Source: an uncultured Litoreibacter sp.
Lineage (GTDB): Bacteria > Pseudomonadota > Alphaproteobacteria > Rhodobacterales > Rhodobacteraceae
Reading direction: 5' to 3'
Assembly: GCA_947494435.1 (NCBI GenBank)
Contig: CANLUY010000004.1
Span: 8,106-72,105, forward strand
DNA: 64,000 nt
Shown: positions 1 to 64,000 of the stretch, piece by piece
Numbering within the stretch: the first letter of the stretch is position 1
Layout of the letters: each line of letters opens with the position of its first letter
Program-made: the position numbers and the translations under genes
The notes under the pieces: model-generated
The model's input: the letters and a program-made list of their open reading frames with translations, nothing else
What the model was told of the DNA's origin: nothing
Database searches by the model: none

Positions 1-255
1 GCCGCCTGTTCGCTGCCCGCCCCCGCTAACGATGCTCATCTTTTTGCTTTGCATACGCTATTAATCCATGGGTCGCGGCAGGCGGACGAACTCAGCCAAT
101 TACTGCCAAACCCGTCGTTGACCGGCATTTGGCTGTCTTTGCAAGGCAACGGATTTGTCGATCTGAACGATGGGCAAGTTTCCTGCGCAATCAGAAGTTA
201 TCCTGACATCCGAAGTGAGCTTGGCGCAGCCGGCTTTAACCTGGATCGGCTTTAG
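1..255 (+). CDS. 3' end of a hypothetical protein running in from upstream of the window, directly before the first MscS gene
   Basis: Frame 1 is open from base 1 to TAG at 253-255 (...GIWLSLQGNGFVDLNDGQVSCAIRSYPDIRSELGAAGFNLDRL); next gene starts 8 nt later. Confidence 0.55.
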   Translation, partial: AACSLPAPANDAHLFALHTLLIHGSRQADELSQLLPNPSLTGIWLSLQGNGFVDLNDGQVSCAIRSYPDIRSELGAAGFNLDRL

Positions 256-263
256 CACACACC

Positions 264-1094
264 ATGGAAGAGCGCGCACAAAGAGTTTCAAACCTGTTTA
301 ACGACCTCAACGGCTGGGTGATTGCGGAGATAATTCTCAGCATTGTACTGGTCTGGGTGTTCATCAAAGCAACGCAAAAGATCCTGCCGTGGGTCAGTGA
401 GTTTCTACCGGCCAAGCTGCGAAATCTGTCATTGAATTCTGTACCGGTACTGCGGGTGCTGGCACTGCTGTTCCTTGTCATCTGGATCGTTCCGCTGGTT
501 TTCAACATCACCTTACAGAACTTTGTCTTTATCGCTGGCGCGATAAGCGTGGCAGTAGGTTTTGCTGTAAAAGACCTTGCCAGCAGTGTCATTGCAGGTT
601 TTGTCGCCCTTTTTGAAAAACCATATCGACTAGGGGACTGGATCAAGATCGGCGATGACTATGGTGAGGTCGTGACGATTGGAATGCGCGCGGTGCAAAT
701 CCGTACACCTGACGATAATGTTGTTACAATTTCACATGATCGCATTTGGACCGACAATGTCCTGAACGCCAATGATGGCTTTGGCACTTTGATGTGCGTG
801 GCCACCTTTCATGTCGCCCATAATCAAGACACAAGTGACATCGCTGAACTCCTTAGAATGGTAGGCAAAACCAGCCCCTACCTAAATCTCGACCGCGATG
901 TGATCGTCGTCGCCGAGAACGAGACATGCTGCACCGTCTACAAGCTCAAAGCCTATCCGTTTGAGCCGCGCAATCAGTTCGCATTCATCACAGACATGAC
1001 AGAACGCGGCAACGCCACACTGCGAAATGCCGGGATCCGTGCTGCAACCGTGTCAGATGAAATTATATCTGGAAGCGCTAAGTCGTCGAATTGA
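264..1094 (+). CDS. mscS: MscS-family small-conductance mechanosensitive channel
   Basis: TM helices then GFAVKDLASSVIAGF, PYRLGDWIKIG, GEVVTIGMRAVQIRTPD motifs. Confidence 0.88.
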   Translation: MEERAQRVSNLFNDLNGWVIAEIILSIVLVWVFIKATQKILPWVSEFLPAKLRNLSLNSVPVLRVLALLFLVIWIVPLVFNITLQNFVFIAGAISVAVGFAVKDLASSVIAGFVALFEKPYRLGDWIKIGDDYGEVVTIGMRAVQIRTPDDNVVTISHDRIWTDNVLNANDGFGTLMCVATFHVAHNQDTSDIAELLRMVGKTSPYLNLDRDVIVVAENETCCTVYKLKAYPFEPRNQFAFITDMTERGNATLRNAGIRAATVSDEIISGSAKSSN

Positions 1095-1128
1095 GGCGTC
1101 ATAGGCTGACAAACAGAGGTGCAATCTC

Positions 1129-1995
1129 GTGGAACCAATTGAAATTCTGATGACCCAACTACGCGAGATCGCGAGAGGGTCTATCGAATTGCTGCCACAG
1201 ATCGCAGTTGCTGTCGTGGTCCTGATCCTGACGGTAGCCCTCAATAAATTGATCGGTTTTTTGGTCAAACGCGTACTAGAGCGCACGAGACTGCGACCCA
1301 GCCTCAAGGAATTGTTCTCGCTTTTGGCCTCTATACTCGTTTGGATCCTTGGTTTGATGATTGCAGCGGTCATCGTTTTTCCAGGTCTCACACCCTCCAG
1401 CATTCTTGCAGGTCTCGGCATTGGGTCGGTAGCAATTGGTTTTGCATTCAAGGATGTTTTCGAGAACTTTCTGGCTGGCATCATCATCCTATTTCGGAGG
1501 GAGATGCGCATTGGCGACTTCATCGAATGTGAAGGTATTGAAGGCGAGGTTGACCACATCGCCATCCGCGAAAGCCACATCCAACAGACCGACGGTCAAT
1601 TGGTGATCGTGCCAAATTCAATCCTGTTCAAGAACCCAGTGATCATTCGCACACACCAAAAATCAAGGCGCATGACAGTGATCTGCGGTGTCGCCTACGA
1701 CGTTGACGTAGATGAGGCCCGTGACGTGATTTATAGCGCGGTTCAGACCTGCGAAAGCGTCATTCAGGACGACAAACCCATCCAGATATTCGCGCAAGAG
1801 TTTGCCTCCTCTTCCATCAATTTCGAGGTCACTTGGTGGTGCGGTTCCAAACCAGTGGACGTGCGCAAATCGCGGGACGAGGTTGTGGCAACGGTAAAAC
1901 GCGCACTCGATGATGCAAACATCGAGATACCGTTCCCTTACCGTACCCTGACATTCAAGGAACCACTGCCGGTTGCGCAGACGCAAGACAGCTAA
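1129..1995 (+). CDS. mscS: MscS-family mechanosensitive channel
   Basis: GLGIGSVAIGFAFKDVFENFLAG, IGDFIE, TDGQLVIVPNS, IEIPFP motifs. Confidence 0.92.
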   Translation: MEPIEILMTQLREIARGSIELLPQIAVAVVVLILTVALNKLIGFLVKRVLERTRLRPSLKELFSLLASILVWILGLMIAAVIVFPGLTPSSILAGLGIGSVAIGFAFKDVFENFLAGIIILFRREMRIGDFIECEGIEGEVDHIAIRESHIQQTDGQLVIVPNSILFKNPVIIRTHQKSRRMTVICGVAYDVDVDEARDVIYSAVQTCESVIQDDKPIQIFAQEFASSSINFEVTWWCGSKPVDVRKSRDEVVATVKRALDDANIEIPFPYRTLTFKEPLPVAQTQDS

Positions 1996-2171
1996 ATGGC
2001 CAAAGCCTGGCGTCGTGTGACGCGCAAACACTCGAAAGACTAATCGAGTTTAAGACTTCCGTTCAGGCACGCCATGCTCAATTTGGTAGGCTTGTTCAAT
2101 CGTGGTGGCCACACGTCCATAGCTGGGTCAAATGACCACCCGATCGAGGCGTATTTGTAAGGATCGGTGCG

Positions 2172-3128
2172 ATGGATGAAGTTGATGCGAATGTAGGCCT
2201 GATTTTCACCAAGCTAGACAGTTGGCTAGACGGTCTCTTCAGGCTCCTTCCCAATATTTTCCTTGCGCTCATTGTTGCCGTCATCTTCTGGTTCGTTGGT
2301 CGTGGTGTTGGCAAGTTGATCAATCGCGCAGCCGATCAGCGCGGTCGTGACAGTCTTGGTGAAGTGGCAGGCTCATTGGTGAGATGGGCTATAGCGGTTG
2401 TAGGTTTTATGCTCGCCGTCACAATCATCGCACCGACTATCACACCTGGCGATTTGATTGCGGGTCTTGGCGTCAGTTCCGTAGCGATTGGCTTTGCTTT
2501 TAAGGACATACTTCAAAACATGCTGGCGGGCATTCTGATTTTGCTACGTCAACCTTTCGAAGTCGGCGATCAAATTGTCTCAGGCGGTCATGAAGGCACT
2601 GTCGAGAAAATTGAAACACGCGCAACTATGATCAAGACCTACGATGGTCGGCGCGTTGTTATTCCTAACTCTGACATCTACACAGACAGCGTTGTTGTGA
2701 ATACAGCCTTTGATGTGCGTCGTTCGGAGTATGATATCGGCGTCGGCTGTAACGATGATTGGTTCGCGGCCCGTCGTATCATCGCCGAGGCTTGTAGCGG
2801 CGTAGATGGTGTTGAAGAAGATCCCGCGCCTGAAACGATCCCGATCGAACTTGGCGATTCCGCGAATGTTGTGCGTCTCCGCTGGTGGACGAAATCAGAC
2901 CGCGCGTCGCAGATCCGAACTTTTGGAGAGGTATTGCAGGCCGTCTACATTGCGCTGGATGAGGAAGGTATCGACATGCCCTATCCCACCCAGGTGCATC
3001 TCTTTCACGATCAGACAGAAGAGACCGACGGCAATCGCAAGCTGCAACGCGAAGGCTGGCCTGCCGGTAAAGGCGACGTTCCGAAATCTCGGACTGAACT
3101 GACCGGACAAGGGGCAGAGAGCGCCTAA
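2172..3128 (+). CDS. mscS: MscS-family mechanosensitive channel
   Basis: GLGVSSVAIGFAFKDILQNMLAG, PFEVGDQI, TYDGRRVVIPNS, IDMPYP motifs. Confidence 0.92.
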   Translation: MDEVDANVGLIFTKLDSWLDGLFRLLPNIFLALIVAVIFWFVGRGVGKLINRAADQRGRDSLGEVAGSLVRWAIAVVGFMLAVTIIAPTITPGDLIAGLGVSSVAIGFAFKDILQNMLAGILILLRQPFEVGDQIVSGGHEGTVEKIETRATMIKTYDGRRVVIPNSDIYTDSVVVNTAFDVRRSEYDIGVGCNDDWFAARRIIAEACSGVDGVEEDPAPETIPIELGDSANVVRLRWWTKSDRASQIRTFGEVLQAVYIALDEEGIDMPYPTQVHLFHDQTEETDGNRKLQREGWPAGKGDVPKSRTELTGQGAESA

Positions 3129-3473
3129 ACTCCGCCTTTGACCGTTACAACGACGCGGCCTAAACGCTGTGTTGATCATCTGCAGTCTCGCTTGAATTTG
3201 GTTGTTTGCGCGCTTCGCGTCGCCGCCGTGCATGGTTCCATGAGACCATCTCAATGTCCCAGAACTTGTCTGAGATTAGTGATTGTCACCGCACCTCCCG
3301 CGCTCTGATTGATAGCTTTGTCCTAGGTCGATGAGGTCTTTGCAGGCCGATCTCTGCCCAACTCTCGTTGCTGACAAGCAGACGATCAGAACGCATTCTG
3401 TGCGACTTTTCGCAGTTTGATGGACGGACCGTTGATGTTGGCAACCCCAAAATAACCAATAAGGAAGATACAC

Positions 3474-4283
3474 ATGTCTCTCTCATCAAGAACACAAAAA
3501 GCAAGATTTACGACAGGGCTCCTTGCCTCCGCAGCAACTGCGCTGGTACTGGCAACAGCCGCAAATGCTGACGGTCACACGGCTGCGTTTATGGATCTTG
3601 AGTTCGACAACACGCAGAATCTGAACGCGTCCGAGTTGATCGGCGCACGTGTCTATGCATCTGAAGCTGATATAGCGAACGAACCATTGGCCGCTGACGG
3701 CGAAAAAGAATGGGACGATATCGGCGAGATTGACGAAATCGTTCTGTCGCGTTCCGGTGACATCACATCGGTGATCATCGGGGTTGGTGGATTCCTCGGC
3801 CTTGGTGAGAAATCTGTCGCCGTCGATTTGTCACAACTGACTTTCGTCTCTGATGGCGAAGATGCTGACGAATACTTCATCGTCGTCAAAGCAAGCGCCG
3901 CTGGCGTGAAAGACGCACCAGAGTATGTTTCGAATGTCGATACGATGGCTCAATCGGACCGTCAGATGCTGACAGCCCCAGCGATTGAACGTGAAGGTTA
4001 TGAACCGGTACAAACAGAACAACTTACTTCTGAGACGTTGACTGGCGCCCGTGTCTACGGGAGCAACGATGAAGATATCGGTGAGATCGATCGTCTGCTT
4101 CTGACTGATGCTGGCAAAATCGATCGTGCTGTCATTGATGTCGGTGGTTTTCTGGGTCTTGGCGAGAAACCAGTCGCTGTGACAATGGACGAGCTAACGA
4201 TCATGCAGAAAGACGGCGACGTTCGTGTTTACATCGATAGCACACAAGAAGCTTTGGAGGCGCAGCCCGCATATGAAGGCTAA
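3474..4283 (+). CDS. Secreted/periplasmic protein with two PRC-barrel domains
   Basis: Signal peptide; repeated IGEID...VIIGVGGFLGLGEK.VAV motif twice; RBS AAGGAAG. Confidence 0.88.
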   Translation: MSLSSRTQKARFTTGLLASAATALVLATAANADGHTAAFMDLEFDNTQNLNASELIGARVYASEADIANEPLAADGEKEWDDIGEIDEIVLSRSGDITSVIIGVGGFLGLGEKSVAVDLSQLTFVSDGEDADEYFIVVKASAAGVKDAPEYVSNVDTMAQSDRQMLTAPAIEREGYEPVQTEQLTSETLTGARVYGSNDEDIGEIDRLLLTDAGKIDRAVIDVGGFLGLGEKPVAVTMDELTIMQKDGDVRVYIDSTQEALEAQPAYEG

Positions 4284-4323
4284 GGCTAATACTTGGTAAA
4301 ATGAATTGTCGTTAAGTGTTCCT

Positions 4324-4353
4324 GCTGTCGCCCGGAAACGGGCGGCAGCTTTT
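4324..4353. terminator. Likely bidirectional intrinsic terminator
   Basis: GCTGTCGCCCG-gaaa-CGGGCGGCAGC followed by TTTT between convergent genes. Confidence 0.7.
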
Positions 4354-4364
4354 AAACTCTCTGG

Positions 4365-4772
4365 TCAACCTGCAGAAAGGCTTCGTTCAATGTCACCCAT
4401 CGGCGAATTGATGAGGGTCTTCGCCAATTCCAATGAAATCTTTTTTTTGACTTCTAGGTGCAGGATCGGTCGGATTTCACCCAACGTGTCGGGGTCTGCA
4501 ACAAGTACCAGATGCTCAAACTCGCCCTTGTGAGCTTTAGCATAGAGATGCTGAGCGAGCTGCTTGGCAAAGGTTGCCTCATCCGTCTCCTGGTTAGACG
4601 ACTCAGGTGGCCGGTTCCCCGAAGGACCATCGTCATCTAGGTTCTGCGGAGATAAGTTCCCAACGTGGGTCAAACTGATGTCGCGTGCCTTGCCATTGTT
4701 GACAAAGAACTTTGCCTCCGCCCCCGATGCGATGACGACAAATGCGTTTGGTGGGCATGTAGATGTGCTCAC
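4365..4772 (-). CDS. Host attachment protein family (AtsE-like / baeRF12-like)
   Basis: FVVIASGAEAKFF N-terminus, FAKQLAQHL, LVLVADPDTLGEIR, ELAKTL motifs; RBS AAGGAG before GTG. Confidence 0.75.
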   Translation of the reverse strand: MSTSTCPPNAFVVIASGAEAKFFVNNGKARDISLTHVGNLSPQNLDDDGPSGNRPPESSNQETDEATFAKQLAQHLYAKAHKGEFEHLVLVADPDTLGEIRPILHLEVKKKISLELAKTLINSPMGDIERSLSAG

Positions 4773-4872
4773 AGTCCAACTCCTTATATAATCAATGCCA
4801 GATGCCGGGTAGGCTCATGGCGATTTCTGCTGAGAATTTCGTTAGGCGCGAAGGGCGTGAAAAGAGTATCGC

Positions 4873-5034
4873 CTACTTGGTATCTGACTTCTTCTCGCTT
4901 TGATCTTCATTGATCTCTGCGAGAACCGAATTTCCCGTCTTGTGATCTTGTTGATCAGAGGTTTCCTCAACGTCCGAATTGATCTTGGACAACACGGAAC
5001 CGTCTTTGCTTTCTTTGTTTGACTTAGAAGGCAT
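4873..5034 (-). CDS. 53-aa hydrophilic small protein (below ORF-track cut-off)
   Basis: MPSKSNKESKDGSVLSKINSDVEETSDQQDHKTGNSVLAEINEDQSEKKSDTK; RBS GGAG upstream. Confidence 0.55.
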   Translation of the reverse strand: MPSKSNKESKDGSVLSKINSDVEETSDQQDHKTGNSVLAEINEDQSEKKSDTK

Positions 5035-5094
5035 CAATCACTCCTTTTTTGTAACTGCACAATGCGAGCAGATATTCGAACTCTCGGCGGGCGA

Positions 5095-5562
5095 TTAGTT
5101 CCCTTGGAAAAGCGGCACGGTCGAAACTGACATTTTTGCGGACCCGTTCTGCACATCTCGCGCATGAGATATGTAGATCAGGGTCTGATTGGCCTCATCG
5201 AAGATCCGTTTGACCTGCACGGACTTCCAGATGATCGATCGGCTCTCTGAAAAGACGTTTTCGCCTTCGTCGCTCCGGTCGATATCTCCGACGGTAATCT
5301 CACCGGTCTGACGGCAGGCAATCGATGAATTTGAAGGATCTTCGAACCAATCACCTTTTTGCAACCTGTCGATGAGCCCGCGCTCGAAGTAGGCCACGTG
5401 GCAGGTAACGCCGTCAACTTTTGGGTCGGCGAAAGCCTCGATGACAATATCATTGCCAAGCCAATCGACGTCGACGTTGCCTACCTGATCTGCGGTCGCG
5501 GACGTGTGGAACACAATCAAGATACAGCCGAGTGCGGCGGCTTTCCGCAGCAGGCGAACCAA
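5095..5562 (-). CDS. creA: CreA-family periplasmic protein (start approximate)
   Basis: IVIEAFADPKVDGVTCHVA, EDPSNSSIACRQTG, DEANQTLIY, SVSTVP motifs. Confidence 0.85.
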   Translation of the reverse strand: MVRLLRKAAALGCILIVFHTSATADQVGNVDVDWLGNDIVIEAFADPKVDGVTCHVAYFERGLIDRLQKGDWFEDPSNSSIACRQTGEITVGDIDRSDEGENVFSESRSIIWKSVQVKRIFDEANQTLIYISHARDVQNGSAKMSVSTVPLFQGN

Positions 5563-5566
5563 TGCT

Positions 5567-5641
5567 CTAACGCAACCCAAGAAACGACAAAACGGCAATC
5601 ACGACGACAACGACACCGATAATATAAATAACGCGGTTCAT
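5567..5641 (-). CDS. 24-aa single-TM microprotein
   Basis: MNRVIYIIGVVVVVIAVLSFLGLR; strong RBS ACAGGAGA; not in ORF track. Confidence 0.7.
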   Translation of the reverse strand: MNRVIYIIGVVVVVIAVLSFLGLR

Positions 5642-5892
5642 AGACTTTCTCCTGTGTAAAACAACGAGCAATGAGGGCTCGTTTCGATGCGAGTTGTAGA
5701 TGACCTAACGGTCGATACATCACTCACGATCAGCATCTAACCTGCCCGGTGGCCATCCTTGTGTCTCGGTTGTTTTCTTAAACTCGGACAACAATACTGC
5801 TGTTTTCTCGATCAAAAGCAGCGTGCAGGAGACGGGTCAGCTTGCGTAAGCGGACCTTTCTCCCAGTGTTAGGTGACCAAAGCATCATTGTT

Positions 5893-6255
5893 CTAGAGTC
5901 TCGCTGTTGTCTGTGACCGTTGCGACAGATCTTGCCGTAGTAACGTGAAGTTGCGATTGTTCGCTTTGAAAACAAGATCAAAGACGTCGCCAAGGATTGG
6001 CACTGCGCCGATAACGAAGTCCAACCCGGTGTTCGCGATCATACGCACGATCGTGCGGTTACGCGCACCCAGCCTGTGCCCCTTGTAAATGAGATAAGCC
6101 GACGGCCCGAGCGATGCGAGGTCGCCCGCACCGGGGATCAGCCCCATTAGAGAGTCCCACCCGAACCGGATTGGCGTGCCCGGTATCTGAAAGCGGTTGT
6201 CAAGAAGGGTGGACAAGCGGTCAAGTTTTTCAAGCTCGGAGGCAGGTGACGCCAT
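5893..6255 (-). CDS. DUF4112-family membrane protein
   Basis: LLDNRFQIPGTPIRFGWDSLMGLIPGAGD and GAVPILGDVFDLVFKANNRN motifs; ATG overlaps upstream TGA. Confidence 0.8.
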   Translation of the reverse strand: MASPASELEKLDRLSTLLDNRFQIPGTPIRFGWDSLMGLIPGAGDLASLGPSAYLIYKGHRLGARNRTIVRMIANTGLDFVIGAVPILGDVFDLVFKANNRNFTLLRQDLSQRSQTTARL

Positions 6256-6413
6256 CACTTGCGGGAGATGATGTAAACCGCGTGAACCAAGCCCGGAATG
6301 TAACCAAGCAAAGTCAGCAGAATGTTCAGCCAAAAGTGCTTGCCAATCCCAACCTGCAAGAAAACCCCAAGAGGCGGGATGATGACGGAGAGGATGATGC
6401 GGATGAGATCCAT
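6255..6413 (-). CDS. yqaE: YqaE/Pmp3 (UPF0057) stress membrane proteolipid, 52 aa
   Basis: MDLIRIILSVIIPPLGVFLQVGIGKHFWLNILLTLLGYIPGLVHAVYIISRK; not in ORF track. Confidence 0.88.
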   Translation of the reverse strand: MDLIRIILSVIIPPLGVFLQVGIGKHFWLNILLTLLGYIPGLVHAVYIISRK

Positions 6414-6514
6414 GGCTGGTCTTCCTTGCGATGATAATAGTGCTTTCCCTGACCTATCGCATGTCGTTCTCAGATAAGCGACGTCATCCCCCTTAAACTG
6501 TGTTAACTTTACGT

Positions 6515-7300
6515 ATGTCAGAAGAATACCAAAGCTGCCTTGTCAGTCGCCTTTCACGTTTCGTGTCCCTTACAGATCACGAATGTAGCTTCATTGCAGA
6601 TATGGAAAAGGACGAGCATCCACGCAAAAAAGGCCGACCTGTGGTCAGTGTCGGTGACAAAACCGAGGGCATTATGGTCCTGAAGTCTGGATGGGCGGTG
6701 GTCAAAGCCGATAGTTCGGATGGTCGCAGTCAGATCCTGCGTGTTTATCTGCCTGGAGAAGTTATGGGGTTGGCAGAGATTGGGTCGTCCCATGCGAGTC
6801 ATCGTGTGATGATGCAGACTGATGGTGTAATTTGCCCATTCCCCCGTGGTGGGCTTGCGCCGCTTTATAGTGATTATCCCCGGCTTGGCGCTTTGCTTAC
6901 CGCTGTCGGCAGTCTGGATCAGATCGCGCTACGGCATCATGCCAGCAGTCTCGGATCGATGGATGCAGCGGGTAAGCTGAAATTTTGGCTGTTGCAGCTC
7001 CGTTCGCGGCTCGAAGTCGCCAACATCGGTCTTGGAAACCGGTTCCAGGTGCCATTCAGCCAGGTCGAGGTTGGACAGGCGGTCGGGCTTACTTCAATTT
7101 ACGTGAACAAGTTGCTGCGACGGTTTGTTGAAAGCGGAGACATGGAGATTGAACGCCCCTACGTCAGGCTACTCAAGCGCGACGAATGGGAAAAGGACTG
7201 TGAGTTCGTCAATGCATTTGTAGATATGGATACGTCGTGGTTCCCACCCGCGATAGGTGCGGAAACGACCGGCTCAGCAGATCTGGCCAAGCCGGCTTGA
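6515..7300 (+). CDS. Crp/Fnr-family transcriptional regulator (no FNR-type N-terminal Fe-S Cys cluster seen)
   Basis: cNMP-binding-like domain (GRSQILRVYLPGEVMG) and C-terminal HTH PFSQVEVGQAVGLTSIYVNKLL. Confidence 0.88.
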   Translation: MSEEYQSCLVSRLSRFVSLTDHECSFIADMEKDEHPRKKGRPVVSVGDKTEGIMVLKSGWAVVKADSSDGRSQILRVYLPGEVMGLAEIGSSHASHRVMMQTDGVICPFPRGGLAPLYSDYPRLGALLTAVGSLDQIALRHHASSLGSMDAAGKLKFWLLQLRSRLEVANIGLGNRFQVPFSQVEVGQAVGLTSIYVNKLLRRFVESGDMEIERPYVRLLKRDEWEKDCEFVNAFVDMDTSWFPPAIGAETTGSADLAKPA

Positions 7301-7303
7301 GCC

Positions 7304-7801
7304 TTAGCCAGCTGCCGCTTTGTTAACGCCGCCTGTAGCAAGCTCGGTCATGGTTCGATCACCTGCGTAGGCGGCATCGAGGCAGTTCTTCAGCGCTACC
7401 AAATCATCATCCAGCTCCAAACGATCGGCGAAAGCGGCAAGAGATCCGTACCCAGCAATCGCATAATGAGTAAGGCGTTGGTACTGCGTGATGATCATTG
7501 CATCTTTGGTCGCATCCTCACCAAAAGATTCTTCCAGGGCATGCGCACGGGCCTCCTTCACAAGACCTTCCATCCCTTTGCAGTGTTCGCCGTTTGGCTC
7601 TTCGTCATGTCCAGCCGAAATCTTCTCAATCGCATTGATGCCGTCTTGAATGCCGCTGGCACCTGCTTGAAGTGCATCGCAAAGGCCGGCGTCGTGCGCA
7701 GCCTTCGCCATGTCCTGAGTGACTTCAAGCGCCTGCTTATTGGCACTGTAGATATCTTTGATCTGTTCGAGATAAAGGTCTTCCAGCGTGTCGATACTCA
7801 T
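7304..7801 (-). CDS. DUF892/YciF ferritin-like stress protein
   Basis: LEDLYLEQIKDIYSA, CKGMEGLVKE, QRLTHYAIAGYGSL motifs. Confidence 0.82.
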   Translation of the reverse strand: MSIDTLEDLYLEQIKDIYSANKQALEVTQDMAKAAHDAGLCDALQAGASGIQDGINAIEKISAGHDEEPNGEHCKGMEGLVKEARAHALEESFGEDATKDAMIITQYQRLTHYAIAGYGSLAAFADRLELDDDLVALKNCLDAAYAGDRTMTELATGGVNKAAAG

Positions 7802-7995
7802 GTTCGATCCTTTCAAGATGAGCCCCCACGCTAACGCGTTTGGGCCACTGAGACAGAGACGATGTAGGTGGAGCCTCAGCTGATTGGCCGAATGCTAAAC
7901 CAGATTAGCGTCTGCGACCCGCATCCAAAAATTCCAGCGCCTAAGCTGACCTCAGCAGGGATGACATTCGTCATGCCCAACAGGAGGAGTCACCT

Positions 7996-8064
7996 ATGCA
8001 CAACGTCTTTTACCTCATTGGACTGATTGTCGTCGTCTTGGCCGTCATCCGTCTAGCGTTCTGA
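7996..8064 (+). CDS. 22-aa single-TM microprotein
   Basis: MHNVFYLIGLIVVVLAVIRLAF; strong RBS AGGAGG; resembles 5567..5641 product. Confidence 0.65.
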   Translation: MHNVFYLIGLIVVVLAVIRLAF

Positions 8065-8083
8065 ACCTGAATTGGAGAGAAAC

Positions 8084-8566
8084 ATGTCGACACCAAAAAA
8101 CTCGGGCCCTATGCCCATCCAATCCACAACATCGCAGGCCAAGCAGAAGGCTGGAGAGTTGGCGGATCAGGCAACCACCGCAGCGCGTGATGCTGCGCAA
8201 AACGCAGCGTCTGCTGCAAAGGATCAAGCGGAAACCGCGAAGTCTTCAGTTGCCGATGAGATGTCAGGCGTCGCTGCCGCTCTACGCACAGCAGCAGAAG
8301 AAATGCGCAGCGGCTCACCCCAAGAACGCACATTCGGTCAGATCGCGGAAGGACTGGCCGATGCGTCAGAGTCCATGCGCAACAAAGACCTCAGCGAAAT
8401 GGTGCAGGACGTCAGCGCCTTCGCGCGCAAGAACCCTTTGGTGTTCCTTGGCGGCGCTGCCCTCGTTGGGTTCGCGGCAACACGCTTCGCAAAAGCGTCT
8501 CGTCCGGATGACGTGCGTGCTACGCTCTCGGTGCCAGGAACCGAAACACATGGAGATTTCTCATGA
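8084..8566 (+). CDS. Ala-rich helical protein with C-terminal membrane anchor (DUF883/ElaB-like)
   Basis: FARKNPLVFLGGAALVGFAATRFAKAS tail; first gene of a coupled trio. Confidence 0.7.
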   Translation: MSTPKNSGPMPIQSTTSQAKQKAGELADQATTAARDAAQNAASAAKDQAETAKSSVADEMSGVAAALRTAAEEMRSGSPQERTFGQIAEGLADASESMRNKDLSEMVQDVSAFARKNPLVFLGGAALVGFAATRFAKASRPDDVRATLSVPGTETHGDFS

Positions 8567-8964
8567 GCGGCGGTAACGCAGACAAAAGCGCTGGTAATCT
8601 TCTCACAGAAGCGATGAGCAATGTCAGCGGCTTGGTGCGAAGCGAGGTCGATCTTGCGCGTGCTGAAATCAGCGAGAATATCACCAAAGCAGGTGTTGCG
8701 ATTGGCATGATTGCAGGAGCCGCAATCATTGCACTTGTCGCATTAAATGTTTTGGCGGCCGCGCTCGTCGCAGCGCTTACCGAGGTCGGGCTGGACGCTG
8801 GGTGGGCTGCCCTCATTGTTGGGGCTGCTCTCGGCATCATCGCCTTCGTATTAATCGGTAAAGGCGTCAACGACCTCAAACTCTCAAGCCTCGCACCGAC
8901 AAGGACCGTGAAAAATGTCCAACGCGATGCCGCAGCCGTGAAGGAAGCCTACGATGACAAATGA
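8563..8964 (+). CDS. Phage-holin-family (holin-X/DUF1469-like) membrane protein
   Basis: SGLVRSEVDLARAE, two TM helices, LAPTRTVKNVQRD tail. Confidence 0.8.
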   Translation: MSGGNADKSAGNLLTEAMSNVSGLVRSEVDLARAEISENITKAGVAIGMIAGAAIIALVALNVLAAALVAALTEVGLDAGWAALIVGAALGIIAFVLIGKGVNDLKLSSLAPTRTVKNVQRDAAAVKEAYDDK

Positions 8965-10105
8965 GACACGCAGCCCAAAAGAGATCGAACGCGAGATTGA
9001 AGAGCAGCGATCGGATCTAACCTCCAATCTGGAGGATTTGCAGGATAAGTTCTCCCTCGACACAGTCGTACGTCAAATCAGTGACCAGTTCCGCGAACAC
9101 GGTGGCGATATGGGGCGCTCGATCTCCAATCAGGTGAAAGCCAACCCAATCCCACTGGCATTGACCGGCATCGGTTTGGCATGGCTGATGTTCGGGAGTT
9201 CTCAGCGGCCCCAGTCCGAGCCGCGAACCTCTGATGCGTTCGATTACGACAGGTACAGTGACGTTGAGCGCGATTTCCAACGTGACCGCAAGGCACGCGG
9301 GCTGCCAGACACTGCGCCAACCGCATACGGCTCACCGACGTCTTCAATGCCGTCTTGGGCACAGGACGACAACTTGGACAATGGCTCAACAGTCAGTCAG
9401 AAGCTGGCCACCGGGGTGGAGACCGCAAAAACCAAGGCATCGGATGGCGTTGATGCCGCCAGAGACGGCATGGCAGCCGCAAGCGCATCTGCGCGCGATG
9501 CTGCATCTTCTGCCGGGGCAAAGATTGGAGATGCGGCCACTTCTGTGAAGTCTGCTGTTGGGACAGCCTCGCAATCTGCGAAGGAAAGCTTGTCTTCTGC
9601 TGGCAACCGCATCGCAGAGGGGACTGAAGCCCTGACCGAAGAGGGTCGGCAACGCGTCATTGCAGCGCGCCAAAAGGCATTGGCGTTGCGCCGCTCGGCC
9701 GCACGGTCAGTTAACGAGGGAACGGATGCCGCTGCTGACTTCTATGATCGGCAGCCGCTTGTCGTTGGCGCGCTCGCTCTGGCAGTCGGTGCGGCCCTGG
9801 GCGGTGCGTTACCTCGCACCAAGAGAGAGGACGATCTGATGGGATCTCAGAGTGACAACCTGTTCGATCAGGCTGAGCGCATCTTTGAGGAAGAGAAGGC
9901 CAAAGCGCTTTCTGTGGCCGGCACTGTAAAAGATGAAGTCAAGGACATTGCAGCTGAGACACGGGCCGACTTGGACAGTGGTGCGCCCAGTGACAAGTCT
10001 GCGGTTGAGGCAATTGGCGATATGGCCAAAGACACAGCAACGCGCGTGTCAGACAAAGCAAAGTCAGAGGCCCAGGAAAAAAATCTTGGCAAGCCAAGCC
10101 CCTGA
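8954..10105 (+). CDS. DUF3618-domain protein with LEA-like Ala/Ser/Lys-rich repeats
   Basis: RSPKEIEREIEEQRSDL N-terminus, ANPIPLALTGIGLAWLM, QPLVVGALALAVGAALG, LPRTKRED. Confidence 0.8.
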   Translation: MTNETRSPKEIEREIEEQRSDLTSNLEDLQDKFSLDTVVRQISDQFREHGGDMGRSISNQVKANPIPLALTGIGLAWLMFGSSQRPQSEPRTSDAFDYDRYSDVERDFQRDRKARGLPDTAPTAYGSPTSSMPSWAQDDNLDNGSTVSQKLATGVETAKTKASDGVDAARDGMAAASASARDAASSAGAKIGDAATSVKSAVGTASQSAKESLSSAGNRIAEGTEALTEEGRQRVIAARQKALALRRSAARSVNEGTDAAADFYDRQPLVVGALALAVGAALGGALPRTKREDDLMGSQSDNLFDQAERIFEEEKAKALSVAGTVKDEVKDIAAETRADLDSGAPSDKSAVEAIGDMAKDTATRVSDKAKSEAQEKNLGKPSP

Positions 10106-10112
10106 ACCGAGC

Positions 10113-10146
10113 GGGAGGGAACGACCAGTCCCCTCCCCCTTTTCTT
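10113..10146 (+). terminator. Possible intrinsic terminator
   Basis: GGGAGGG...CCCTCCC stem then T-rich run after the DUF3618 stop. Confidence 0.5.
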
Positions 10147-10170
10147 GTCTCTGATGTCTGAGGATAAGCC

Positions 10171-11115
10171 ATGTCACGTGGACGCAACGCCGAGACCCCG
10201 ACTGATATCCCGGCGCCCGGCTGGAAAGACATCGCCTTTCGCGTGAAGGACGAGATCGCCGCTGACCGGGTTGGCCTGATCGCTGCGGGTGTGGCTTTCT
10301 ATGGGTTATTGGCGCTCTTCCCTGCCATCACGGCCCTTATCGCGATCAGTGGTCTGCTGGTCGAACCGAGCCAAATCGTCGACCAGTTGGAAAGTCTTTC
10401 AGGACTTATGCCAGAGGAAGTAATTGCAATCGTGACAACCCAAGCGACGTCAGTGGCTGGGTCACGCGAAGGCGGCCTTGGTCTGGCTGCAGTGTTTGGG
10501 ATCTTGATCGCGCTCTATTCTGCATCGAAAGGAATGGCGAGCCTTATTGACGGGACCAACGTCGCATATGATGAGGAAGAAAAGCGCGGCTTTATCCGGC
10601 TCAAACTGGTTACTTTTGGACTAACGCTCTTTCTTATGGTCGGGCTGCTGATCGCGCTGATGGCAACGCTTGGGCTGCCTACGCTTCTCACTATTTTCGA
10701 ACTTGGTTTTGTGTTTGAGTTCCTGATGACGGCCGGTCTTTGGGTCGGGCTTTTTTGTCTGACCGTGTGTGGGCTATCCGTCCTCTATCGCTATGCACCA
10801 TCGCGTGCTGCGCCAGAATGGACATGGGCCTCTCCGGGAGCTGTTGTTGCGTGCCTTATCTGGGTGATCGCGTCAGCGGGTTTCGCGTTCTACGTTGGCA
10901 ACTTTGGATCCTACAATGAAAGTTTCGGAACGCTAGCCGGCGTGATCGTCCTCCTGATGTGGTTTTGGATTTCGTCCTTCATTATCCTTCTGGGAGCAGA
11001 ACTGAATGCGGAAATTGAGGCTCAGACCCGGGTCGATACGACGATTGGTCCAGATGAACCCATGGGGTCGCGCAATGCAGTGAAAGCCGATACCCTCGGC
11101 GCGACAAAGACATAG
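10171..11115 (+). CDS. YihY/virulence factor BrkB family inner membrane protein
   Basis: AAGVAFYGLLALFP, LYRYAP, YVGNFGSYNESFGTLAGVIVLLMWFW, GAELNA motifs. Confidence 0.9.
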   Translation: MSRGRNAETPTDIPAPGWKDIAFRVKDEIAADRVGLIAAGVAFYGLLALFPAITALIAISGLLVEPSQIVDQLESLSGLMPEEVIAIVTTQATSVAGSREGGLGLAAVFGILIALYSASKGMASLIDGTNVAYDEEEKRGFIRLKLVTFGLTLFLMVGLLIALMATLGLPTLLTIFELGFVFEFLMTAGLWVGLFCLTVCGLSVLYRYAPSRAAPEWTWASPGAVVACLIWVIASAGFAFYVGNFGSYNESFGTLAGVIVLLMWFWISSFIILLGAELNAEIEAQTRVDTTIGPDEPMGSRNAVKADTLGATKT

Positions 11116-11133
11116 TGAACTGAGGAATATTTA

Positions 11134-12108
11134 TTGCTGAATTGGATATTTTGGGGTGTCACACTCGCCGTTGTCCTGACAACGCTCCTGCCGTTGACGA
11201 ATAGCGTCGTCTGGTGGGTACGCATGTGGGACTTCCCCCGCCTGCACATCGCTGGCATCGCATTGTTGGCACTTCTGGCAAGTACGATGTTTGCGATTCA
11301 CCTGAAGCCAGTTCTTGCGACTACCTTAGCGAGCGTTCTCATTTACCAAAGTCTGCTGATTTTCCCATACACCCCGCTTGCGCGTACCGAGATCGACCTG
11401 ACGACCGCGCAAAACGCATCCGATACGTTTTACTTGTTGTCCGTCAATCTGTTGATGGAGAATTCGCGACATGAAGACTTGATCGCGATCATCGAGCGTG
11501 AAGACCCAGACGTCTTGCTTTTGATGGAAACCGATGAAATTTGGAATGACGCTCTGTCAGGGGTTCTCAGCCAGTATCCTACGATAAAGTCTCACATTGC
11601 ATCTGATCATTATGGACTGATTTTCGCCACAAGGTTGCAGACAGCAAAAGCTGATCTGCTTTGGCCAGCCGCCGACGACACACCCGCCATACGCGCTGTG
11701 CTGACTTCTCCAAATGGAACACAGTTTAACTTCATCGGCCTGCATCCGCGCCCTCCTGTCCCTGGCAACACAACAGCTGTGCGGGACAAACAGATCAAGG
11801 ACGCAGCCTTGATGACCCAATCATCCGAAAGACCTACTATCGTCATGGGCGATTTTAATGACGTGGCCTGGTCTTGGACGACACGAAGGTTCAAACGCTT
11901 CGGCAATCTGCTTGAACCGCGCGTCGGACGCGGGATGATCTCAAGCTTTGATGCGCGCTACTGGTTTATGCGGCTTCCGATTGACCAAATTTTTGTGACA
12001 GAAAATGTTGGGTTGGTGTCCTTCAGCCGACTGGAAAGCTTCGGATCCGATCACTTTCCGATGGCTGCGACAGTTTACATCAATGATGGGCGTTTGAGTG
12101 ATGGATAG
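11134..12108 (+). CDS. Membrane-anchored endonuclease/exonuclease/phosphatase (EEP) family protein
   Basis: N-terminal TMs, LSVN, PDVLLLME, LHPRPP, MGDFND, PIDQIF, GSDHFP motifs. Confidence 0.85.
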   Translation: MLNWIFWGVTLAVVLTTLLPLTNSVVWWVRMWDFPRLHIAGIALLALLASTMFAIHLKPVLATTLASVLIYQSLLIFPYTPLARTEIDLTTAQNASDTFYLLSVNLLMENSRHEDLIAIIEREDPDVLLLMETDEIWNDALSGVLSQYPTIKSHIASDHYGLIFATRLQTAKADLLWPAADDTPAIRAVLTSPNGTQFNFIGLHPRPPVPGNTTAVRDKQIKDAALMTQSSERPTIVMGDFNDVAWSWTTRRFKRFGNLLEPRVGRGMISSFDARYWFMRLPIDQIFVTENVGLVSFSRLESFGSDHFPMAATVYINDGRLSDG

Positions 12109-13237
12109 CGAAGAAAATCAGTCCGTGGTCGCGGAGTGCGACATCAGTCAAAAAGACGCTTTGTTGACGCGGCTTGAAGTGCCGGTTTTTGGCATCTTTT
12201 GCCTTCTCCTTTTGCAAGCAATGGTTTGGGCCAGCGACTTCTTGATACCGGTCACCGCCGCTTGTCTGGGATATTTTGTTTTAAACAAACCACGCCGCTT
12301 GTTAGCCAAGGTGGGCGTAGCGCCAGTCTTTTCAGCAGCTATTTTTACGGCGATGGTGACAGCCTTGATTGTGTTTCTACTGGTGCAACTGAGTGCGCCA
12401 ACAGCACAATTCATCGAAGACCTTCCTTCCCTCATGGACGAAATAAAGGAAAAATTATCTGCAGCAGGCGGCACGCTGGAGGCGATTAAAGATGCCACAG
12501 TCGCCGCGGAAGAGATCATCGAAGATCAAGACGCCGAAACTGTGGAGGTTGAGGTCGTTTCAAACACCGGGATAGCGGCAACGATTTTCAGTATGGCACC
12601 CGGCTTTCTCAGCCGTATTCTTTTTGCACTGATCTTGTTGTTCTTTTTGATTGCATCCGGTGACATGTTCTTGACCAAGACCGTCCAGAGCTTTGATCGC
12701 TTTGCTGACAAAAGGCGCGCGGTTGAAGTCGTGCACTCGATAGAAGAGAGACTCGGATACTATCTGGGCGGCATATCTCTTATCAATGCCGGGCTTGGCG
12801 TCGCAGTAGCCATCGCGATGTACATATGGGGGCTGCCGAGCCCAATTCTCTTCGGGTTCATGGCCTTTGGCCTCAACTTTGTCCCATTTCTTGGCGGTCT
12901 TTTGGGGGCAACTATCGCGGCGGCCATTGCATTTGTCAGTCTTGATGGAACGTGGGCAGCTGCTGGCGTGTTTGCGACTTATGTCGTCCTCACATCTATT
13001 GAAGGGCAGTTCATTACACCGCTCGTCATCTCGCGAAGGATGCGCTTAAACACAACAGTCGTTTTCTTGTTCGTTGCGTTCTTCGCATGGATTTGGTCGA
13101 TCATTGGAATGATCGTAGCGCTTCCAATCTTGATCGTGGTCAAGATCGCTTGCGACGAAACGAAATCATTGCGAACCCTAGCCCGGTTCCTCGGCGACAT
13201 GGATGATGACGCCGCCGGTACCTCTATAACAGAGTAG
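12098..13237 (+). CDS. AI-2E family transporter
   Basis: LNFVPFLG, IEGQFITPLVISRRMRLN, WIWSIIGMIVALPILIVVK motifs. Confidence 0.88.
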   Translation: MMDSEENQSVVAECDISQKDALLTRLEVPVFGIFCLLLLQAMVWASDFLIPVTAACLGYFVLNKPRRLLAKVGVAPVFSAAIFTAMVTALIVFLLVQLSAPTAQFIEDLPSLMDEIKEKLSAAGGTLEAIKDATVAAEEIIEDQDAETVEVEVVSNTGIAATIFSMAPGFLSRILFALILLFFLIASGDMFLTKTVQSFDRFADKRRAVEVVHSIEERLGYYLGGISLINAGLGVAVAIAMYIWGLPSPILFGFMAFGLNFVPFLGGLLGATIAAAIAFVSLDGTWAAAGVFATYVVLTSIEGQFITPLVISRRMRLNTTVVFLFVAFFAWIWSIIGMIVALPILIVVKIACDETKSLRTLARFLGDMDDDAAGTSITE

Positions 13238-13275
13238 CAAATTGGCGGCGATTTGAGCCACCAGCTTACTTGAAA

Positions 13276-13530
13276 CTAAGCTTTACGTCGTACAAGGCGA
13301 GCCACGTAGATTAAGAGACACGCACCAGCAGCAGCCACGATCAGCTGGCCGATCCATCCACCAAGTGTTGTTCCGACAATCGCGATCAGCAACCAATTCA
13401 GGACCAGCGCGCCAGCGATGCCGATCAGAATATTCATCAGCAGTCCTTGATCTGACTTCATGATTTTCTCTGCAATCCAGCCTGCAAGCGCACCGATGAT
13501 CAGCGAACCGATCCAACCAATTCCAGTCAT
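13276..13530 (-). CDS. GlsB/YeaQ/YmgE family stress-response membrane protein (84 aa)
   Basis: MTGIGWIGSLIIGALAGWIAEKIMK...GLLMNILIGIAGAL; true gene is the 3' part of the 359-aa track ORF. Confidence 0.88.
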   Translation of the reverse strand: MTGIGWIGSLIIGALAGWIAEKIMKSDQGLLMNILIGIAGALVLNWLLIAIVGTTLGGWIGQLIVAAAGACLLIYVARLVRRKA

Positions 13531-14267
13531 TTGGGTAATCTTATTTTTCTGTTGAGCGCTCCTGCGGACGGCAAGGCAGCGCTCATATGTTCCATGTCTG
13601 CATCCGAACGGATAACTGCCGCCGGGGGACACCAGCGGCAGGGAAATCGTTACCCACAGCGAAGAAGGGGGAAGTCTTTTTCGCGTTGTTCTACCCGCAT
13701 TTGAGGCAGGGGTATCCCAATGCCAGCAAGGTATCATGCGCCATAGGTGTTCGTGGGGGACATTTCTTAATCTGGAATAGTATTTGCCGACTTTCTGAGC
13801 CCCGCAAATCAAAGCGACAGGATTGCTCGCTGCGTGCGCACCCAGCACTTCTGCGATTGGATTATCGTGCTGTTCTCTGCAAGCGCCGCGAAAGGCCGCT
13901 CCGTGAAGTGAGGGTAATGATACTTCTCGGTTATCGTTACTAAGCCAAGGGGGCGGCGGCTGACCGATGTTCTTTTTGCTGAAATTTAGCTGCCTCTTTG
14001 TTGAATCGGTTTGTAAGATGCAGCGAGAATGGCCCTGTGCGACGTTTGAGATCCTGCGTGGTAAATTGATTGGGAGAGCGGAATTTTGGGTAGGAGACGA
14101 GACAGTTATGCCTCGATTAACGCCAATGAGATGCGTGAATTTCAGGATCAGGTTGTGATGCCGCACTGAGTAGGCTCCAACCGGTTCCCCATGATCAAAT
14201 TGGCGTACCAAATAGATATCTGACCCAGATCGCTCGTGACAACAGTCACAATTCTCTTTGCTGTGAA

Positions 14268-14672
14268 ATGCGACTGAGCTTCGCGTTGACAATCGGAGCA
14301 GCTTTCGAGCGAAACCTACGGTTGTGGCCGGTACTGAGATCGGATGTCTCAGCAAGCAGAATTGAACAAGCCAACCGTCAGGTCTTGCTCAAGTATGTCA
14401 GCGATTTAAGAGGCTCGAGAGTTGCGGCAACGCAGGATGTATGTCTTTTGGAGCTATGGGAACTCGTCCGCGTCGCCAGGCATGGAGATGGACCAGCTGC
14501 AAAGCGGCTCAGAGCGTTGAACGCCGAGTTATGGGCTCATCAGAGTGCCGAAATGCAGGCCGTATCTGACAAAGTAGGGTTAAGAGCATCGAGCATGCGC
14601 GTTCAAGACCGAGACTTGAGCAGGTATTTTGCAGCTGTCGTGACTTTTTGGGAAGCTGTCAGTTGCGGGTGA
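14268..14672 (+). CDS. Hypothetical protein (uncertain)
   Basis: 134-aa ORF in otherwise unexplained DNA; no recognisable motif or clear RBS. Confidence 0.3.
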   Translation: MRLSFALTIGAAFERNLRLWPVLRSDVSASRIEQANRQVLLKYVSDLRGSRVAATQDVCLLELWELVRVARHGDGPAAKRLRALNAELWAHQSAEMQAVSDKVGLRASSMRVQDRDLSRYFAAVVTFWEAVSCG

Positions 14673-14720
14673 TACTCAACCAGGAGGGCGGAAGTATTGT
14701 ATAATACACCTTACAAACCG

Positions 14721-15476
14721 TCAGTAATTGACCTGTTCGAAGCCGTAGTTCCCATCGTAGTCACGCCAATCAACGAAGACCGATCGATGGTAAATGCTCG
14801 GGCAATTGTACCCCCATCGTTCAAGACCAGTATGCGCTTCGGGTAGAGCTGTTGGAGCAGATCGAGCCCATGAAAACTCTCCCTGGGTTCCGTAGGTTCC
14901 GAGGTAAACAGTTGCGGATCGGTTACAATCTCCGTCACGGCCAGACTCGTTTTGGCGTGCGTATCGGACATCATAGACGCGGATTGAGCGTACAAAGTTG
15001 AATTCGGGGCCGCTTATATCGATGTCGGCGCGGTCTTGGACCAACTGGAGCGCAAATCCTTCCGGAAGTAGGTGAGGGTTTGGTTCTGCAAGATTCACAA
15101 CGGCATTTTCAGTAGGCAGAGGTTCGACGGCGGGCGAAAAGAGCGGCCGCGGGCGATCTCGCTGATAGAACAGAATTTCGTAGAGACGACTTCGGTCATC
15201 CGATGGCATTACAGGGAGATAGGAAGTGCCCATCGGGCACCGCCAGATCTGTAGTGGCGGTTCCACGGGCCAAGGCGTGATCCGGCGGATGAATTCGGCA
15301 CGTGCGCGGGCGCATGGAACTGATGTAGGCCAGCCACCAGATAGGCACAGCAGAATTGCACAGTCGATCTGGTATGTTTGAGCCTGCACACGATTAGCGG
15401 TGCCAATGAACGAGCCGACCAATACAAGTGTGAACAAAGTTGTGTATGTTCGGATTGTGCGAAGCATTTGAAGCAT
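14721..15476 (-). CDS. Secreted protein with TrbM/KikA-like N-terminal Cys motif
   Basis: Signal peptide then IDCAILLCLSGGWPTSVPC, resembling the C..ILCL...P..C motif of TrbM/KikA. Confidence 0.6.
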   Translation of the reverse strand: MLQMLRTIRTYTTLFTLVLVGSFIGTANRVQAQTYQIDCAILLCLSGGWPTSVPCARARAEFIRRITPWPVEPPLQIWRCPMGTSYLPVMPSDDRSRLYEILFYQRDRPRPLFSPAVEPLPTENAVVNLAEPNPHLLPEGFALQLVQDRADIDISGPEFNFVRSIRVYDVRYARQNESGRDGDCNRSATVYLGTYGTQGEFSWARSAPTALPEAHTGLERWGYNCPSIYHRSVFVDWRDYDGNYGFEQVNY

Positions 15477-15511
15477 CTCAGTGGGGAGGGTGCAAACAGT
15501 ATGGCTCCGTT

Positions 15512-15539
15512 AGTATATTATTGCAACACTAGATATATC
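15512..15539. promoter_or_regulatory. Conjugation-associated AT-rich motif copy 1, overlapping a possible minus-strand TTGCAA-N17-CATACT promoter
   Basis: AGTATATTATTG...ATATATC matches sites at 25251-25277 and 47575-47601. Confidence 0.6.
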
Positions 15540-15677
15540 TTTGATCTTTGCCGCGTAAGGTTTATTATGTAAAGTGAATCAGTAATGCTGACCTAAAAAC
15601 ACTTTCAGACATGCCCTCAGATGAGTGTCATGCTTTCAATAGATGAGTTTCCGCTCAACCGGGTGATCGCACCCAAT

Positions 15678-16280
15678 TCAAAGGCATCCGTACCTACGCA
15701 GCGCGGTCCTTAGTGCATCCGCTGTCAGAAACTGATGTGCTTGAAATCCTATTTTTACGGCTGCGTCGCAGTTCGTCTTTTTGTCGTCAACGAATAGCGT
15801 TTCATTCGGGTCGAGTTCGAATGTGTCGATGGTCAATCTGTAGATTTCGGGATCAGGCTTAATCACAGCGACATCACCGGACACAATCACGCCTTCAAGT
15901 TCATCGAGGGCCGAGGCAGATACGCGTGCAGCATCAAATGCTTCGCGACATGCGTTCGTGAGACCATACATCGGGATATTGGCTTTCTTCAGGTCCAAAA
16001 TGATTGCTTCAATCTCGATCAAACTATGTGAGTGCGCCAAATCAATATGGTCGCGATATGCTTCAAAGACAAAGTAATGATCAGGGTAGTCGGCTTTTGC
16101 GATCCGCATGGCCTCGCCCCACGAGCGGCCTCGATCCAGTTCGAGGTTCCACGCTGCAAAGTTGCAGGCTTTGAGCAAGCGTAACGCCGAATCTCGCGAT
16201 CCGGTCAGGTGTGAAAGCGCGTTCTCGGGCTCCCATTTGACGACGACATTCCCGACATCGAAGACCACTGCTTTTATCAT
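15678..16280 (-). CDS. HAD-superfamily phosphatase
   Basis: AVVFDVGNVV, LTN, IKPDPEIY, FVDD motifs. Confidence 0.9.
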   Translation of the reverse strand: MIKAVVFDVGNVVVKWEPENALSHLTGSRDSALRLLKACNFAAWNLELDRGRSWGEAMRIAKADYPDHYFVFEAYRDHIDLAHSHSLIEIEAIILDLKKANIPMYGLTNACREAFDAARVSASALDELEGVIVSGDVAVIKPDPEIYRLTIDTFELDPNETLFVDDKKTNCDAAVKIGFQAHQFLTADALRTALRRYGCL

Positions 16281-16406
16281 TCTGATCCGCCTCAGTTTAG
16301 CTCATTTGAAGCTGTTTTTTCTATTTCTATGCCTGTGAAAACAAGCGGTGACGCCATGCTTATTGATGCGCTTCGCTCTGTAACATGAAGGTTTTTACAC
16401 GAGGCT

Positions 16407-16429
16407 ATTGATTAAAACAAATGATTTGC
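16407..16429. promoter_or_regulatory. Putative ROK-regulator operator
   Basis: ATTGATTAAAACAAATGATTTGC is 19/23 identical to the reverse complement of 22178-22200. Confidence 0.65.
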
Positions 16430-16566
16430 GTAAATAGAGACATCACGGCAGGATCCTGCCCTCTCCCAAGTGGGATGATGTCGTGACGGAAGGCCGATGG
16501 CGGGGGACGACCGCCGCCTTCGGGTAAATTGCGCATGAGACGCAGAAACCAACAGGAGGATGACCC

Positions 16567-17829
16567 ATGGGTCTGAAAACTACTACTTTAAGCGTATCAG
16601 CCGCTATGCTGATGACCGCGGCGTCGAGCGTTTCTGCGCAAGACGTCACACTAGACTACTGGGTGTATGCGGATTTCGCGACCGGCGCTGCCGGTGATCT
16701 TCAGGAAGCATTTATCTCGGAGTTCGAGGAAGCCAATCCAGGGGTGACCATCAACATGACAGGTCGCGCCGGTGGCGATCTGACGGCGGGCACGATTGCC
16801 GGTGCTGCCAGCGGCGACATCCCTGACATCTTCATGAACACCACCGCTGTCGGTGCGCAACTCGATCAGGCTGGCGCTCTGGCGAACATCTATCCCTACT
16901 GGTCCGCCCTGCCACAGGACGTGCGCGACCAGTTCAACCCTGAGCTGATCGACCTATGCACACCGCGTCCAGAAACGATGCTCTGCATTCCTTACACCGG
17001 CTACGGCTCGTTCATGTATCGCAATCTTGGCGTTCTGGAAGAAGCTGGGATCGACCCCGATGCACCTATCGAGACGTGGGACCAGTGGCTCGCTCAAATG
17101 GAGCAGATCGACGCTGCCGGAAAAACCGCCGTGCCTGACATGTCTCTTATCTGGTTCTCGATCCTCGCCGTCTACGCGGGTCTCGTTGACGAAAGCGCAT
17201 GGGGCATCGACTGGGAAACCAAAACGACACTGATTCAGCCGGAACCCTATGCCCGTGCGCTTGAAGTGATCGCACAGATGGAGCCCTACTCCAGCGGAAC
17301 ATCGCTCTGGGATCAGGCCACCAACGACCTTTTCACCAGTGGTGAGCTGGCCTTTTCCCTGAACGGCCCTTGGGCGAACCCAGGCTACGAGAAGGCCGCA
17401 GAAGCCAACTCCGACTTCCGTTATGACTGGGTTTTGGTTCCTGGACCCGAAGCTGGTTCTTCAGGCGGAGTTCAAGGTTATGAAATGATTGGGATTGCGC
17501 CGGGCGAGAATGCAGAGATTGCCTTCAACTTCGTCATGCACGTCGTCGAGAAAGAACAAATGGTTCGCTGGGCCAGCGAGCTTGGTCGCTATAACTCGAA
17601 CCAAGCTGCGCTGGATGCTGTCGGCGAAAACTCTCTTCTTGAGATCACGGCCGCTGCCATTCCAGGTTCGCTCTATAACCGCCCTCCATTCTTCGAAGGC
17701 GTCTATCCTGCTGATTACTACCAGACGATGGTGGATTTCGCGCAAGAGGTCGTCGGCGGTGATATGACTGCGGAAGAAGCCGCCGCCGCGACGGTCGAAG
17801 CCCTAAACGAATTGCTGCAAGACGGCTAA
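16567..17829 (+). CDS. Carbohydrate ABC transporter substrate-binding protein (CUT1)
   Basis: Signal peptide, FEEANPGVTI, PDIF, LMYRN-like and NGPW motifs; heads the ABC operon. Confidence 0.9.
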   Translation: MGLKTTTLSVSAAMLMTAASSVSAQDVTLDYWVYADFATGAAGDLQEAFISEFEEANPGVTINMTGRAGGDLTAGTIAGAASGDIPDIFMNTTAVGAQLDQAGALANIYPYWSALPQDVRDQFNPELIDLCTPRPETMLCIPYTGYGSFMYRNLGVLEEAGIDPDAPIETWDQWLAQMEQIDAAGKTAVPDMSLIWFSILAVYAGLVDESAWGIDWETKTTLIQPEPYARALEVIAQMEPYSSGTSLWDQATNDLFTSGELAFSLNGPWANPGYEKAAEANSDFRYDWVLVPGPEAGSSGGVQGYEMIGIAPGENAEIAFNFVMHVVEKEQMVRWASELGRYNSNQAALDAVGENSLLEITAAAIPGSLYNRPPFFEGVYPADYYQTMVDFAQEVVGGDMTAEEAAAATVEALNELLQDG

Positions 17830-17847
17830 TCTCGTTCTCTCCCCTTT

Positions 17848-17874
17848 GGGCGGCGGTTCTTCCTGCCGCCGCCC
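17848..17874 (+). other. Stem-loop after the substrate-binding gene (mRNA-stabilising or partial terminator)
   Basis: GGGCGGCGG-N9-CCGCCGCCC perfect 9-bp stem. Confidence 0.55.
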
Positions 17875-17895
17875 ATTGCTTCCAAAGGATTTCAG

Positions 17896-18783
17896 ATGAC
17901 TCGCTCCCTCAGAACACTTGCGCCGCATTACGTGATGCTGCTGCCGTTCTTCGCGCTTTTTGTGGTGTTCTTCCTCTACCCAATCGGGAGTGGCTTTTAT
18001 TACAGCTTCTTTCAGTGGGACGCGATCAACGAACCGACCTATGTGGGTGTCGAGAATTACAGCGACATCATGGGTTCGCGAAAATTCGAAAAAGGCATCA
18101 CCAACATCCTGACCTACGTGGCGATTACAGTGCCGCTTGGGATTACAGTGGCCTTCTTGCTGGCCGTTCTCGTTGATAGCTTCAACGGCTTCTGGTCGAA
18201 GGTGTTCCGATCTGCTTACTTTGTACCCGTCATGATGCCGCTCTTTCTTGCAGCGACGCTCTGGCGGTGGATTTACGCACCAAACTTTGGGATTCTTAAC
18301 ACGTTTCTTGGATGGTTTGGCATCGACTCGATCAACTTTCTAAACAACACCGATACGATGCTCCTGGCAATGATTGCCGTCGACGTTTGGGTTTCGGCGG
18401 GATTCAATATGGTCATCATTCTGGCCGGTCTAAAAAATGTGCCGCAACATCTCTACGAGGCCGCGCGGCTCGACGGGGCAAACAAGCTTCAAGAAATCCG
18501 CTATGTGACGATCCCGATGATCGCGCCAGTGCTGTTCTTCGTCGTCACTTACGGTTTCATCTCCGCGTTGCAGGTTTTCGACGTCCCGTGGCTTCTGACC
18601 ACATCCGAGTTCACCAGTTACGGTGGTCGTAGACAAACGCTTCTTTTCCCCGTCATGGATATGATCGGACGCGGTTTTGGAGCTCTGAAGTTCGGCGAGG
18701 CAGCTGCCTATGGCTTTATCTTGACGGTCATTATCATGACCGTAACCGCAACCCTATTCCTGATCCGCCGGAGAATAAAATGA
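17896..18783 (+). CDS. Carbohydrate ABC transporter permease
   Basis: EAA motif LYEAARLDGAN; six TM segments. Confidence 0.92.
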   Translation: MTRSLRTLAPHYVMLLPFFALFVVFFLYPIGSGFYYSFFQWDAINEPTYVGVENYSDIMGSRKFEKGITNILTYVAITVPLGITVAFLLAVLVDSFNGFWSKVFRSAYFVPVMMPLFLAATLWRWIYAPNFGILNTFLGWFGIDSINFLNNTDTMLLAMIAVDVWVSAGFNMVIILAGLKNVPQHLYEAARLDGANKLQEIRYVTIPMIAPVLFFVVTYGFISALQVFDVPWLLTTSEFTSYGGRRQTLLFPVMDMIGRGFGALKFGEAAAYGFILTVIIMTVTATLFLIRRRIK

Positions 18784-19664
18784 CCGACGCTATCGCTAGC
18801 CCTTCGGCCCTTGCCTCGAACCGTCGAAAGATCAAAGTGCCGTCCCTCTGGACCGTCCTGAAATGGATCGCCGCCATCTCGGTGGCAGTAGTAGCACTCT
18901 TCCCGCTCTGGTGGATGTTCAGCGTTGTGTTCGCGGAAGCCGGTGTGCCGGTCGCGGTCAACCCGCGGCTCTACCCGACATCCTTTACAGACGGGTTTGC
19001 GAAAATCTGGGAAGTCTTTGAGGAGACTGGTTATCTACGCGCCTACTACGTTTCGATCATGTATACGATCCTGACCATTGCAGGCGTCCTGCTGATCAGC
19101 TCGATGGCAGCGTTCGAGTTCGCGCTGTTCGATTTTCCGGGAAAGAACGCGCTCTTCGCTGTCGTGATGCTGTCACTGATGGTTCCGCTTGCCGTTACGC
19201 TGATCCCGACCTATCTGCTGGTCGCGCAACTTGGCTGGGTAAACACGATGCAGGGCCTTGTTGTGCCGGGTCTTGCTTCAGCCTTTGGTCTCTTCATGAT
19301 GACGCAATTCATGCAAAGCATCCCTAAAGAGACGCTAGAGGCTGGCCGACTCGAAGGTGCGAACCACTTCCAACTTTATTGGTATATCGCCCTGCCCCTT
19401 TCGAAGAACGCACTGATTACGCTTGCGATCCTGACGTTCATGAAAACCTGGGGCAACTTCATCTGGCCGCTCGTCGTCTCGAATACGCGCGAGGTCTACA
19501 CGGTCAGTCAGGTCATTAACCAATTCAACTCGCCCTTCTCGCATACCACGGTTGATGTCGTCATGACGGCAAACTTCCTTGCAGCGATCCCACCCATTCT
19601 CTTCTTCGTCTTCTTCCAGCGATGGATCATCGAAGGTGTCCAGATGTCAGGCTCCAAGGGCTGA
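18780..19664 (+). CDS. Carbohydrate ABC transporter permease
   Basis: EAGRLEGAN, WGNFIWPL motifs. Confidence 0.92.
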   Translation: MTDAIASPSALASNRRKIKVPSLWTVLKWIAAISVAVVALFPLWWMFSVVFAEAGVPVAVNPRLYPTSFTDGFAKIWEVFEETGYLRAYYVSIMYTILTIAGVLLISSMAAFEFALFDFPGKNALFAVVMLSLMVPLAVTLIPTYLLVAQLGWVNTMQGLVVPGLASAFGLFMMTQFMQSIPKETLEAGRLEGANHFQLYWYIALPLSKNALITLAILTFMKTWGNFIWPLVVSNTREVYTVSQVINQFNSPFSHTTVDVVMTANFLAAIPPILFFVFFQRWIIEGVQMSGSKG

Positions 19665-19703
19665 CTCAGGACGAAGACGGAAAAAACCTAAGAAAGAACG
19701 CCA

Positions 19704-20801
19704 ATGTCTGACCTCCAGATCAAAGACGCCGTAAAGAGCTACGGCAACGTGGATGTCCTCCACAACATCAATCTCGACATCGAGTCCGGCGAGTTCGTCG
19801 TTCTGGTCGGCCCTTCTGGTTGCGGCAAGTCGACCTTGCTTCGTATGATCTCCGGACTGGAAGATATTTCTGGTGGTGAGATGTTCATTGACGGAGAACT
19901 GGTGAACGATGTCGATGCTGCCAAACGCGGAATCGCCATGGTATTCCAGTCCTACGCGCTCTTCCCACACATGACTGTCGCGGAAAACATGGGGTTCAGC
20001 CTCAAGCTGGCGAAGGCTCACAAGTCCGAGATCAACGAAAAGGTGCGCCGCGCGGCGGAAATCCTGCAATTGGAAAAGCTGTTGGAACGCAAGCCCAGTC
20101 AGCTTTCGGGCGGGCAGAAACAGCGTGTCGCCATCGGCCGTGCCATCGTGCGCAACCCGAAGGTATTCCTTTTCGATGAACCGCTTTCGAACCTCGATGC
20201 GGAGCTGCGGATCGAAATGCGGGCGGAACTGATCCAACTCCATAAACAGCTCAAGACAACGATGATCTACGTGACCCACGATCAAGTTGAAGCCATGACG
20301 CTGGCCGACAAGATGGTCGTTCTCGAAGGCGGCCAAGTCCAACAAGTCGGAAAGCCGCTCGAACTCTATGATGACCCATCCAACATGTTCGTCGCCGGAT
20401 TTGTCGGCACGCCGCGTATGAACTTTTTACCCGCCGAGGTTGTCGATGTGTCCAACACAACATCGACACTGCGCTTCGCCGCCGAGAATGGCGCACCGGA
20501 AGTCGTACTGCCCATGACAGACGGAAAACTCGCGATCGGCTCGAAGGTCAGCGTCGGGATCCGCCCCGATCATCTGCACTTCAGCCCCGCGCAGTCCGGT
20601 GATCTGGCGATCCCCATCGACGTGGCCTTTGTCGAAGAACTGGGTGATCTCACCTACGTCTATGTCGACACAAAAGCCGGAACGCGGCTTTCGTCGCAGA
20701 AAAAAGATGGGCGGCACAATCACGGAACGACAGGTTATGCCGTTGCCGACACTACTTCGATGTTCATCTTCGACGCAGACGGTCATCGCGTCCGCGCCTG
20801 A
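19704..20801 (+). CDS. Carbohydrate ABC transporter ATP-binding protein (MsmK/UgpC-like)
   Basis: Walker A GPSGCGKST, LSGGQKQR, FLFDEP, VTHDQ; TOBE-like tail. Confidence 0.95.
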   Translation: MSDLQIKDAVKSYGNVDVLHNINLDIESGEFVVLVGPSGCGKSTLLRMISGLEDISGGEMFIDGELVNDVDAAKRGIAMVFQSYALFPHMTVAENMGFSLKLAKAHKSEINEKVRRAAEILQLEKLLERKPSQLSGGQKQRVAIGRAIVRNPKVFLFDEPLSNLDAELRIEMRAELIQLHKQLKTTMIYVTHDQVEAMTLADKMVVLEGGQVQQVGKPLELYDDPSNMFVAGFVGTPRMNFLPAEVVDVSNTTSTLRFAAENGAPEVVLPMTDGKLAIGSKVSVGIRPDHLHFSPAQSGDLAIPIDVAFVEELGDLTYVYVDTKAGTRLSSQKKDGRHNHGTTGYAVADTTSMFIFDADGHRVRA

Positions 20802-20816
20802 CGAACCGCAGTTTGG

Positions 20817-22058
20817 CTAGGTTCCGGTCAGAAGGTTGTAGAGGCTGTTGTCCTCTTCGGGCCGGACATAGCCGATGCCGGTGTGTTGATGGTTCTGTGG
20901 CGGGTTGATCAGCACCGATAGTGGAAGTGCCGCCGCACCCCGCGCCACGTCACCGGACGCGAGCCGCAAATCAGGCATAGGAATGTGTCCCCGCGTCGGC
21001 TTCACATGGTTCAGCTCGGTCTCGGTCATCCTGACCAACTCTTCTAATAGTCCGTGCGGCAACTGGCCGCCGAAAAATACCATTTGCGGGTCCATAGTAT
21101 GCGTAACGCTACGAACCGCCGTTGCGAGGTGAGGTGCTGAGTCTTGCAGCCACTCCCGCATCTTCGGATCGTTGCTCTCATACGCGGCAGCAATGCGTCC
21201 GGGTGGAACCGACGTGAACTCCTCCCCTGATCCCACGATCGCCTGATAGGCAGCAAGCCTGGACACGTATCGCTCAAGACAGCCTGACGCGCCGCACGGG
21301 CAGTCCCGACCGCCTGGCTCGACCAAGATATGGCCGAACTCGCCTGTTCGGCTATGCGCCCCGGTAACAGGTTTGCCTTCGACAAAGACACACCCGCCGA
21401 GGCCCAGACCAAAGTAGAAATAGAGGAACGATCCGATGTTGCGCGCGTCGCCGAAGAGATTCTCGCCAATTGCAGCCGCTGTAGCATCATTCTCCACAAA
21501 AACTGGTAGGCCAAAGGCTTCGGAAAATGCGTCGGCGACCGGATAGCCGTCCCATTCCTGCATAGAAAAAGTAGCTCCAGAGAAAAACCGCTTTTCCCGG
21601 AACAGACCCGGCATGGCTACACCGACCCCGATCAGTTTGCTGCGCACGGTTGGATGCTCGGCGCACAGCTGCTCGATGAGGGTCCGCGCGAGGGCCTTCA
21701 CATCGTCTGGACGCTGTTCGGCCAGCTCATGACGCGCTTCCGACATGACCGTGCCATTGCCGTTCGTCAGTGATCCAATGATCCGGTGCTGGTCAATGTG
21801 CAGACCGATGGAAGCGAACCCGTCGTAATCGACCAGAAACTCGCGGGCGGGCTTGCCCTTCTTACCTGTATGGATGCTGCGCTCGATGATGATCCCGAAC
21901 GGCATCAGTTCGGCCACGATGTTGGAAACGGTCTGGGGCGTCAGCCGCGTTTGCTCGGCGATATCGGTTCGGGAGATCGGTCCATGACGCAGAATGGATT
22001 CGAGTGCGACCCGCCTGTTGAGGCCTTTAGCAAATTCAGAATTGGCCCCTTTGAGCAT
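20817..22058 (-). CDS. ROK-family transcriptional regulator
   Basis: N-terminal HTH (ISRTDIAEQTRLTPQTVS), VENDATAAAIGE, GEFGH, CPCGASGCLE. Confidence 0.92.
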   Translation of the reverse strand: MLKGANSEFAKGLNRRVALESILRHGPISRTDIAEQTRLTPQTVSNIVAELMPFGIIIERSIHTGKKGKPAREFLVDYDGFASIGLHIDQHRIIGSLTNGNGTVMSEARHELAEQRPDDVKALARTLIEQLCAEHPTVRSKLIGVGVAMPGLFREKRFFSGATFSMQEWDGYPVADAFSEAFGLPVFVENDATAAAIGENLFGDARNIGSFLYFYFGLGLGGCVFVEGKPVTGAHSRTGEFGHILVEPGGRDCPCGASGCLERYVSRLAAYQAIVGSGEEFTSVPPGRIAAAYESNDPKMREWLQDSAPHLATAVRSVTHTMDPQMVFFGGQLPHGLLEELVRMTETELNHVKPTRGHIPMPDLRLASGDVARGAAALPLSVLINPPQNHQHTGIGYVRPEEDNSLYNLLTGT

Positions 22059-22177
22059 ACCGGTCTCTCCTTAACCCTTGCCCATACAGGCCCCTGTTCG
22101 ATGCTGCGTCTCGGCGGTTTATAGCTTGCAAACACGGGCAATTACATCCCCCACCCTACAATGGTTGCTTGAATATT

Positions 22178-22200
22178 ACTAATCATTTGTGTTAATCAGT
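22178..22200. promoter_or_regulatory. Putative ROK-regulator operator
   Basis: ACTAATCATTTGTGTTAATCAGT, imperfect palindrome between divergent ROK regulator and SIS genes; matches 16407-16429. Confidence 0.65.
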
Positions 22201-22235
22201 CACACAGGTAAATTGGAATCGAAGGCAGGACAATC

Positions 22236-23282
22236 ATGCTCGTTAAAGACTACATTCAGGAGCAGCCCGAGATGGCAGCACAGATGATCCGCGAGCTGCC
22301 GGATACTTATGCTGCGCTACTGCCCGCGTCACAGCCCGAAGCAATCTTGCTCGTTGGCACCGGCAGCTCAATGAATGCGCTGATGACTGCCCTGCCCGTC
22401 TTTCGCAAAACCGGCGCGGCAGTGGTGTTGGTTAGCCCGCAGGAGTGTCTAGAAAGCCTCGCAGACATGCCCACCGACAAAACTCTCGCCATCGTTGTCT
22501 CCCAGTCCGGTGAAAGTATCGACACGCTGCACGCCACCGAGGCGCTTTTGAAGCGTGATACATCTGTAATCGTGCTGACCGGCAACCCGGACAGTCCGTT
22601 GGCGCAAACCGGAGCCGCAGTCGCGGCCATGCCGGTTGCCGATGAACAGATCGGGCCGAAAACGAAGGGCTACTCGGCAACAGCGCTCGCGCTGCAAATC
22701 CTGGGTCATGCGCTGACGGGTCACGACTTGCCAGACGATACCGCCAGTGTGGTCTCAAATATGGAAACCTTCTCACTTCAGTCAGAGCGATGGGCCATCA
22801 ACTTCGCCATGCGCGCAGCCAAGGCGGATGTGCTGGTTGTTCTCGGTCAAAAGCAACATGTCGGGACCGCCAGCGAGGGATCGTTGAAAATCGCGGAGAT
22901 GAGCGGTCTTCCCAGCTTCGGCGAGGAAACCGAAGAGATGTCGCACGGTCGCTTCCATGGGCTAACGGAACGCTCGCTCGTGTGCTTCATTACCGCGATC
23001 GATGCCGAGTATGACTTCGCCTGCCGGATGAAAGCCGCGCTGAAAAACTTCTCTATCCAAGCGGAGATCGTGGACGTCCGCCCGTCTCTCCAAGCCGCCG
23101 AAGAGGCCGGTTTGAAATGGCCAGGAAAATCCAGCAACACCCTCCTCGCGCCGATCATCGCCGCGCTACCGTTTCAGTATCTTGCGGTGCATACCGCACT
23201 CGTGAAAGGTATTGATCCTGAAAAGATGCGCTACCCGACCATGGGCAAGTATCTCAAAATCAAGGTTGGGACCGCAGCCTGA
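22236..23282 (+). CDS. Double-SIS-domain sugar-phosphate isomerase/deaminase/deglycase (GlmS-C/FrlB/AgaS-like)
   Basis: EQPE, GTGSS, SQSGES, KTKGYSAT, EGSLKIAE, EEMSHG motifs; no glutaminase domain. Confidence 0.85.
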   Translation: MLVKDYIQEQPEMAAQMIRELPDTYAALLPASQPEAILLVGTGSSMNALMTALPVFRKTGAAVVLVSPQECLESLADMPTDKTLAIVVSQSGESIDTLHATEALLKRDTSVIVLTGNPDSPLAQTGAAVAAMPVADEQIGPKTKGYSATALALQILGHALTGHDLPDDTASVVSNMETFSLQSERWAINFAMRAAKADVLVVLGQKQHVGTASEGSLKIAEMSGLPSFGEETEEMSHGRFHGLTERSLVCFITAIDAEYDFACRMKAALKNFSIQAEIVDVRPSLQAAEEAGLKWPGKSSNTLLAPIIAALPFQYLAVHTALVKGIDPEKMRYPTMGKYLKIKVGTAA

Positions 23283-24223
23283 TGAACAAATTTGCATACG
23301 CCGTCGACATCGGTGGCACGTCGATCAAACTCGGCATCATTTCCGAATCCGGCGAAATTCTGATGCGGTCCTCTCTGAAGACCGCCAAGGACATGCCGCT
23401 TCCGACGCTGGTCAAGAAGATCGGTCTACAACTTAACGAAATCGCCGCAATGGCCGGTGTGAAGCCCGCCAGCGTCGGTATTTGCGCCCCTGGCTATCCT
23501 GATCCAAAGACCGGCGTTTTGATCGATGGATCTGGTGCCGTTCCTAGCCTGAAAACCGGCTCAATCTCACGGGCGCTCTCCACGTTCCTTGGCGTTCCCG
23601 CCGGTATCGGAAACGATGGTACATGCGCCGCGCACGGCGAGCGTCAGTTCGGCGCAGGTAAGAACCACCGCTCTTTCATCTATATATGCATCGGAACCGG
23701 AATCGGTGGAGCCATCGTGCATGAAGGCCGCGTCCTCGAAGGACCTAACGGGGAACCGCCCGAGTTCGGAGCGATCTGTGTGCGACCCGGGCAGGGCGAA
23801 TCAAGACGTGGCTTGAAAGGGTCAATTGAGGATCTAGCTGGGGGTCGCGCCTTGGTTGAGACCTACAAAAGCGAAACCGGCTGGGGTGACGAGCCACTGG
23901 CTGTAAACGATTTACGGGAGAAAGCCATATCCGGCGACAGGGCTGCTATCAGGCTTTTCGATGATGCGACCGACCAGCTTGCCCAGACCATTGGCGGGCT
24001 GATCAACGCAAGCTGCGTTACCGAGTGCATCATCGGTGGCGGACTGTCGAAAGCAGGCAGTTTCCTCATTGATCCTATCCAGAGGAAAATCGTCCAATAC
24101 ACTTGGAAAATGTTCGCGGATCAGGCGCGCGTTCACGCAAGTAAACTAGGCAATGACGCTGGCATGCTAGGAACTTTGGCGTTGCTCCAAAAGCCTGAGG
24201 AGCTTCGGACATATGGAGCCTAA
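23282..24223 (+). CDS. ROK-family sugar kinase
   Basis: AVDIGGTSIK, GNDGTCAAHGE, IGTGIGG, EFG, IIGGG motifs; no HTH. Confidence 0.9.
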   Translation: MNKFAYAVDIGGTSIKLGIISESGEILMRSSLKTAKDMPLPTLVKKIGLQLNEIAAMAGVKPASVGICAPGYPDPKTGVLIDGSGAVPSLKTGSISRALSTFLGVPAGIGNDGTCAAHGERQFGAGKNHRSFIYICIGTGIGGAIVHEGRVLEGPNGEPPEFGAICVRPGQGESRRGLKGSIEDLAGGRALVETYKSETGWGDEPLAVNDLREKAISGDRAAIRLFDDATDQLAQTIGGLINASCVTECIIGGGLSKAGSFLIDPIQRKIVQYTWKMFADQARVHASKLGNDAGMLGTLALLQKPEELRTYGA

Positions 24224-24278
24224 TCGAAGCAGAACTGCTTAATCTCGCGGAAAAACAAAGTATGTGCGAGTATCTCAA

Positions 24279-24476
24279 ATGAGTGATTCAGATAGGTTTG
24301 AAGCACATCAAGTAGCTTTGTTGAAACACCCAAAGAGCGGCGAACTCGTCGGCAGACTATATCTTTGGGAAAATGGCGAGGTCGATCCAATGTGGTTTGG
24401 TGAAGAAGTCATTGATGCAATCGCTGATCCTCTCCCAGGTGAGTCCCCAAATTGGGCAAGCTGGCCCTTGACTTAA
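24279..24476 (+). CDS. Small hypothetical protein
   Basis: MSDSDRFEAHQVALLKHPKSGELVGRLYLWENGEVDPMW; protein-like composition. Confidence 0.55.
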   Translation: MSDSDRFEAHQVALLKHPKSGELVGRLYLWENGEVDPMWFGEEVIDAIADPLPGESPNWASWPLT

Positions 24477-24505
24477 CGCTCAGAGTTCAGCGTTTGTGTG
24501 TCGAT

Positions 24506-24763
24506 TTAGATCCGATGATCCAATTCCGTATGCTCTTCCGCTAACGATACAAGTTCTCGAACGTCTGTCCCGATCGAACGAGCGAGCACAATCAACTCAA
24601 TCACATCAACCCGGCGCTCCCCGCTTTCGATTCTCGCGACAAACGACTGATGACACTTTAGTTTCTTGGCGAGGTCAGACTGCGTCATGCCAGCCGCTTT
24701 CCTTGCTGCGATCAGAGCTTCGCGCAACGCCTCATGTCCTGAGCTTCTGATTGTTTTTGTCAC
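24506..24763 (-). CDS. XRE/HTH_3 transcriptional regulator
   Basis: ARKAAGMTQSDLAKKLKCHQSFVARIESGERRVD. Confidence 0.9.
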   Translation of the reverse strand: MTKTIRSSGHEALREALIAARKAAGMTQSDLAKKLKCHQSFVARIESGERRVDVIELIVLARSIGTDVRELVSLAEEHTELDHRI

Positions 24764-24789
24764 GCGTCACAAACCTCTTGTGACTGCGC

Positions 24790-24823
24790 TAATCTAGAAT
24801 ATAGATTATCTAAAATTTAGATA
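24790..24823. promoter_or_regulatory. Tandem palindromic operators ATCTA-N5-TAGAT
   Basis: TAATCTA-gaata-TAGATTA and TATCTAAA-a-TTTAGATA just upstream of the XRE gene. Confidence 0.65.
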
Positions 24824-24882
24824 TTGTGGATACTGGAAGCTGCGCGGTGCTTACTGACGTTAACTTTGAAGAAAAATGCGGC

Positions 24883-25182
24883 CTATTGGGATGTATCCTC
24901 CAAAAATTGTCCATACAGCTCGCTTACCTCTCGAGCCTCTTCGAACGCACGCGCACGCTCAGAGTCCAAGCATCGAAAGTATTCCTGAATGTCTGCAATA
25001 TAATCTTCAAAATCCTGTTTGATCAGATCCTCAAATTCGAGTTGGGCTGCGAGATCGTCAGGAACAAAGGGAACGCGTGGTGGGTAGCAGGTCTTTGCGC
25101 TAGCTGTCGTTGCGAGAAAAGACCAAATGATCAGCGCCGGGATGACGCAATTTCGGCACAACCTAAGGTTCAGAAATCCCAT
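24883..25182 (-). CDS. Secreted hypothetical protein adjacent to the T4SS operon
   Basis: Signal peptide, CYPPRVPFVP, YFRCLDSERARAF. Confidence 0.7.
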   Translation of the reverse strand: MGFLNLRLCRNCVIPALIIWSFLATTASAKTCYPPRVPFVPDDLAAQLEFEDLIKQDFEDYIADIQEYFRCLDSERARAFEEAREVSELYGQFLEDTSQ

Positions 25183-25250
25183 AAAAACTTGATATTATGC
25201 TGTGCGCATGCCTATTGGATGTGTGACTACACTGTAGCCGCACATGGTTA

Positions 25251-25287
25251 AATATACCTTGCGGACAATTATATACTATCGTAACTT
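25251..25287 (+). promoter_or_regulatory. Candidate virB operon promoter (TTGCGG-N17-TAACTT) overlapped by conjugation motif copy 2
   Basis: AATATAC-N8-CAATTATATACT at 25251-25277. Confidence 0.55.
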
Positions 25288-25344
25288 TGGGCTTCAAGTA
25301 GGAATGCCTGAGGCTGCGTCTTTGAAGAAAGCGCGAACCGGGCC

Positions 25345-25698
25345 ATGAACTGGGACATCGAAGCACCAAATGTGGTTACGGAAGCACGTTTCCGCGAACT
25401 CGTGGAAAGTGGCGACAGCGCTGAAATCCTCTGCCAGGAATCGGCACATAAGAAGGGCCCCAGCTACTACGGGGTCTGGATCATGCGCGTCGTCTCTGAC
25501 GAGGGCGTGGAAAAGCTACTGGTCACGGCCCGTACCCGCACGACCTACAACGATATCAAGATCCGCGAGTTCAAAACCATCACGGGCGTGGTGTCCTTCC
25601 TCATGGGGATCGGTTTCTCTCATGCCGATGTCCCGCTCGAAGAAGGCCAGCGAACAACGCACAAGCTGGCCGCGACTGACAAAGGCGGCGGCAAGTAA
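25345..25698 (+). CDS. Hypothetical protein, first gene of the virB operon
   Basis: 117-aa ORF with T4SS-like codon usage, overlapping the transglycosylase start region. Confidence 0.7.
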
Positions 25699-26356
25699 CC
25701 TTCTCCTTGTCTGGTATCTCGCGGGTCCCGCCACTGCTCAGATGGTATTGGTCATGGAGAGCGACGGTTCTCTGACCCCGTCCCACTCCCAGGACAGCTT
25801 TGCCCGCAACTATAACGACGGTATCGGTCAGGGGTTCGCTGCTGATGAGCTGGCGATCCTTGGCGACCGAGAAACTGAACAAGAAGACATTCAATTGGCG
25901 GCCCTCTCGCGGCCCGCTCCTCTACCCCGCGCTGATGTTCTGGCGGCCATCGAGGCCACCGCCCTTCGCTACGCCGGTCATCCCGGGTTGCGGCGCACGG
26001 ATCTCTCGGTTCGTGATTGGCTGACGCTCTACCGTGCCAATATCGAAGTCGAGAGTGCCTACCGACAGGATGCGGTCTCGAGCGCTGGTGCAATTGGCCT
26101 CGGGCAGTTGATGCCTGCAACGGCGCGCGATCTAGGTGTAGACCCGCATGATCCGTTGCAGAACCTCGATGGCTCCGCCCGCTATCTCGCGATGATGCTG
26201 GAGGCGTTCGGCGATCCGCGCCTGGCGCTCGCGGCATACAACGCTGGCCCGGATGCGGTCCGCCAGTATGGTGGCATTCCCCCCTACCGAGAAACCCAGA
26301 ACCACGTGGCCAGTGTCATGGCCGTCGTGGCCCGATTGGAAGGATCAAATTCATGA
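25676..26356 (+). CDS. virB1: VirB1-like lytic transglycosylase (start approximate)
   Basis: SLT motifs [27 protein letters not shown]; signal-peptide-like segment ending AGPATAQ. Confidence 0.85.
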
Positions 26357-26646
26357 GACAGATTTCAAACCTATTCGTCGCCTCACTGGCGCTCTTCCTG
26401 CTCCTCGCAGAGCCGGCCCTTGCTCAAAGCATCGATCTCTCTCCGATCCAAAGCCTGTTGCAGGGTATCGTCGATGCGCTGACCGGCCCGCTTGGCGTTG
26501 TCATCGCGACGCTCGCTGTTCTCGGCGTTTTTTTGAGCTGGTTCTTCAATATCATCGATCTCCGCCAGGCGCTTTGGGTGCTTGTCGGCATTGCAGGTGT
26601 CGCTGCCGCTCCCACCATCGTTGCCGCGGTCTTTGCCGGTGGCTGA
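26353..26646 (+). CDS. virB2: VirB2/TrbC pilin
   Basis: Signal peptide, two hydrophobic helices, position before virB3/virB4. Confidence 0.88.
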
Positions 26647-26917
26647 GCGCGCGCCCCTCTTTCTGGGTCTTGTGCGCCCGCCCAAGCTTCTGGGCCTGCC
26701 CATCATGTACGCAATGGTCTGGCTCTTCGGCTCGGTGCTTCTCTTCGTCTGGGTCCAACACATCGCCGTGCTGGGCGTGACCGCCCTGCTTTATCCCGTG
26801 CTTTGGAAGGCGGCGGACTGGGACCCGCGCTTCATCGACGTGATGATGACGGCGCTGCAGGAGACACCGCCGACGCGGAACCGCAGCATTCACGGCGGGG
26901 ACAGCTATGCCCCGTGA
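26639..26917 (+). CDS. virB3: VirB3
   Basis: PLFLGLVRPPKLLGLP, two TMs, DPRF; GTG start. Confidence 0.88.
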   Translation: MAERAPLFLGLVRPPKLLGLPIMYAMVWLFGSVLLFVWVQHIAVLGVTALLYPVLWKAADWDPRFIDVMMTALQETPPTRNRSIHGGDSYAP

Positions 26918-29270
26918 CGAAGCGGTCGATCTCCGCACGATGACGCCAGACTGGTATGCCCGCGAAACCCGCCTCGCGCATATGCTGCCGTACGTCAGCC
27001 TGGTCGATGACCGCACTGTGCGGACGCGGGTGAACGAGCTTTTCCAGTGCATCCGGCTCGACGGGGTCAACAGCTACACGACGGATGATGACTATCTCGA
27101 CAAGGTGACGGCGCTCTTTGCCCGGATCATCGCGCAGCTCGGGCCGGAGTTCAGCTACTACGTCCACAAAGTCTCAAAAGCAATCACGCCGGATCTCGAA
27201 CCAGTGCGCGAGGACAGTTTTGCAGGAGAAGTCGACCGGCTCTGGCGCGCGAAACTCGAAACCAGCGGCCTGCGCGACAAGACCTTGACCCTCACGGTCA
27301 TTCACCGCCCGCCCCCGAAAAGCATTCTGCCCTTCCTCAATCGCAGCGCCCCGAACCGGCTTAAGGAGGCAACGGAGAAGCGCCTACGCCGTCTGGGCGA
27401 GGCCGTGAATGTCTTCCTCTCTGGCCTGACAGAGCTGAACCCGCGCGTACTAACCGCCAAGAGTGGTGAGTTGATCGGCTTTCTGGGTGCCCTCAACACC
27501 GGCCAGGAATTGCCGCTCTATCCGGCAAACACCTACGGCTTTCTGTCATTCAACGTGGCCAACACTCGCGTAACGTTTCAAGGCGATCACTTCGAGCTCA
27601 CCGAAGGCGTCGTGGGCCATCGCTACGGCAAGAGCTTCACCATCGGGGAATACTCCGAAGCCACCTCCTGCACCATGTTCGACATGCTGAACCTGCCCGT
27701 CGATATGATCGTCACGCATTCCTTCACGCCGATCAATTCGAACCTCATGGCGGGTCGGATCAAGCGGCAAAAGCGCCAGATGCAGGCCAGCCAGGACGCG
27801 GCGCTCTCACTCATGGAAGCGCTCGACATCGCGGCCGATGATCTGGAGGCCAAGCGCCAAAGCTTCGGCGAGCACCACATGGTCGTGACAATCTTCTGTG
27901 ACACGCTCGACGAGCTACAGACACTGAGCGCCGAGATCGTCAACGCGGCCGCCGCCGAAGGTGTAAAGATGATCGGCGAGCGGGTCGCGGCCAAGGCACA
28001 TTACCTGAGCCAGCATCCCGGCAACCAGCCCAAGCGCGTGCGTGCCAGCGCGATCACCAATCGCAACTTCGCGGATTTCGCGGCGTTTCATCGGACCCAG
28101 CTCGGCAAACCAGCGGAGAAAACGCCTTGGGGCAAGATCATCACCTACCTGCCCACGCCCGAGCAGAGCGCGTACCGATTCTCTTACCACGAGCAAGGCA
28201 GCCCCAAGAAAGAACCGACCAGCGGGCATACACTGATCATGGGGCGGCCCGGGTCTGGCAAATCGGTGCTCTCAGCATTCCTCATGACACAAGCTCGTCG
28301 AGCAGGGGCGCGGATCTTCGTCTTCGATTACCGTCTCGGTATGGAGATGGCGGTCCGCGCCAATGGCGGGCGCTACGCGTCTTTGAAAGCCGGACAGCCC
28401 ACAGGCCTTAACCCGCTCTGGACCGAGACTGATGCGCGCGGCACAGCATGGCTCTCGGATTGGCTCGCCACCCTGCTTTATCGTGCCGACAAGCCGCTCA
28501 CGCCGGCGCAGACCAACCGCATCCAGGAGGTCGTGCGCCAGAACGCGCAAGCCACAAACCCGGCCCTGCGGAACTGGCGGGATTTTGCGTCGCTGTTCGT
28601 GTCGACCGATGATGGCGGCGATCTGCACCAGCGCCTGTTTGAGTGGACCGAAGAGGGCCGCTACGGCTGGATCTTCGGGCAGACGCTGGAAGACACCTTC
28701 TCGCTGAAGGGCGATGTGGTGGGCTTCGATCTGACCGGCATTCTCGACAGCGAGGGAGAGAAGGAGCGGATGGCCGTCCTTTCCTATCTCTTTCGCCGGG
28801 TCGAGCGCGAGATCGAGGATCGTCGTCCCACGATCATCGTCATCGACGAGGCATGGAAGGCGCTCGACAATGCGTATTTCGCAGAGCGGCTCTCAAACTG
28901 GCTGGTGACCGCACGCAAACAAAACACCGTCGCGGTGATGATGACACAATATGCTAGCCAGCTCGAGCGCACCCGAACCGGCAAGACCATCGTCGAGGCC
29001 GTGCCGACGCAAATCCTCCTCCCGAACATCCGCGCCCATGCTGCCGATTATGCGATGTTGAACCTCTATGAGAAGGAACTCGACGTGCTTCTCAATACCG
29101 GCAGCGACAGCCGCCTCGCCCTCATCCGCGATGATCAGGGCTCCATCGTCGTCGATACCGATCTGAGCGCCCTTGGGCCAAATCTCACCATCCTCGGCGG
29201 CATGGAGAAAGGCGAGGCGCTGGTCGGTGCCGGTTACCGCGACCGCCCAGACTTTTGGAGGCTTTCATGA
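26907..29270 (+). CDS. virB4: VirB4 ATPase
   Basis: Walker A GRPGSGKS, Walker B IIVIDEAW, ARKQN, MTQY. Confidence 0.95.
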   Translation: MPRDEAVDLRTMTPDWYARETRLAHMLPYVSLVDDRTVRTRVNELFQCIRLDGVNSYTTDDDYLDKVTALFARIIAQLGPEFSYYVHKVSKAITPDLEPVREDSFAGEVDRLWRAKLETSGLRDKTLTLTVIHRPPPKSILPFLNRSAPNRLKEATEKRLRRLGEAVNVFLSGLTELNPRVLTAKSGELIGFLGALNTGQELPLYPANTYGFLSFNVANTRVTFQGDHFELTEGVVGHRYGKSFTIGEYSEATSCTMFDMLNLPVDMIVTHSFTPINSNLMAGRIKRQKRQMQASQDAALSLMEALDIAADDLEAKRQSFGEHHMVVTIFCDTLDELQTLSAEIVNAAAAEGVKMIGERVAAKAHYLSQHPGNQPKRVRASAITNRNFADFAAFHRTQLGKPAEKTPWGKIITYLPTPEQSAYRFSYHEQGSPKKEPTSGHTLIMGRPGSGKSVLSAFLMTQARRAGARIFVFDYRLGMEMAVRANGGRYASLKAGQPTGLNPLWTETDARGTAWLSDWLATLLYRADKPLTPAQTNRIQEVVRQNAQATNPALRNWRDFASLFVSTDDGGDLHQRLFEWTEEGRYGWIFGQTLEDTFSLKGDVVGFDLTGILDSEGEKERMAVLSYLFRRVEREIEDRRPTIIVIDEAWKALDNAYFAERLSNWLVTARKQNTVAVMMTQYASQLERTRTGKTIVEAVPTQILLPNIRAHAADYAMLNLYEKELDVLLNTGSDSRLALIRDDQGSIVVDTDLSALGPNLTILGGMEKGEALVGAGYRDRPDFWRLS

Positions 29271-29434
29271 TTCGTACCCTGTTTCTTCTCACCGCGCTCG
29301 GCGCTTTGGCCTCCTGCGCCCAGTACCGGGCACCGCAAGCCAACTGCTTCACCTTTCTTGCCGCAGTGGCACCGGTTGCGCCGGATTGCACGTTCACGCC
29401 CCTTGGTGCACCGGAGGGTGACATTGAGGTCTAA
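29267..29434 (+). CDS. 55-aa lipoprotein (VirB7-like or entry-exclusion candidate)
   Basis: MIRTLFLLTALGALASCAQYRAPQANC...; lipobox LASC; ATGA overlap with virB4 stop; not in ORF track. Confidence 0.7.
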   Translation: MIRTLFLLTALGALASCAQYRAPQANCFTFLAAVAPVAPDCTFTPLGAPEGDIEV

Positions 29435-30578
29435 GTTGCCCCATATCCTGACGCTTTGCCTGCTCCCCAGTCTCGCCCTGTCCCAAGGTGTGCCAACTAA
29501 TGACGGCGGGCTGACCGCGCGCGATATCGTCGAGACTGGAGATAGGGAGGTCGACCTCGCGGTCCAGGCCGACAAGCTTGCCGTGCGCGAACTCATCGCC
29601 GAGATCGAACGGGAGCAGCTGGAAACCCTGCAACGCATTCTCGATGCCCAAACCAGCTTCGGCGGTCAGGGCTTGCCGGCCATGGTCTCTGGGCTCGAAA
29701 GCGGCAGCGGCGATCCGGACCGCTCCGTTGAGGCGGTCTACGGAAGTGCCGAAATCGATCCCAACCCCGGCGGCGCGCAGATGTTCGGTGATGCGGCGGA
29801 AAACATCGAGCAACTCATCATCCGCGTGGCTCAAGAGACCAGCGGGTTTGCGGGCGTAGGTCGCGCGGGCCTCTCCCCAGTTCAGTGGCGGGCCCTTCTG
29901 CAGGCGCTCATCTGGCAGGAAAGCCGTTTCACCATCGGTGCCCGCTCGCCGGTAGGGGCCTTCGGCCTCACCCAGATTATGCCGGGCACCGCCAGCGATC
30001 TCGGCATCAACCCGGAATATTATGACAGCCCCTATCTGCAGGTGCATGGCGGCGCACGCTATCTCGCAACGCAACTCAACACCTTCGATGGCAACATCAT
30101 CAACGCGCTCGCAGCTTATAATGCCGGCCCCGGTCGCGTGTTCGAATACGGCGGTGTCCCGCCCTTCCGCGAGACCCAGCACTACGTCCAGGCCATCCCC
30201 GAACGCTACAATCTTTACCTAAGTCGCATCGGCGGGATTGAAGCGCTCGGCACGATCGACCCCGCGCTTCTCGCCAATGCTAACCTCTCGATCACCGGGC
30301 ACAGCGCAGCTTTCTATGGCAACAACTCGCCCGCCGCGATCCGACAGGCCGCCTTGCGCATCGCGGACATCGTCGAGCGGATTTCCGAGACGGAAGACGT
30401 GCAGGAAAGCATCGCGCTCAACACCTATGCCCGCGCCGAACTCGTCCGCCTCGTCGCCGCGCGTATTCGACTTCAGGCGGCGCGTACCCGCGTTCTCTCC
30501 GCCGAGGAATTGGCACAAGCCAGCGCCCGCATGGCCGAGCGGGCGTTCATGGAATTCACGATCAGGGAGATTGATTGA
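29424..30578 (+). CDS. VirB5-like protein with inserted lytic transglycosylase (SLT) domain
   Basis: Central [28 protein letters not shown]; termini align with neighbouring VirB5; TTG start after GGAGG. Confidence 0.8.
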   Translation: MRSKLPHILTLCLLPSLALSQGVPTNDGGLTARDIVETGDREVDLAVQADKLAVRELIAEIEREQLETLQRILDAQTSFGGQGLPAMVSGLESGSGDPDRSVEAVYGSAEIDPNPGGAQMFGDAAENIEQLIIRVAQETSGFAGVGRAGLSPVQWRALLQALIWQESRFTIGARSPVGAFGLTQIMPGTASDLGINPEYYDSPYLQVHGGARYLATQLNTFDGNIINALAAYNAGPGRVFEYGGVPPFRETQHYVQAIPERYNLYLSRIGGIEALGTIDPALLANANLSITGHSAAFYGNNSPAAIRQAALRIADIVERISETEDVQESIALNTYARAELVRLVAARIRLQAARTRVLSAEELAQASARMAERAFMEFTIREID

Positions 30579-31387
30579 TGGGACATTTACTCATGAGAAC
30601 GGCCTTGGCGACGACGCTTGGGATTGGCCTGCATCTTGGCACCCTGTCCCCCGCCCTGGCGCAAGGCGTGCCCGTCGTCGATACCCAGAACATCGCCCAA
30701 AATATCCAGCAGCTCCGGCAGATGATCGAAGACGAGATCCTGCAAAACGAGCAGCTGACGCAGCTCCGCGAACAGCTTGCCACACTCACGGAACAACTTG
30801 GCGAATTGCAACGCACCTATGAGGCGCTGACCCGTCTCGCCGAACTTCCAGAAATCATCCGCACTGAGATGGAGGATGAGCTGAACGGCCTGCTCGACCA
30901 AGAGTTCGGGGACATCCTCGCCACGATCGAGGCCATCAAGACCGGAGACTTCTCTGGCCTCTCCGGCTCCGGCGCGGGCGAGATCGAAACCCAAATGGAT
31001 CGGGTCTTGGCCGATCTCGGCTTTGACGATGACACGCTCTCGGAAATGGCCAACAGCGGCAATCCCGGGGCCAACCGCGTGGCCACGCAAGCCACGACCG
31101 GCGCGCTCGTCTCGGCTGCGGCCCAGAACAGTTACGAGGATGCCGGGCAATCGCTCGAACGGGTCGACCGACTGATCGGGCTGATCGACGACATGGACGA
31201 GCTCAAGGAAAGCGTGGATCTCAATACACGCGTCACAGCGGAACTGGCGATTGCGCTCGTCGCAATGTGGCAGCTCGAAGCGGTGCAAACCGTGGGCGAC
31301 GGCACCGGTGGCGTGATCGATGCCGCCACCATCGCCGAAGAGCAGCGCTTCATGGATTTCACCCTGCCTGAACTCAGTGCAGATTGA
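30578..31387 (+). CDS. virB5: VirB5 minor pilin/tip protein
   Basis: AQGVPVVD, QLTQLREQL coiled coil, KESVDLNTR. Confidence 0.85.
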   Translation: MGHLLMRTALATTLGIGLHLGTLSPALAQGVPVVDTQNIAQNIQQLRQMIEDEILQNEQLTQLREQLATLTEQLGELQRTYEALTRLAELPEIIRTEMEDELNGLLDQEFGDILATIEAIKTGDFSGLSGSGAGEIETQMDRVLADLGFDDDTLSEMANSGNPGANRVATQATTGALVSAAAQNSYEDAGQSLERVDRLIGLIDDMDELKESVDLNTRVTAELAIALVAMWQLEAVQTVGDGTGGVIDAATIAEEQRFMDFTLPELSAD

Positions 31388-31402
31388 TCTGAGGTGTGAC
31401 GC

Positions 31403-32056
31403 GTGGCGAGTGAACAGGACATCATTGAAGAAGAGCTGGTCTATGGTGCCCTGCGCCGTGAACGGCTCTGGCAGCGCCTTGGGCTCATCGGGCTCATCTT
31501 CGGCATTCTCGGATGCCTGAGCGCAGCGGCTATCGCAATTCTCGATGTCGATCCGCCACCTGTGGTCGTGCCCTATGATCCCGCCACCGGCTTTGCCCTG
31601 CCCGAGGCGTCTGTGGGCGCGACGTCGGTCACAGCCAACCAGGCGGTCATCGAGGCGGAGGTCTTCCGCTATGTGACTGACCGCGAGGTCTACAACCAGC
31701 TCGACAATGATCTGCGGATCCGCAGCGTCTTGCGCCGCTCGGACGGGGCGGCCGAGAGCGGGTTACGCCAGATCTGGAACAGCGCAAATGAGAACTACCC
31801 GCCGACGGTCTATGGCCTCAATGCCCGGCTTGATGTGGAAATCCTCAGCATCAACCGCATCGGCACCAATCGCGCCACGGTCCGCCTGCGCAAGCGTCTG
31901 ACATCCATAAATGGCGTCCAGACCGGGCTCTTCACCGCCACGCTTCTTTTCGAGTTCCGCCCTGAGACCCGCCGCTCCATTGATGAGGTATGGACCAATC
32001 CCTTCGGCTTTACCGTGCTCGAATATTCCATCCGCTCCGACAGATTGGAGAACTAG
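31403..32056 (+). CDS. virB8: VirB8
   Basis: Single TM, RYVTDREVY, NPFGFTVLEY. Confidence 0.9.
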   Translation: MASEQDIIEEELVYGALRRERLWQRLGLIGLIFGILGCLSAAAIAILDVDPPPVVVPYDPATGFALPEASVGATSVTANQAVIEAEVFRYVTDREVYNQLDNDLRIRSVLRRSDGAAESGLRQIWNSANENYPPTVYGLNARLDVEILSINRIGTNRATVRLRKRLTSINGVQTGLFTATLLFEFRPETRRSIDEVWTNPFGFTVLEYSIRSDRLEN

Positions 32057-32057
32057 T

Positions 32058-32753
32058 TTGATCAGTAAGTTCTATGTCGCTGGCCTATTTGCCCTATTGC
32101 CCGGCCTCGCCTTCGCCGAAGCCATTCCGCGCGGTGGCCCCAATGACAGCCGCGTACGCTTGGCCACCTACCAGGAGGGCCAGGTCTATCGCCTCAGCGT
32201 GTCGCTCACCCATGTGACCACCATCGAGTTCGGCGAGGGCGAAAGCATCCGCTCGATCATCGCGGGGGACACGGAAGGTTTCGAGATCGACGGCGTTCCG
32301 GGTGGCCAAGCCTTCGCAATCAAGCCCGTCGCACGCGGCGTCCATACCAACGTGACCGTCTATACCAACAGTCGCAGCTACTACTTCAACGTCCAAGAGA
32401 CCGGCAGCTCGACCTTTTACGTGGTCCAGTTCCGCTACCCCGAAGACAATGCGCGGCCCACACGTGCCATTGCGGCACAGGCGCCGAACTACAATTACGG
32501 TGCCAGCGCGCGCGCCGAGTTCACCCCGACCCGCGTCTGGGATGACGGGGCGTTTACGTATTTTGAATTCCCGCGGAACGCGCCGGTGCCTGCGATCTTT
32601 CGCTACACGAATGGTCGCGAGCGGACGGTCAACACACAAGCCACCGAGGACGGCGTGATCCGGGTCTCGGGGGTGAACAGGCACTGGGTCCTGCGGATCG
32701 GAGACGAGTTAGTCTGTATCGAGGCCACACCGCCTGCAGAGGTAGGATCATGA
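32058..32753 (+). CDS. virB9: VirB9/TrbG
   Basis: DSRVR..Y, TTIEFGEGE, TNVTVYTNSRSYYF, VWDDGAFTYFEF. Confidence 0.9.
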   Translation: MISKFYVAGLFALLPGLAFAEAIPRGGPNDSRVRLATYQEGQVYRLSVSLTHVTTIEFGEGESIRSIIAGDTEGFEIDGVPGGQAFAIKPVARGVHTNVTVYTNSRSYYFNVQETGSSTFYVVQFRYPEDNARPTRAIAAQAPNYNYGASARAEFTPTRVWDDGAFTYFEFPRNAPVPAIFRYTNGRERTVNTQATEDGVIRVSGVNRHWVLRIGDELVCIEATPPAEVGS

Positions 32754-34129
32754 GCGACACCGGAAACGCGGACCTCGAGAAACGTCTCGCCGCCCTCGAA
32801 CAGGGCAAAGGCTTGAGCTCGCCCCCTGCCCCACGGCGCTCACCGCTGCTCGCTTTGGTCGTCGTCCTCGTGATCGGCGCAGGCGGCGCTCTACTCTATC
32901 TGCTTTCCCAACCCGAGGAAGAGGAAGCCCTTCCCACGGCCACGCCGGACGTGTTCCAAAGCGAAGGCGACGGGTTCGGAGCCATCGAAACTCTCCCCCC
33001 GCCTGAACCCGAGGTCGTGCTGGTCGCACCAGACCCGGTGGAACCGAATGCCGAGCTTCTGGCGCAGCTTGCAGCCCTTCAGGCTCAAATCGAGGAGTTG
33101 CGCAACGCGTCCGAACCGGTGGTCGAAGAAGATACCGCTGCCGCCGAAGCCATCGATGCGCTGACCGCCCAGATCGCGGCGCTGCAATCCGCGTCGGAAA
33201 CCGCGCAACAGCAGTTTCGCGATGAGCTCACGGCGCGTGATCGCGAGCTGGAGCAACTCCGCATGGACCTCGAACTTGCCCAACTCGAGGCCAACCGGCC
33301 CCTTCCGGCACCCATCGGCCCCACCGAGGACGAATTGCGCACGCGGGAAGAAGAGCGGCTGCGCCGCGAGGAAGAGGCACGGCGGCTGGCGGAACTTGAA
33401 CGCCGCGCGGCTGAGGAACGCGCGTTTCAGGAGCGCCGCATTACCTCGCCTACAATCGCTTTTGGCGGCACCTCCGGCGCGAATGAGACGGCCCTAACCG
33501 AACGGACTTTTGGCGAAGTGACGGATTTCGTGCTGAACGGCGCGCTGCCCACGTCCGTGACGCAAGCGGAAGTTATTGCCAATCCGTCAAACACAATTGT
33601 CCAGGGAACGATGATCCAGGCCGTCATGGAAACCGCTCTCGACAGCTCCCTGCCCGGCCAGACCCGCGCTGTGGTCTCCGAAGACGTGTTCAGTTTCGAT
33701 GGCTCCCGCCTTCTGATCCCTCGCGGATCCCGTCTCATCGGGCGCTATCGCTCCGGTGTCGATATCGCGCAGCGTCGGGTCACCATCGCCTGGGACCGGA
33801 TCATCCTGCCCGACAACCAGACCGTCCAAATCAGCTCCTTCGGGGGCGATGAACTTGGCCGCTCCGGCGTCACAGGCTTTGTCGACACCCGGTTCGATGA
33901 ACGCTTTGGCTCGGCGGCGCTGATTTCTCTGATCTCCGCCGCGCCAAGCGCCGCCGCGGCAAACGTACAGGACGAGACCAACGCAGACGTGCTCGAAGAC
34001 GTGGGCGATGATCTCGCCGATGCCACGGACAGCGTGATTGAGGACTACCTCTCCATCGGCCCCGTTATCTATGTCGACCAGGGTGCCCGCGTCACAGTCA
34101 TGGTCGACCGCGATCTGGAGATATTCTGA
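32750..34129 (+). CDS. virB10: VirB10/TrbI with long N-terminal coiled coil
   Basis: GTMIQAVMETALDS, LIPRGSRLIGRY, GFVDTRFDERFG, DQGARVTVMVDRDL. Confidence 0.93.
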   Translation: MSDTGNADLEKRLAALEQGKGLSSPPAPRRSPLLALVVVLVIGAGGALLYLLSQPEEEEALPTATPDVFQSEGDGFGAIETLPPPEPEVVLVAPDPVEPNAELLAQLAALQAQIEELRNASEPVVEEDTAAAEAIDALTAQIAALQSASETAQQQFRDELTARDRELEQLRMDLELAQLEANRPLPAPIGPTEDELRTREEERLRREEEARRLAELERRAAEERAFQERRITSPTIAFGGTSGANETALTERTFGEVTDFVLNGALPTSVTQAEVIANPSNTIVQGTMIQAVMETALDSSLPGQTRAVVSEDVFSFDGSRLLIPRGSRLIGRYRSGVDIAQRRVTIAWDRIILPDNQTVQISSFGGDELGRSGVTGFVDTRFDERFGSAALISLISAAPSAAAANVQDETNADVLEDVGDDLADATDSVIEDYLSIGPVIYVDQGARVTVMVDRDLEIF

Positions 34130-34133
34130 GCCC

Positions 34134-35120
34134 ATGTCGCTGAGCTATCTCCAGACCTCGCTTGATCGGATCGACGCCGCCGCCCGCGACGATGTCATCG
34201 AGATCTGCATCAACCCCGATGGCAGCTGTTGGGGAGAATTCCTGGGCGATCACTTCATGCGAAAACTGGACCAGAAGTTGACCGCAACAGAAGTGAAGGA
34301 CCTCGGCAACCAGATCGCCTCCTCCGCCAATACCACGATGAGCAAGGATCGTCCCATCGTGTCGGTCTCGATCACCTACAAGGGTCGACCGATCCGGGCG
34401 CAGGTCATCACTCCGCCCGCCGTGCTCTCCGCCATGTCAATCAGCCTTCGGTTCTTCTCGAACCTGCCGCTCGCCGGGATCGCGCTTGATTTTCTCTACG
34501 GCAAAGAACGCAAGCTTGAAGAACTCCGCCTCGAGAAAACCCGCGAACTCCGCGAGGTGGTGGCCGCTGGCGTCATCGACGATGCCCTGGCCTTCTGCGT
34601 CGACAACAAGCTCAACATGATCGTCTCGGGTGGCACCTCCACTGGCAAGACCGTCGCCGCGCGCAAGATCCTCTCTCATGTGCCTGCGGAAGAACGCATC
34701 GTCACCATCGAGGAAGCCGCCGAGCTTCTGCCGACCCAGCCGAATGCTGTGACCCTGATCGCCAATCGTGATGCGGAGTTCCAGACAGCCGATGTGCTGC
34801 TCACCGCGACGCTGCGCATGCGCCCCGACCGGATCATCCTCGGCGAGGTGCGCGGCAAGGAGGCCATGACTTTCCTCGAGGCGATTAACACGGGCCATGG
34901 CGGCTCCATGACCACCCTCCATGCCGAAACCCCGCAACTCGCCGTGCAACGCCTGGCTATCGCTGCGCTCAAAACCGAGATCCCGATGACCTATGCCGAC
35001 ATGATCCGGTACATCGAAAATTCCATCGATGTGATCATCCAGGCCGGACGGCACGACGGGAAGCGCGGCATCACAGAATTCTACCTCCCCGGAATAACAG
35101 AGATCGGAGTTTTCCAATGA
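34134..35120 (+). CDS. virB11: VirB11 ATPase
   Basis: GGTSTGKT, TIEEAAEL, LRMRPDRIILGEVR, NTGHGGSMTTLHA. Confidence 0.95.
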   Translation: MSLSYLQTSLDRIDAAARDDVIEICINPDGSCWGEFLGDHFMRKLDQKLTATEVKDLGNQIASSANTTMSKDRPIVSVSITYKGRPIRAQVITPPAVLSAMSISLRFFSNLPLAGIALDFLYGKERKLEELRLEKTRELREVVAAGVIDDALAFCVDNKLNMIVSGGTSTGKTVAARKILSHVPAEERIVTIEEAAELLPTQPNAVTLIANRDAEFQTADVLLTATLRMRPDRIILGEVRGKEAMTFLEAINTGHGGSMTTLHAETPQLAVQRLAIAALKTEIPMTYADMIRYIENSIDVIIQAGRHDGKRGITEFYLPGITEIGVFQ

Positions 35121-35320
35121 AGACCTTCGAATATGAAATCCTCTCTTTTCCGATGGACCGCAAAACAGCGCTCATCGAGATGCAGGCCACCCTCAACAAC
35201 AAAGGCGCAGATGGCTGGGACGTTGTTTCGATCAGCAGCTCTGAGTTCGCCAACATCGGACATACCGCGTTTTTGAAGCGTGAGATCACAAGCAAACAGC
35301 CTTCAAAGACCGCCTTATGA
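35117..35320 (+). CDS. DUF4177-like small protein
   Basis: FEYEIL...LNNKGADGWDVVS motif. Confidence 0.7.
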   Translation: MKTFEYEILSFPMDRKTALIEMQATLNNKGADGWDVVSISSSEFANIGHTAFLKREITSKQPSKTAL

Positions 35321-35730
35321 TGCGTTTCAGATCCCAAACTATCGTCGCTGCGCTGTTGCTGGGTTTAATTGTCCAACCTTCATCTGCGGAGAATGATCTC
35401 ATCCCAAGCATGGAACGAGACTACGACATCTGCCCAAATCGACCGCTTGAACCTGAGTGGATGCAGCAAATCCCGCTCCGCGAGGTCTACCAACGTGTTC
35501 TGGTACAAGACATTTATCGTGCGCAGAGCATGGAAAGGATTGTTGCGACGGGCGAGTGCGCCTGCGCCATTCGCTTTCCGGCTTGGGATGAAGCCGTAAC
35601 CACGTTTCATGACAATTACGCGGATGCGGAACGGTGGGACATGTTGGAAGCCTCAGACACCTACAACCGACGCGCCAACGACCTACGCCCAGAGGCAATG
35701 GAGATCTGCGAAGCTGCGAGCAATTGGTGA
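35317..35730 (+). CDS. Secreted Cys-containing hypothetical protein in the virB operon
   Basis: Signal peptide, four Cys incl. CAC; coupled to neighbours. Confidence 0.7.
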   Translation: MMRFRSQTIVAALLLGLIVQPSSAENDLIPSMERDYDICPNRPLEPEWMQQIPLREVYQRVLVQDIYRAQSMERIVATGECACAIRFPAWDEAVTTFHDNYADAERWDMLEASDTYNRRANDLRPEAMEICEAASNW

Positions 35731-35742
35731 GGTATTTGAGAG

Positions 35743-36819
35743 ATGAGCGTCGTTACGTATTTCGTTGAAACATCTCAGGGTTACCTCGACACTGCCGCCG
35801 AGACTCAGTTCGGTTCGGTGGCAGCGACAGTCGGCACCCTGCTCGTGCTTGGAACGACGCTGGTTGTGATTTTCGTCTTCCTGAATATGATTTATCAGTA
35901 CAAGGCGATGGACGGGCGCACCGCCTTTTGGCTCGCGGTGAAGATCGGTTTGATAGGAATATTTGCGACCAACTGGGTTCAGTTCAACGCCCTCTCTTCT
36001 GCCATTCTAAACGGGATCGACAGCATCGCTGGAGCGCTTGTGGCCTCCGTCGGCGGCGGTGCTCCGGGCCCATCCGGCACCTTCGCGGAAGAATTTGATC
36101 GGCTCATCTCGGAACTCGGTGAATACCTCAATGCGGCGGGGTCAGAGCTCAACTGGATGGCCGGGGCGATGCTCGACATCGTTGGAGTCTTGATGCTTTC
36201 AATCCTGGGTGGTCTGGCAGCATTCATCCTAGTCGCCTCGCGCTTGATGATTGCCCTGCTGATCGGAATCGCGCCCGTGATGATCTTTCTGACGCTCTTT
36301 GATGTCACCAAGGACTACTTTGCCCGCTGGCTATCCGCGTTGGTGTCTTTTGCGATCTACCCGATCGTGGTCGCGGGCGTGTTCGCGACAATCACGGGCG
36401 TGTCATCCGCGCTCATCGGCGAACTCGGTGATCCCGAAGGAGCCACGAATATTGGTGCGCTTATCCCCTTCTTCATGATGGTCCTCATGGCGAAGGGCTT
36501 TATCATCGCGACGCCATTTATCGTTCGCGCAATCTCCGGGAACATCATGATGCCGGCGTTGTCGGGAGGGCTCGCTGGCAGTTATGGCTTCGCCCGTGCT
36601 GCCATGGGAAGCCAGCAGGCCTACAATCGCTTTCTTGTCGGTGGCGCAAGTGGGGCAGAATACGCCGCTCTTCGTGCAAGGCAATTCATCGGGGCACAAC
36701 AGATGCCTCAGCGACCGGGCATGGCGCAGGTTTCGCCCGCCGCGAATAATCCATCCACAGGAACGGGGTCGCGAATGCTGGCGCAGTTGGCAAGGTTGGG
36801 CAGACTAGGGAGGCGATAG
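35743..36819 (+). CDS. virB6: VirB6/TrbL
   Basis: Multi-TM with IAPVMIFLTLFDVTKDYFARW motif; located after virB11. Confidence 0.88.
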   Translation: MSVVTYFVETSQGYLDTAAETQFGSVAATVGTLLVLGTTLVVIFVFLNMIYQYKAMDGRTAFWLAVKIGLIGIFATNWVQFNALSSAILNGIDSIAGALVASVGGGAPGPSGTFAEEFDRLISELGEYLNAAGSELNWMAGAMLDIVGVLMLSILGGLAAFILVASRLMIALLIGIAPVMIFLTLFDVTKDYFARWLSALVSFAIYPIVVAGVFATITGVSSALIGELGDPEGATNIGALIPFFMMVLMAKGFIIATPFIVRAISGNIMMPALSGGLAGSYGFARAAMGSQQAYNRFLVGGASGAEYAALRARQFIGAQQMPQRPGMAQVSPAANNPSTGTGSRMLAQLARLGRLGRR

Positions 36820-36821
36820 AG

Positions 36822-37127
36822 ATGAATGATCCAACTACATCATGGGTTAAGTTTGAAGACCGCGCACCGACCAACGAGGAACTCCAGTCCGATAGAGTGG
36901 TTGGCTATTTCAGGATCAAGAACCTCTCTGGCGAAGTGACAACGGACTATTTTGGCAAGTTGCTTTGGGTGGAAGAAGCGCAAATTTGGGCGATTGAGGT
37001 ATTCAGCAATGCGTTATGCCTAACTGCTCCGGGCCAATTCAACTATGAGCCTGTCAAGCCGAGCCATTGGTGTTTGGTGCCAGCTCCGCCTGATCATCCA
37101 GATATCAATGGGTTTCCTGAGGCTTAA
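36822..37127 (+). CDS. Hypothetical protein with DUF551-like terminal motifs
   Basis: WVKFEDRAP near N-terminus and SHWCLVPAPP near C-terminus. Confidence 0.6.
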   Translation: MNDPTTSWVKFEDRAPTNEELQSDRVVGYFRIKNLSGEVTTDYFGKLLWVEEAQIWAIEVFSNALCLTAPGQFNYEPVKPSHWCLVPAPPDHPDINGFPEA

Positions 37128-37169
37128 GGTGCTTTCGCATCAACACAAAAACACTATGAGCGGGCGTTC

Positions 37170-37390
37170 ATTCTCGGACAAGCCGTGTCAGCTTTGCGGG
37201 ACAAACCGGACTTGTGCGCCTGCGGCTATTGCTGACGCAGCATTTGCTCGCAGACGCAGCGCCCGGATCGCTGCTTCGCAGCGCGTATTGTCAAAGCAGT
37301 CATTGAAAACGGCGATTGGACCCCGATCCGAAACTGTACATTCGCCTCAGACAATGCCAACACGAAGGATGCGGACTTTGCTGTCACTGG
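37170..37390. repeat. Degenerate GC-rich interspersed repeat fragments at cargo boundary
   Basis: GCAGTCATTG, GCGGACTTT and TGCTGACGCAGCATTTG resemble segments at 43.0, 49.3 and 56.8 kb. Confidence 0.4.
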
Positions 37391-37487
37391 GCCGTAGCGT
37401 CGCGATGCGGGGTTGCAAATTGTGCTGAACTTGGTGGCCCCCGGCCGGAGATTTCAGCCAGAGGCCATTCTTTCAAGCTGTCGAGGG

Positions 37488-37661
37488 TTAGTCAGTTGCG
37501 GGCAAAGTCTGCTCGATCACTGGCCCTTCCTCGCCGGAAGTCTCGGCGCCGAACCATTCGAAACCGTAGCCAAGAGCTCCAGTCAAGACAATTACGGCCA
37601 CCAAAGCTCCACCCCAAACCAGCCAGTTAGTCGATTTGAATGTTTGTAGGTTTACAGCCAT
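37488..37661 (-). CDS. 57-aa single-TM protein
   Basis: MAVNLQTFKSTNWLVWGGALVAVIVLTGALGYGFEWFGAETSGEEGPVIEQTLPATD; RBS GGAG; not in ORF track. Confidence 0.65.
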   Translation of the reverse strand: MAVNLQTFKSTNWLVWGGALVAVIVLTGALGYGFEWFGAETSGEEGPVIEQTLPATD

Positions 37662-37706
37662 TTCTCCAGTCCTTTGATTGAATGCGGAGAAAGCTGACCG
37701 AGCAAG

Positions 37707-37952
37707 TTACTCGGCCGGCTCTTCAATTAGGCCAGCTTCAAGAGCGGCGGAAAGTTCCGCTTCGTCCACAAGGCTGTCGGCGTTTGTGTCTACCCCGGCG
37801 AAGGCTTCTTCGGTAAGGTCGGGGTATGCAATTGCCATTTCGGCAAAGGAAACCAAACTATCGCCATCGGTATCGACGTCCGAAACCGTGAGGGCGAAAG
37901 CCGGGGCCGCTGTCAGAGCGGCAATCATAGTACCAACTGCTGTACGACGCAT
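37707..37952 (-). CDS. Secreted EF-hand calcium-binding protein
   Basis: Signal peptide; two loops DTDGDSLVSFAE and DTNADSLVDEAE. Confidence 0.85.
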   Translation of the reverse strand: MRRTAVGTMIAALTAAPAFALTVSDVDTDGDSLVSFAEMAIAYPDLTEEAFAGVDTNADSLVDEAELSAALEAGLIEEPAE

Positions 37953-38232
37953 ATTTGTATTCTCCATTTGAAAAAGCCGAAGGAATTATTCCCGCGAGCA
38001 TGACTGAAGTCGGCATTCCCAAACCATTGTTCAAGTGCTAGCGAGGGTGCTTGGCAACGAATGCACCGGTCGTGGCTTGGCCTGCGCTGCATTCCGCTCA
38101 ACGACGCCTCCTTAGAAGGATATCTGCCACTAATTGTTGGCCCTTCCATTAGTAGATTGCACATTTGCAAACCTAGGAGAACCCGACGACGTGAACGGGG
38201 GAAGCGAGCAATTTTCAAATTCTGGAGACGTC

Positions 38233-38455
38233 TGTTGTTGAATGTCACTGAGAACTGACCCGGTATTGTCACCGAGATTTGACCCGCTCTTAGTTATGTA
38301 TCGGCGGCTATGCTTTGGTCAATATAATGGCCTCCTTTGTGGTTTTCTTTGCCGCCTCTGAACTGGCTTTGAAGCGGTAGCTGTCGTTGCCAGTCTCGAG
38401 GATGTGACAGCGGTGGGTGAGCCGATCGAGCAGCGCTGTTGTCATCTTTGCGTGC
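38233..38455 (-). mobile_element. istB: IS21-family right end with istB C-terminal remnant
   Basis: [27 protein letters not shown] (stop at 38308); terminal TGT at 38233 and 19-bp repeats at 38243-38261 and 38267-38285. Confidence 0.85.
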
Positions 38456-38501
38456 ATCAAATCCTCGCGTTCATTTGGTCCCTGAAATTGCGTTGTGGAC
38501 A

Positions 38502-39011
38502 TCATACGGAAACGGATGACGTGCGCGGTCGGCACGGCATCCCTTCATTCTCGGCGTCATGAATGTCAGGAGCGTCCCGCGCTGTTGCGTTTTCGGCCTC
38601 AGTGTCCGCGTCATTCCTGTCAGTCTGTGTCGTCCCCGATCCCGAGTAGAGATGGCGCAATTGAGCCTCGGATACCCCGTCGGCCTGCATGACGAGTTGC
38701 ACCATCGGATCGGCCAGCATTTCTTCGAGAAAGACCTGTGACAGGTCCTTGCCGGACAGTTTGTCTCTCGCACGGGCACGGTCAAGATCGAGAAGTGACA
38801 CAGTCAGGCTCCGCGTTAATCCCGGATGGGACAGGCGTGGATGCAGATGGACCACGACAGAGGCCTTCCAGGCTTGAGGGTCCCTGTGATCAGGTGGTGA
38901 GGCGAATTCTGTCTCGATATCATACTCACCGGCAGGAAGCGTTTCGTCGAAGCCGGGAAGTTTGAAAGGCCGTTCAAAAACCGCGACGGTCTTGGTTGTT
39001 TGGTGGTCCAT
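38502..39011 (-). CDS. Hypothetical protein, paralogous to 40198..40512, with extra C-terminal domain
   Basis: [24 protein letters not shown]; second part [20 protein letters not shown]. Confidence 0.72.
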
Positions 39012-39081
39012 TGCGTTTGATCCTTTCACTTGAGCAGTCTTCCACGACATGGCGCAAAACCCGCCCCTTCCGTTGCATGCT

Positions 39082-39219
39082 TCAGGTTTTCTTCAGACCC
39101 GGAGTTTCCTGTTTCGCGGCAGTGTCCGGTGCCTTGATTGCCGGTTCTTTTTTCGGCGATTCCGCAGGTTTGGCTTTCAGCATGGCGGCAGCTTTGGTGG
39201 TCAGGTCTTTGAAAGACAT
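39082..39219 (-). CDS. 45-aa Lys/Ala-rich small protein
   Basis: MSFKDLTTKAAAMLKAKPAESPKKEPAIKAPDTAAKQETPGLKKT; purine-rich RBS. Confidence 0.55.
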   Translation of the reverse strand: MSFKDLTTKAAAMLKAKPAESPKKEPAIKAPDTAAKQETPGLKKT

Positions 39220-39393
39220 GCTCTTCATCCTTTTTGGGTTTTCCGCTGGAATTTCCGGGCCTCGATCAGGCACCAATTCTCGAGTGTGGCTTATCGGTAT
39301 ATGTGTATTGACAGGCCCTTTTACCATGGCGCGGTGTGGGACTAGTCGGGGAGGTATGGTCTTCATAGGCCCCGCCGACGACCATTATGGACG

Positions 39394-39858
39394 TCATACC
39401 GAGGTCAGGAAGGGGTGGGCCTCGCGGTCCTTTGCACTTCGGTTCATCTTTTGCTTGCCATGAACAACCTTGGCGAAATCTGGGGTACTCATCGCCCGTA
39501 TGACGGAGTTGTAGTTCATGCTCATTTTCATCTCGGAGCCAACGGGCACAGCGGCTTTGGCTGAGTCGACAACGGTGTGGTCGCTGATCGCGCCAATAAA
39601 CGCCGTTCCCGGCGGAAACATAAGACCGCTTGCGTCGGTGTCCTGTTGCCCGACAGCAAGGATGGTTCGGGCCCGGAGGTCATAATTTCGAACCAAATTG
39701 AGCATCCCAAGCTCCGGAGCAATTGACATGGTCGGCACCGGGCTTGGTTTGCGGCTTGTTTCGATCACTTCGGCAAAAAGGGACAAAGGCCTCCTTGCAA
39801 GCATACTTGCGATTCTCTTAGGCGAAACGTGCGACAGATTGAGGCCGTTATGATGCAT
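39394..39858 (-). pseudogene. C-terminal remnant of an alanine/ornithine-racemase-family PLP enzyme
   Basis: RTILAVGQQDTD, IGAISDH, MNYNSVIRAMSTP; N-terminal PLP-binding barrel absent. Confidence 0.7.
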
Positions 39859-40201
39859 CTAGGTCGAGACCTTCGATACGTGCCTGCGCCAGATCGCGGT
39901 TCGGGCCAGCTGATCCGGGCATTGTCGCCCAGCCTGTTTCCATGACAGCGTCGCGCCGCTTGAACGATGATGCTTCGCGGATCGTAGCGAGCTTGGCTAC
40001 GCGTTCATTGTCGGTTCGGGACATGTCGAGACAGAAGGGCACGAGCGCCGCGATTACTCTGTCCTCCGCCGTCTTGCCTGCCAACTTCTCGGCGCTGCTT
40101 CCGGTCACCCATCCTCCCCACGAGAATCCAACGATGCCGACGAACGCCGCGCCAAGGAGCGCGCCGTAAATGCCGGGTTTCAGCCATTCGGGTGTCGTCA
40201 T
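39848..40201 (-). CDS. Hypothetical membrane-anchored protein
   Basis: WLKPGIYGALLGAAFVGIVGFSWGGWVTG, VIAALVPFC; RBS GGAGG. Confidence 0.75.
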   Translation of the reverse strand: MTTPEWLKPGIYGALLGAAFVGIVGFSWGGWVTGSSAEKLAGKTAEDRVIAALVPFCLDMSRTDNERVAKLATIREASSFKRRDAVMETGWATMPGSAGPNRDLAQARIEGLDLDAS

Positions 40202-40512
40202 GTCTTGTCCTCCCGCGGGGAAAGCGCCGCTTCGCTGTCATTGATAGTTTCTGAAAGGGCCTGATCACATGCAATTGCGTGCTCCAGGTCCTCCTTTGTG
40301 GTCAATTGCATGGTCGTTTGACCCGTGTTGCTCCGTCGCCCCCGGACCATCAGGTATGTCGCAGTGCGCCGGTAAGCCTCGAAACTTATGCCTTGTAGAA
40401 GCTCTTCCTCGACAAGGATTTCATATGTGCCGGGCGGAAGCTCCCACTGGCTGTCGCCAATCATGAAGTCGTTGGAAAACGTCACCATTGATCTGGTCGA
40501 ACGCGTGAGCAT
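40198..40512 (-). CDS. Hypothetical protein, paralogous to 38502..39011
   Basis: TRSTRSMVTFSNDF, LPPGTYEILVEEELLQGISFEAYRRTAT; RBS GGAG. Confidence 0.75.
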   Translation of the reverse strand: MLTRSTRSMVTFSNDFMIGDSQWELPPGTYEILVEEELLQGISFEAYRRTATYLMVRGRRSNTGQTTMQLTTKEDLEHAIACDQALSETINDSEAALSPREDKT

Positions 40513-40753
40513 CCCAGGTCTCCATTGAACAGAATGTTAAACTTTCCGCAGCTGCCATTGTGGCAAGCGCCAAGAGAACGCCTCGCCACGGCAAGACAGT
40601 TGAGTGCACATTAATCCAACTTTGCTGGGGCGATGCTGATCGAGGTTAGCCCCCGTCCGGGCCCTTGCGGTCAGGGTAATAGACAAAGCCGTTCCGCGGC
40701 TTCGGACCATTGTGTTCAAGTCTCTGTCTCAGTTTCACGCCGAAAGGAAACCA

Positions 40754-41164
40754 ATGTCCGCCTCAGACGTCCTTCATCCGGATGGCAGCGACTACGATGC
40801 CTTCCTCTTCGCGGAATTGGGCGAGGACAGAACCGGTGCAGCCGTTACGGTCTTGTCAGCGCTTGCGCGCCTAGACCTCGAGCCTTGGACCGAGGCGAGT
40901 GAGCTTTCACGTCTGGGCCGGGAGGGCGCGAAAGTACGACTGACGACGCATTTTGAAGCGATTACCTACATTCCTGCGCTGGCAAGCGAGAGCAGAGCGG
41001 CAAAGCTCATTTTATTGCTACCGAAGCGCGCACCGCTTCGCGTTTCGAATTCACTTGAAGCTGCCACCAGCAATTTTCCGATATTATCGATGTCTTGGAC
41101 GACGATGGCCCTCGTTGCGGTCGTGGTTCTGGCGTGGTTCTTATATCTGGTCCAGACGGGCTAA
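40754..41164 (+). CDS. Hypothetical protein with C-terminal TM anchor
   Basis: YDAFLFAELGED, VTVLSALARLDLEPW; RBS AAAGGA. Confidence 0.72.
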   Translation: MSASDVLHPDGSDYDAFLFAELGEDRTGAAVTVLSALARLDLEPWTEASELSRLGREGAKVRLTTHFEAITYIPALASESRAAKLILLLPKRAPLRVSNSLEAATSNFPILSMSWTTMALVAVVVLAWFLYLVQTG

Positions 41165-41263
41165 TCTACGTCAGTGCGGAGACGCGATTGAACCGGCTAG
41201 ATGATGAATGTCTACCGCGTATTGGGTGGGCATTTTTTTCCGAGTATATTAGGGGCGTGGGGC

Positions 41264-41292
41264 GCATGCAGTTCCTCAAAAGAACTGCATGC
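41264..41292. promoter_or_regulatory. Perfect inverted repeat upstream of the 41339 gene
   Basis: GCATGCAGTTC-N7-GAACTGCATGC. Confidence 0.5.
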
Positions 41293-41338
41293 ATTTTGCG
41301 CCTCTTGTTACTCGGAAAGTCCAGGAAAGGACATTTCG

Positions 41339-41539
41339 ATGAATGAAGATAGCCAGAGCCAGGAAAACCAGACAGCGAAGCATATGGCCTCGGTCAAGGC
41401 CGCTTGGGACAAAGCGCCCGAAGGCCCCAAGAAAGCCACAGCTTTGAAGCACTACCAAGCCGCCGAGAAGGCGCATGAGGCCGAAAACGACGAAGAGGCC
41501 CACAAGGAACTCAAGGAAGCAAGCCGCGCGTTGATGTGA
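41339..41539 (+). CDS. 66-aa helical hydrophilic protein
   Basis: HMASVKAAWDKAPEGPKKATALKHYQAAEKAH; RBS AAGGA; downstream GGCCGCCC...GGGCGGCC hairpin. Confidence 0.7.
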   Translation: MNEDSQSQENQTAKHMASVKAAWDKAPEGPKKATALKHYQAAEKAHEAENDEEAHKELKEASRALM

Positions 41540-41599
41540 TGTCGGCCTCCATGTGACAAGACCGCAGGGCCGCCCACAGCCTGACTGAGGGCGGCCGTT

Positions 41600-42331
41600 T
41601 CACGGCAACAAAGGCCGTGATTGATCGAGATAGGCCGGATCGAAATCCGCCAATGCAACCAGCCCCTCGTAGTCATCGAAGGTTACTAGCCCGCCCTGAA
41701 ACGTGACGAGCCCTCGTTCGCGGAGTTTGCGAAGGACGCGGTTGACGTGGATGGCACTTAACCCCAACGCATCTGCCAGATGATACTGTGTGAGCGGACA
41801 GGCATAGCCTTCCCTGCTCCCCATACCGACGAGTGACAGTCTCACGCCAAGCTCCAGCAGAAAATGCGCCATGCGCGCATCCGCATCGCGCCGCCCGAGC
41901 CCAACAAGATGCTCGACAACCATCGCTTCGTCCCGCGACACGGCCCAGAGAATGGCCGTGGCCAGCCGTGGTGTCTCTGCGAAGGCTTGCAGAAGATCGC
42001 TCACTAGAACCTCCGCCGCCTCGATATCGACGATGGGTTCGATCCCATGATCGGATGTGTGCAACAGGACGCTGCGCAGGCCCAAAAAGTCCCCCGGTAT
42101 CTGGAAATCAACGATCTGCCGCGACCCGTCAGCCTGGATCTTGTAAGAAACGACCCAACCTGCCGCCAGGATGTAAGCAGCCTGTTCCAATTGACCCTGG
42201 TGAACCAAGTCTCGCCCTGAAGAGAAAGACTTCCTCCGCTGATGCAAGCGCTCCAGAACCACCAGTTCCGTCTCCGAAAGAGCAACAAACGCAGAGAGCT
42301 TTTGGGTAAGTGGGCTGGCTTTGATGTTCAT
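41600..42331 (-). CDS. Crp/Fnr-family transcriptional regulator
   Basis: DGSRQIVDFQIPGDFLG; HTH PLTQYHLADALGLSAIHVNRVLRKL. Confidence 0.92.
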   Translation of the reverse strand: MNIKASPLTQKLSAFVALSETELVVLERLHQRRKSFSSGRDLVHQGQLEQAAYILAAGWVVSYKIQADGSRQIVDFQIPGDFLGLRSVLLHTSDHGIEPIVDIEAAEVLVSDLLQAFAETPRLATAILWAVSRDEAMVVEHLVGLGRRDADARMAHFLLELGVRLSLVGMGSREGYACPLTQYHLADALGLSAIHVNRVLRKLRERGLVTFQGGLVTFDDYEGLVALADFDPAYLDQSRPLLP

Positions 42332-42484
42332 TACCGGTCCCTCCCGAACCGCGCATACTCCCGTAAGAAATCGGCGCTGAGACTGCTTTCGATCAGTACG
42401 GACTACCTAAATTATTGAGATGTTGGTCAATACTATCACGACCTCGCCCGGTTGCGTGGCAAGAAAGGAAGAGGATTGTCCCCA

Positions 42485-42721
42485 ATGTCAGATCAACGAG
42501 ACCCTTCAGGGATGGCCGCCTTCTCCATTTGCGAGGCCCTCCTACTTGCCCTGCAAGATCGCAAGCTGCTGCCGGAAGGCGAGATTCTGGGAATTCTTCG
42601 GGATGCGGCAGCGACCCACGAGAATGCCAGAGGTCCAGAAACCGAACAAGAAATGCATATGGCAACCGCCAAACTGATCAATGAGATCATCGTTGGCGGC
42701 AACATTTCGCGACGCCCGTAG
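42485..42721 (+). CDS. 78-aa hypothetical protein divergent from the Crp/Fnr gene
   Basis: GMAAFSICEALLLAL, LRDAAATHENA; RBS GAGGA. Confidence 0.7.
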   Translation: MSDQRDPSGMAAFSICEALLLALQDRKLLPEGEILGILRDAAATHENARGPETEQEMHMATAKLINEIIVGGNISRRP

Positions 42722-43015
42722 CGTTAATCCGCCCCTTGTTCCAGGCGTTACGTTTCGGGGTGACAGCAGGAAGTTGGACTCTAGGCAAAATTTGTCCTCA
42801 TTGCCGCCCTCCGAACCCAAGCATCAGCACCGCGCTGATGTAGAAATGCTACTCGCAAACCTGATTGCATCCGACCTGCCACCCGTGAGTTTTTGCTCCA
42901 GACCTAACAGCAGCCCGAATGAAAGGCCGGTTTCACCGCCGCGTAGCCGCGCCGAAGATCTTGCATGCGCAGAAATTCTTTCGCGGCGAGCGCGCGCAGC
43001 AAAAATTTGACTCTT

Positions 43016-43062
43016 CGGCAATGGGCTCATTCAGAACCTTTGCTGCGCCTAGCCCCAATGAC
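43016..43062 (-). repeat. Degenerate interspersed repeat unit at cargo boundary
   Basis: Reverse complement GAAGTCATTG-N9-GCAGCAAAGGTTCTGAATGAGCCCA aligns with 49278-49321. Confidence 0.45.
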
Positions 43063-43065
43063 TTC

Positions 43066-45090
43066 TTAGCCAACACTGACGCTTTCACTTGCCGTGTTCC
43101 CGCCCTCCGCCATCTTAGTAACTTTGCCTTCTAACTGCTCGAGATCGCTTAGAGCGAGTTCGACCTGACTCACGTCTTCTGCGGACGGATTGTCGAACTC
43201 CAAGTGCGCCTGCGCGTCGAAATCCATCTCGATTTGCCGCTGATGGTCTGCAATCACTGCCGCGCAAACTTGCGGCTGTTTACGTAGTCCTTCCATCGTT
43301 GTCGTAGCTGGTCTGTCGCGCCGTGACAGGGCCTCGCCAGCTTTTGCGTCAAATGAACCATGAGACCCTGCGCTGCTTGGCGCCGCCGTTCTTTCACCTT
43401 TTGCGGCATCACCTCTCGGTCTGTCCTTTGAGCCAACGGGAAAAGGCATCTCCCCATTCTGCGCCGCATGAATCCTCTTGAAAAACGGATCATCGAAATA
43501 CTGTATCCGCTTGGCCCTCACCGGCATCTGCGCGTCCACGACCACTACAATCTCATCAAGCGGCAACCGGCGCGCCTCATCCTCAGGCAACAATGACGTT
43601 TCCTCCGTCCGCGTCGATTGGCTCCTGCCCTCAAAGGGATTCTTACCGATTGACCGCGACTTGGTGACAACGGTCTTCGTGGTCTTACCAACCGCCTTGC
43701 TGAGTTCCTCGACCGTCTTTTCATCTGACGGTGTGAGATACAGCTTCACGCCCGCGTTCCCTTGCAGCGCCCGGCGGGTGTTCTCCCCGTATATTTCATC
43801 GATGGCTGGGATGGTTTGTGTGACTACGGCGAGATGCCCCCGATAGTGCCGCAGCACCTCAATGCTCTCGGCCACGATCGGCATTTTTCCCAGTCGGTTG
43901 AACTCGTCGAGCATGATCATCACTGGCCATGGCTCATCTGGACCCGGCTCTTTGTCTTGCAGGGCAGACAACAGGTCAGAAAACAGTAGCCGGATGAGTG
44001 GTGCGAGTGGTTTCACCATCAGGGGCTGAACGACCAGATAGACGCTGAACGGCTTCTTGCGGATTGTGCGGAAATCAAAATCTGACACTGCCGTTGCCTC
44101 GTCAATCGCCGGGTTCTGCCATTGATCCAAGCCTGACGTCATCAGGAGCGATACATAGGACGTCAGCGTATCGTTGTTTGTAGAGGCCAGCCGTGTAAAT
44201 ATCAGCTTCGCGGCTTTGTTCTCGATCTCGTGAGACCGCGCCAGATATTCCTTCTGCTTGTTCCCGCCTGAAGCCGCGATGCGATAGATTTCACCTAAGG
44301 TCGGTCTCTTGCGCTGGAACGCCAGCAACCCGGCTGCCACGAACAGATCAATACCGCCCTTCAGAAGGCCTTGGACACGGTCATTGTCGTTCTGCAGAAA
44401 CAGCGTTGCCAAGAGTTGCAACTCCATCTGCTGTCGCGCTGGATCCCTCAGATCATTAATGCGCAGCAGCGGGTTATAGCGATGGGTTCGATGGCCGTCC
44501 CAATCTGTCGGCGCAACCCGGTAAACCTTGTCACCCTGTGCCACCCGATGGCGCGCTGTCGCCTCATAGCATTCACCTTTCACGTCCAGCGTCACAGCTG
44601 ACCCTTGCCATGTCAGCAGGTTCGGGATGACAAATCCTGTCGTCTTACCCCGTCCCGTCGGGGCCACGATCAGGGCATGGGGAAAGGTCGTTGAGCAAAG
44701 AAACGGTGCCTTGGACTTTGGCTTTCCAAGTTTGCCGATTACAAAGCCGGTTCCCGGTTTTCCGAAGAACCCATTGCGCTTTAACTCGCGACGCGTCTGC
44801 CAATGCGTGTATCCAAAGCGGGTGAGCGCTGAGCCAGACATTGCAAGGCTCATCATAAGGCCCGCCACCCCTGCCCCGCCCATGATGAGGTTAACCAGTT
44901 GGAAATCATCCGGCCGGAACGCCCGCAGGCTCCAATAGTTCTTGGCGATGTAAAAGAAGTCGATCTCCGCCCCGAAGCCTATGTCCCGGTACGTCAGCAC
45001 CGCCGAAGCGATGACATAGCCGATGGCAATCGCGACGAGCGTGACCAAGACCACCCCGATCGCGAGCCGAGTTTTGCCCATGGTCCCCAT
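43066..45090 (-). CDS. virD4: VirD4/TraG type IV coupling protein
   Basis: N-terminal TMs, APTGRGKT, LDVKGE, MLDEFNRLG, VTQTIP. Confidence 0.95.
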   Translation of the reverse strand: MGTMGKTRLAIGVVLVTLVAIAIGYVIASAVLTYRDIGFGAEIDFFYIAKNYWSLRAFRPDDFQLVNLIMGGAGVAGLMMSLAMSGSALTRFGYTHWQTRRELKRNGFFGKPGTGFVIGKLGKPKSKAPFLCSTTFPHALIVAPTGRGKTTGFVIPNLLTWQGSAVTLDVKGECYEATARHRVAQGDKVYRVAPTDWDGHRTHRYNPLLRINDLRDPARQQMELQLLATLFLQNDNDRVQGLLKGGIDLFVAAGLLAFQRKRPTLGEIYRIAASGGNKQKEYLARSHEIENKAAKLIFTRLASTNNDTLTSYVSLLMTSGLDQWQNPAIDEATAVSDFDFRTIRKKPFSVYLVVQPLMVKPLAPLIRLLFSDLLSALQDKEPGPDEPWPVMIMLDEFNRLGKMPIVAESIEVLRHYRGHLAVVTQTIPAIDEIYGENTRRALQGNAGVKLYLTPSDEKTVEELSKAVGKTTKTVVTKSRSIGKNPFEGRSQSTRTEETSLLPEDEARRLPLDEIVVVVDAQMPVRAKRIQYFDDPFFKRIHAAQNGEMPFPVGSKDRPRGDAAKGERTAAPSSAGSHGSFDAKAGEALSRRDRPATTTMEGLRKQPQVCAAVIADHQRQIEMDFDAQAHLEFDNPSAEDVSQVELALSDLEQLEGKVTKMAEGGNTASESVSVG

Positions 45091-46952
45091 CAGTGTGTCT
45101 GGCCGCGGTCGGTTTCACCGTCGACAAGATCTGCGCGGTCGCGTTCATATTCCCTGTCCGCGATTTCTTCGACAACGGTTCGCGCGGCTTCGCTGTTGGC
45201 CGTCGCCGCGTCTGATTGCAGATAGGCTTTTGCTGCATAGAGACGATCAAGGCGATCTTCGATCTGGGCTTTGAAAACATCCGCATCGCCGTTTCGCAAT
45301 GCAGCTACTTGCGCGTCATCCAACTCCCGCTCAACCGCGTCACGGTAATTCTGGCGTGCGTCGTCATCGGCGAAGGGAGACGAAAGATTGCCGTCCCTCT
45401 CGTGTGCAATGACACGTTGAACTTCCTCATTGGCATTGGGTCCGCCTGCGGTCTCCCACCCGACCTCTCGTGCCGTGACGCTGTTGCGATCAAACAAGTC
45501 CTCGCGGAACTCTTCGATCACCCCGTCTTCGCGCAAGACCTGCTCGCGCTCTAGAGTGATCCCCAACTGAACATGGACGCGATTCAGGGTTTCTCGCGCC
45601 TGCTCAAGATCCGCACGGCGTTCCAGATTGAGCCCATCCGTTTCAGCAACCCGCACCAGATCATCCGCGATCCACTGGCGCTCGAGCGCTGCATTTTGCG
45701 CACCTGCCTCCATTCGAGCCACGACGACACCAGTGCTGATCCCGGTGCCGCGCAGGGCCGTATCGACTTGTGCTCGTACATCCGGGTCTTGCAAGCGATC
45801 CAGTTGCTGGCGTTCGATGTTGTCCTCAGAATAGACCCCGCCTTCTGATGGTCGCTCTGTCAGGGTCACAGACCGCAGCCCCAGTGGCTGCATATGTGCC
45901 AGACGCGCCTGAATCTCGTTCAGGCTCTTCTCCAATTTCGGACGCTGAACCTCTGGTGTCTCTGCAATCATACCTTGGATCCGCGCAACCTGATCCGCAT
46001 AGCGGGTCTTTAGATCGTCAAAGCTCTGCTCTTCGGCCATATAGATGCCTCCTTCCAAGTTGAGCCGCCCGCCCTGCGCCAACATTTCGCCGGCGCGGAA
46101 CAACGCATCGGCAATATCATCCCGGTTCTCGCGCGACGCCTCGGCCGCCAGTGACTGGTAAATCTCACGGGTGTTTGCGATCTCGGCCAAGGCGCGCTCC
46201 AAGTCAGCACCGACGCGCTCTCGTTGCTCCGCCTCGCGCCCCTCGTTCTTGGCGGCATAAACCTCGCGCGTCCTCGGCGAGTAATGAACCACACCACGAT
46301 CAATGCGGCGGGTGGCTTCTAGACGGACACCGTATTTCTCGGCTTCCTCGACCATCGCCAGCCGAAAGTCGTCGTAGTTGAACCGATGGTTCCGCGCCAA
46401 ATAGAAGAATTCTCCCTCCTGCGACCGGCGGTTCAGGACGATATGGGCATGGGGGTGATCGCGGTCTTCATGAACAGCGATGATGTAGTCAAAGTGCCCG
46501 TCGTCATTCTGAAAAAACCGCTCAGCAACGTCTGAAGCGATGTCGCGTACATCCCCTCCATCCGTTCCAATCGGAAATGACATCAGCATATGTGTGGTCT
46601 GTCCGAGCTTGGGTTTGAACCCCGCGCTCCACCGTTTGGCAAAGCGCTCAGTCAGGTCTTTGATCTCGCGATTGTCCAGCTTGGATTTTCCATCCAGGAA
46701 CCCGCTGCTATCGACGATATGGGTAGACTTGGTGGTCAGATATCCAAGTTGGTTCGACAGTTCTGATTTGGAGTTTGTGCCTCCACCTCGGATCGCTTTG
46801 AAGACCGCCGCCCGGTGCCCGGCAGCGGCCCGAACAAGCTGCCGCTGCTTGGACACGTGCAGCCCTTGCATCGAGCCCCGGATGCGGCTCCAGCCATCCT
46901 GGAAGACTTCACCGGTAACCGCGTCGACGGCATCATTCAGCCGCATGCGCAA
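45090..46952 (-). CDS. virD2: VirD2-like MOBP relaxase
   Basis: AVFKAIRGGG..LGYL (motif I Tyr), THMLMSFP, AVHEDRDHPHAHIVLNR (HUH). Confidence 0.92.
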   Translation of the reverse strand: MRMRLNDAVDAVTGEVFQDGWSRIRGSMQGLHVSKQRQLVRAAAGHRAAVFKAIRGGGTNSKSELSNQLGYLTTKSTHIVDSSGFLDGKSKLDNREIKDLTERFAKRWSAGFKPKLGQTTHMLMSFPIGTDGGDVRDIASDVAERFFQNDDGHFDYIIAVHEDRDHPHAHIVLNRRSQEGEFFYLARNHRFNYDDFRLAMVEEAEKYGVRLEATRRIDRGVVHYSPRTREVYAAKNEGREAEQRERVGADLERALAEIANTREIYQSLAAEASRENRDDIADALFRAGEMLAQGGRLNLEGGIYMAEEQSFDDLKTRYADQVARIQGMIAETPEVQRPKLEKSLNEIQARLAHMQPLGLRSVTLTERPSEGGVYSEDNIERQQLDRLQDPDVRAQVDTALRGTGISTGVVVARMEAGAQNAALERQWIADDLVRVAETDGLNLERRADLEQARETLNRVHVQLGITLEREQVLREDGVIEEFREDLFDRNSVTAREVGWETAGGPNANEEVQRVIAHERDGNLSSPFADDDARQNYRDAVERELDDAQVAALRNGDADVFKAQIEDRLDRLYAAKAYLQSDAATANSEAARTVVEEIADREYERDRADLVDGETDRGQTH

Positions 46953-47514
46953 ACTCCCTCAACGCGGCAGTGGCCACGAGTTGCATCGCGTCTCGACGGC
47001 GGCGGACAAGCAAATCGATCTCATCCGCGCTGTCGAGAATGAAGCGTGCCAGCCCGCGCATCTGGGCGAGACGGAGCTCGGAGAACTCAGGGCCAGCCCC
47101 CTGCCCTATCCGGTTCGCTTGCGTCATCTGCTTTGCGATCTGCGCGACACCATTCCCAACCTCATGCAGAGACGCCCGATAGCGCGCCATCTCAGCAGCC
47201 AATTGGACGTCCGGAACAAAGGTCCCGCCCGCCGCTTGGATGAGCCTCCGAAGCCCTTCCGAGCGCGTCTCGATCCCCGCTGACGCCAGCACCGCATCGA
47301 AGGCTTGAAGTTCTTCAGGCGTGAGCTTCACGGTGACGGCAGAAGTCGCGACACCCGTATCCTTCTGGCGCTCCGCATCCGCTTTCACAACGTAGCGCAC
47401 GGCCCGCGATGTTACTCCGAACCTCTCCGCCAACAAGGATGATGAGACACCATCCGCAGCCTCGCGCACGATCTCCATCTTCTCGAGCTCAGTAAGTCGT
47501 TTCGCCTGTGACAT
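46933..47514 (-). CDS. MobC-like relaxosome accessory protein with N-terminal HTH
   Basis: LAERFGVTSRAVRYV HTH, RHH-like RSEGLRRLI, LHEVGNGVAQIAK; overlaps relaxase start. Confidence 0.7.
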   Translation of the reverse strand: MSQAKRLTELEKMEIVREAADGVSSSLLAERFGVTSRAVRYVVKADAERQKDTGVATSAVTVKLTPEELQAFDAVLASAGIETRSEGLRRLIQAAGGTFVPDVQLAAEMARYRASLHEVGNGVAQIAKQMTQANRIGQGAGPEFSELRLAQMRGLARFILDSADEIDLLVRRRRDAMQLVATAALREFAHAAE

Positions 47515-47700
47515 GCGGAAGAAAGCCCCCCTATTTCCTGCCACCTTCATACAAGGCCGCAATTATCATACGAGAATATACATAGCTGTCAATAATATAC
47601 TTATGGGGATTTGGTGAATGTGGCCTTGTATTCCGCTTCTCGCCGAGCACCGCAGGTGCGAGGTCGCACCCGAAAGGGCGCTCAGAATGCATTTTGTTGC
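47515..47700. other. Candidate oriT region
   Basis: Non-coding DNA upstream of mobC-relaxase; TATTTCCTG/CCA at 47532-47543 resembles MOBP nic sites; overlapping hairpins 47645-47683. Confidence 0.5.
47565..47601 (-). promoter_or_regulatory. mobC-virD2-virD4 promoter (TTGACA-N16-TATGAT) overlapped by conjugation motif copy 3
   Basis: -35 at 47592-47587, -10 at 47570-47565; AATATAC-N8-CAATAATATACT at 47575-47601. Confidence 0.65.
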
Positions 47701-47900
47701 GGAGATCACTAAATATTCGCGAGGTGACCAATCATGACCATGCAGGGCCAATCTAACTTGGATCGCAGTTCTGCGCGGACACTTCAAAAGGCCGCATAAA
47801 TGCGTCCAGAAAAGCAGTGAAAGCTCCATGGCCTTAGTTGTGAGCACGGAAATAAAGAAGCAAACGCCATGGCTGGCGACTGCTTAGATTTCAAGCCATT

Positions 47901-48128
47901 TCAGGCAGCGTTGCCATTGTGATCCGTAAGAGACATTGCATCTGTGACGCTGACGAACAGTGGAGTGATTAAGTACTCACCACCTGGCGCATTTGGCGGT
48001 GTGACAGCAACGATGGCGGAGACAGGTTCACCATCTAGAAAGCACGAGAACAACGCAAAGTTATCATGGTCTCCTGATGTCAGCGCCTCGAAGGCGCTGA
48101 CATGTATGGGGCGAATATTTGTACTCAT
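47901..48128 (-). CDS. Small hypothetical leading-region protein
   Basis: FEALTSGDHDNFALFSCFLDGEPVSAIVAV, ITPLFVSV; coupled to DUF2958 gene. Confidence 0.7.
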   Translation of the reverse strand: MSTNIRPIHVSAFEALTSGDHDNFALFSCFLDGEPVSAIVAVTPPNAPGGEYLITPLFVSVTDAMSLTDHNGNAA

Positions 48129-48484
48129 GCCAGGATCCTTCCGGCATCGCGGGCACGTTCGGCGTATACGCTGAGAGGGGCATCTGCTTGGAAGTGCAAG
48201 TCGCGTTCGATCGGCAAGCCAAGGCGACCGCGATGAGCCAAAAGTACACTGATCCGGACAGAGCCAAGTTCGGGAAATCCAAGGCCGAGATCACAAAGAC
48301 CAAACGCGATATCTGGATCATCAGGTTCGGTCTCAGAGAGGAGCCAGGTCGCGCCTCCGTCAGGTGTGAAGATTTTGACCACTGGCACGTGGTCAATGGT
48401 GTCTTCGCCGGCTTGGATGCGAGTGAAGTTTGCTTGGCCATTGGCGGCAAGTTGATCGAGAATTTTCTGTGGCAAGAGGTTCAT
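48125..48484 (-). CDS. DUF2958-domain protein
   Basis: PVVKIFTPDGGATWLLSE, AFGLCDLGLGFPELGSV, IERDLHF. Confidence 0.85.
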   Translation of the reverse strand: MNLLPQKILDQLAANGQANFTRIQAGEDTIDHVPVVKIFTPDGGATWLLSETEPDDPDIAFGLCDLGLGFPELGSVRISVLLAHRGRLGLPIERDLHFQADAPLSVYAERARDAGRILA

Positions 48485-48552
48485 ACGACTGTCCTTCAGG
48501 AATTTGGTTGTGAAGTTCGAGAGGGCCACCTGCCCTCCCGCGAGGTGGGCGT

Positions 48553-48753
48553 TCACTCGACGACCGGTGCATCGTCGGGGTCCGCCTTCGGCTCGAAGAG
48601 GACCAATTCGCCGTTGATCGGATTTGCAAAGAGCTGGATGGTCATGAAAGACTTGGCACCTTCGTTTTGAGGGAAGGCGACGCCAACTTTGTGAAAGCGC
48701 GTCTTGCCGTCTTTGCCGGTGTCGGGGGTTGTGACTGTGTAATATTTGGTCAT
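48553..48753 (-). CDS. 66-aa plasmid protein with acidic tail (possible ssDNA-binding)
   Basis: KDGKTRFHKVGVAFP, GELVLFEPKADPDD; RBS AAAGGA. Confidence 0.7.
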   Translation of the reverse strand: MTKYYTVTTPDTGKDGKTRFHKVGVAFPQNEGAKSFMTIQLFANPINGELVLFEPKADPDDAPVVE

Positions 48754-48794
48754 GTCGGTTTCCTTTCGTTTTCGATGCAAACGAGAAACCGGGA

Positions 48795-48889
48795 CCGGTC
48801 GGACTGGCTGTCACGCAGAACTTTGCTCCGCGCGGAATGGACGCGCAGCGGACAGGGGAAAGTTCTGCTTGAAGGGAGCCTGCGACCGG
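48795..48889. promoter_or_regulatory. Long imperfect hairpin, candidate single-stranded-DNA promoter (Frpo/ssi-like)
   Basis: CCGGTCG/CGACCGG outer and GCAGAACTTT/AAAGTTCTGC inner stems; homologous to 63417-63557. Confidence 0.6.
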
Positions 48890-49277
48890 CAGACAGGTCA
48901 GGTCACGGAGATTGCATCAGGAAGAAGACGAGAGGAAACCGACTGAGCAAGTTATGGCCACGACAACACCCGATTGACATGATGGTTTGAGCGTGGTTCA
49001 TAATGGCGATCGTTCATCTGCGAATTGTGCCTGTCAGGAATGAAATCCCTACCCGCCATCTGGCTTTTTGGTAGATGTTTGAGCGCAGATCCGTTGGCGA
49101 GCGCCGATTTGTACAGGACAAGACTTCTAGCCAGCAGAATGGTCGGGCCTGAATAACATCCTGCGAAGACGGCAGACCCCAAGCAACCAGTGACCCGGCA
49201 AGTGGCGAGATCAATATCATTGGCGCTCATTTCAAGTGGACTGTTCTAGTAAGTGGCTGGGTGCTTCGTTTGAGGAG

Positions 49278-49390
49278 GCAGCCGTTCATACAATGAGCCG
49301 CGAACGGCAGGAGAGAGCCCAAAGTGCAAAATGCTGCACCTTGCAACAAGGACCGAGATCTGCGGAAAGCCGTCTTTGATCTTAGCCAAA
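49278..49390 (+). repeat. Degenerate ~45-bp modular repeat units at cargo boundary
   Basis: GCAGCCGTTC...GCGAACGGCAGG...GAGCCCAAAG; 12-mer GCGAACGGCAGG recurs at 56873. Confidence 0.5.
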
Positions 49391-49510
49391 CCGGCCCATC
49401 GGTGACATTTGCCGGTTGGTAGAAACCTTTAAGAAGTTCTGCCTATTGTTCTTTCTAGAAAAGAAATCTCGGACTACGCCCCAGAACAACTACACGACGG
49501 TTGGCCAATT

Positions 49511-50191
49511 CTATGCCGCTGAAGTGTTCAATTTCCCTTCAAAAAGCGCGTTGACCTTCTCAGCTATTGCTTTCCCAAGATCTCGATTGTTTTCCGCCGT
49601 GAAATGGATCCCATCGACTCCGTCAGTGCTGATGTGATCACCGGCGTTTAAGAAATGCACTTTCATGAAGTCCGCGAGATCGCCGTAGAGCTTGGCAAAC
49701 TCCTGAGATTTCTCATGGGCGCCTCCGAACAGTGACTGGAAATAGGCGTGCGGCATGGGCGTCAGCGGTGGCGGTGCTATGATCAGAACCTCAGGTGCCG
49801 GATAGGTCGTACCAACCCCACCGGCAGACCCGAGAACCTGACCCACGAGTTTTGACATGCCAGCAGCGATCTCGAACGGGGTGCGGTGGAAGTAGGCTTT
49901 TGTGTCGTTGGTTCCCAACATCACAATGACCAAATCCAAAGGCAAATGACTTGCCAATGCGGATGGCAAATAAGCGCTGCCGTCAAGTCTGGGATCTGTT
50001 GGATCGTCCAGCATAGTAGTTCGAGCGCTCAACCCCTCTTCAATGATGGTGTAGCCGTTGCCGAGTTCCGACTGGAGCACACCCGTCCAACGTACATCGG
50101 CGGGATAGCGCGTTGTTGGAACACCCTCTTCGACGGGGATCCAGCCCCAGGTCAGGGAGTCCCCGAAGCACATGATGCGTTTGTCTGACAT
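49511..50191 (-). CDS. SGNH hydrolase, MsAcT-like aryl esterase/acyltransferase
   Basis: CFGDSLTWGW, EEGLSARTT, MLGTND, SAGGVGTTYPAP, DGIH. Confidence 0.9.
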   Translation of the reverse strand: MSDKRIMCFGDSLTWGWIPVEEGVPTTRYPADVRWTGVLQSELGNGYTIIEEGLSARTTMLDDPTDPRLDGSAYLPSALASHLPLDLVIVMLGTNDTKAYFHRTPFEIAAGMSKLVGQVLGSAGGVGTTYPAPEVLIIAPPPLTPMPHAYFQSLFGGAHEKSQEFAKLYGDLADFMKVHFLNAGDHISTDGVDGIHFTAENNRDLGKAIAEKVNALFEGKLNTSAA

Positions 50192-50215
50192 GGAGCGTAC
50201 CTCTCTAAAACAGTT

Positions 50216-51154
50216 TTAAGATTTGCGGGTGTTGAGACCGTAGAAGACCGCGGCCAAAAGGATGATCAGGCCACGCGCGATCTGTTTTCCGGGTTCGGGG
50301 ACGCCAAAACTTGTCATCACAACAAAGAGCAGTGCAAAGCACATGACGCCGAAAAACGGCCCCCAGACACCGCCATCTCCTCGTCCAAAGACGACGCCGC
50401 CCAGGATCGTTGCAGCAACAGCATCGATCGGCATTTCGAGGCCAAGACGTAGACTGCCCACAGCAACCGACGCGGATTGAACGATCGCCGCGACACCTGC
50501 GAAGAAACCAGCCAGAACGTGTGCGACAAGCACCGTGCGCTCGACCGGGACCCCGCTGAAATGGGAGGCGGTTGGGTTTTCGCCCACTGCCATGACAAAA
50601 CGACCGTAGACAAAGCGTGACAGGAAGACCGCCATCGTCATTGTCAGAACGGTCCAAACAATAACGGGCAGCGGGATCGGCCCCAGCTTCATTTTGTATA
50701 TGTCATTCATGAGTTCCGGCATGTTGCCCGGTGGTTTTCCGCTGGCGAGGAACTGGACAAAGCCAGTGATAATGACTGTCACGGCCAATGTTGCAATGAC
50801 GGCTGAGACACGACGCATTGCAACGAGATAACCGTTAAACAACCCCACTGCGCAGCCGATCGCTAAAGAAAGGATGATGATCAGGGTAAGTGGCATGTCA
50901 CCCAGTAGGCCCGATGCAATCAGATAGTTGATGAGCAGCAACACCCCCGCACCCGACAGATCAATGGAGCGGACACGCATAACAAGCATTTGCCCAAGAA
51001 CGAGGATGCCCAAGGGCGCAACTTGTCGGATAAAGATACCCATCACGTTGAGGTTCATCAGCTGCGGCTTCGTAAGCCAAAGCGTCGCCAATAGAGCCGC
51101 GAAGACGAAGTAAGCAGGTGGTATGCGGCTCGCTGATTTAAGAAACGAGGCCAT
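50216..51154 (-). CDS. Sugar ABC transporter permease (RbsC-like, CUT2)
   Basis: IDLSG, AVGENPTASHFSGV, DAVAATILGG. Confidence 0.9.
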   Translation of the reverse strand: MASFLKSASRIPPAYFVFAALLATLWLTKPQLMNLNVMGIFIRQVAPLGILVLGQMLVMRVRSIDLSGAGVLLLINYLIASGLLGDMPLTLIIILSLAIGCAVGLFNGYLVAMRRVSAVIATLAVTVIITGFVQFLASGKPPGNMPELMNDIYKMKLGPIPLPVIVWTVLTMTMAVFLSRFVYGRFVMAVGENPTASHFSGVPVERTVLVAHVLAGFFAGVAAIVQSASVAVGSLRLGLEMPIDAVAATILGGVVFGRGDGGVWGPFFGVMCFALLFVVMTSFGVPEPGKQIARGLIILLAAVFYGLNTRKS

Positions 51155-51156
51155 CC

Positions 51157-52143
51157 TTACAGCCCCATCTTCTTGCGCGATTGCATGGCCACGACCAATA
51201 GAAGGATGACGCCCTTGATCGCCCCTTGGAGGAATGCGGACAGGCCGGCGAGGTTCATGCCATTGGCCAAGAGCGCCATAAGAACAGCGCCAAGAATGCT
51301 ACCATGCAACCCGCCAACGCCACCGGACAATTGGGTGCCACCGATTGCGACGGCTGTGATGGAATCTAATGCAAACTGCGAGCCCACACCGGGATCTCCA
51401 GATGCGATCCTGCCAGCAATGAAGGTCCCTGCTAGCGCCGCAAAAAGGGCGCTGAAAACATAAGCGATTATGATACTGCGTCCGTCTTTTAGGCCAAAGT
51501 TGTGCGCTGTATCGTCTTGGCCCGATGCAACCCCACCCCCTATCGCGAAGAGATACAGTCCAAAGCGGGATCCATGTAGGATCTTCCAGCCGAGTGCCAC
51601 GACAAAGATCGCCCAAAAGACGGGAGCTGGAACCCCAAAGACCGAACCCGTCACTAGACTGACTACGAGATCAGGGACTGATCCTCCTGCCACTGGACGC
51701 AAAATTTGGGCGATGCCCAATACAATGAACTGCATCGAAAGGGTCGCAATAATTGGGTGGACGTTGAGCCTGACAATCGCCACGCCATTCACAATACCAA
51801 TGAGAACGGCCGCCAAGAACACGAGAGGGATTAACACGAGGGGCGATCCGTCAAGCGCCAGGATGGCGGTAGTCAAGCTCATGACGGAGCCAACCGATAA
51901 ATCCATACCGGCGAGTACGATCACGATCATTTGCCCAATCGCCACGATGATCAAAGGCATTGCCTGCGCAAGGAGATTGTTGGCATTCTGTGGTGTCGCG
52001 AAGTCATCCGTTGTCGCGAGGAGGATCAACACCGTCGTTACGATCAGGAGAAGCGCTGCCCACCAGTTACCTTGTCGTGAGTTCTTGCCAAGCCAACGAT
52101 TTGGTTTGGTGCCCGGGAGATTGTGTGTTTTGGAAGTGCTCAT
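51157..52143 (-). CDS. Sugar ABC transporter permease (RbsC-like, CUT2)
   Basis: GMDLSVGS, DSITAVAIGGTQLSGGVG. Confidence 0.9.
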   Translation of the reverse strand: MSTSKTHNLPGTKPNRWLGKNSRQGNWWAALLLIVTTVLILLATTDDFATPQNANNLLAQAMPLIIVAIGQMIVIVLAGMDLSVGSVMSLTTAILALDGSPLVLIPLVFLAAVLIGIVNGVAIVRLNVHPIIATLSMQFIVLGIAQILRPVAGGSVPDLVVSLVTGSVFGVPAPVFWAIFVVALGWKILHGSRFGLYLFAIGGGVASGQDDTAHNFGLKDGRSIIIAYVFSALFAALAGTFIAGRIASGDPGVGSQFALDSITAVAIGGTQLSGGVGGLHGSILGAVLMALLANGMNLAGLSAFLQGAIKGVILLLVVAMQSRKKMGL

Positions 52144-53633
52144 GTCTTCAGTGCCGCATTGAGGATGGCGTGTTCTGTTGCTTCGCAACCCAGCATCTTG
52201 GCGACGATCTTCCTGTCATGAACAACGAGAATGTTGTCACACAGACCGATCAGTTCGACGGTTTCGCGGGATAGCACGATGATGGCTTTACCTTGCTCTG
52301 CAAGGTCTCGAAGCAGTCGATAAATCTCGGCCTTGGCACCAATGTCGACGCCGCGCGTTGGCTCTTCGATAATGAGAATATCCATATCCGATGCGAGGTA
52401 ACGACCGAGGAGAACCTTTTGTTGGTTACCTCCTGACAGGGCACCGACCGGCATATTGGGACTTTCTGCTTTGACCCGCATCTCTTTCATGATTCGAATT
52501 ACAGTCTCCCGAAGGCGGATCAGCGGCTTAAATCCCGGGCGGGCCGACTGAAGAGAGATACCGATGTTTTCGGAGATTGGCGCCCCCAACAGAAGGCCTT
52601 CCTCTTTTCGATCTTCCGGCACGAACCCGACACGTTGGCGCTGCATTGAACGAACGCCGACCTGGCGCGCGAGGGGCAGCTTCACCGGAGTATTATTGAC
52701 AGAAAGTGCTCCGTGGGTTCCTGGAACCTGACCAATAAATGATCGAACAATCTCGCTTTGGCCTTGCCCTTCCAGACCAGCGATGCCCAATATCTCACCT
52801 GCGTGGAGGTCAAAGCTGAGAGGTTCTGTGCCCGCTGGCAGAACCAAATCCCTGCAAGACAAGACGACATGACCCAGATTGGTTGCGCGGCACGGGAACA
52901 AATCTTCAAGATCACGACCAACCATGAGAGCGATAAGCGCGTCCGGTGTAAGTGTATTAAGCGGTTGAGTTGAGACGTGTCGACCGTCTTTCATGACCGT
53001 CACGTCATCACACATGGCGAAAATCTCATCCATACGATGAGAGATGTAGATGATCGCTTTGCCTGCAGCTTTGAGTTTACGGATTTGCGCATTCAGAACC
53101 TCGACATCGGCCGCGTTCAGCGCTGCGGTCGGTTCATCGAGAATGAAAACTTGAGCGTCTGCCTTGATACCATGGGCGATCTCTACGAATTGACGTTCAG
53201 CAATGCTGAGTTCTGAAACGAGCGTATTGGGATCAATTGTCATTCCCAGCTCTGCCAAGGCATCGCTGGTACGTGCTGTCATTGCGGCACGGACTGGGAT
53301 GCCGAATTGTCCCACGATCTCTTTGCCAAGAAACATATTTTCCGCGATTGTCAGGTTGGGCAGAAGGGACAGCTCTTGAAAGACTGTCGAAATCCCTGCC
53401 GCGAGTGCTTGGCGTGGGTCCGCGAATGTGACGACCTGCCCCGCAATCCTGATTTCGCCGCTGTCTGGTCGATGCACGCCAGCGAGCATCTTCATCAACG
53501 TCGATTTGCCTGCGCCATTCTCGCCCATCAAGGCGTGGACACGGCCGGGCGAGATTTCAAAGGACACGTCATCGACAGCAAGTGTCGACCCGAATGCTTT
53601 GGTTACGCCCTTCATGGATACTGCTGGCAGCAT
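52140..53633 (-). CDS. Sugar ABC transporter double-domain ATP-binding protein (RbsA-like)
   Basis: GENGAGKST, ILDEPT, LSGGNQQK, EEPTRGVDIGAK. Confidence 0.95.
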   Translation of the reverse strand: MLPAVSMKGVTKAFGSTLAVDDVSFEISPGRVHALMGENGAGKSTLMKMLAGVHRPDSGEIRIAGQVVTFADPRQALAAGISTVFQELSLLPNLTIAENMFLGKEIVGQFGIPVRAAMTARTSDALAELGMTIDPNTLVSELSIAERQFVEIAHGIKADAQVFILDEPTAALNAADVEVLNAQIRKLKAAGKAIIYISHRMDEIFAMCDDVTVMKDGRHVSTQPLNTLTPDALIALMVGRDLEDLFPCRATNLGHVVLSCRDLVLPAGTEPLSFDLHAGEILGIAGLEGQGQSEIVRSFIGQVPGTHGALSVNNTPVKLPLARQVGVRSMQRQRVGFVPEDRKEEGLLLGAPISENIGISLQSARPGFKPLIRLRETVIRIMKEMRVKAESPNMPVGALSGGNQQKVLLGRYLASDMDILIIEEPTRGVDIGAKAEIYRLLRDLAEQGKAIIVLSRETVELIGLCDNILVVHDRKIVAKMLGCEATEHAILNAALKT

Positions 53634-53708
53634 GAAATTGAACCTTGGTGAAAGAAAGGGCGCTCCCGCGGAGTAAACTCCGTGAGAGCAAGTCTGACAG
53701 GGAGGGTG

Positions 53709-54773
53709 TCAGTTACCGTAGAGTTCCTGGAGGGTCTCTTCCGGCAATTCAGTTGGCCACCAGACGTTGGCGGAGAGATCATCGCGATAATACTCGGCGG
53801 CCTTTTCCGCGTTCCAGCCCTCGGGTTCGTAGATGTAGTGCTTGTGCAAAGCCTCACCTTCCAAAAGAGCGACAGCTGCGCGCACCCCTGCAGCAGCTTG
53901 TGAAGGGCTGTATTCCGCGACAATTGACGGGTACCCCAGCTCAAGCCATTGCCCAAAGAAGCCGTTGTTTCCCTCACCTGTGATTGGCGGGATGTCGGCT
54001 CCGAACTCTGTCAGCACATCAACGCAAGCACGGGTCATGTCCGCACCAGACGACCAGATTGCGTCGACCTGTGGGTCATTGAGATAGAAGGTTTCGCACA
54101 GGCTCTTGCCCAGGTCATAGACCCAGTTGCCGTAGTCCTCCTGAGTGATATCGATGTTGGTCCCTTCCAAGGCCTGCATCAACCCATTGTAGCGGTTGAT
54201 GTCTTCTGGATGGGACGGCAATCCACGAAGTACCCAGATTTTGCCCTCGCCACCAAGTTGCTCGACAAGAAAGTCGCCCATGACGCGGCCAAAGTTCTCC
54301 GCACCGCCTTGAATATCGACAGTGAAGTTCTGGTTTTCAGTGCGGCCAGTGTGAACGACAACAGGAATGCCAGCATCAATCGCCATTTGAATGCCTGCAT
54401 CTGCCGAAGTGGGTGTCACGGGCATGACAATCAGAACGTCAGGATCCTGAGCAATCAGATCTTCAATGTCGGCGACCTGCTTTGCTTGATCGAAGTTCGC
54501 GTCGAGCATGATGAAGTTTTCAATGCGGGCATCGCCATCTGCAATACCTTTCGCTTCGTGCGCCGTCTGGACCGTCCAAGTGTTCGCGTTTACGCCAAAG
54601 TGGCTCATTGCGATTGTCCAAGGCGCCTCTGTCTGAAAGGCGCCGGCCTCAACAATAGAATTCCCTTCCGGGCGCGGTTCGACTCCGTCCATCAGGTTTA
54701 CGTCTTGCGCGAGCGCAGACGATGCGAGCAGTGCTGCGCACACGGACAGTGTTGTCAGGCGAATGGTGGTCAT
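53709..54773 (-). CDS. Sugar ABC transporter periplasmic binding protein
   Basis: Signal peptide after RBS GGAGG; KQVADIEDLIAQDPDVLI, AGIPVV. Confidence 0.9.
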   Translation of the reverse strand: MTTIRLTTLSVCAALLASSALAQDVNLMDGVEPRPEGNSIVEAGAFQTEAPWTIAMSHFGVNANTWTVQTAHEAKGIADGDARIENFIMLDANFDQAKQVADIEDLIAQDPDVLIVMPVTPTSADAGIQMAIDAGIPVVVHTGRTENQNFTVDIQGGAENFGRVMGDFLVEQLGGEGKIWVLRGLPSHPEDINRYNGLMQALEGTNIDITQEDYGNWVYDLGKSLCETFYLNDPQVDAIWSSGADMTRACVDVLTEFGADIPPITGEGNNGFFGQWLELGYPSIVAEYSPSQAAAGVRAAVALLEGEALHKHYIYEPEGWNAEKAAEYYRDDLSANVWWPTELPEETLQELYGN

Positions 54774-54923
54774 TTTTGGGTCTCCTCCCCTATTGCGATC
54801 ATGCCTTTCCCTGCCCCAAACCGCTGTTTTGAGCGGCTGGGTCTCTGCTTGCGAAAAGCAGGTTTTGGAAAGGCGATGAGTCTCCTCCTGCGCTCGTTTC
54901 AAACAGTCTGACGGTGCCGTGTC

Positions 54924-55004
54924 AATACTTATTCAGTATGAATGAATAAGTATTTGATTGCGCACTCGTGCTTCCCCTGACACATTCATCTTAACTGAAT
55001 AAGT
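54924..55004. promoter_or_regulatory. Two ROK-type operators
   Basis: AATACTTATTCA-N7-TGAATAAGTATT (54924-54954) and ATTCA-N7-TGAATAAGT (54984-55004) between divergent operons. Confidence 0.7.
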
Positions 55005-55049
55005 CGGAGCGCATTCGAAAAGCCCGCGAAAAATGCGAGAAAAAATGAC

Positions 55050-55694
55050 ATGAAAACAGTGCTTTGCTTCGGAGACTCCAATACGCACGGACAGATACCC
55101 GGCGGCACGCCGCTCGATCGCTTTGGCCACACTGAACGTTGGCCCGGAGTATTTGGTCAGGTCTTGGGAAAAGAGTGGCACGTGATTGAAGAAGGTCTTA
55201 GCGGACGCACAACCGTTTATGATGACCCCATCGAAGGGGACATAAAGAACGGGAAGACTTACTTGCGGCCCTGCCTGATGAGCCATGCACCGCTTGATCT
55301 TATCATTTTGATGCTTGGAACGAACGACCTGAAAGCGCGCTTTAATCAACCTGCGTCGGAGATTGCGATGGGTATTGGATGTCTCATCCACGACATACGA
55401 GAGCTTTGTCCTGGCCCCGGTGGCCACTGCCCTGAAATACTTGTGGTGGCCCCACCACCTATGCTTGACGATATTGGGGAATGGGAAGGCATATTCTCCG
55501 GTGCCCAACCTAAAAGCCATCAACTGGCTCACGCCTTCGAGGTTATTGCAGATTCACTGGAGGTTCATTTCTTCGATGCCGGCACGGTGATCCCATCAGA
55601 TCCAGCGGACGGCTTTCATCTTAGCCTTGAGGCCCACGCGGTTCTGGGACGAGCACTCGCACAAGAAGTCCTCAATATAGGGTGGTCTGACTAA
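55050..55694 (+). CDS. Second SGNH/GDSL hydrolase
   Basis: CFGDSNTHG, EEGLSGRTT, MLGTND, DGFH. Confidence 0.9.
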   Translation: MKTVLCFGDSNTHGQIPGGTPLDRFGHTERWPGVFGQVLGKEWHVIEEGLSGRTTVYDDPIEGDIKNGKTYLRPCLMSHAPLDLIILMLGTNDLKARFNQPASEIAMGIGCLIHDIRELCPGPGGHCPEILVVAPPPMLDDIGEWEGIFSGAQPKSHQLAHAFEVIADSLEVHFFDAGTVIPSDPADGFHLSLEAHAVLGRALAQEVLNIGWSD

Positions 55695-56800
55695 TGCCCG
55701 ACATGCGCTTTGCCCCGCCCAACCCAATCCGTATTGCCGATCGCGCCAGCGGGATGAACGCTGTGAGCGTGCGCAGCTACAACGAGCGCCTCGTCTTGTC
55801 ATTGTTGCTTCAAAATGAGGGGCTTTCTCGCATGGAGATCGGGACGCGGACGGGCCTTTCGGCGCAGACCGTTTCAGTGATTGTCAGATCGCTAGAACAG
55901 GAAGGGTTGGTTTCCAAGGGCGAGGCAGTCAAGGGACGCATGGGGCCGCCGACCATCCCACTCTCGCTTAATCCGGAGGGGGCCTATTCTGTTGGGATTA
56001 GTCTGGGGCATCTGCACACCGACGTTGTGATGATCGATTTCGTAGGACAAGTGAAGTTTTATACGTCATTGCCGATCCCAAGCGACAGTGAGACTACAAA
56101 TCATTCCAAGCTCGTTGAAACGGTTAGGCAGGCCTTGGATGCCCTGCCCGACAAACAGGCGGGCCGTCTGGCCGGTATCGGGATCGCCATGCCCGAAGAT
56201 CAGGACGAACTGGCACTTGGGCCGATTGGAATGGCTGACCGTTTCGAAGCCCTCGGGAAAGAAATCGAAGATGCGATGGGCATCGAGGTCTACGTTCAGA
56301 ACGATATTACTGCCGCCGCTGCGGGTGAAAGCATGTTTGGAGCGGCGAAAACACTTGATGACTACATTTTCTTTTACATCGGCGCGCGCTTACACCACAG
56401 ACTGGTCTTAAACCATCAGATTTTCCAAAGCAGGGTCCAGGAAAGTAAACCTGTTGGCCTCCTGAACCTCGAAGAGAGGATTTCAAAGACTACCCAATCC
56501 CCACAAGCGCTTTGGCAACGAGGGCAGGATTGGCCTGATTATGGTTCAGAAAAGGATCGATGGGTTGCCGATTGCGTGAATTCCTTAAGGGAGTCGCTCG
56601 ATGCCGCTTCACAGTTTTTACCTGTCAGCACGGTCATCGTCTCGTCTTATGCGCCGTCTGATGTTTGTATAGAGATTGCGGACAAACTCTCGAGTTGCAC
56701 CCAAGATGTCGAAGTTGCTGCAGGCCACCTCCAACTCTCCCCTAAAGCGCTCGGCGCTGCAAGTTTGCCATTTAGCTCAAAGTTCACCGTCGAAAGGTGA
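55694..56800 (+). CDS. ROK-family transcriptional regulator
   Basis: HTH LSRMEIGTRTGLSAQTVSVIV, GRMGPP, VQNDITAAAAGE. Confidence 0.9.
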   Translation: MPDMRFAPPNPIRIADRASGMNAVSVRSYNERLVLSLLLQNEGLSRMEIGTRTGLSAQTVSVIVRSLEQEGLVSKGEAVKGRMGPPTIPLSLNPEGAYSVGISLGHLHTDVVMIDFVGQVKFYTSLPIPSDSETTNHSKLVETVRQALDALPDKQAGRLAGIGIAMPEDQDELALGPIGMADRFEALGKEIEDAMGIEVYVQNDITAAAAGESMFGAAKTLDDYIFFYIGARLHHRLVLNHQIFQSRVQESKPVGLLNLEERISKTTQSPQALWQRGQDWPDYGSEKDRWVADCVNSLRESLDAASQFLPVSTVIVSSYAPSDVCIEIADKLSSCTQDVEVAAGHLQLSPKALGAASLPFSSKFTVER

Positions 56801-56804
56801 AATG

Positions 56805-56884
56805 GCGGACTTTCGAGATGCAATGATCGAGGATAGCAAGGTCTCGCGTTTTATTGGTTCGCACATCGTGCAGCGAACGGCAGG
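56805..56884 (+). repeat. Degenerate interspersed repeat at cargo boundary
   Basis: GCGGACTTT (also near 37.37 kb) and GTTCGC-N10-GCGAACGGCAGG. Confidence 0.45.
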
Positions 56885-56940
56885 TGTACGGATGGGTTTT
56901 CAGGGCAAATGCATTGCCTTGCCCGCTTCCGGAGCGTTAC

Positions 56941-58173
56941 CTACAAGCCGAGCGCTGTCTCCATTCTCTCATGTTCAAATGCGGGTGCGCACCGCCTCAA
57001 TGCAGCGCCGGTTATGCCATGCTGGCGGAGTGTTTCGCCCCAGATTGTTGCAATCGTGTTGGCCATGTTTTTCGCCATATCCCTGGCATCGGCATCTGAG
57101 ATGTCAAAGAATGGCGCGGCATCAATCACCGCTTCCACGGAGGGTTCAAAGCCGTGAACGTCACTTATCCCGGTTTCGAGAGTAGGTTGCCTGCGTGGCT
57201 GCGGATTGACGTCAAACATCGGTGACAGACGCCAGCGGTTGTCACGGACATAGAGAAGACCATGATTTTTGAGATGGTCATCAGTGTTTGTGATCAGCAC
57301 GGTGAACAACAGGCGTTGCCACAGTTCCCGAATGTCCTTTTCCGGCAAGACGGACATTTGCCGCAAAGCATCCACGATGTCGGTATAGTAGCCGTGGGCG
57401 GACCCTTTCTTGCCCAAGGCCGTCCGGGCCGACATGTAGGGCAAGCGGCCACCCTCACGACGATCAAAGCGCTTGATGAGGCCAACTGGATGCTGGCTGG
57501 CGGCCAGTTCGAGCCGCGCTTCCGGTGTCCGAATACCTACCGCGCTGGCCATTGCAAGTGTGGCGATTTCCAACCGCTCTACTGGCCATGTGTCATCAAT
57601 TGAGGTGAACTTTGCGATCCAGAGGTTCTCACCATCCTCGACATTGGCTTTTGGACGCGCACCACCAAGGGAACCTGCCGCGCCGACAAGATCACGCGCT
57701 TCGGCTTCCGCGCCTTCCGGATCCCGTTCATACCGCACTGCGATCGCGCGCAGTTCTTCGATGTTGGCCAAGCGTGGCACAGGAGGTTGCTCCGGATGGA
57801 ACAACTCTCCTTTCTCGTTAAAGAACCGCAATGCCCCGTGGCGGGCCTTGTCATCGGCCGCAACCAGATAGTCGAATTCCGTGACCCCCTCGCCATGCAC
57901 GCGACGAATAAGCTTACGTCCCCAGCTATCAGGCGATGTATCCGTAAAGGGCCCCGCCAAGACATCTCGACGTCGGCTTTCGCGCCCCTCTGCAGAGAAA
58001 TGAAATGGCGCACGGCTGCGCGGCATGTCAGGGGCAAGATCAAATCCTATCGGGTCTTCAAGCCATCTCTCGTCATAGATGAAAGTGGAATGTGACCGCC
58101 GACCATCGGTTTCAAAAATTAAGCGCCCAACAGGGATACAGGCATTCCCAAGGACCACAGAAGCTTCAGACAT
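56941..58173 (-). CDS. hipA: HipA-family kinase toxin
   Basis: HipA N-terminal couple domain (PDSWGRKLI), GSLGGARPKA, NTDDHLKNH, LSPMFD. Confidence 0.9.
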   Translation of the reverse strand: MSEASVVLGNACIPVGRLIFETDGRRSHSTFIYDERWLEDPIGFDLAPDMPRSRAPFHFSAEGRESRRRDVLAGPFTDTSPDSWGRKLIRRVHGEGVTEFDYLVAADDKARHGALRFFNEKGELFHPEQPPVPRLANIEELRAIAVRYERDPEGAEAEARDLVGAAGSLGGARPKANVEDGENLWIAKFTSIDDTWPVERLEIATLAMASAVGIRTPEARLELAASQHPVGLIKRFDRREGGRLPYMSARTALGKKGSAHGYYTDIVDALRQMSVLPEKDIRELWQRLLFTVLITNTDDHLKNHGLLYVRDNRWRLSPMFDVNPQPRRQPTLETGISDVHGFEPSVEAVIDAAPFFDISDADARDMAKNMANTIATIWGETLRQHGITGAALRRCAPAFEHERMETALGL

Positions 58174-58577
58174 CAGAATGCTGTCCCTTCATCGTCATCA
58201 AGCCCGGTTGACCCTTTTGAAGAGCCTCTCAGGTGATCGGGAATGGTCTCTGTTCCCTTACTAGTCCGCATGGATGCCGATGAGCCGCGCTGTCGGATGC
58301 GCTCCGGGAGTTTCTCACGGTCCAGTCCGATGCCAGTCGAATCTGAGGCTGGATCGGCGATCTCAGCCAAACGGTCCAGCATGCCCAAAGCCAGAAGCGC
58401 CATGGCAAAGGTCTCAAGCCGGACACCACCATCACCCCGCTCAAGCTTCGCAAGGGTCTTATCGCTGACGCCAATTCGGCTACAGAAATCCGCAACCGAC
58501 ATGCGGCGCCTTTTGCGCGCGGTTTGGATATCGCGACCAAGCAGCGACAAAGCGGATTTAACTTGCAATGAGCTCAC
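58173..58577 (-). CDS. XRE/HTH antitoxin (HipB-like)
   Basis: ARKRRRMSVADFCSRIGVSDKTLAKLERGD; stop overlaps hipA ATG; probable GTG start after GGAGAG. Confidence 0.85.
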   Translation of the reverse strand: MSSLQVKSALSLLGRDIQTARKRRRMSVADFCSRIGVSDKTLAKLERGDGGVRLETFAMALLALGMLDRLAEIADPASDSTGIGLDREKLPERIRQRGSSASMRTSKGTETIPDHLRGSSKGSTGLDDDEGTAF

Positions 58578-58596
58578 AACACTCTCCAAGGTTACA

Positions 58597-58766
58597 TCGG
58601 ATATTTGTCCGGTTTAAAATCATTAGACCGGACTTTTCTCCGACATAAAGCCCAGCCTTCCAAAAAGCAAGGTTTTACACGCTAACACACTCAAACCTCC
58701 GACTTAACGCACATAAGCAGAGTTATTATCCGACTTAGAAACTCCATCTTACTAATACCCGACAGA
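58597..58766. repeat. Two YCGGA-N6-TCCGR palindromes and a ~30-bp-periodic CCG-core repeat series
   Basis: Palindromes 58597-58612 and 58628-58643; TCCG(A/G)(C/T)(A/T)TA at 58608, 58639, 58698, 58729, weaker at 58758. Confidence 0.55.
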
Positions 58767-58904
58767 CATAAGCCTCATTCCCTGCCCAATGATCTACCGC
58801 ATAGCCCTCGAACAGGTTATCGACTAGCACCGCCCCAAATTCACGAAATCCTGCAGATTCACTCTTCAGCACAACTGCGAACATCGACTGGCCGACCACC
58901 GGTA

Positions 58905-60185
58905 TCATGCCGCAACTCCGCTCAATCGACCAAAGAAACTGCGCTCGAGATGCAACTCCCCTGCCCCGGCCTTCTCGACCATACCGCGCAGATATCCACC
59001 TGGTGAGGTGACTTCACCCGTGCTGTGTTTCTCAAAAACCAACACCAAAGCGGCCGTTGCCACCTGTTTGCCCAGCATTTCCTGCGCAGTGTTCCACGCA
59101 TGCTCAGAAATACCAATCATAGGCCTGAGTTGCCCAGCAACCCGGTGCAAATCGCCCCAATCCTTCAGGAATCCGCCCATACTCCGCGCCCAGGACGCAA
59201 ATTCAGGACAAGCTTGCATGATCGTTGGCAGGTCAACTGCTGTCCGCTTCTTGCGAACCTCAACAACCCAGTCTTCTAACGCGCTATCAAAACGCTCCTC
59301 CGGTGGCGCATTGGGCACCACGTCCGCCGCTTCCTCTTTTTCTGAGGAATTACTAATTACAGAACTGAGTTGTTTTGTAACTAGTATATGAGGGTCGGAA
59401 TTGACCTCCCTGGGGTTCATTTGTTGAGTCTTCTGTGAAACTTGTTCGACAGTCACAGCGGTGTTTTCCACAACTTCTTCCGGCTGGACTGCTTTGAGGT
59501 AAGCAGTTTCCACACGCCCCTGAAGCTCTTTGAACCATGTCAGCAGGCCCATAAGCCGGTCCGATCCTTCGTTTCGGCGTGGCAGACGGCCAAGTAGGTC
59601 CTCGAACAGACCCGTAAACTGCACCCACGGGCCGCTGAGCGCCCCGCTGACGGCTGCTTCGATCCGTGCGCGGATCATGCGCCGTGCGACCGTGATTTGC
59701 CGCTTCAGTCGCTGGCACAGCTCTCGTTCCGCCTGCAACTGGGCGTGCAACTGCTCAAATTCGTCCACACGGGCCGACAATGGTGACAGGTCGAAGCCAT
59801 AGGCCTCGATGATAACGCCCTCAGCGTCTCTCTTGCCCCATCGCTTCCCATTGGGGCTGTCTTTGAAGGCAATGGCCCCTGCCTCCGCTAAACGCCGTGC
59901 ATGGCGCTTCAGAGCGGAAAGCGAGAAACCTGTCTGTTCCATCAGATAGGCGTTGGACGCCCAAACGATGGGCCGTCTGCCCTCTTCCCAGTCTTGAGCC
60001 TGTGTGAAGGCTCCCAGCGTGTCCAGAAGCATCATGTCGCCAGCCTTGAGACCGATATGTGCTCCAACGCGCTTTACCGCAACAAATGCTCTTGTTTTGG
60101 GTACAGCTACCCGTTCACCGGCTTGGGCAAGTTGCTCTGCAACCCCAAGACCCGGTGTCGGCTTGCGCCAACCTGTGTTCTTCAT
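58905..60185 (-). CDS. repC: RepC replication initiator of a RepABC replicon
   Basis: DSPNGKRWGKR, AYGFDLSPL, ACPEF, SPGGYLRGM..KA..GEL; AT-rich internal segment ~59340-59400 (candidate oriV). Confidence 0.95.
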   Translation of the reverse strand: MKNTGWRKPTPGLGVAEQLAQAGERVAVPKTRAFVAVKRVGAHIGLKAGDMMLLDTLGAFTQAQDWEEGRRPIVWASNAYLMEQTGFSLSALKRHARRLAEAGAIAFKDSPNGKRWGKRDAEGVIIEAYGFDLSPLSARVDEFEQLHAQLQAERELCQRLKRQITVARRMIRARIEAAVSGALSGPWVQFTGLFEDLLGRLPRRNEGSDRLMGLLTWFKELQGRVETAYLKAVQPEEVVENTAVTVEQVSQKTQQMNPREVNSDPHILVTKQLSSVISNSSEKEEAADVVPNAPPEERFDSALEDWVVEVRKKRTAVDLPTIMQACPEFASWARSMGGFLKDWGDLHRVAGQLRPMIGISEHAWNTAQEMLGKQVATAALVLVFEKHSTGEVTSPGGYLRGMVEKAGAGELHLERSFFGRLSGVAA

Positions 60186-60252
60186 GAGTTTTTCTTCGCC
60201 TCCTCTGCTTGACTGGAGACAAAAGAAATCCGTTCACCGAATCGGTGTTTCG

Positions 60253-60339
60253 TTGACAACGATTTGCGTGGAGTGCTACCTATCAGTTGCAACACAGATA
60301 GAATGGCTCTCTTACCGCAAGGTGGAGGGCTTTTCTTTT
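60253..60339 (+). ncRNA. repABC counter-transcribed RNA (ctRNA) with its promoter
   Basis: TTGACA at 60253 in repB-repC gap, antisense to repC mRNA; terminator hairpin 60306-60330 plus TTTTCTTTT; RNA roughly 60288-60339. Confidence 0.8.
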
Positions 60340-60419
60340 GCCGTTAAATCACTTCATACATGATCCTATTTCTTGCCTCATTTGGGTTCGAAGAGCACCG
60401 TCTTCGCGGCTCCTGCCTC

Positions 60420-61457
60420 TTACTTCGAACCATGTTTCTCTAAGAACTCCGCTATGACGTCTCCCAATCCATTGAGGACATCCTGATCCAGTGCCAAGCC
60501 GGTAGCAGCAACAGATAGCCGCCCCCCCTGCCCTGTAACGCTGAGATTTCGCGATCCAATCTTACGTTTAACTGTCAGCTTTTTAGGTTTAGTCAGTTTC
60601 TTTTTTGCCGCCTTATCAGGCTTGCCAGTGAGGTCATTGAGGACCTTTTCTAAGTCGCGGTGACTGAGTTCGTAGACATTTTTGCACGTGTGCAAAATCT
60701 GATCTTTCGCCGCAAAAACAGCCCTACCCCGCGACACAGCGCTGTTGTGAACGCCAACTCGTCGCGAAAACTCAGTAGCTGAAAGCTTCCCATCGGGTGT
60801 CGTGCCTTGAAGTTGATCAAACATCTCCCCAATGGAAACAAGACGCTCGAATGCGCTGAGGTTTTCACGCTCTTCGTTCTCGCGAAAGCGCATAAACAGC
60901 ATTTCAAACTGTTCTTCCTTCGAGCCACGTTGTGATTGAGGGACAAGCAACGCCCGCACAGGCAAGCCGAGCGCTGACAAGATAGCGTGACGGCGGCGTC
61001 CAACGATCAATTGAAACTTTACACCCTCAACGTTCTCCGGCTCACGTTCGTCTGGACGCCAATTAGGGTCTGCAGGCCAAACATGGATTGGTGTATCCTG
61101 GCCATTCTTGGCAATACTGTCCTTTAGCGCCTCAAAAGCATCTTGGTCGCGCCAGTCATCTCGGCGGTCCGTCCCAATCACGTCAATGATTTGAGATGGG
61201 TCAATACGCAACTCCTGACGGCCAGAAAGAATTCGCTCAACGACCCGCGCACGTTCGGTCTGCAATATCTGTTCTGCGTCCGACAACGCACCCGCTTTCC
61301 ATGCACTGCCAGAACCGCCTAGACGCGGCTTCACTCCAGCAACAACGGGAGACGCACCTACAGCAGTGCTTGCAAGATCAATTTCGTCCTTGTCTTCGAC
61401 CACTGCCTCATCAACTCTCTTTTTCTTGAGGACCGAGCTGCTCAATGTTCTCTTCAT
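60420..61457 (-). CDS. repB: RepB/ParB partition protein
   Basis: SIAKNGQDTPIHV, LIVGRRR, ENEERENLSAFER, HTH-like FSRRVGVHNSAVSR. Confidence 0.9.
   Translation of the reverse strand: MKRTLSSSVLKKKRVDEAVVEDKDEIDLASTAVGASPVVAGVKPRLGGSGSAWKAGALSDAEQILQTERARVVERILSGRQELRIDPSQIIDVIGTDRRDDWRDQDAFEALKDSIAKNGQDTPIHVWPADPNWRPDEREPENVEGVKFQLIVGRRRHAILSALGLPVRALLVPQSQRGSKEEQFEMLFMRFRENEERENLSAFERLVSIGEMFDQLQGTTPDGKLSATEFSRRVGVHNSAVSRGRAVFAAKDQILHTCKNVYELSHRDLEKVLNDLTGKPDKAAKKKLTKPKKLTVKRKIGSRNLSVTGQGGRLSVAATGLALDQDVLNGLGDVIAEFLEKHGSK
60680..60697. promoter_or_regulatory. parS-like palindrome inside repB
   Basis: TTTTGCACGTGTGCAAAA, near copy of 62969-62990. Confidence 0.6.
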
Positions 61458-62809
61458 TCAGTTTCCTCCTCAAAATCATAGAAATTCTTCATCCACGCAT
61501 CCGCGTAGCCCCGTTCGAGACTCGGCCATAAACGTGAGACAATGGCGTCGTTGACGGCATCAGCGTTTTCTATGAAACGGTTGATACCCTTCTTCTTGCC
61601 GGGAGTATCTGGCTCGTACTCATAGACAGACTGATAAACATCCGAAGCATTTGAGATTGCATCGGAGCGCAAATAGAAGACAGGGAGAACCTCATCCGGG
61701 CAGTTTTCAAGCAAGTTTCCGACTTGCGTGAGATCCTGCTCATTTGTGCGCTGTACAATAGTCGGAAGGAGCATATGAGCCGCACCGCCCATATCAATAC
61801 GATCAGTCACAAAAATATGGCGCAACATTGTTAGTAGACCGGTTACGAAGGTCGACAGCGTCGCGATGTCAAAGCCCTTCATCGTCTGAGGAATAATCAG
61901 TGATGTAGACGCCATCACGTTATTTAGCTGGAAGAGAGTCAAGGCAGGCTGATAATCAATGATTATACAGTCTAACGTCTCATTTAGAGCCTGATCCAAC
62001 TTCGCTCGATCGACTCTATTGTCTACCACCAGCTCATTTGGTCGCGTGACTGGAAGATTGCCTTCTTTCCAGCGATCAATGGAGTCCCGTAAGAACCTAT
62101 AGAACCGTTTCTCAGGCGTCCCGGCACGTAAAAGACGGGCAATCTGGATCTCGCCCTCAGAGGTCTCACCATGTGCAGGAACCAGCCTTACGCCCGGCCA
62201 CGACGTCTTCTTGAAGAAGCCGTCTAAAGTCTCAGCGTCATAGTCAGTGTAAGGAATGGTTTCATCCGTTTGAAACAAGCCAGCAAAGTCGACCATGGTT
62301 GGTGTTTCTGCGTCAGGCAAAGTCGGCATCTCTTCGCCGCCAACAAAGTAGAGCGTAATTGTACTTTGTGGGTCAGCATCCATGACACCAACCCGCATTC
62401 CGTAGTTGAGGCTCAAATACTGCGCAAAGTGAGCCGCGCTCAATGATTTCGCAGTTCCGCCTTTCTGGCTCGCAAAGGAGATAACCGGCAAAGGGTCGTC
62501 TGGCTTGCGCCATGCTAGGAAGTGCTCCGGCCGTTTGGCAGAGGCTGCCATAAGTGCGCGGATATGCATCAGTTCAGTGAGCGTGAAGACACGTTCACGA
62601 CCAACATGTTTGCCCGCCGGAAAATCTTCATTGTCCTTGGCAAACTTTGTTAGATGCTGATGGCTGATATCAAGGAAGCGTGCACATTGGCGCATTGACC
62701 AAGAGCGCTTGATGCGCTCTCTCATCGTGAGTTCCTTGTTGACCGAAACCATGGTCCGGCCAAGGCCTCGCTCGAGTTCCTGAAGGAATTGTTCTATGCT
62801 GCCGCTCAT
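61454..62809 (-). CDS. repA: RepA/ParA partition ATPase
   Basis: N-terminal HTH, deviant Walker A QKGGTAKS, DADPQ, IIIDYQP; start MSGSIEQ after GAGGA. Confidence 0.92.
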   Translation of the reverse strand: MSGSIEQFLQELERGLGRTMVSVNKELTMRERIKRSWSMRQCARFLDISHQHLTKFAKDNEDFPAGKHVGRERVFTLTELMHIRALMAASAKRPEHFLAWRKPDDPLPVISFASQKGGTAKSLSAAHFAQYLSLNYGMRVGVMDADPQSTITLYFVGGEEMPTLPDAETPTMVDFAGLFQTDETIPYTDYDAETLDGFFKKTSWPGVRLVPAHGETSEGEIQIARLLRAGTPEKRFYRFLRDSIDRWKEGNLPVTRPNELVVDNRVDRAKLDQALNETLDCIIIDYQPALTLFQLNNVMASTSLIIPQTMKGFDIATLSTFVTGLLTMLRHIFVTDRIDMGGAAHMLLPTIVQRTNEQDLTQVGNLLENCPDEVLPVFYLRSDAISNASDVYQSVYEYEPDTPGKKKGINRFIENADAVNDAIVSRLWPSLERGYADAWMKNFYDFEEETE

Positions 62810-62968
62810 AACACCGTCCTCATTCGATTCTCTTGTGGAACCGATTCCGCAATTTAATAGCACGGTTTTGAAGGTTTTGTATAGATATTGTACGCCTACC
62901 AGATATCTAACGCACAATATGGACCACACTAATAGGAAAAGCGAACAACGTTCGGCAACGGCCTCAGA

Positions 62969-62990
62969 CTTTTTGCACGCGTGCAAAAAG
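62969..62990. promoter_or_regulatory. parS-like perfect 22-bp palindrome upstream of repA
   Basis: CTTTTTGCACGCGTGCAAAAAG. Confidence 0.7.
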
Positions 62991-63003
62991 CCAAGATGTA
63001 AGT

Positions 63004-63031
63004 GTTGCTGGCCGGAGAGCCGGCCAGCAAC
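63004..63031 (-). terminator. Hairpin after DUF736 gene
   Basis: GTTGCTGGCCGG-agag-CCGGCCAGCAAC perfect 12-bp stem; weak U-tract. Confidence 0.6.
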
Positions 63032-63036
63032 TGGGC

Positions 63037-63375
63037 TTACGAAACTTCTTTCGGACCCCAAGGAATGATCGCTTGCAGCGCATCATCGTCCTGGTTCGCG
63101 GCCTTGCCGAGGTTCGCATTGAATGCATAGTCCCGGACCGTCAGCGAAAAGTAGTCTGCGCCGGTGTCGCGGTTCTGTTTCTTCCAGATGCCGCCACACT
63201 CAACGAGGCGACCACGTGGTGAGCGGCCAAGGACACGGTGGGTCGGTGCCATCGGGTTATCGCTGATGATGGGCTCCACGGTGATATCGAGGTCGAAGGT
63301 CAAAGTTGAAATTGAGCCGGACCCTTTGGCGGTCTCGATATCGGTGCTTTCGAATTTGATGCAGTTGGTGGTCAT
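63037..63375 (-). CDS. DUF736-family protein
   Basis: GSISTLTFDLDITVEP, APTHRV, GGIWKK, DYFSLT; RBS AAAGGAG. Confidence 0.85.
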   Translation of the reverse strand: MTTNCIKFESTDIETAKGSGSISTLTFDLDITVEPIISDNPMAPTHRVLGRSPRGRLVECGGIWKKQNRDTGADYFSLTVRDYAFNANLGKAANQDDDALQAIIPWGPKEVS

Positions 63376-63416
63376 TGCTTTGCTCCTTTGGTTGGTGTTG
63401 CAATGATGGTCACCTT

Positions 63417-63557
63417 GCAGAGGCTTAAGAGCCGAACACACCGAAGGCGCAGCGAAGCGGAGAAGGGAAGGGGGGACAGAATTTTGCCGCGCGAGGAATG
63501 CCCAATGGGCAGGGGACAATTCTGGCAAACGCCCTTTGTGTTCGGGTTGGCCTCTGC
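63417..63557. promoter_or_regulatory. Long imperfect hairpin, candidate ssDNA promoter (Frpo/ssi-like)
   Basis: GCAGAGGC/GCCTCTGC, CCGAACACA/TGTGTTCGG, CAGAATT/AATTCTG stems; core homologous to 48815-48868. Confidence 0.6.
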
Positions 63558-63810
63558 GACCAGCATGTCATGCAACTCCGACGCAAGGTGCAATTCGGAC
63601 CGCGCAGCAACTTCGAACTCCGGCATTGAGTCCCAAGGCAGATATCATGAGAGGCTTTGACGCTGAACTTTGGGCACCGCTCATAAGCCTGTAAAAAGAC
63701 AAACTTGGGGCCGTCGTTATACTGCCGGCGCCATAGACCTGAGCTCTCAAGGAAGAGGCCGATGGCAAAACACCACCGGCCTCATTGATGCTTACCCTGT
63801 CAGACGGTTT

Positions 63811-64000
63811 CTATGCAGAACCAGCATGTTCATCGGATGCATCCTCGAGCCACCACGCAGAACTGAAGATATCCATCGGCGAAGCACTACAGTGAGGGCA
63901 GTGCCAAAGATTTGCAGCGACAGACTTGGCGGGTGATCTTTCATCGCAATGCAGACAGAACCATGTGTCGCTCGAACTGCCATTGATCGGATGAACCGCG
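63811..64000 (-). CDS. 3' end of a hypothetical Zn-ribbon-like protein entering from beyond the window
   Basis: Open frame ...WFCLHCDERSPAKSVAANLWHCPHCSASPMDIFSSAWW... ending at TAG 63813-63811; two CxxC motifs. Confidence 0.6.
   Translation of the reverse strand, partial: AVHPINGSSSDTWFCLHCDERSPAKSVAANLWHCPHCSASPMDIFSSAWWLEDASDEHAGSA

What the first reader, a model, noticed from the sequence alone, without database searches (positions are those of the whole stretch)
49511..56800. MsAcT-like acyltransferase embedded in a sugar-import operon with a second SGNH enzyme
From memory of the M. smegmatis MsAcT sequence, ORF 49511 matches it closely (KRIMCFGDSLTWGWIPVEEG, DDPTDPRL.G, LGTNDTKAYF, identical SAGGVGTTYPAP loop, TDGVDGIHFT). 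It retains the Phe residues of the hydrophobic acceptor pocket (YFQSLF, DFMK). MsAcT is a valued aqueous acyl-transfer/perhydrolase catalyst whose natural role I believe is unclear. Here it ends a CUT2 importer operon, divergent from a second SGNH hydrolase and ROK repressor, pointing to acylated sugars as substrates.
Basis: partly seen in the sequence, partly recalled or inferred. Interest (0 to 1): 0.75.

Follow-up and report, generated by a model that had tools for sequence, protein, structure and literature searches.

The report
MsAcT/Est24-type esterase in ester-import operon
The gene is a close relative (70% identical) of the industrial acyl-transfer enzyme MsAcT. It is the last gene of a conserved seven-gene uptake cluster, and variants of that cluster in other bacteria suggest the natural substrate is an acetylated small polyol, probably acetylated glycerol, rather than an acetylated sugar.

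Summary
ORF 49511-50191 (-) encodes a 226-aa SGNH enzyme that aligns without gaps to MsAcT (2Q0Q; 149/213 identical, E 9e-103) and to S. meliloti Est24 (5HOE; 151/214). The catalytic residues are intact, and the pocket residues I recalled are conserved except W149Y.

It ends an operon for a CUT2-type ABC importer (binding protein, fused ATPase, two permeases). A second SGNH paralogue and a ROK-like regulator are transcribed divergently. All seven genes recur together in 40 of 80 related loci from three orders. Est24 is the same gene in the same cluster on pSymA, so this is a new member of a known enzyme family.

New here:
- A conserved palindrome, probably the operator, lies in the divergent promoter.
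- The two paralogues have systematically different pockets, hydrophobic in AcT and polar in SGNH2.
- In about six variant loci the operon is joined or flanked by glycerol kinase, glycerol-3-phosphate dehydrogenase or acetate-CoA ligase genes.

Nothing is shown biochemically, and co-transcription is only weakly supported by RNA data from a relative.

The parts
49511..50191 (-). AcT: MsAcT/Est24-type SGNH esterase/acyltransferase, 226 aa. Cytoplasmic: the catalytic Ser is residue 11, which leaves no room for a signal peptide.
   Evidence: 70% identical to 2Q0Q and 5HOE without gaps. Triad S11/D192/H195 and oxyanion residues A55/N94 present. GAGAGG ribosome-binding site 8 nt before the ATG.
50216..51154 (-). 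Permease 2 of the CUT2 ABC importer (BPD_transp_2), 312 aa.
   Evidence: Pfam. NCBIfam hits to AraH/RbsC/MglC-type permeases, all below equivalog cut-offs. Its stop lies 24 nt before the AcT start.
51157..52143 (-). Permease 1 of the CUT2 ABC importer (BPD_transp_2), 328 aa from ATG 52143.
   Evidence: Its ATG overlaps the ATPase stop (ATGA). A 2-nt gap separates it from permease 2.
52140..53633 (-). Fused two-domain ABC ATPase, 497 aa (AraG/XylG/RbsA type).
   Evidence: Pfam finds two ABC_tran stretches. NCBIfam: AraG 497 bits, XylG 459, RbsA 442, all below equivalog cut-offs.
53709..54773 (-). Periplasmic solute-binding protein (Peripla_BP_4), 354 aa, with signal peptide MTTIRLTTLSVCAALLASSALA|QD.
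   Evidence: AlphaFold model pLDDT 91.5. Foldseek places it in the ribose/polyol/furanose CUT2 binding-protein fold, TM 0.70-0.77, identity 14-24%. The family is tight: all 120 listed homologues are at least 64% identical.
54774..55049 (.). Divergent promoter region between the binding-protein gene and SGNH2.
   Evidence: No sigma-70 consensus hit stands out above the shuffled controls.
54924..54954 (.). Putative operator: perfect inverted repeat AATACTTATTCA-N7-TGAATAAGTATT.
   Evidence: TGAATAAGT occurs 3 times in the 64-kb window, all within this intergenic region, against 0.2 expected. A TTATTCA-N5-9-TGAATAA motif scores at least 11/14 in the same intergenic position in 43 of 44 loci, against 12 of 836 control windows.
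54996..55004 (+). Third copy of the half-site TGAATAAGT.
55050..55694 (+). SGNH2: paralogous SGNH esterase, 214 aa, cytoplasmic, with a polar pocket variant.
   Evidence: 42% identical to AcT. Hits 5HOE and 2Q0Q at E about 1e-50. Family-wide residues N12, H14 (39/43), Q16, G55, R99, S174, F194, with F150 deleted.
55694..56800 (+). Divergent ROK-like transcriptional regulator, 368 aa: N-terminal winged helix plus a partial ROK domain.
   Evidence: Pfam ROK 38 bits, MarR_2/HTH_24 at residues 29-77. Mlc/NagC-like below cut-off. No CxCGxxGC zinc motif in any of 42 orthologues and no kinase DxGxT motif. Its start overlaps the SGNH2 stop (TAATG).

Best explanation
The seven genes form a self-contained, plasmid-borne module for taking up a small O-acetylated polyol and removing its acetyl groups. 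The best candidate substrate is acetylated glycerol (mono- or di-acetin-like esters).

Proposed steps:
1. The periplasmic binding protein captures the ester.
2. The CUT2 ABC transporter imports it.
3. In the cytoplasm two non-redundant SGNH esterases strip the acyl groups. SGNH2 has a polar pocket. AcT has the MsAcT/Est24-type hydrophobic, aromatic pocket.
4. The products (glycerol or another polyol, plus acetate) enter housekeeping pathways.
5. The ROK-like protein binds the conserved palindrome between the two divergent transcription units and is presumably released by the substrate or a product.

Shown here: the sequence identities, the gene order, conservation of the cluster and of the palindrome, the pocket differences, and the glp/acs linkage in variant loci.

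Inferred: the direction of transport, co-transcription, regulator-operator binding, hydrolysis as the in vivo reaction, and the identity of the substrate.
For: 1. Enzyme identity: E 9e-103 and 70% ungapped identity to MsAcT and Est24, with catalytic and pocket residues conserved.
2. Est24 (5HOE) is encoded by the last gene of the same seven-gene cluster on S. meliloti pSymA. It hydrolyses acetyl esters in vitro, including glucose pentaacetate and cellulose acetate (PMC9487903).
3. Operon architecture: ATGA and TAATG start/stop overlaps, 2-nt and 24-nt gaps, and no terminator-like site in any gap.
4. The complete seven-gene arrangement occurs in 40 of 80 loci from Rhodobacterales, Hyphomicrobiales and Marinomonas. 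Partial copies lie at contig ends. It also occurs in Variovorax, Oceanibium, Fulvimarina and a further metagenome-derived genome, L086.
5. No other gene family recurs with the core.
6. The palindrome is conserved in 43 of 44 intergenic regions.
7. The two paralogues form separate clades with invariant but different pocket residues. Some loci add a third SGNH gene or an alpha/beta-hydrolase.
8. Glycerol and acetate genes lie in or beside the operon:
- Devosia: AcT-SGNH3-GlpD-GlpK-Acs-FBA.
- Marivivens: AcT-SGNH3-GlpD-Acs-GlpK. In both loci these genes are above their NCBIfam equivalog cut-offs.
- Tateyamaria: AcT-GlpD, 693 bits against a cut-off of 360.
- Variovorax: perm-ABH-GlpK-GlpD-like-AcT, with GlpK at 722 bits against 590.
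- L087: GlpK-like gene, transporter, AcT, GlpD-like gene.
- L080: Acs adjacent to AcT.
9. In the census of same-strand genes after AcT, these families are the only recurring ones that fit an ester-catabolism theme.
10. The closest structural neighbours of the binding protein include polyol binders (4RS3, 4RSM, 5HKO).
11. RNA-library contigs from a Roseibium relative about 92% identical bridge the gene junctions, including permease 2-AcT.
Against: - No biochemical or genetic data exist for any member of the cluster apart from in vitro esterase assays of Est24 on artificial substrates.
- The glp/acs linkage is seen in only about 6 of about 55 cluster-bearing loci. The window has no glpK, glpD or acs.
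- In two of those loci the GlpD-like or GlpK-like genes score below equivalog cut-offs, so they could act on another polyol phosphate.
- Glycerol and acetate genes are common, so some adjacency could be coincidental.
- Acetylated glycerol is not a well-documented abundant natural nutrient, and I found no paper on its bacterial catabolism.
- The binding protein's fold does not discriminate between ligands.
- The RNA evidence is from assembled contigs of runs that also hold 65-97 kb contigs, so DNA carry-over is possible, and the contigs carry no strand information.
- MsAcT is reported not to accept more polar substrates such as amino acids (PMC7383625). That sits awkwardly with a very polar natural substrate.
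Confidence: 0.5

Rival explanations
1. One reading: the module imports O-acetylated (acylated) monosaccharides, for example fragments of acetylated plant or algal polysaccharides. The two esterases deacetylate them in the cytoplasm.
For: - The transporter parts resemble arabinose/ribose/xylose/galactofuranose CUT2 systems.
- The regulator is ROK/NagC/Mlc-like.
- Est24 hydrolyses glucose pentaacetate and cellulose acetate, and its authors call it a carbohydrate acetylesterase (PMC9487903).
- The host range, plant- and alga-associated bacteria, fits.
Against: - No sugar kinase, isomerase or glycosidase is ever attached to the cluster.
- The genes that are attached are for glycerol and acetate.
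- No NCBIfam sugar-specific equivalog cut-off is reached by any transporter component.
- The regulator lacks the canonical ROK zinc and sugar-kinase motifs.
- The Est24 substrates tested were artificial.
Confidence: 0.25
2. AcT works in the cell as a true acyltransferase rather than a hydrolase. It moves acetyl groups between imported esters and another alcohol acceptor (transacylation or disproportionation), and SGNH2 supplies the hydrolytic step.
For: - The MsAcT-type hydrophobic pocket (L12, W14, W16, F150, F154, F174, I194) is invariant in 48 in-cluster orthologues. SGNH2 has polar replacements.
- MsAcT prefers acyl transfer over hydrolysis in water, which has been ascribed to this hydrophobic, oligomer-built environment (PMC7383625).
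- Keeping two paralogues side by side suggests they have different chemistry.
Against: - No acceptor-supplying or product-using gene is linked to the cluster.
- Est24 behaves as an esterase in vitro.
- The attached glp/acs genes fit complete hydrolysis to glycerol plus acetate.
- Aromatic pockets are also usual for binding sugars and polyols.
Confidence: 0.1
3. The transporter imports an unesterified sugar or polyol. The two esterases have a role unrelated to the transported solute, for example detoxifying adventitiously acetylated metabolites or xenobiotic esters, so the linkage says little about substrate.
For: - Transporter specificity is unknown.
- The mycobacterial and Streptomyces homologues, including MsAcT, lack the transporter context altogether. 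The enzyme can therefore work without it.
Against: - Esterases flank the transporter on both sides in 40 complete clusters across three orders, with start/stop overlaps and a shared operator region.
- Variants add still more esterases.
- Such tight, long-lived linkage is hard to explain without a shared substrate.
Confidence: 0.08

Closest known systems
MsAcT, Mycobacterium smegmatis acyltransferase/aryl esterase (PDB 2Q0Q, 2Q0S)
   Same: 70% identity over 213 residues without gaps, so all loop insertions are retained. Same triad, oxyanion residues and aromatic pocket residues, except W149Y.
   Different: MsAcT and the other mycobacterial homologues form a sister clade. They lack the transporter/SGNH2/ROK context and sit next to a Beta_elim_lyase (threonine-aldolase-like) gene instead. 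Octamer formation and the acyl-transfer/perhydrolysis preference are untested for the window protein.
Est24, Sinorhizobium meliloti 'octameric carbohydrate acetylesterase' (PDB 5HOE)
   Same: 70.6% identity. It is the positional orthologue: the 5HOE chain sequence is contained exactly in the last gene of the same seven-gene cluster on pSymA.
   Different: Different host order (Hyphomicrobiales against a probable Rhodobacterales plasmid). Est24 was characterised only on artificial esters, and the review I could read calls its biological role speculative. The primary Est24 papers are not held, so I could not check whether they discuss the gene cluster.
Intracellular SGNH acetyl-xylo-oligosaccharide esterase Axe2 of Geobacillus stearothermophilus (recalled from my own knowledge, not checked here)
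   Same: As I recall it, an octameric cytoplasmic SGNH esterase encoded with an ABC importer, which deacetylates imported acetylated carbohydrate fragments. That is the same logic of importing the ester and deacylating it inside the cell.
   Different: Not a close sequence relative: it does not appear among the PDB hits at E <= 0.001. As I recall, its system imports oligosaccharides and is embedded in a large xylan regulon with glycosidases. The module here is CUT2 (monosaccharide/polyol type) and has no glycosidase.
CUT2 polyol and pentose ABC importers (for example M. smegmatis polyol binding proteins 4RS3/4RSM/5HKO, E. coli RbsB)
   Same: Same component architecture and the same binding-protein fold, TM 0.70-0.77.
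   Different: Identity is only 14-24%. The binding protein has N- and C-terminal extensions and its own invariant aromatic and charged residues. No equivalog cut-off is reached.
NagC/Mlc-type ROK repressors
   Same: N-terminal winged helix plus a ROK-like domain, divergent arrangement from the regulated transporter, and an AT-rich palindromic site in the shared promoter.
   Different: Only the N-terminal half of the ROK profile matches. The CxCGxxGC zinc motif is absent in all 42 orthologues.

Membership tests
MsAcT/Est24 subfamily of SGNH (GDSL) hydrolases | SGNH fold with blocks GDS / G / GxND / DxxH | tested here: met
   Pfam Lipase_GDSL_2 65.6 bits and Lipase_GDSL 40.9 bits, both above cut-off. 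Motifs CFGDS, GLSARTT, GTNDTK and DGIHF are present.
MsAcT/Est24 subfamily of SGNH (GDSL) hydrolases | Catalytic triad Ser11-Asp192-His195 and oxyanion residues Ala55/Asn94 (MsAcT numbering) | tested here: met
   All are conserved in the window protein and invariant or nearly so in 48 in-cluster orthologues.
MsAcT/Est24 subfamily of SGNH (GDSL) hydrolases | Full-length collinearity with the solved members, including the subfamily-specific loop insertions | tested here: met
   Ungapped alignments of 213-214 residues at 70% identity to 2Q0Q and 5HOE.
MsAcT/Est24 subfamily of SGNH (GDSL) hydrolases | Hydrophobic/aromatic pocket residues (L12, W14, W16, F150, F154, F174, I194). The residue list is recalled from the MsAcT literature; I could not verify it in the held papers. 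| tested here: met
   All are present. W149 is Tyr, as in 25 of 48 in-cluster orthologues. Searches for the residue list in papers failed.
MsAcT/Est24 subfamily of SGNH (GDSL) hydrolases | Homo-octameric quaternary structure that buries the active site | not testable with these tools
   Only single chains can be modelled, and no coordinates were available to map interface residues.
MsAcT/Est24 subfamily of SGNH (GDSL) hydrolases | Acyl transfer or perhydrolysis favoured over hydrolysis in water | not testable with these tools
   Needs enzyme assays. Est24 is reported only as an esterase in the review read.
CUT2 (carbohydrate uptake transporter-2) ABC importers | Peripla_BP_4-type binding protein with an export signal | tested here: met
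   Pfam 138.7 bits. Signal peptide read from the sequence. Fold match to CUT2 binding proteins.
CUT2 (carbohydrate uptake transporter-2) ABC importers | Single ATPase polypeptide with two fused ABC domains (about 500 aa) | tested here: met
   497 aa with two ABC_tran stretches. Full-length matches to AraG/XylG/RbsA models.
CUT2 (carbohydrate uptake transporter-2) ABC importers | Membrane components of the BPD_transp_2 family | tested here: met
   Two permeases, 102 and 92.5 bits.
CUT2 (carbohydrate uptake transporter-2) ABC importers | Identified sugar or polyol ligand | tested here: inconclusive
   No NCBIfam equivalog cut-off is reached. PDB relatives are at most 24% identical and bind ribose, polyols, arabinose, galactofuranose or inositol.
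ROK-family transcriptional regulators (NagC/Mlc/XylR type) | N-terminal winged-helix DNA-binding domain | tested here: met
   MarR_2, HTH_24 and MarR hits at residues 29-77.
ROK-family transcriptional regulators (NagC/Mlc/XylR type) | Complete ROK domain with the zinc-binding CxCGxxGC(H) motif | tested here: not met
   The Pfam ROK match covers only profile positions 2-132 of 294. The motif is absent in the window protein and in 0 of 42 orthologues. I therefore call it 'ROK-like'.
ROK-family transcriptional regulators (NagC/Mlc/XylR type) | Palindromic operator in the promoter of the regulated genes | tested here: inconclusive
   A conserved palindrome is present, but binding has not been shown.

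The most novel reading that the evidence does not exclude
The conserved SBP-CUT2-SGNH-SGNH-ROK module is a dedicated pathway, not described in the literature I could search, for scavenging acetylated glycerol or related short-chain polyol esters. If so, it reveals the long-unclear natural function of the MsAcT/Est24 enzyme family: the hydrophobic octameric pocket evolved for acetyl-glycerol chemistry. That chemistry may include genuine acetyl transfer between glycerol hydroxyls in vivo, with the polar paralogue SGNH2 completing hydrolysis.
Probability: 0.3. Interest if true: 0.65.

Novelty: new member of a known kind. Interest (0 to 1): 0.45.

Why it matters
MsAcT is a widely used biocatalyst for ester, amide and peracid synthesis in water. 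Neither it nor its crystallised relative Est24 has a known physiological substrate in the literature I could search.

This window adds one more orthologue, which is ordinary in itself. The comparative analysis it prompted yields a concrete, cheap-to-test hypothesis for the family's native role. It also supplies the experimental handles:
- a binding protein to screen for ligands;
- a regulator and its candidate operator;
- two paralogues with contrasting pockets, which could guide engineering of the transfer/hydrolysis ratio;
- natural variant operons that name the products (glycerol and acetate).

If confirmed, it would also define a new nutrient class, short-chain polyol esters, taken up by plant- and alga-associated alpha-proteobacteria, often on plasmids.

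Tried and rejected
- Near-identical DNA in PLSDB: none. The exact protein is not on record.
- No sequencing run holds the window. The S. meliloti locus from the plasmid collection could not be used for read searches.
- The S. meliloti transportome paper and the SmAcE1 paper are not held.
- Locus-tag searches were swamped by the polymer 'SMA2000'. 'SMa1993' occurs in no held paper. SMa2000 appears only as a generic binding protein in a PhaR table, and I could not verify that it belongs to this cluster.
- Searches for MsAcT pocket residue numbers and for its natural substrate gave nothing usable.
- The BcsX/acylated-cellulose lead was rejected: BcsX is only 26% identical to MsAcT over part of its length.
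- Sigma-70 promoter and terminator scans were not above shuffled background.
- Rfam and tRNA scans were empty.
- The fold search with the binding-protein model gave only generic CUT2 neighbours and no ligand inference. Source names for binding-protein homologues are generic, such as 'ribose transport system'.
- The Oceanibium FGGY kinase proved XylB-like, not GlpK-like, so I did not count it as glycerol evidence.
- L087's organism could not be identified.
- I did not model AcT itself, because 70% ungapped identity to two crystal structures makes the fold certain.

Full report
OBSERVATION

The ORF at 49511-50191 on the minus strand encodes a 226-residue protein. Searched against all PDB chain sequences, it matches MsAcT (2Q0Q/2Q0S, 'aryl esterase') at E 8.8e-103 and 5HOE at E 1.1e-102. 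Both alignments cover 213-214 residues without a single gap. Identity is 149/213 (70.0%) to MsAcT and 151/214 (70.6%) to 5HOE.

The triad S11/D192/H195, the oxyanion residues A55/N94 and the aromatic residues W16, F150, F154 and F174 are kept; W149 is Tyr. The list of pocket residues is my recollection of the MsAcT literature. The held papers confirm only the general idea of a hydrophobic, oligomer-built pocket (PMC7383625).

GENE CLUSTER IN THE WINDOW

Pfam and NCBIfam give this order on the minus strand:
- a Peripla_BP_4 binding protein;
- a 497-aa ATPase with two ABC domains;
- two BPD_transp_2 permeases;
- AcT.

On the plus strand, divergently, lie a second SGNH protein (SGNH2, 42% identical to AcT) and a protein with a winged helix and a partial ROK domain.

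The junctions are tight:
- a 75-nt gap after the binding-protein gene;
- an ATGA stop/start overlap between the ATPase and permease 1;
- 2 nt between the permeases;
- 24 nt, with a GAGAGG ribosome-binding site, before AcT;
- a TAATG overlap between SGNH2 and the regulator.

No terminator-like site falls in any gap, and the scan as a whole is not above shuffled background.

The binding protein has a clear signal peptide. Both SGNH proteins begin a few residues before the catalytic GDS motif and therefore cannot be exported.

All transporter parts resemble arabinose/ribose/xylose/galactofuranose CUT2 systems, but none reaches an equivalog cut-off. The regulator lacks the ROK zinc motif in all 42 orthologues, so I call it ROK-like.

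IS THE LINKAGE REAL?

A scan of one genome per species returned 80 loci encoding AcT relatives. Laying the seven window proteins on them shows the following:
- The complete arrangement ROK<-SGNH2 | SBP-ATPase-perm-perm-AcT occurs in 40 loci.
- Truncated copies lie at contig ends in several more.
- The hosts are Rhodobacterales, many families of Hyphomicrobiales, and Marinomonas.

Through binding-protein homologues the cluster also appears in Variovorax, Oceanibium, Fulvimarina and a further metagenome-derived genome (L086).

The mycobacterial and Streptomyces homologues, the clade that contains MsAcT, have none of this context. Thirteen mycobacterial loci have a Beta_elim_lyase gene immediately upstream instead.

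A neighbour-joining tree, made without bootstraps, places the actinobacterial proteins as sister to the proteobacterial, mostly in-cluster clade. SGNH2 forms a separate paralogue clade.

All-against-all clustering of flanking ORFs finds no further family that travels with the seven genes. The core is a self-contained module.

KNOWN RELATIVES

On S. meliloti 1021 pSymA the same seven genes are present. The 5HOE chain sequence is contained exactly in the last one. Est24, published as an 'octameric carbohydrate acetylesterase', is therefore the positional orthologue of the window enzyme.

A 2022 review states that Est24, Sm23 and SmAcE1 were tested only on artificial substrates (naphthyl acetates, glucose pentaacetate, cellulose acetate) and that their biological activity remains speculative (PMC9487903). 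PGAP annotation of the cluster is generic. I found no paper that addresses the cluster or a natural substrate of MsAcT. The primary Est24 papers are not held.

REGULATORY SITE

The 276-bp divergent intergenic region contains a perfect inverted repeat, AATACTTATTCA-N7-TGAATAAGTATT, at 54924-54954, and a third half-site at 54996-55004. TGAATAAGT occurs three times in the 64-kb window, all within this intergenic region, against 0.2 expected.

A TTATTCA-N5-9-TGAATAA motif scores at least 11/14 in the equivalent intergenic region of 43 of 44 loci, and 14/14 in 15 of them. Only 12 of 836 control windows reach 11. This is most simply the operator of the ROK-like regulator, but binding has not been shown.

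TWO DIFFERENT ESTERASES

Using MsAcT numbering:
- The 48 in-cluster AcT orthologues have L12, W14, W16, A55 (47/48), T96 (46/48), F150, F154, F174 and I194, invariant unless a count is given.
- The 43 SGNH2 orthologues have N12, H14 (39/43), Q16, G55, L96, R99, S174, F194 and lack F150.
- The catalytic residues are invariant in both.

The paralogues are thus both under strong constraint and are not redundant.

WHAT IS THE SUBSTRATE?

An AlphaFold model of the binding protein is confident (pLDDT 91.5). Its PDB neighbours are generic CUT2 binders of ribose, polyols, arabinose, galactofuranose and inositol at 14-24% identity, which is not diagnostic.

The informative evidence is in variant operons:
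- Variovorax: the operon reads SBP-ATPase-perm-perm-alpha/beta-hydrolase-GlpK-GlpD-like-AcT. GlpK scores 721.6 bits against an equivalog cut-off of 590. The GlpD-like gene scores 294 against 360.
- Devosia: AcT is followed on the same strand by a third SGNH gene, GlpD (780 against 360), GlpK (671 against 590), acetate-CoA ligase (1004 against 725) and a class II aldolase.
- Marivivens: AcT is followed by SGNH3, GlpD (718), acetate-CoA ligase (1037) and GlpK (692).
- Tateyamaria, a close relative of the window's cluster: GlpD (693) directly follows AcT.
- L087: a GlpK-like kinase precedes the transporter and a GlpD-like gene follows the AcT orthologue. Both are below cut-off.
- L080: an acetate-CoA ligase abuts AcT.
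- Oceanibium: the cluster lies beside a glycerophosphodiester phosphodiesterase/Ugp-like system.

I also ran an unbiased census of same-strand ORFs after AcT in 49 loci. Twenty-five loci have no such ORF, like the window. Among the rest, the recurring families that fit an ester-catabolism theme are DAO+DAO_C (3), FGGY (2), the Acs type (2), alpha/beta-hydrolase (2) and GDSL (2). A few unrelated families also occur twice (NMT1_2, ABC_tran, FMN_red, FCD, Flavodoxin_2).

Multiple esterases followed by the enzymes that consume glycerol and acetate suggest an acetyl ester of glycerol, or of a glycerol-like polyol, as the imported compound. No sugar kinase, isomerase or glycosidase is ever attached.

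The limits of this inference:
- The linkage is seen in roughly 6 of about 55 cluster-bearing loci.
- The window itself has no glp or acs genes.
- Some of the linked genes are below cut-off.
- I found no literature on bacterial acetin catabolism.

CO-TRANSCRIPTION

No run holds the window sequence. For Roseibium aggregatum (L039), RNA-labelled runs hold a cluster about 92% identical. In runs X9 and X5, short contigs bridge the permease 2-AcT junction; X9 bridges every other junction as well, and X5 the ATPase-permease 1 and permease 1-permease 2 junctions. These runs also hold 65-97 kb contigs, so DNA carry-over cannot be excluded, and contigs carry no strand information. I count this as weak support only.

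SURROUNDINGS

The window is part of a conjugative repABC plasmid:
- RepC at 58905-60185, a probable RepB at 60420-61457 and a ParA-like RepA at 61454-63061;
- HipA and a helix-turn-helix partner at 56941-58589;
- a T4SS coupling protein and a MobA/VirD2 relaxase at 43066-46952;
- VirB4/TrbI/TrbL-type genes at 26907-36819.

The closest AcT relatives (86-90%) are in Rhodobacterales genomes, some of them chromosomal. The same cluster lies on plasmids in Sinorhizobium, Roseibium, Shinella and Pararhizobium. The module is therefore mobile.

VERDICT

The enzyme is a new member (70% identical) of a well-studied family, and its orthologue from the same cluster has already been crystallised. On that ground the finding is not novel as an enzyme.

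The proposed substrate class should shift from acylated sugars towards acetylated glycerol or small polyols.

The value lies in a specific, testable hypothesis for the native role of the MsAcT/Est24 family. I give moderate interest (0.45) and about 0.5 confidence in the mechanism as stated.

Noticed in passing
window 26907-36819, 43066-46952, 56941-63061: The window is part of a conjugative repABC plasmid. It carries VirB4/SLT/TrbI/TrbL-type T4SS genes, a T4SS coupling protein plus a MobA/VirD2 relaxase, a HipA toxin with a helix-turn-helix partner, and RepC with a probable RepB and a ParA-like RepA. GC content varies from 0.50 to 0.63 along the window, and the T4SS block is the richest, which suggests a mosaic.
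   Followed up: partly
window 16567-24223: A second, unrelated sugar-uptake locus. It has a CUT1-type binding protein (SBP_bac_1/8, 16567-17829) and a canonical full-length ROK protein (20817-22058, Pfam ROK 151.6 bits). This contrasts with the degenerate ROK-like regulator of the cluster studied.
   Followed up: no
L038 6932-7990 and 12 other Mycobacterium/Mycolicibacterium loci: In mycobacteria the MsAcT-clade gene is immediately preceded by a conserved 352-aa Beta_elim_lyase (threonine-aldolase-like) gene instead of a transporter. This is a different and unexplained context for MsAcT itself.
   Followed up: partly
L046 2306-2931 (Mesorhizobium loti UFLA 01-765): The SGNH2 gene matches as two pieces whose coordinates put them in different reading frames, while the rest of the cluster is intact. 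This is a possible frameshift pseudogene or a sequencing error.
   Followed up: no
L052 1738-2956; L044 3188-7959: Structural variants of the cluster. L052 has a tandem duplication of SGNH2. Marivivens (L044) has a second binding protein/permease/ATPase/permease set inserted between permease 2 and AcT.
   Followed up: partly
L087 (GCA_020630065.1), 8066-17134: A variant without the ROK-like regulator and SGNH2: a GlpK-like kinase, the transporter, an AcT orthologue (62% identical) and a GlpD-like dehydrogenase. Its neighbours are a HisKA_3/GerE two-component system and DUF3152. The organism could not be identified; GC is 53%.
   Followed up: partly
window 48125-48814: A DUF2958 protein lies between the relaxase module and the cluster. 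Its function is unknown.
   Followed up: no
window 53709-54773 and alignments A1/A2: The binding-protein family is unusually conserved: 60-95% identity across three orders, often higher than the enzymes it travels with. It has many invariant Trp/Tyr/His/Arg/Asp residues and N- and C-terminal extensions relative to RbsB. This suggests one specific ligand.
   Followed up: partly
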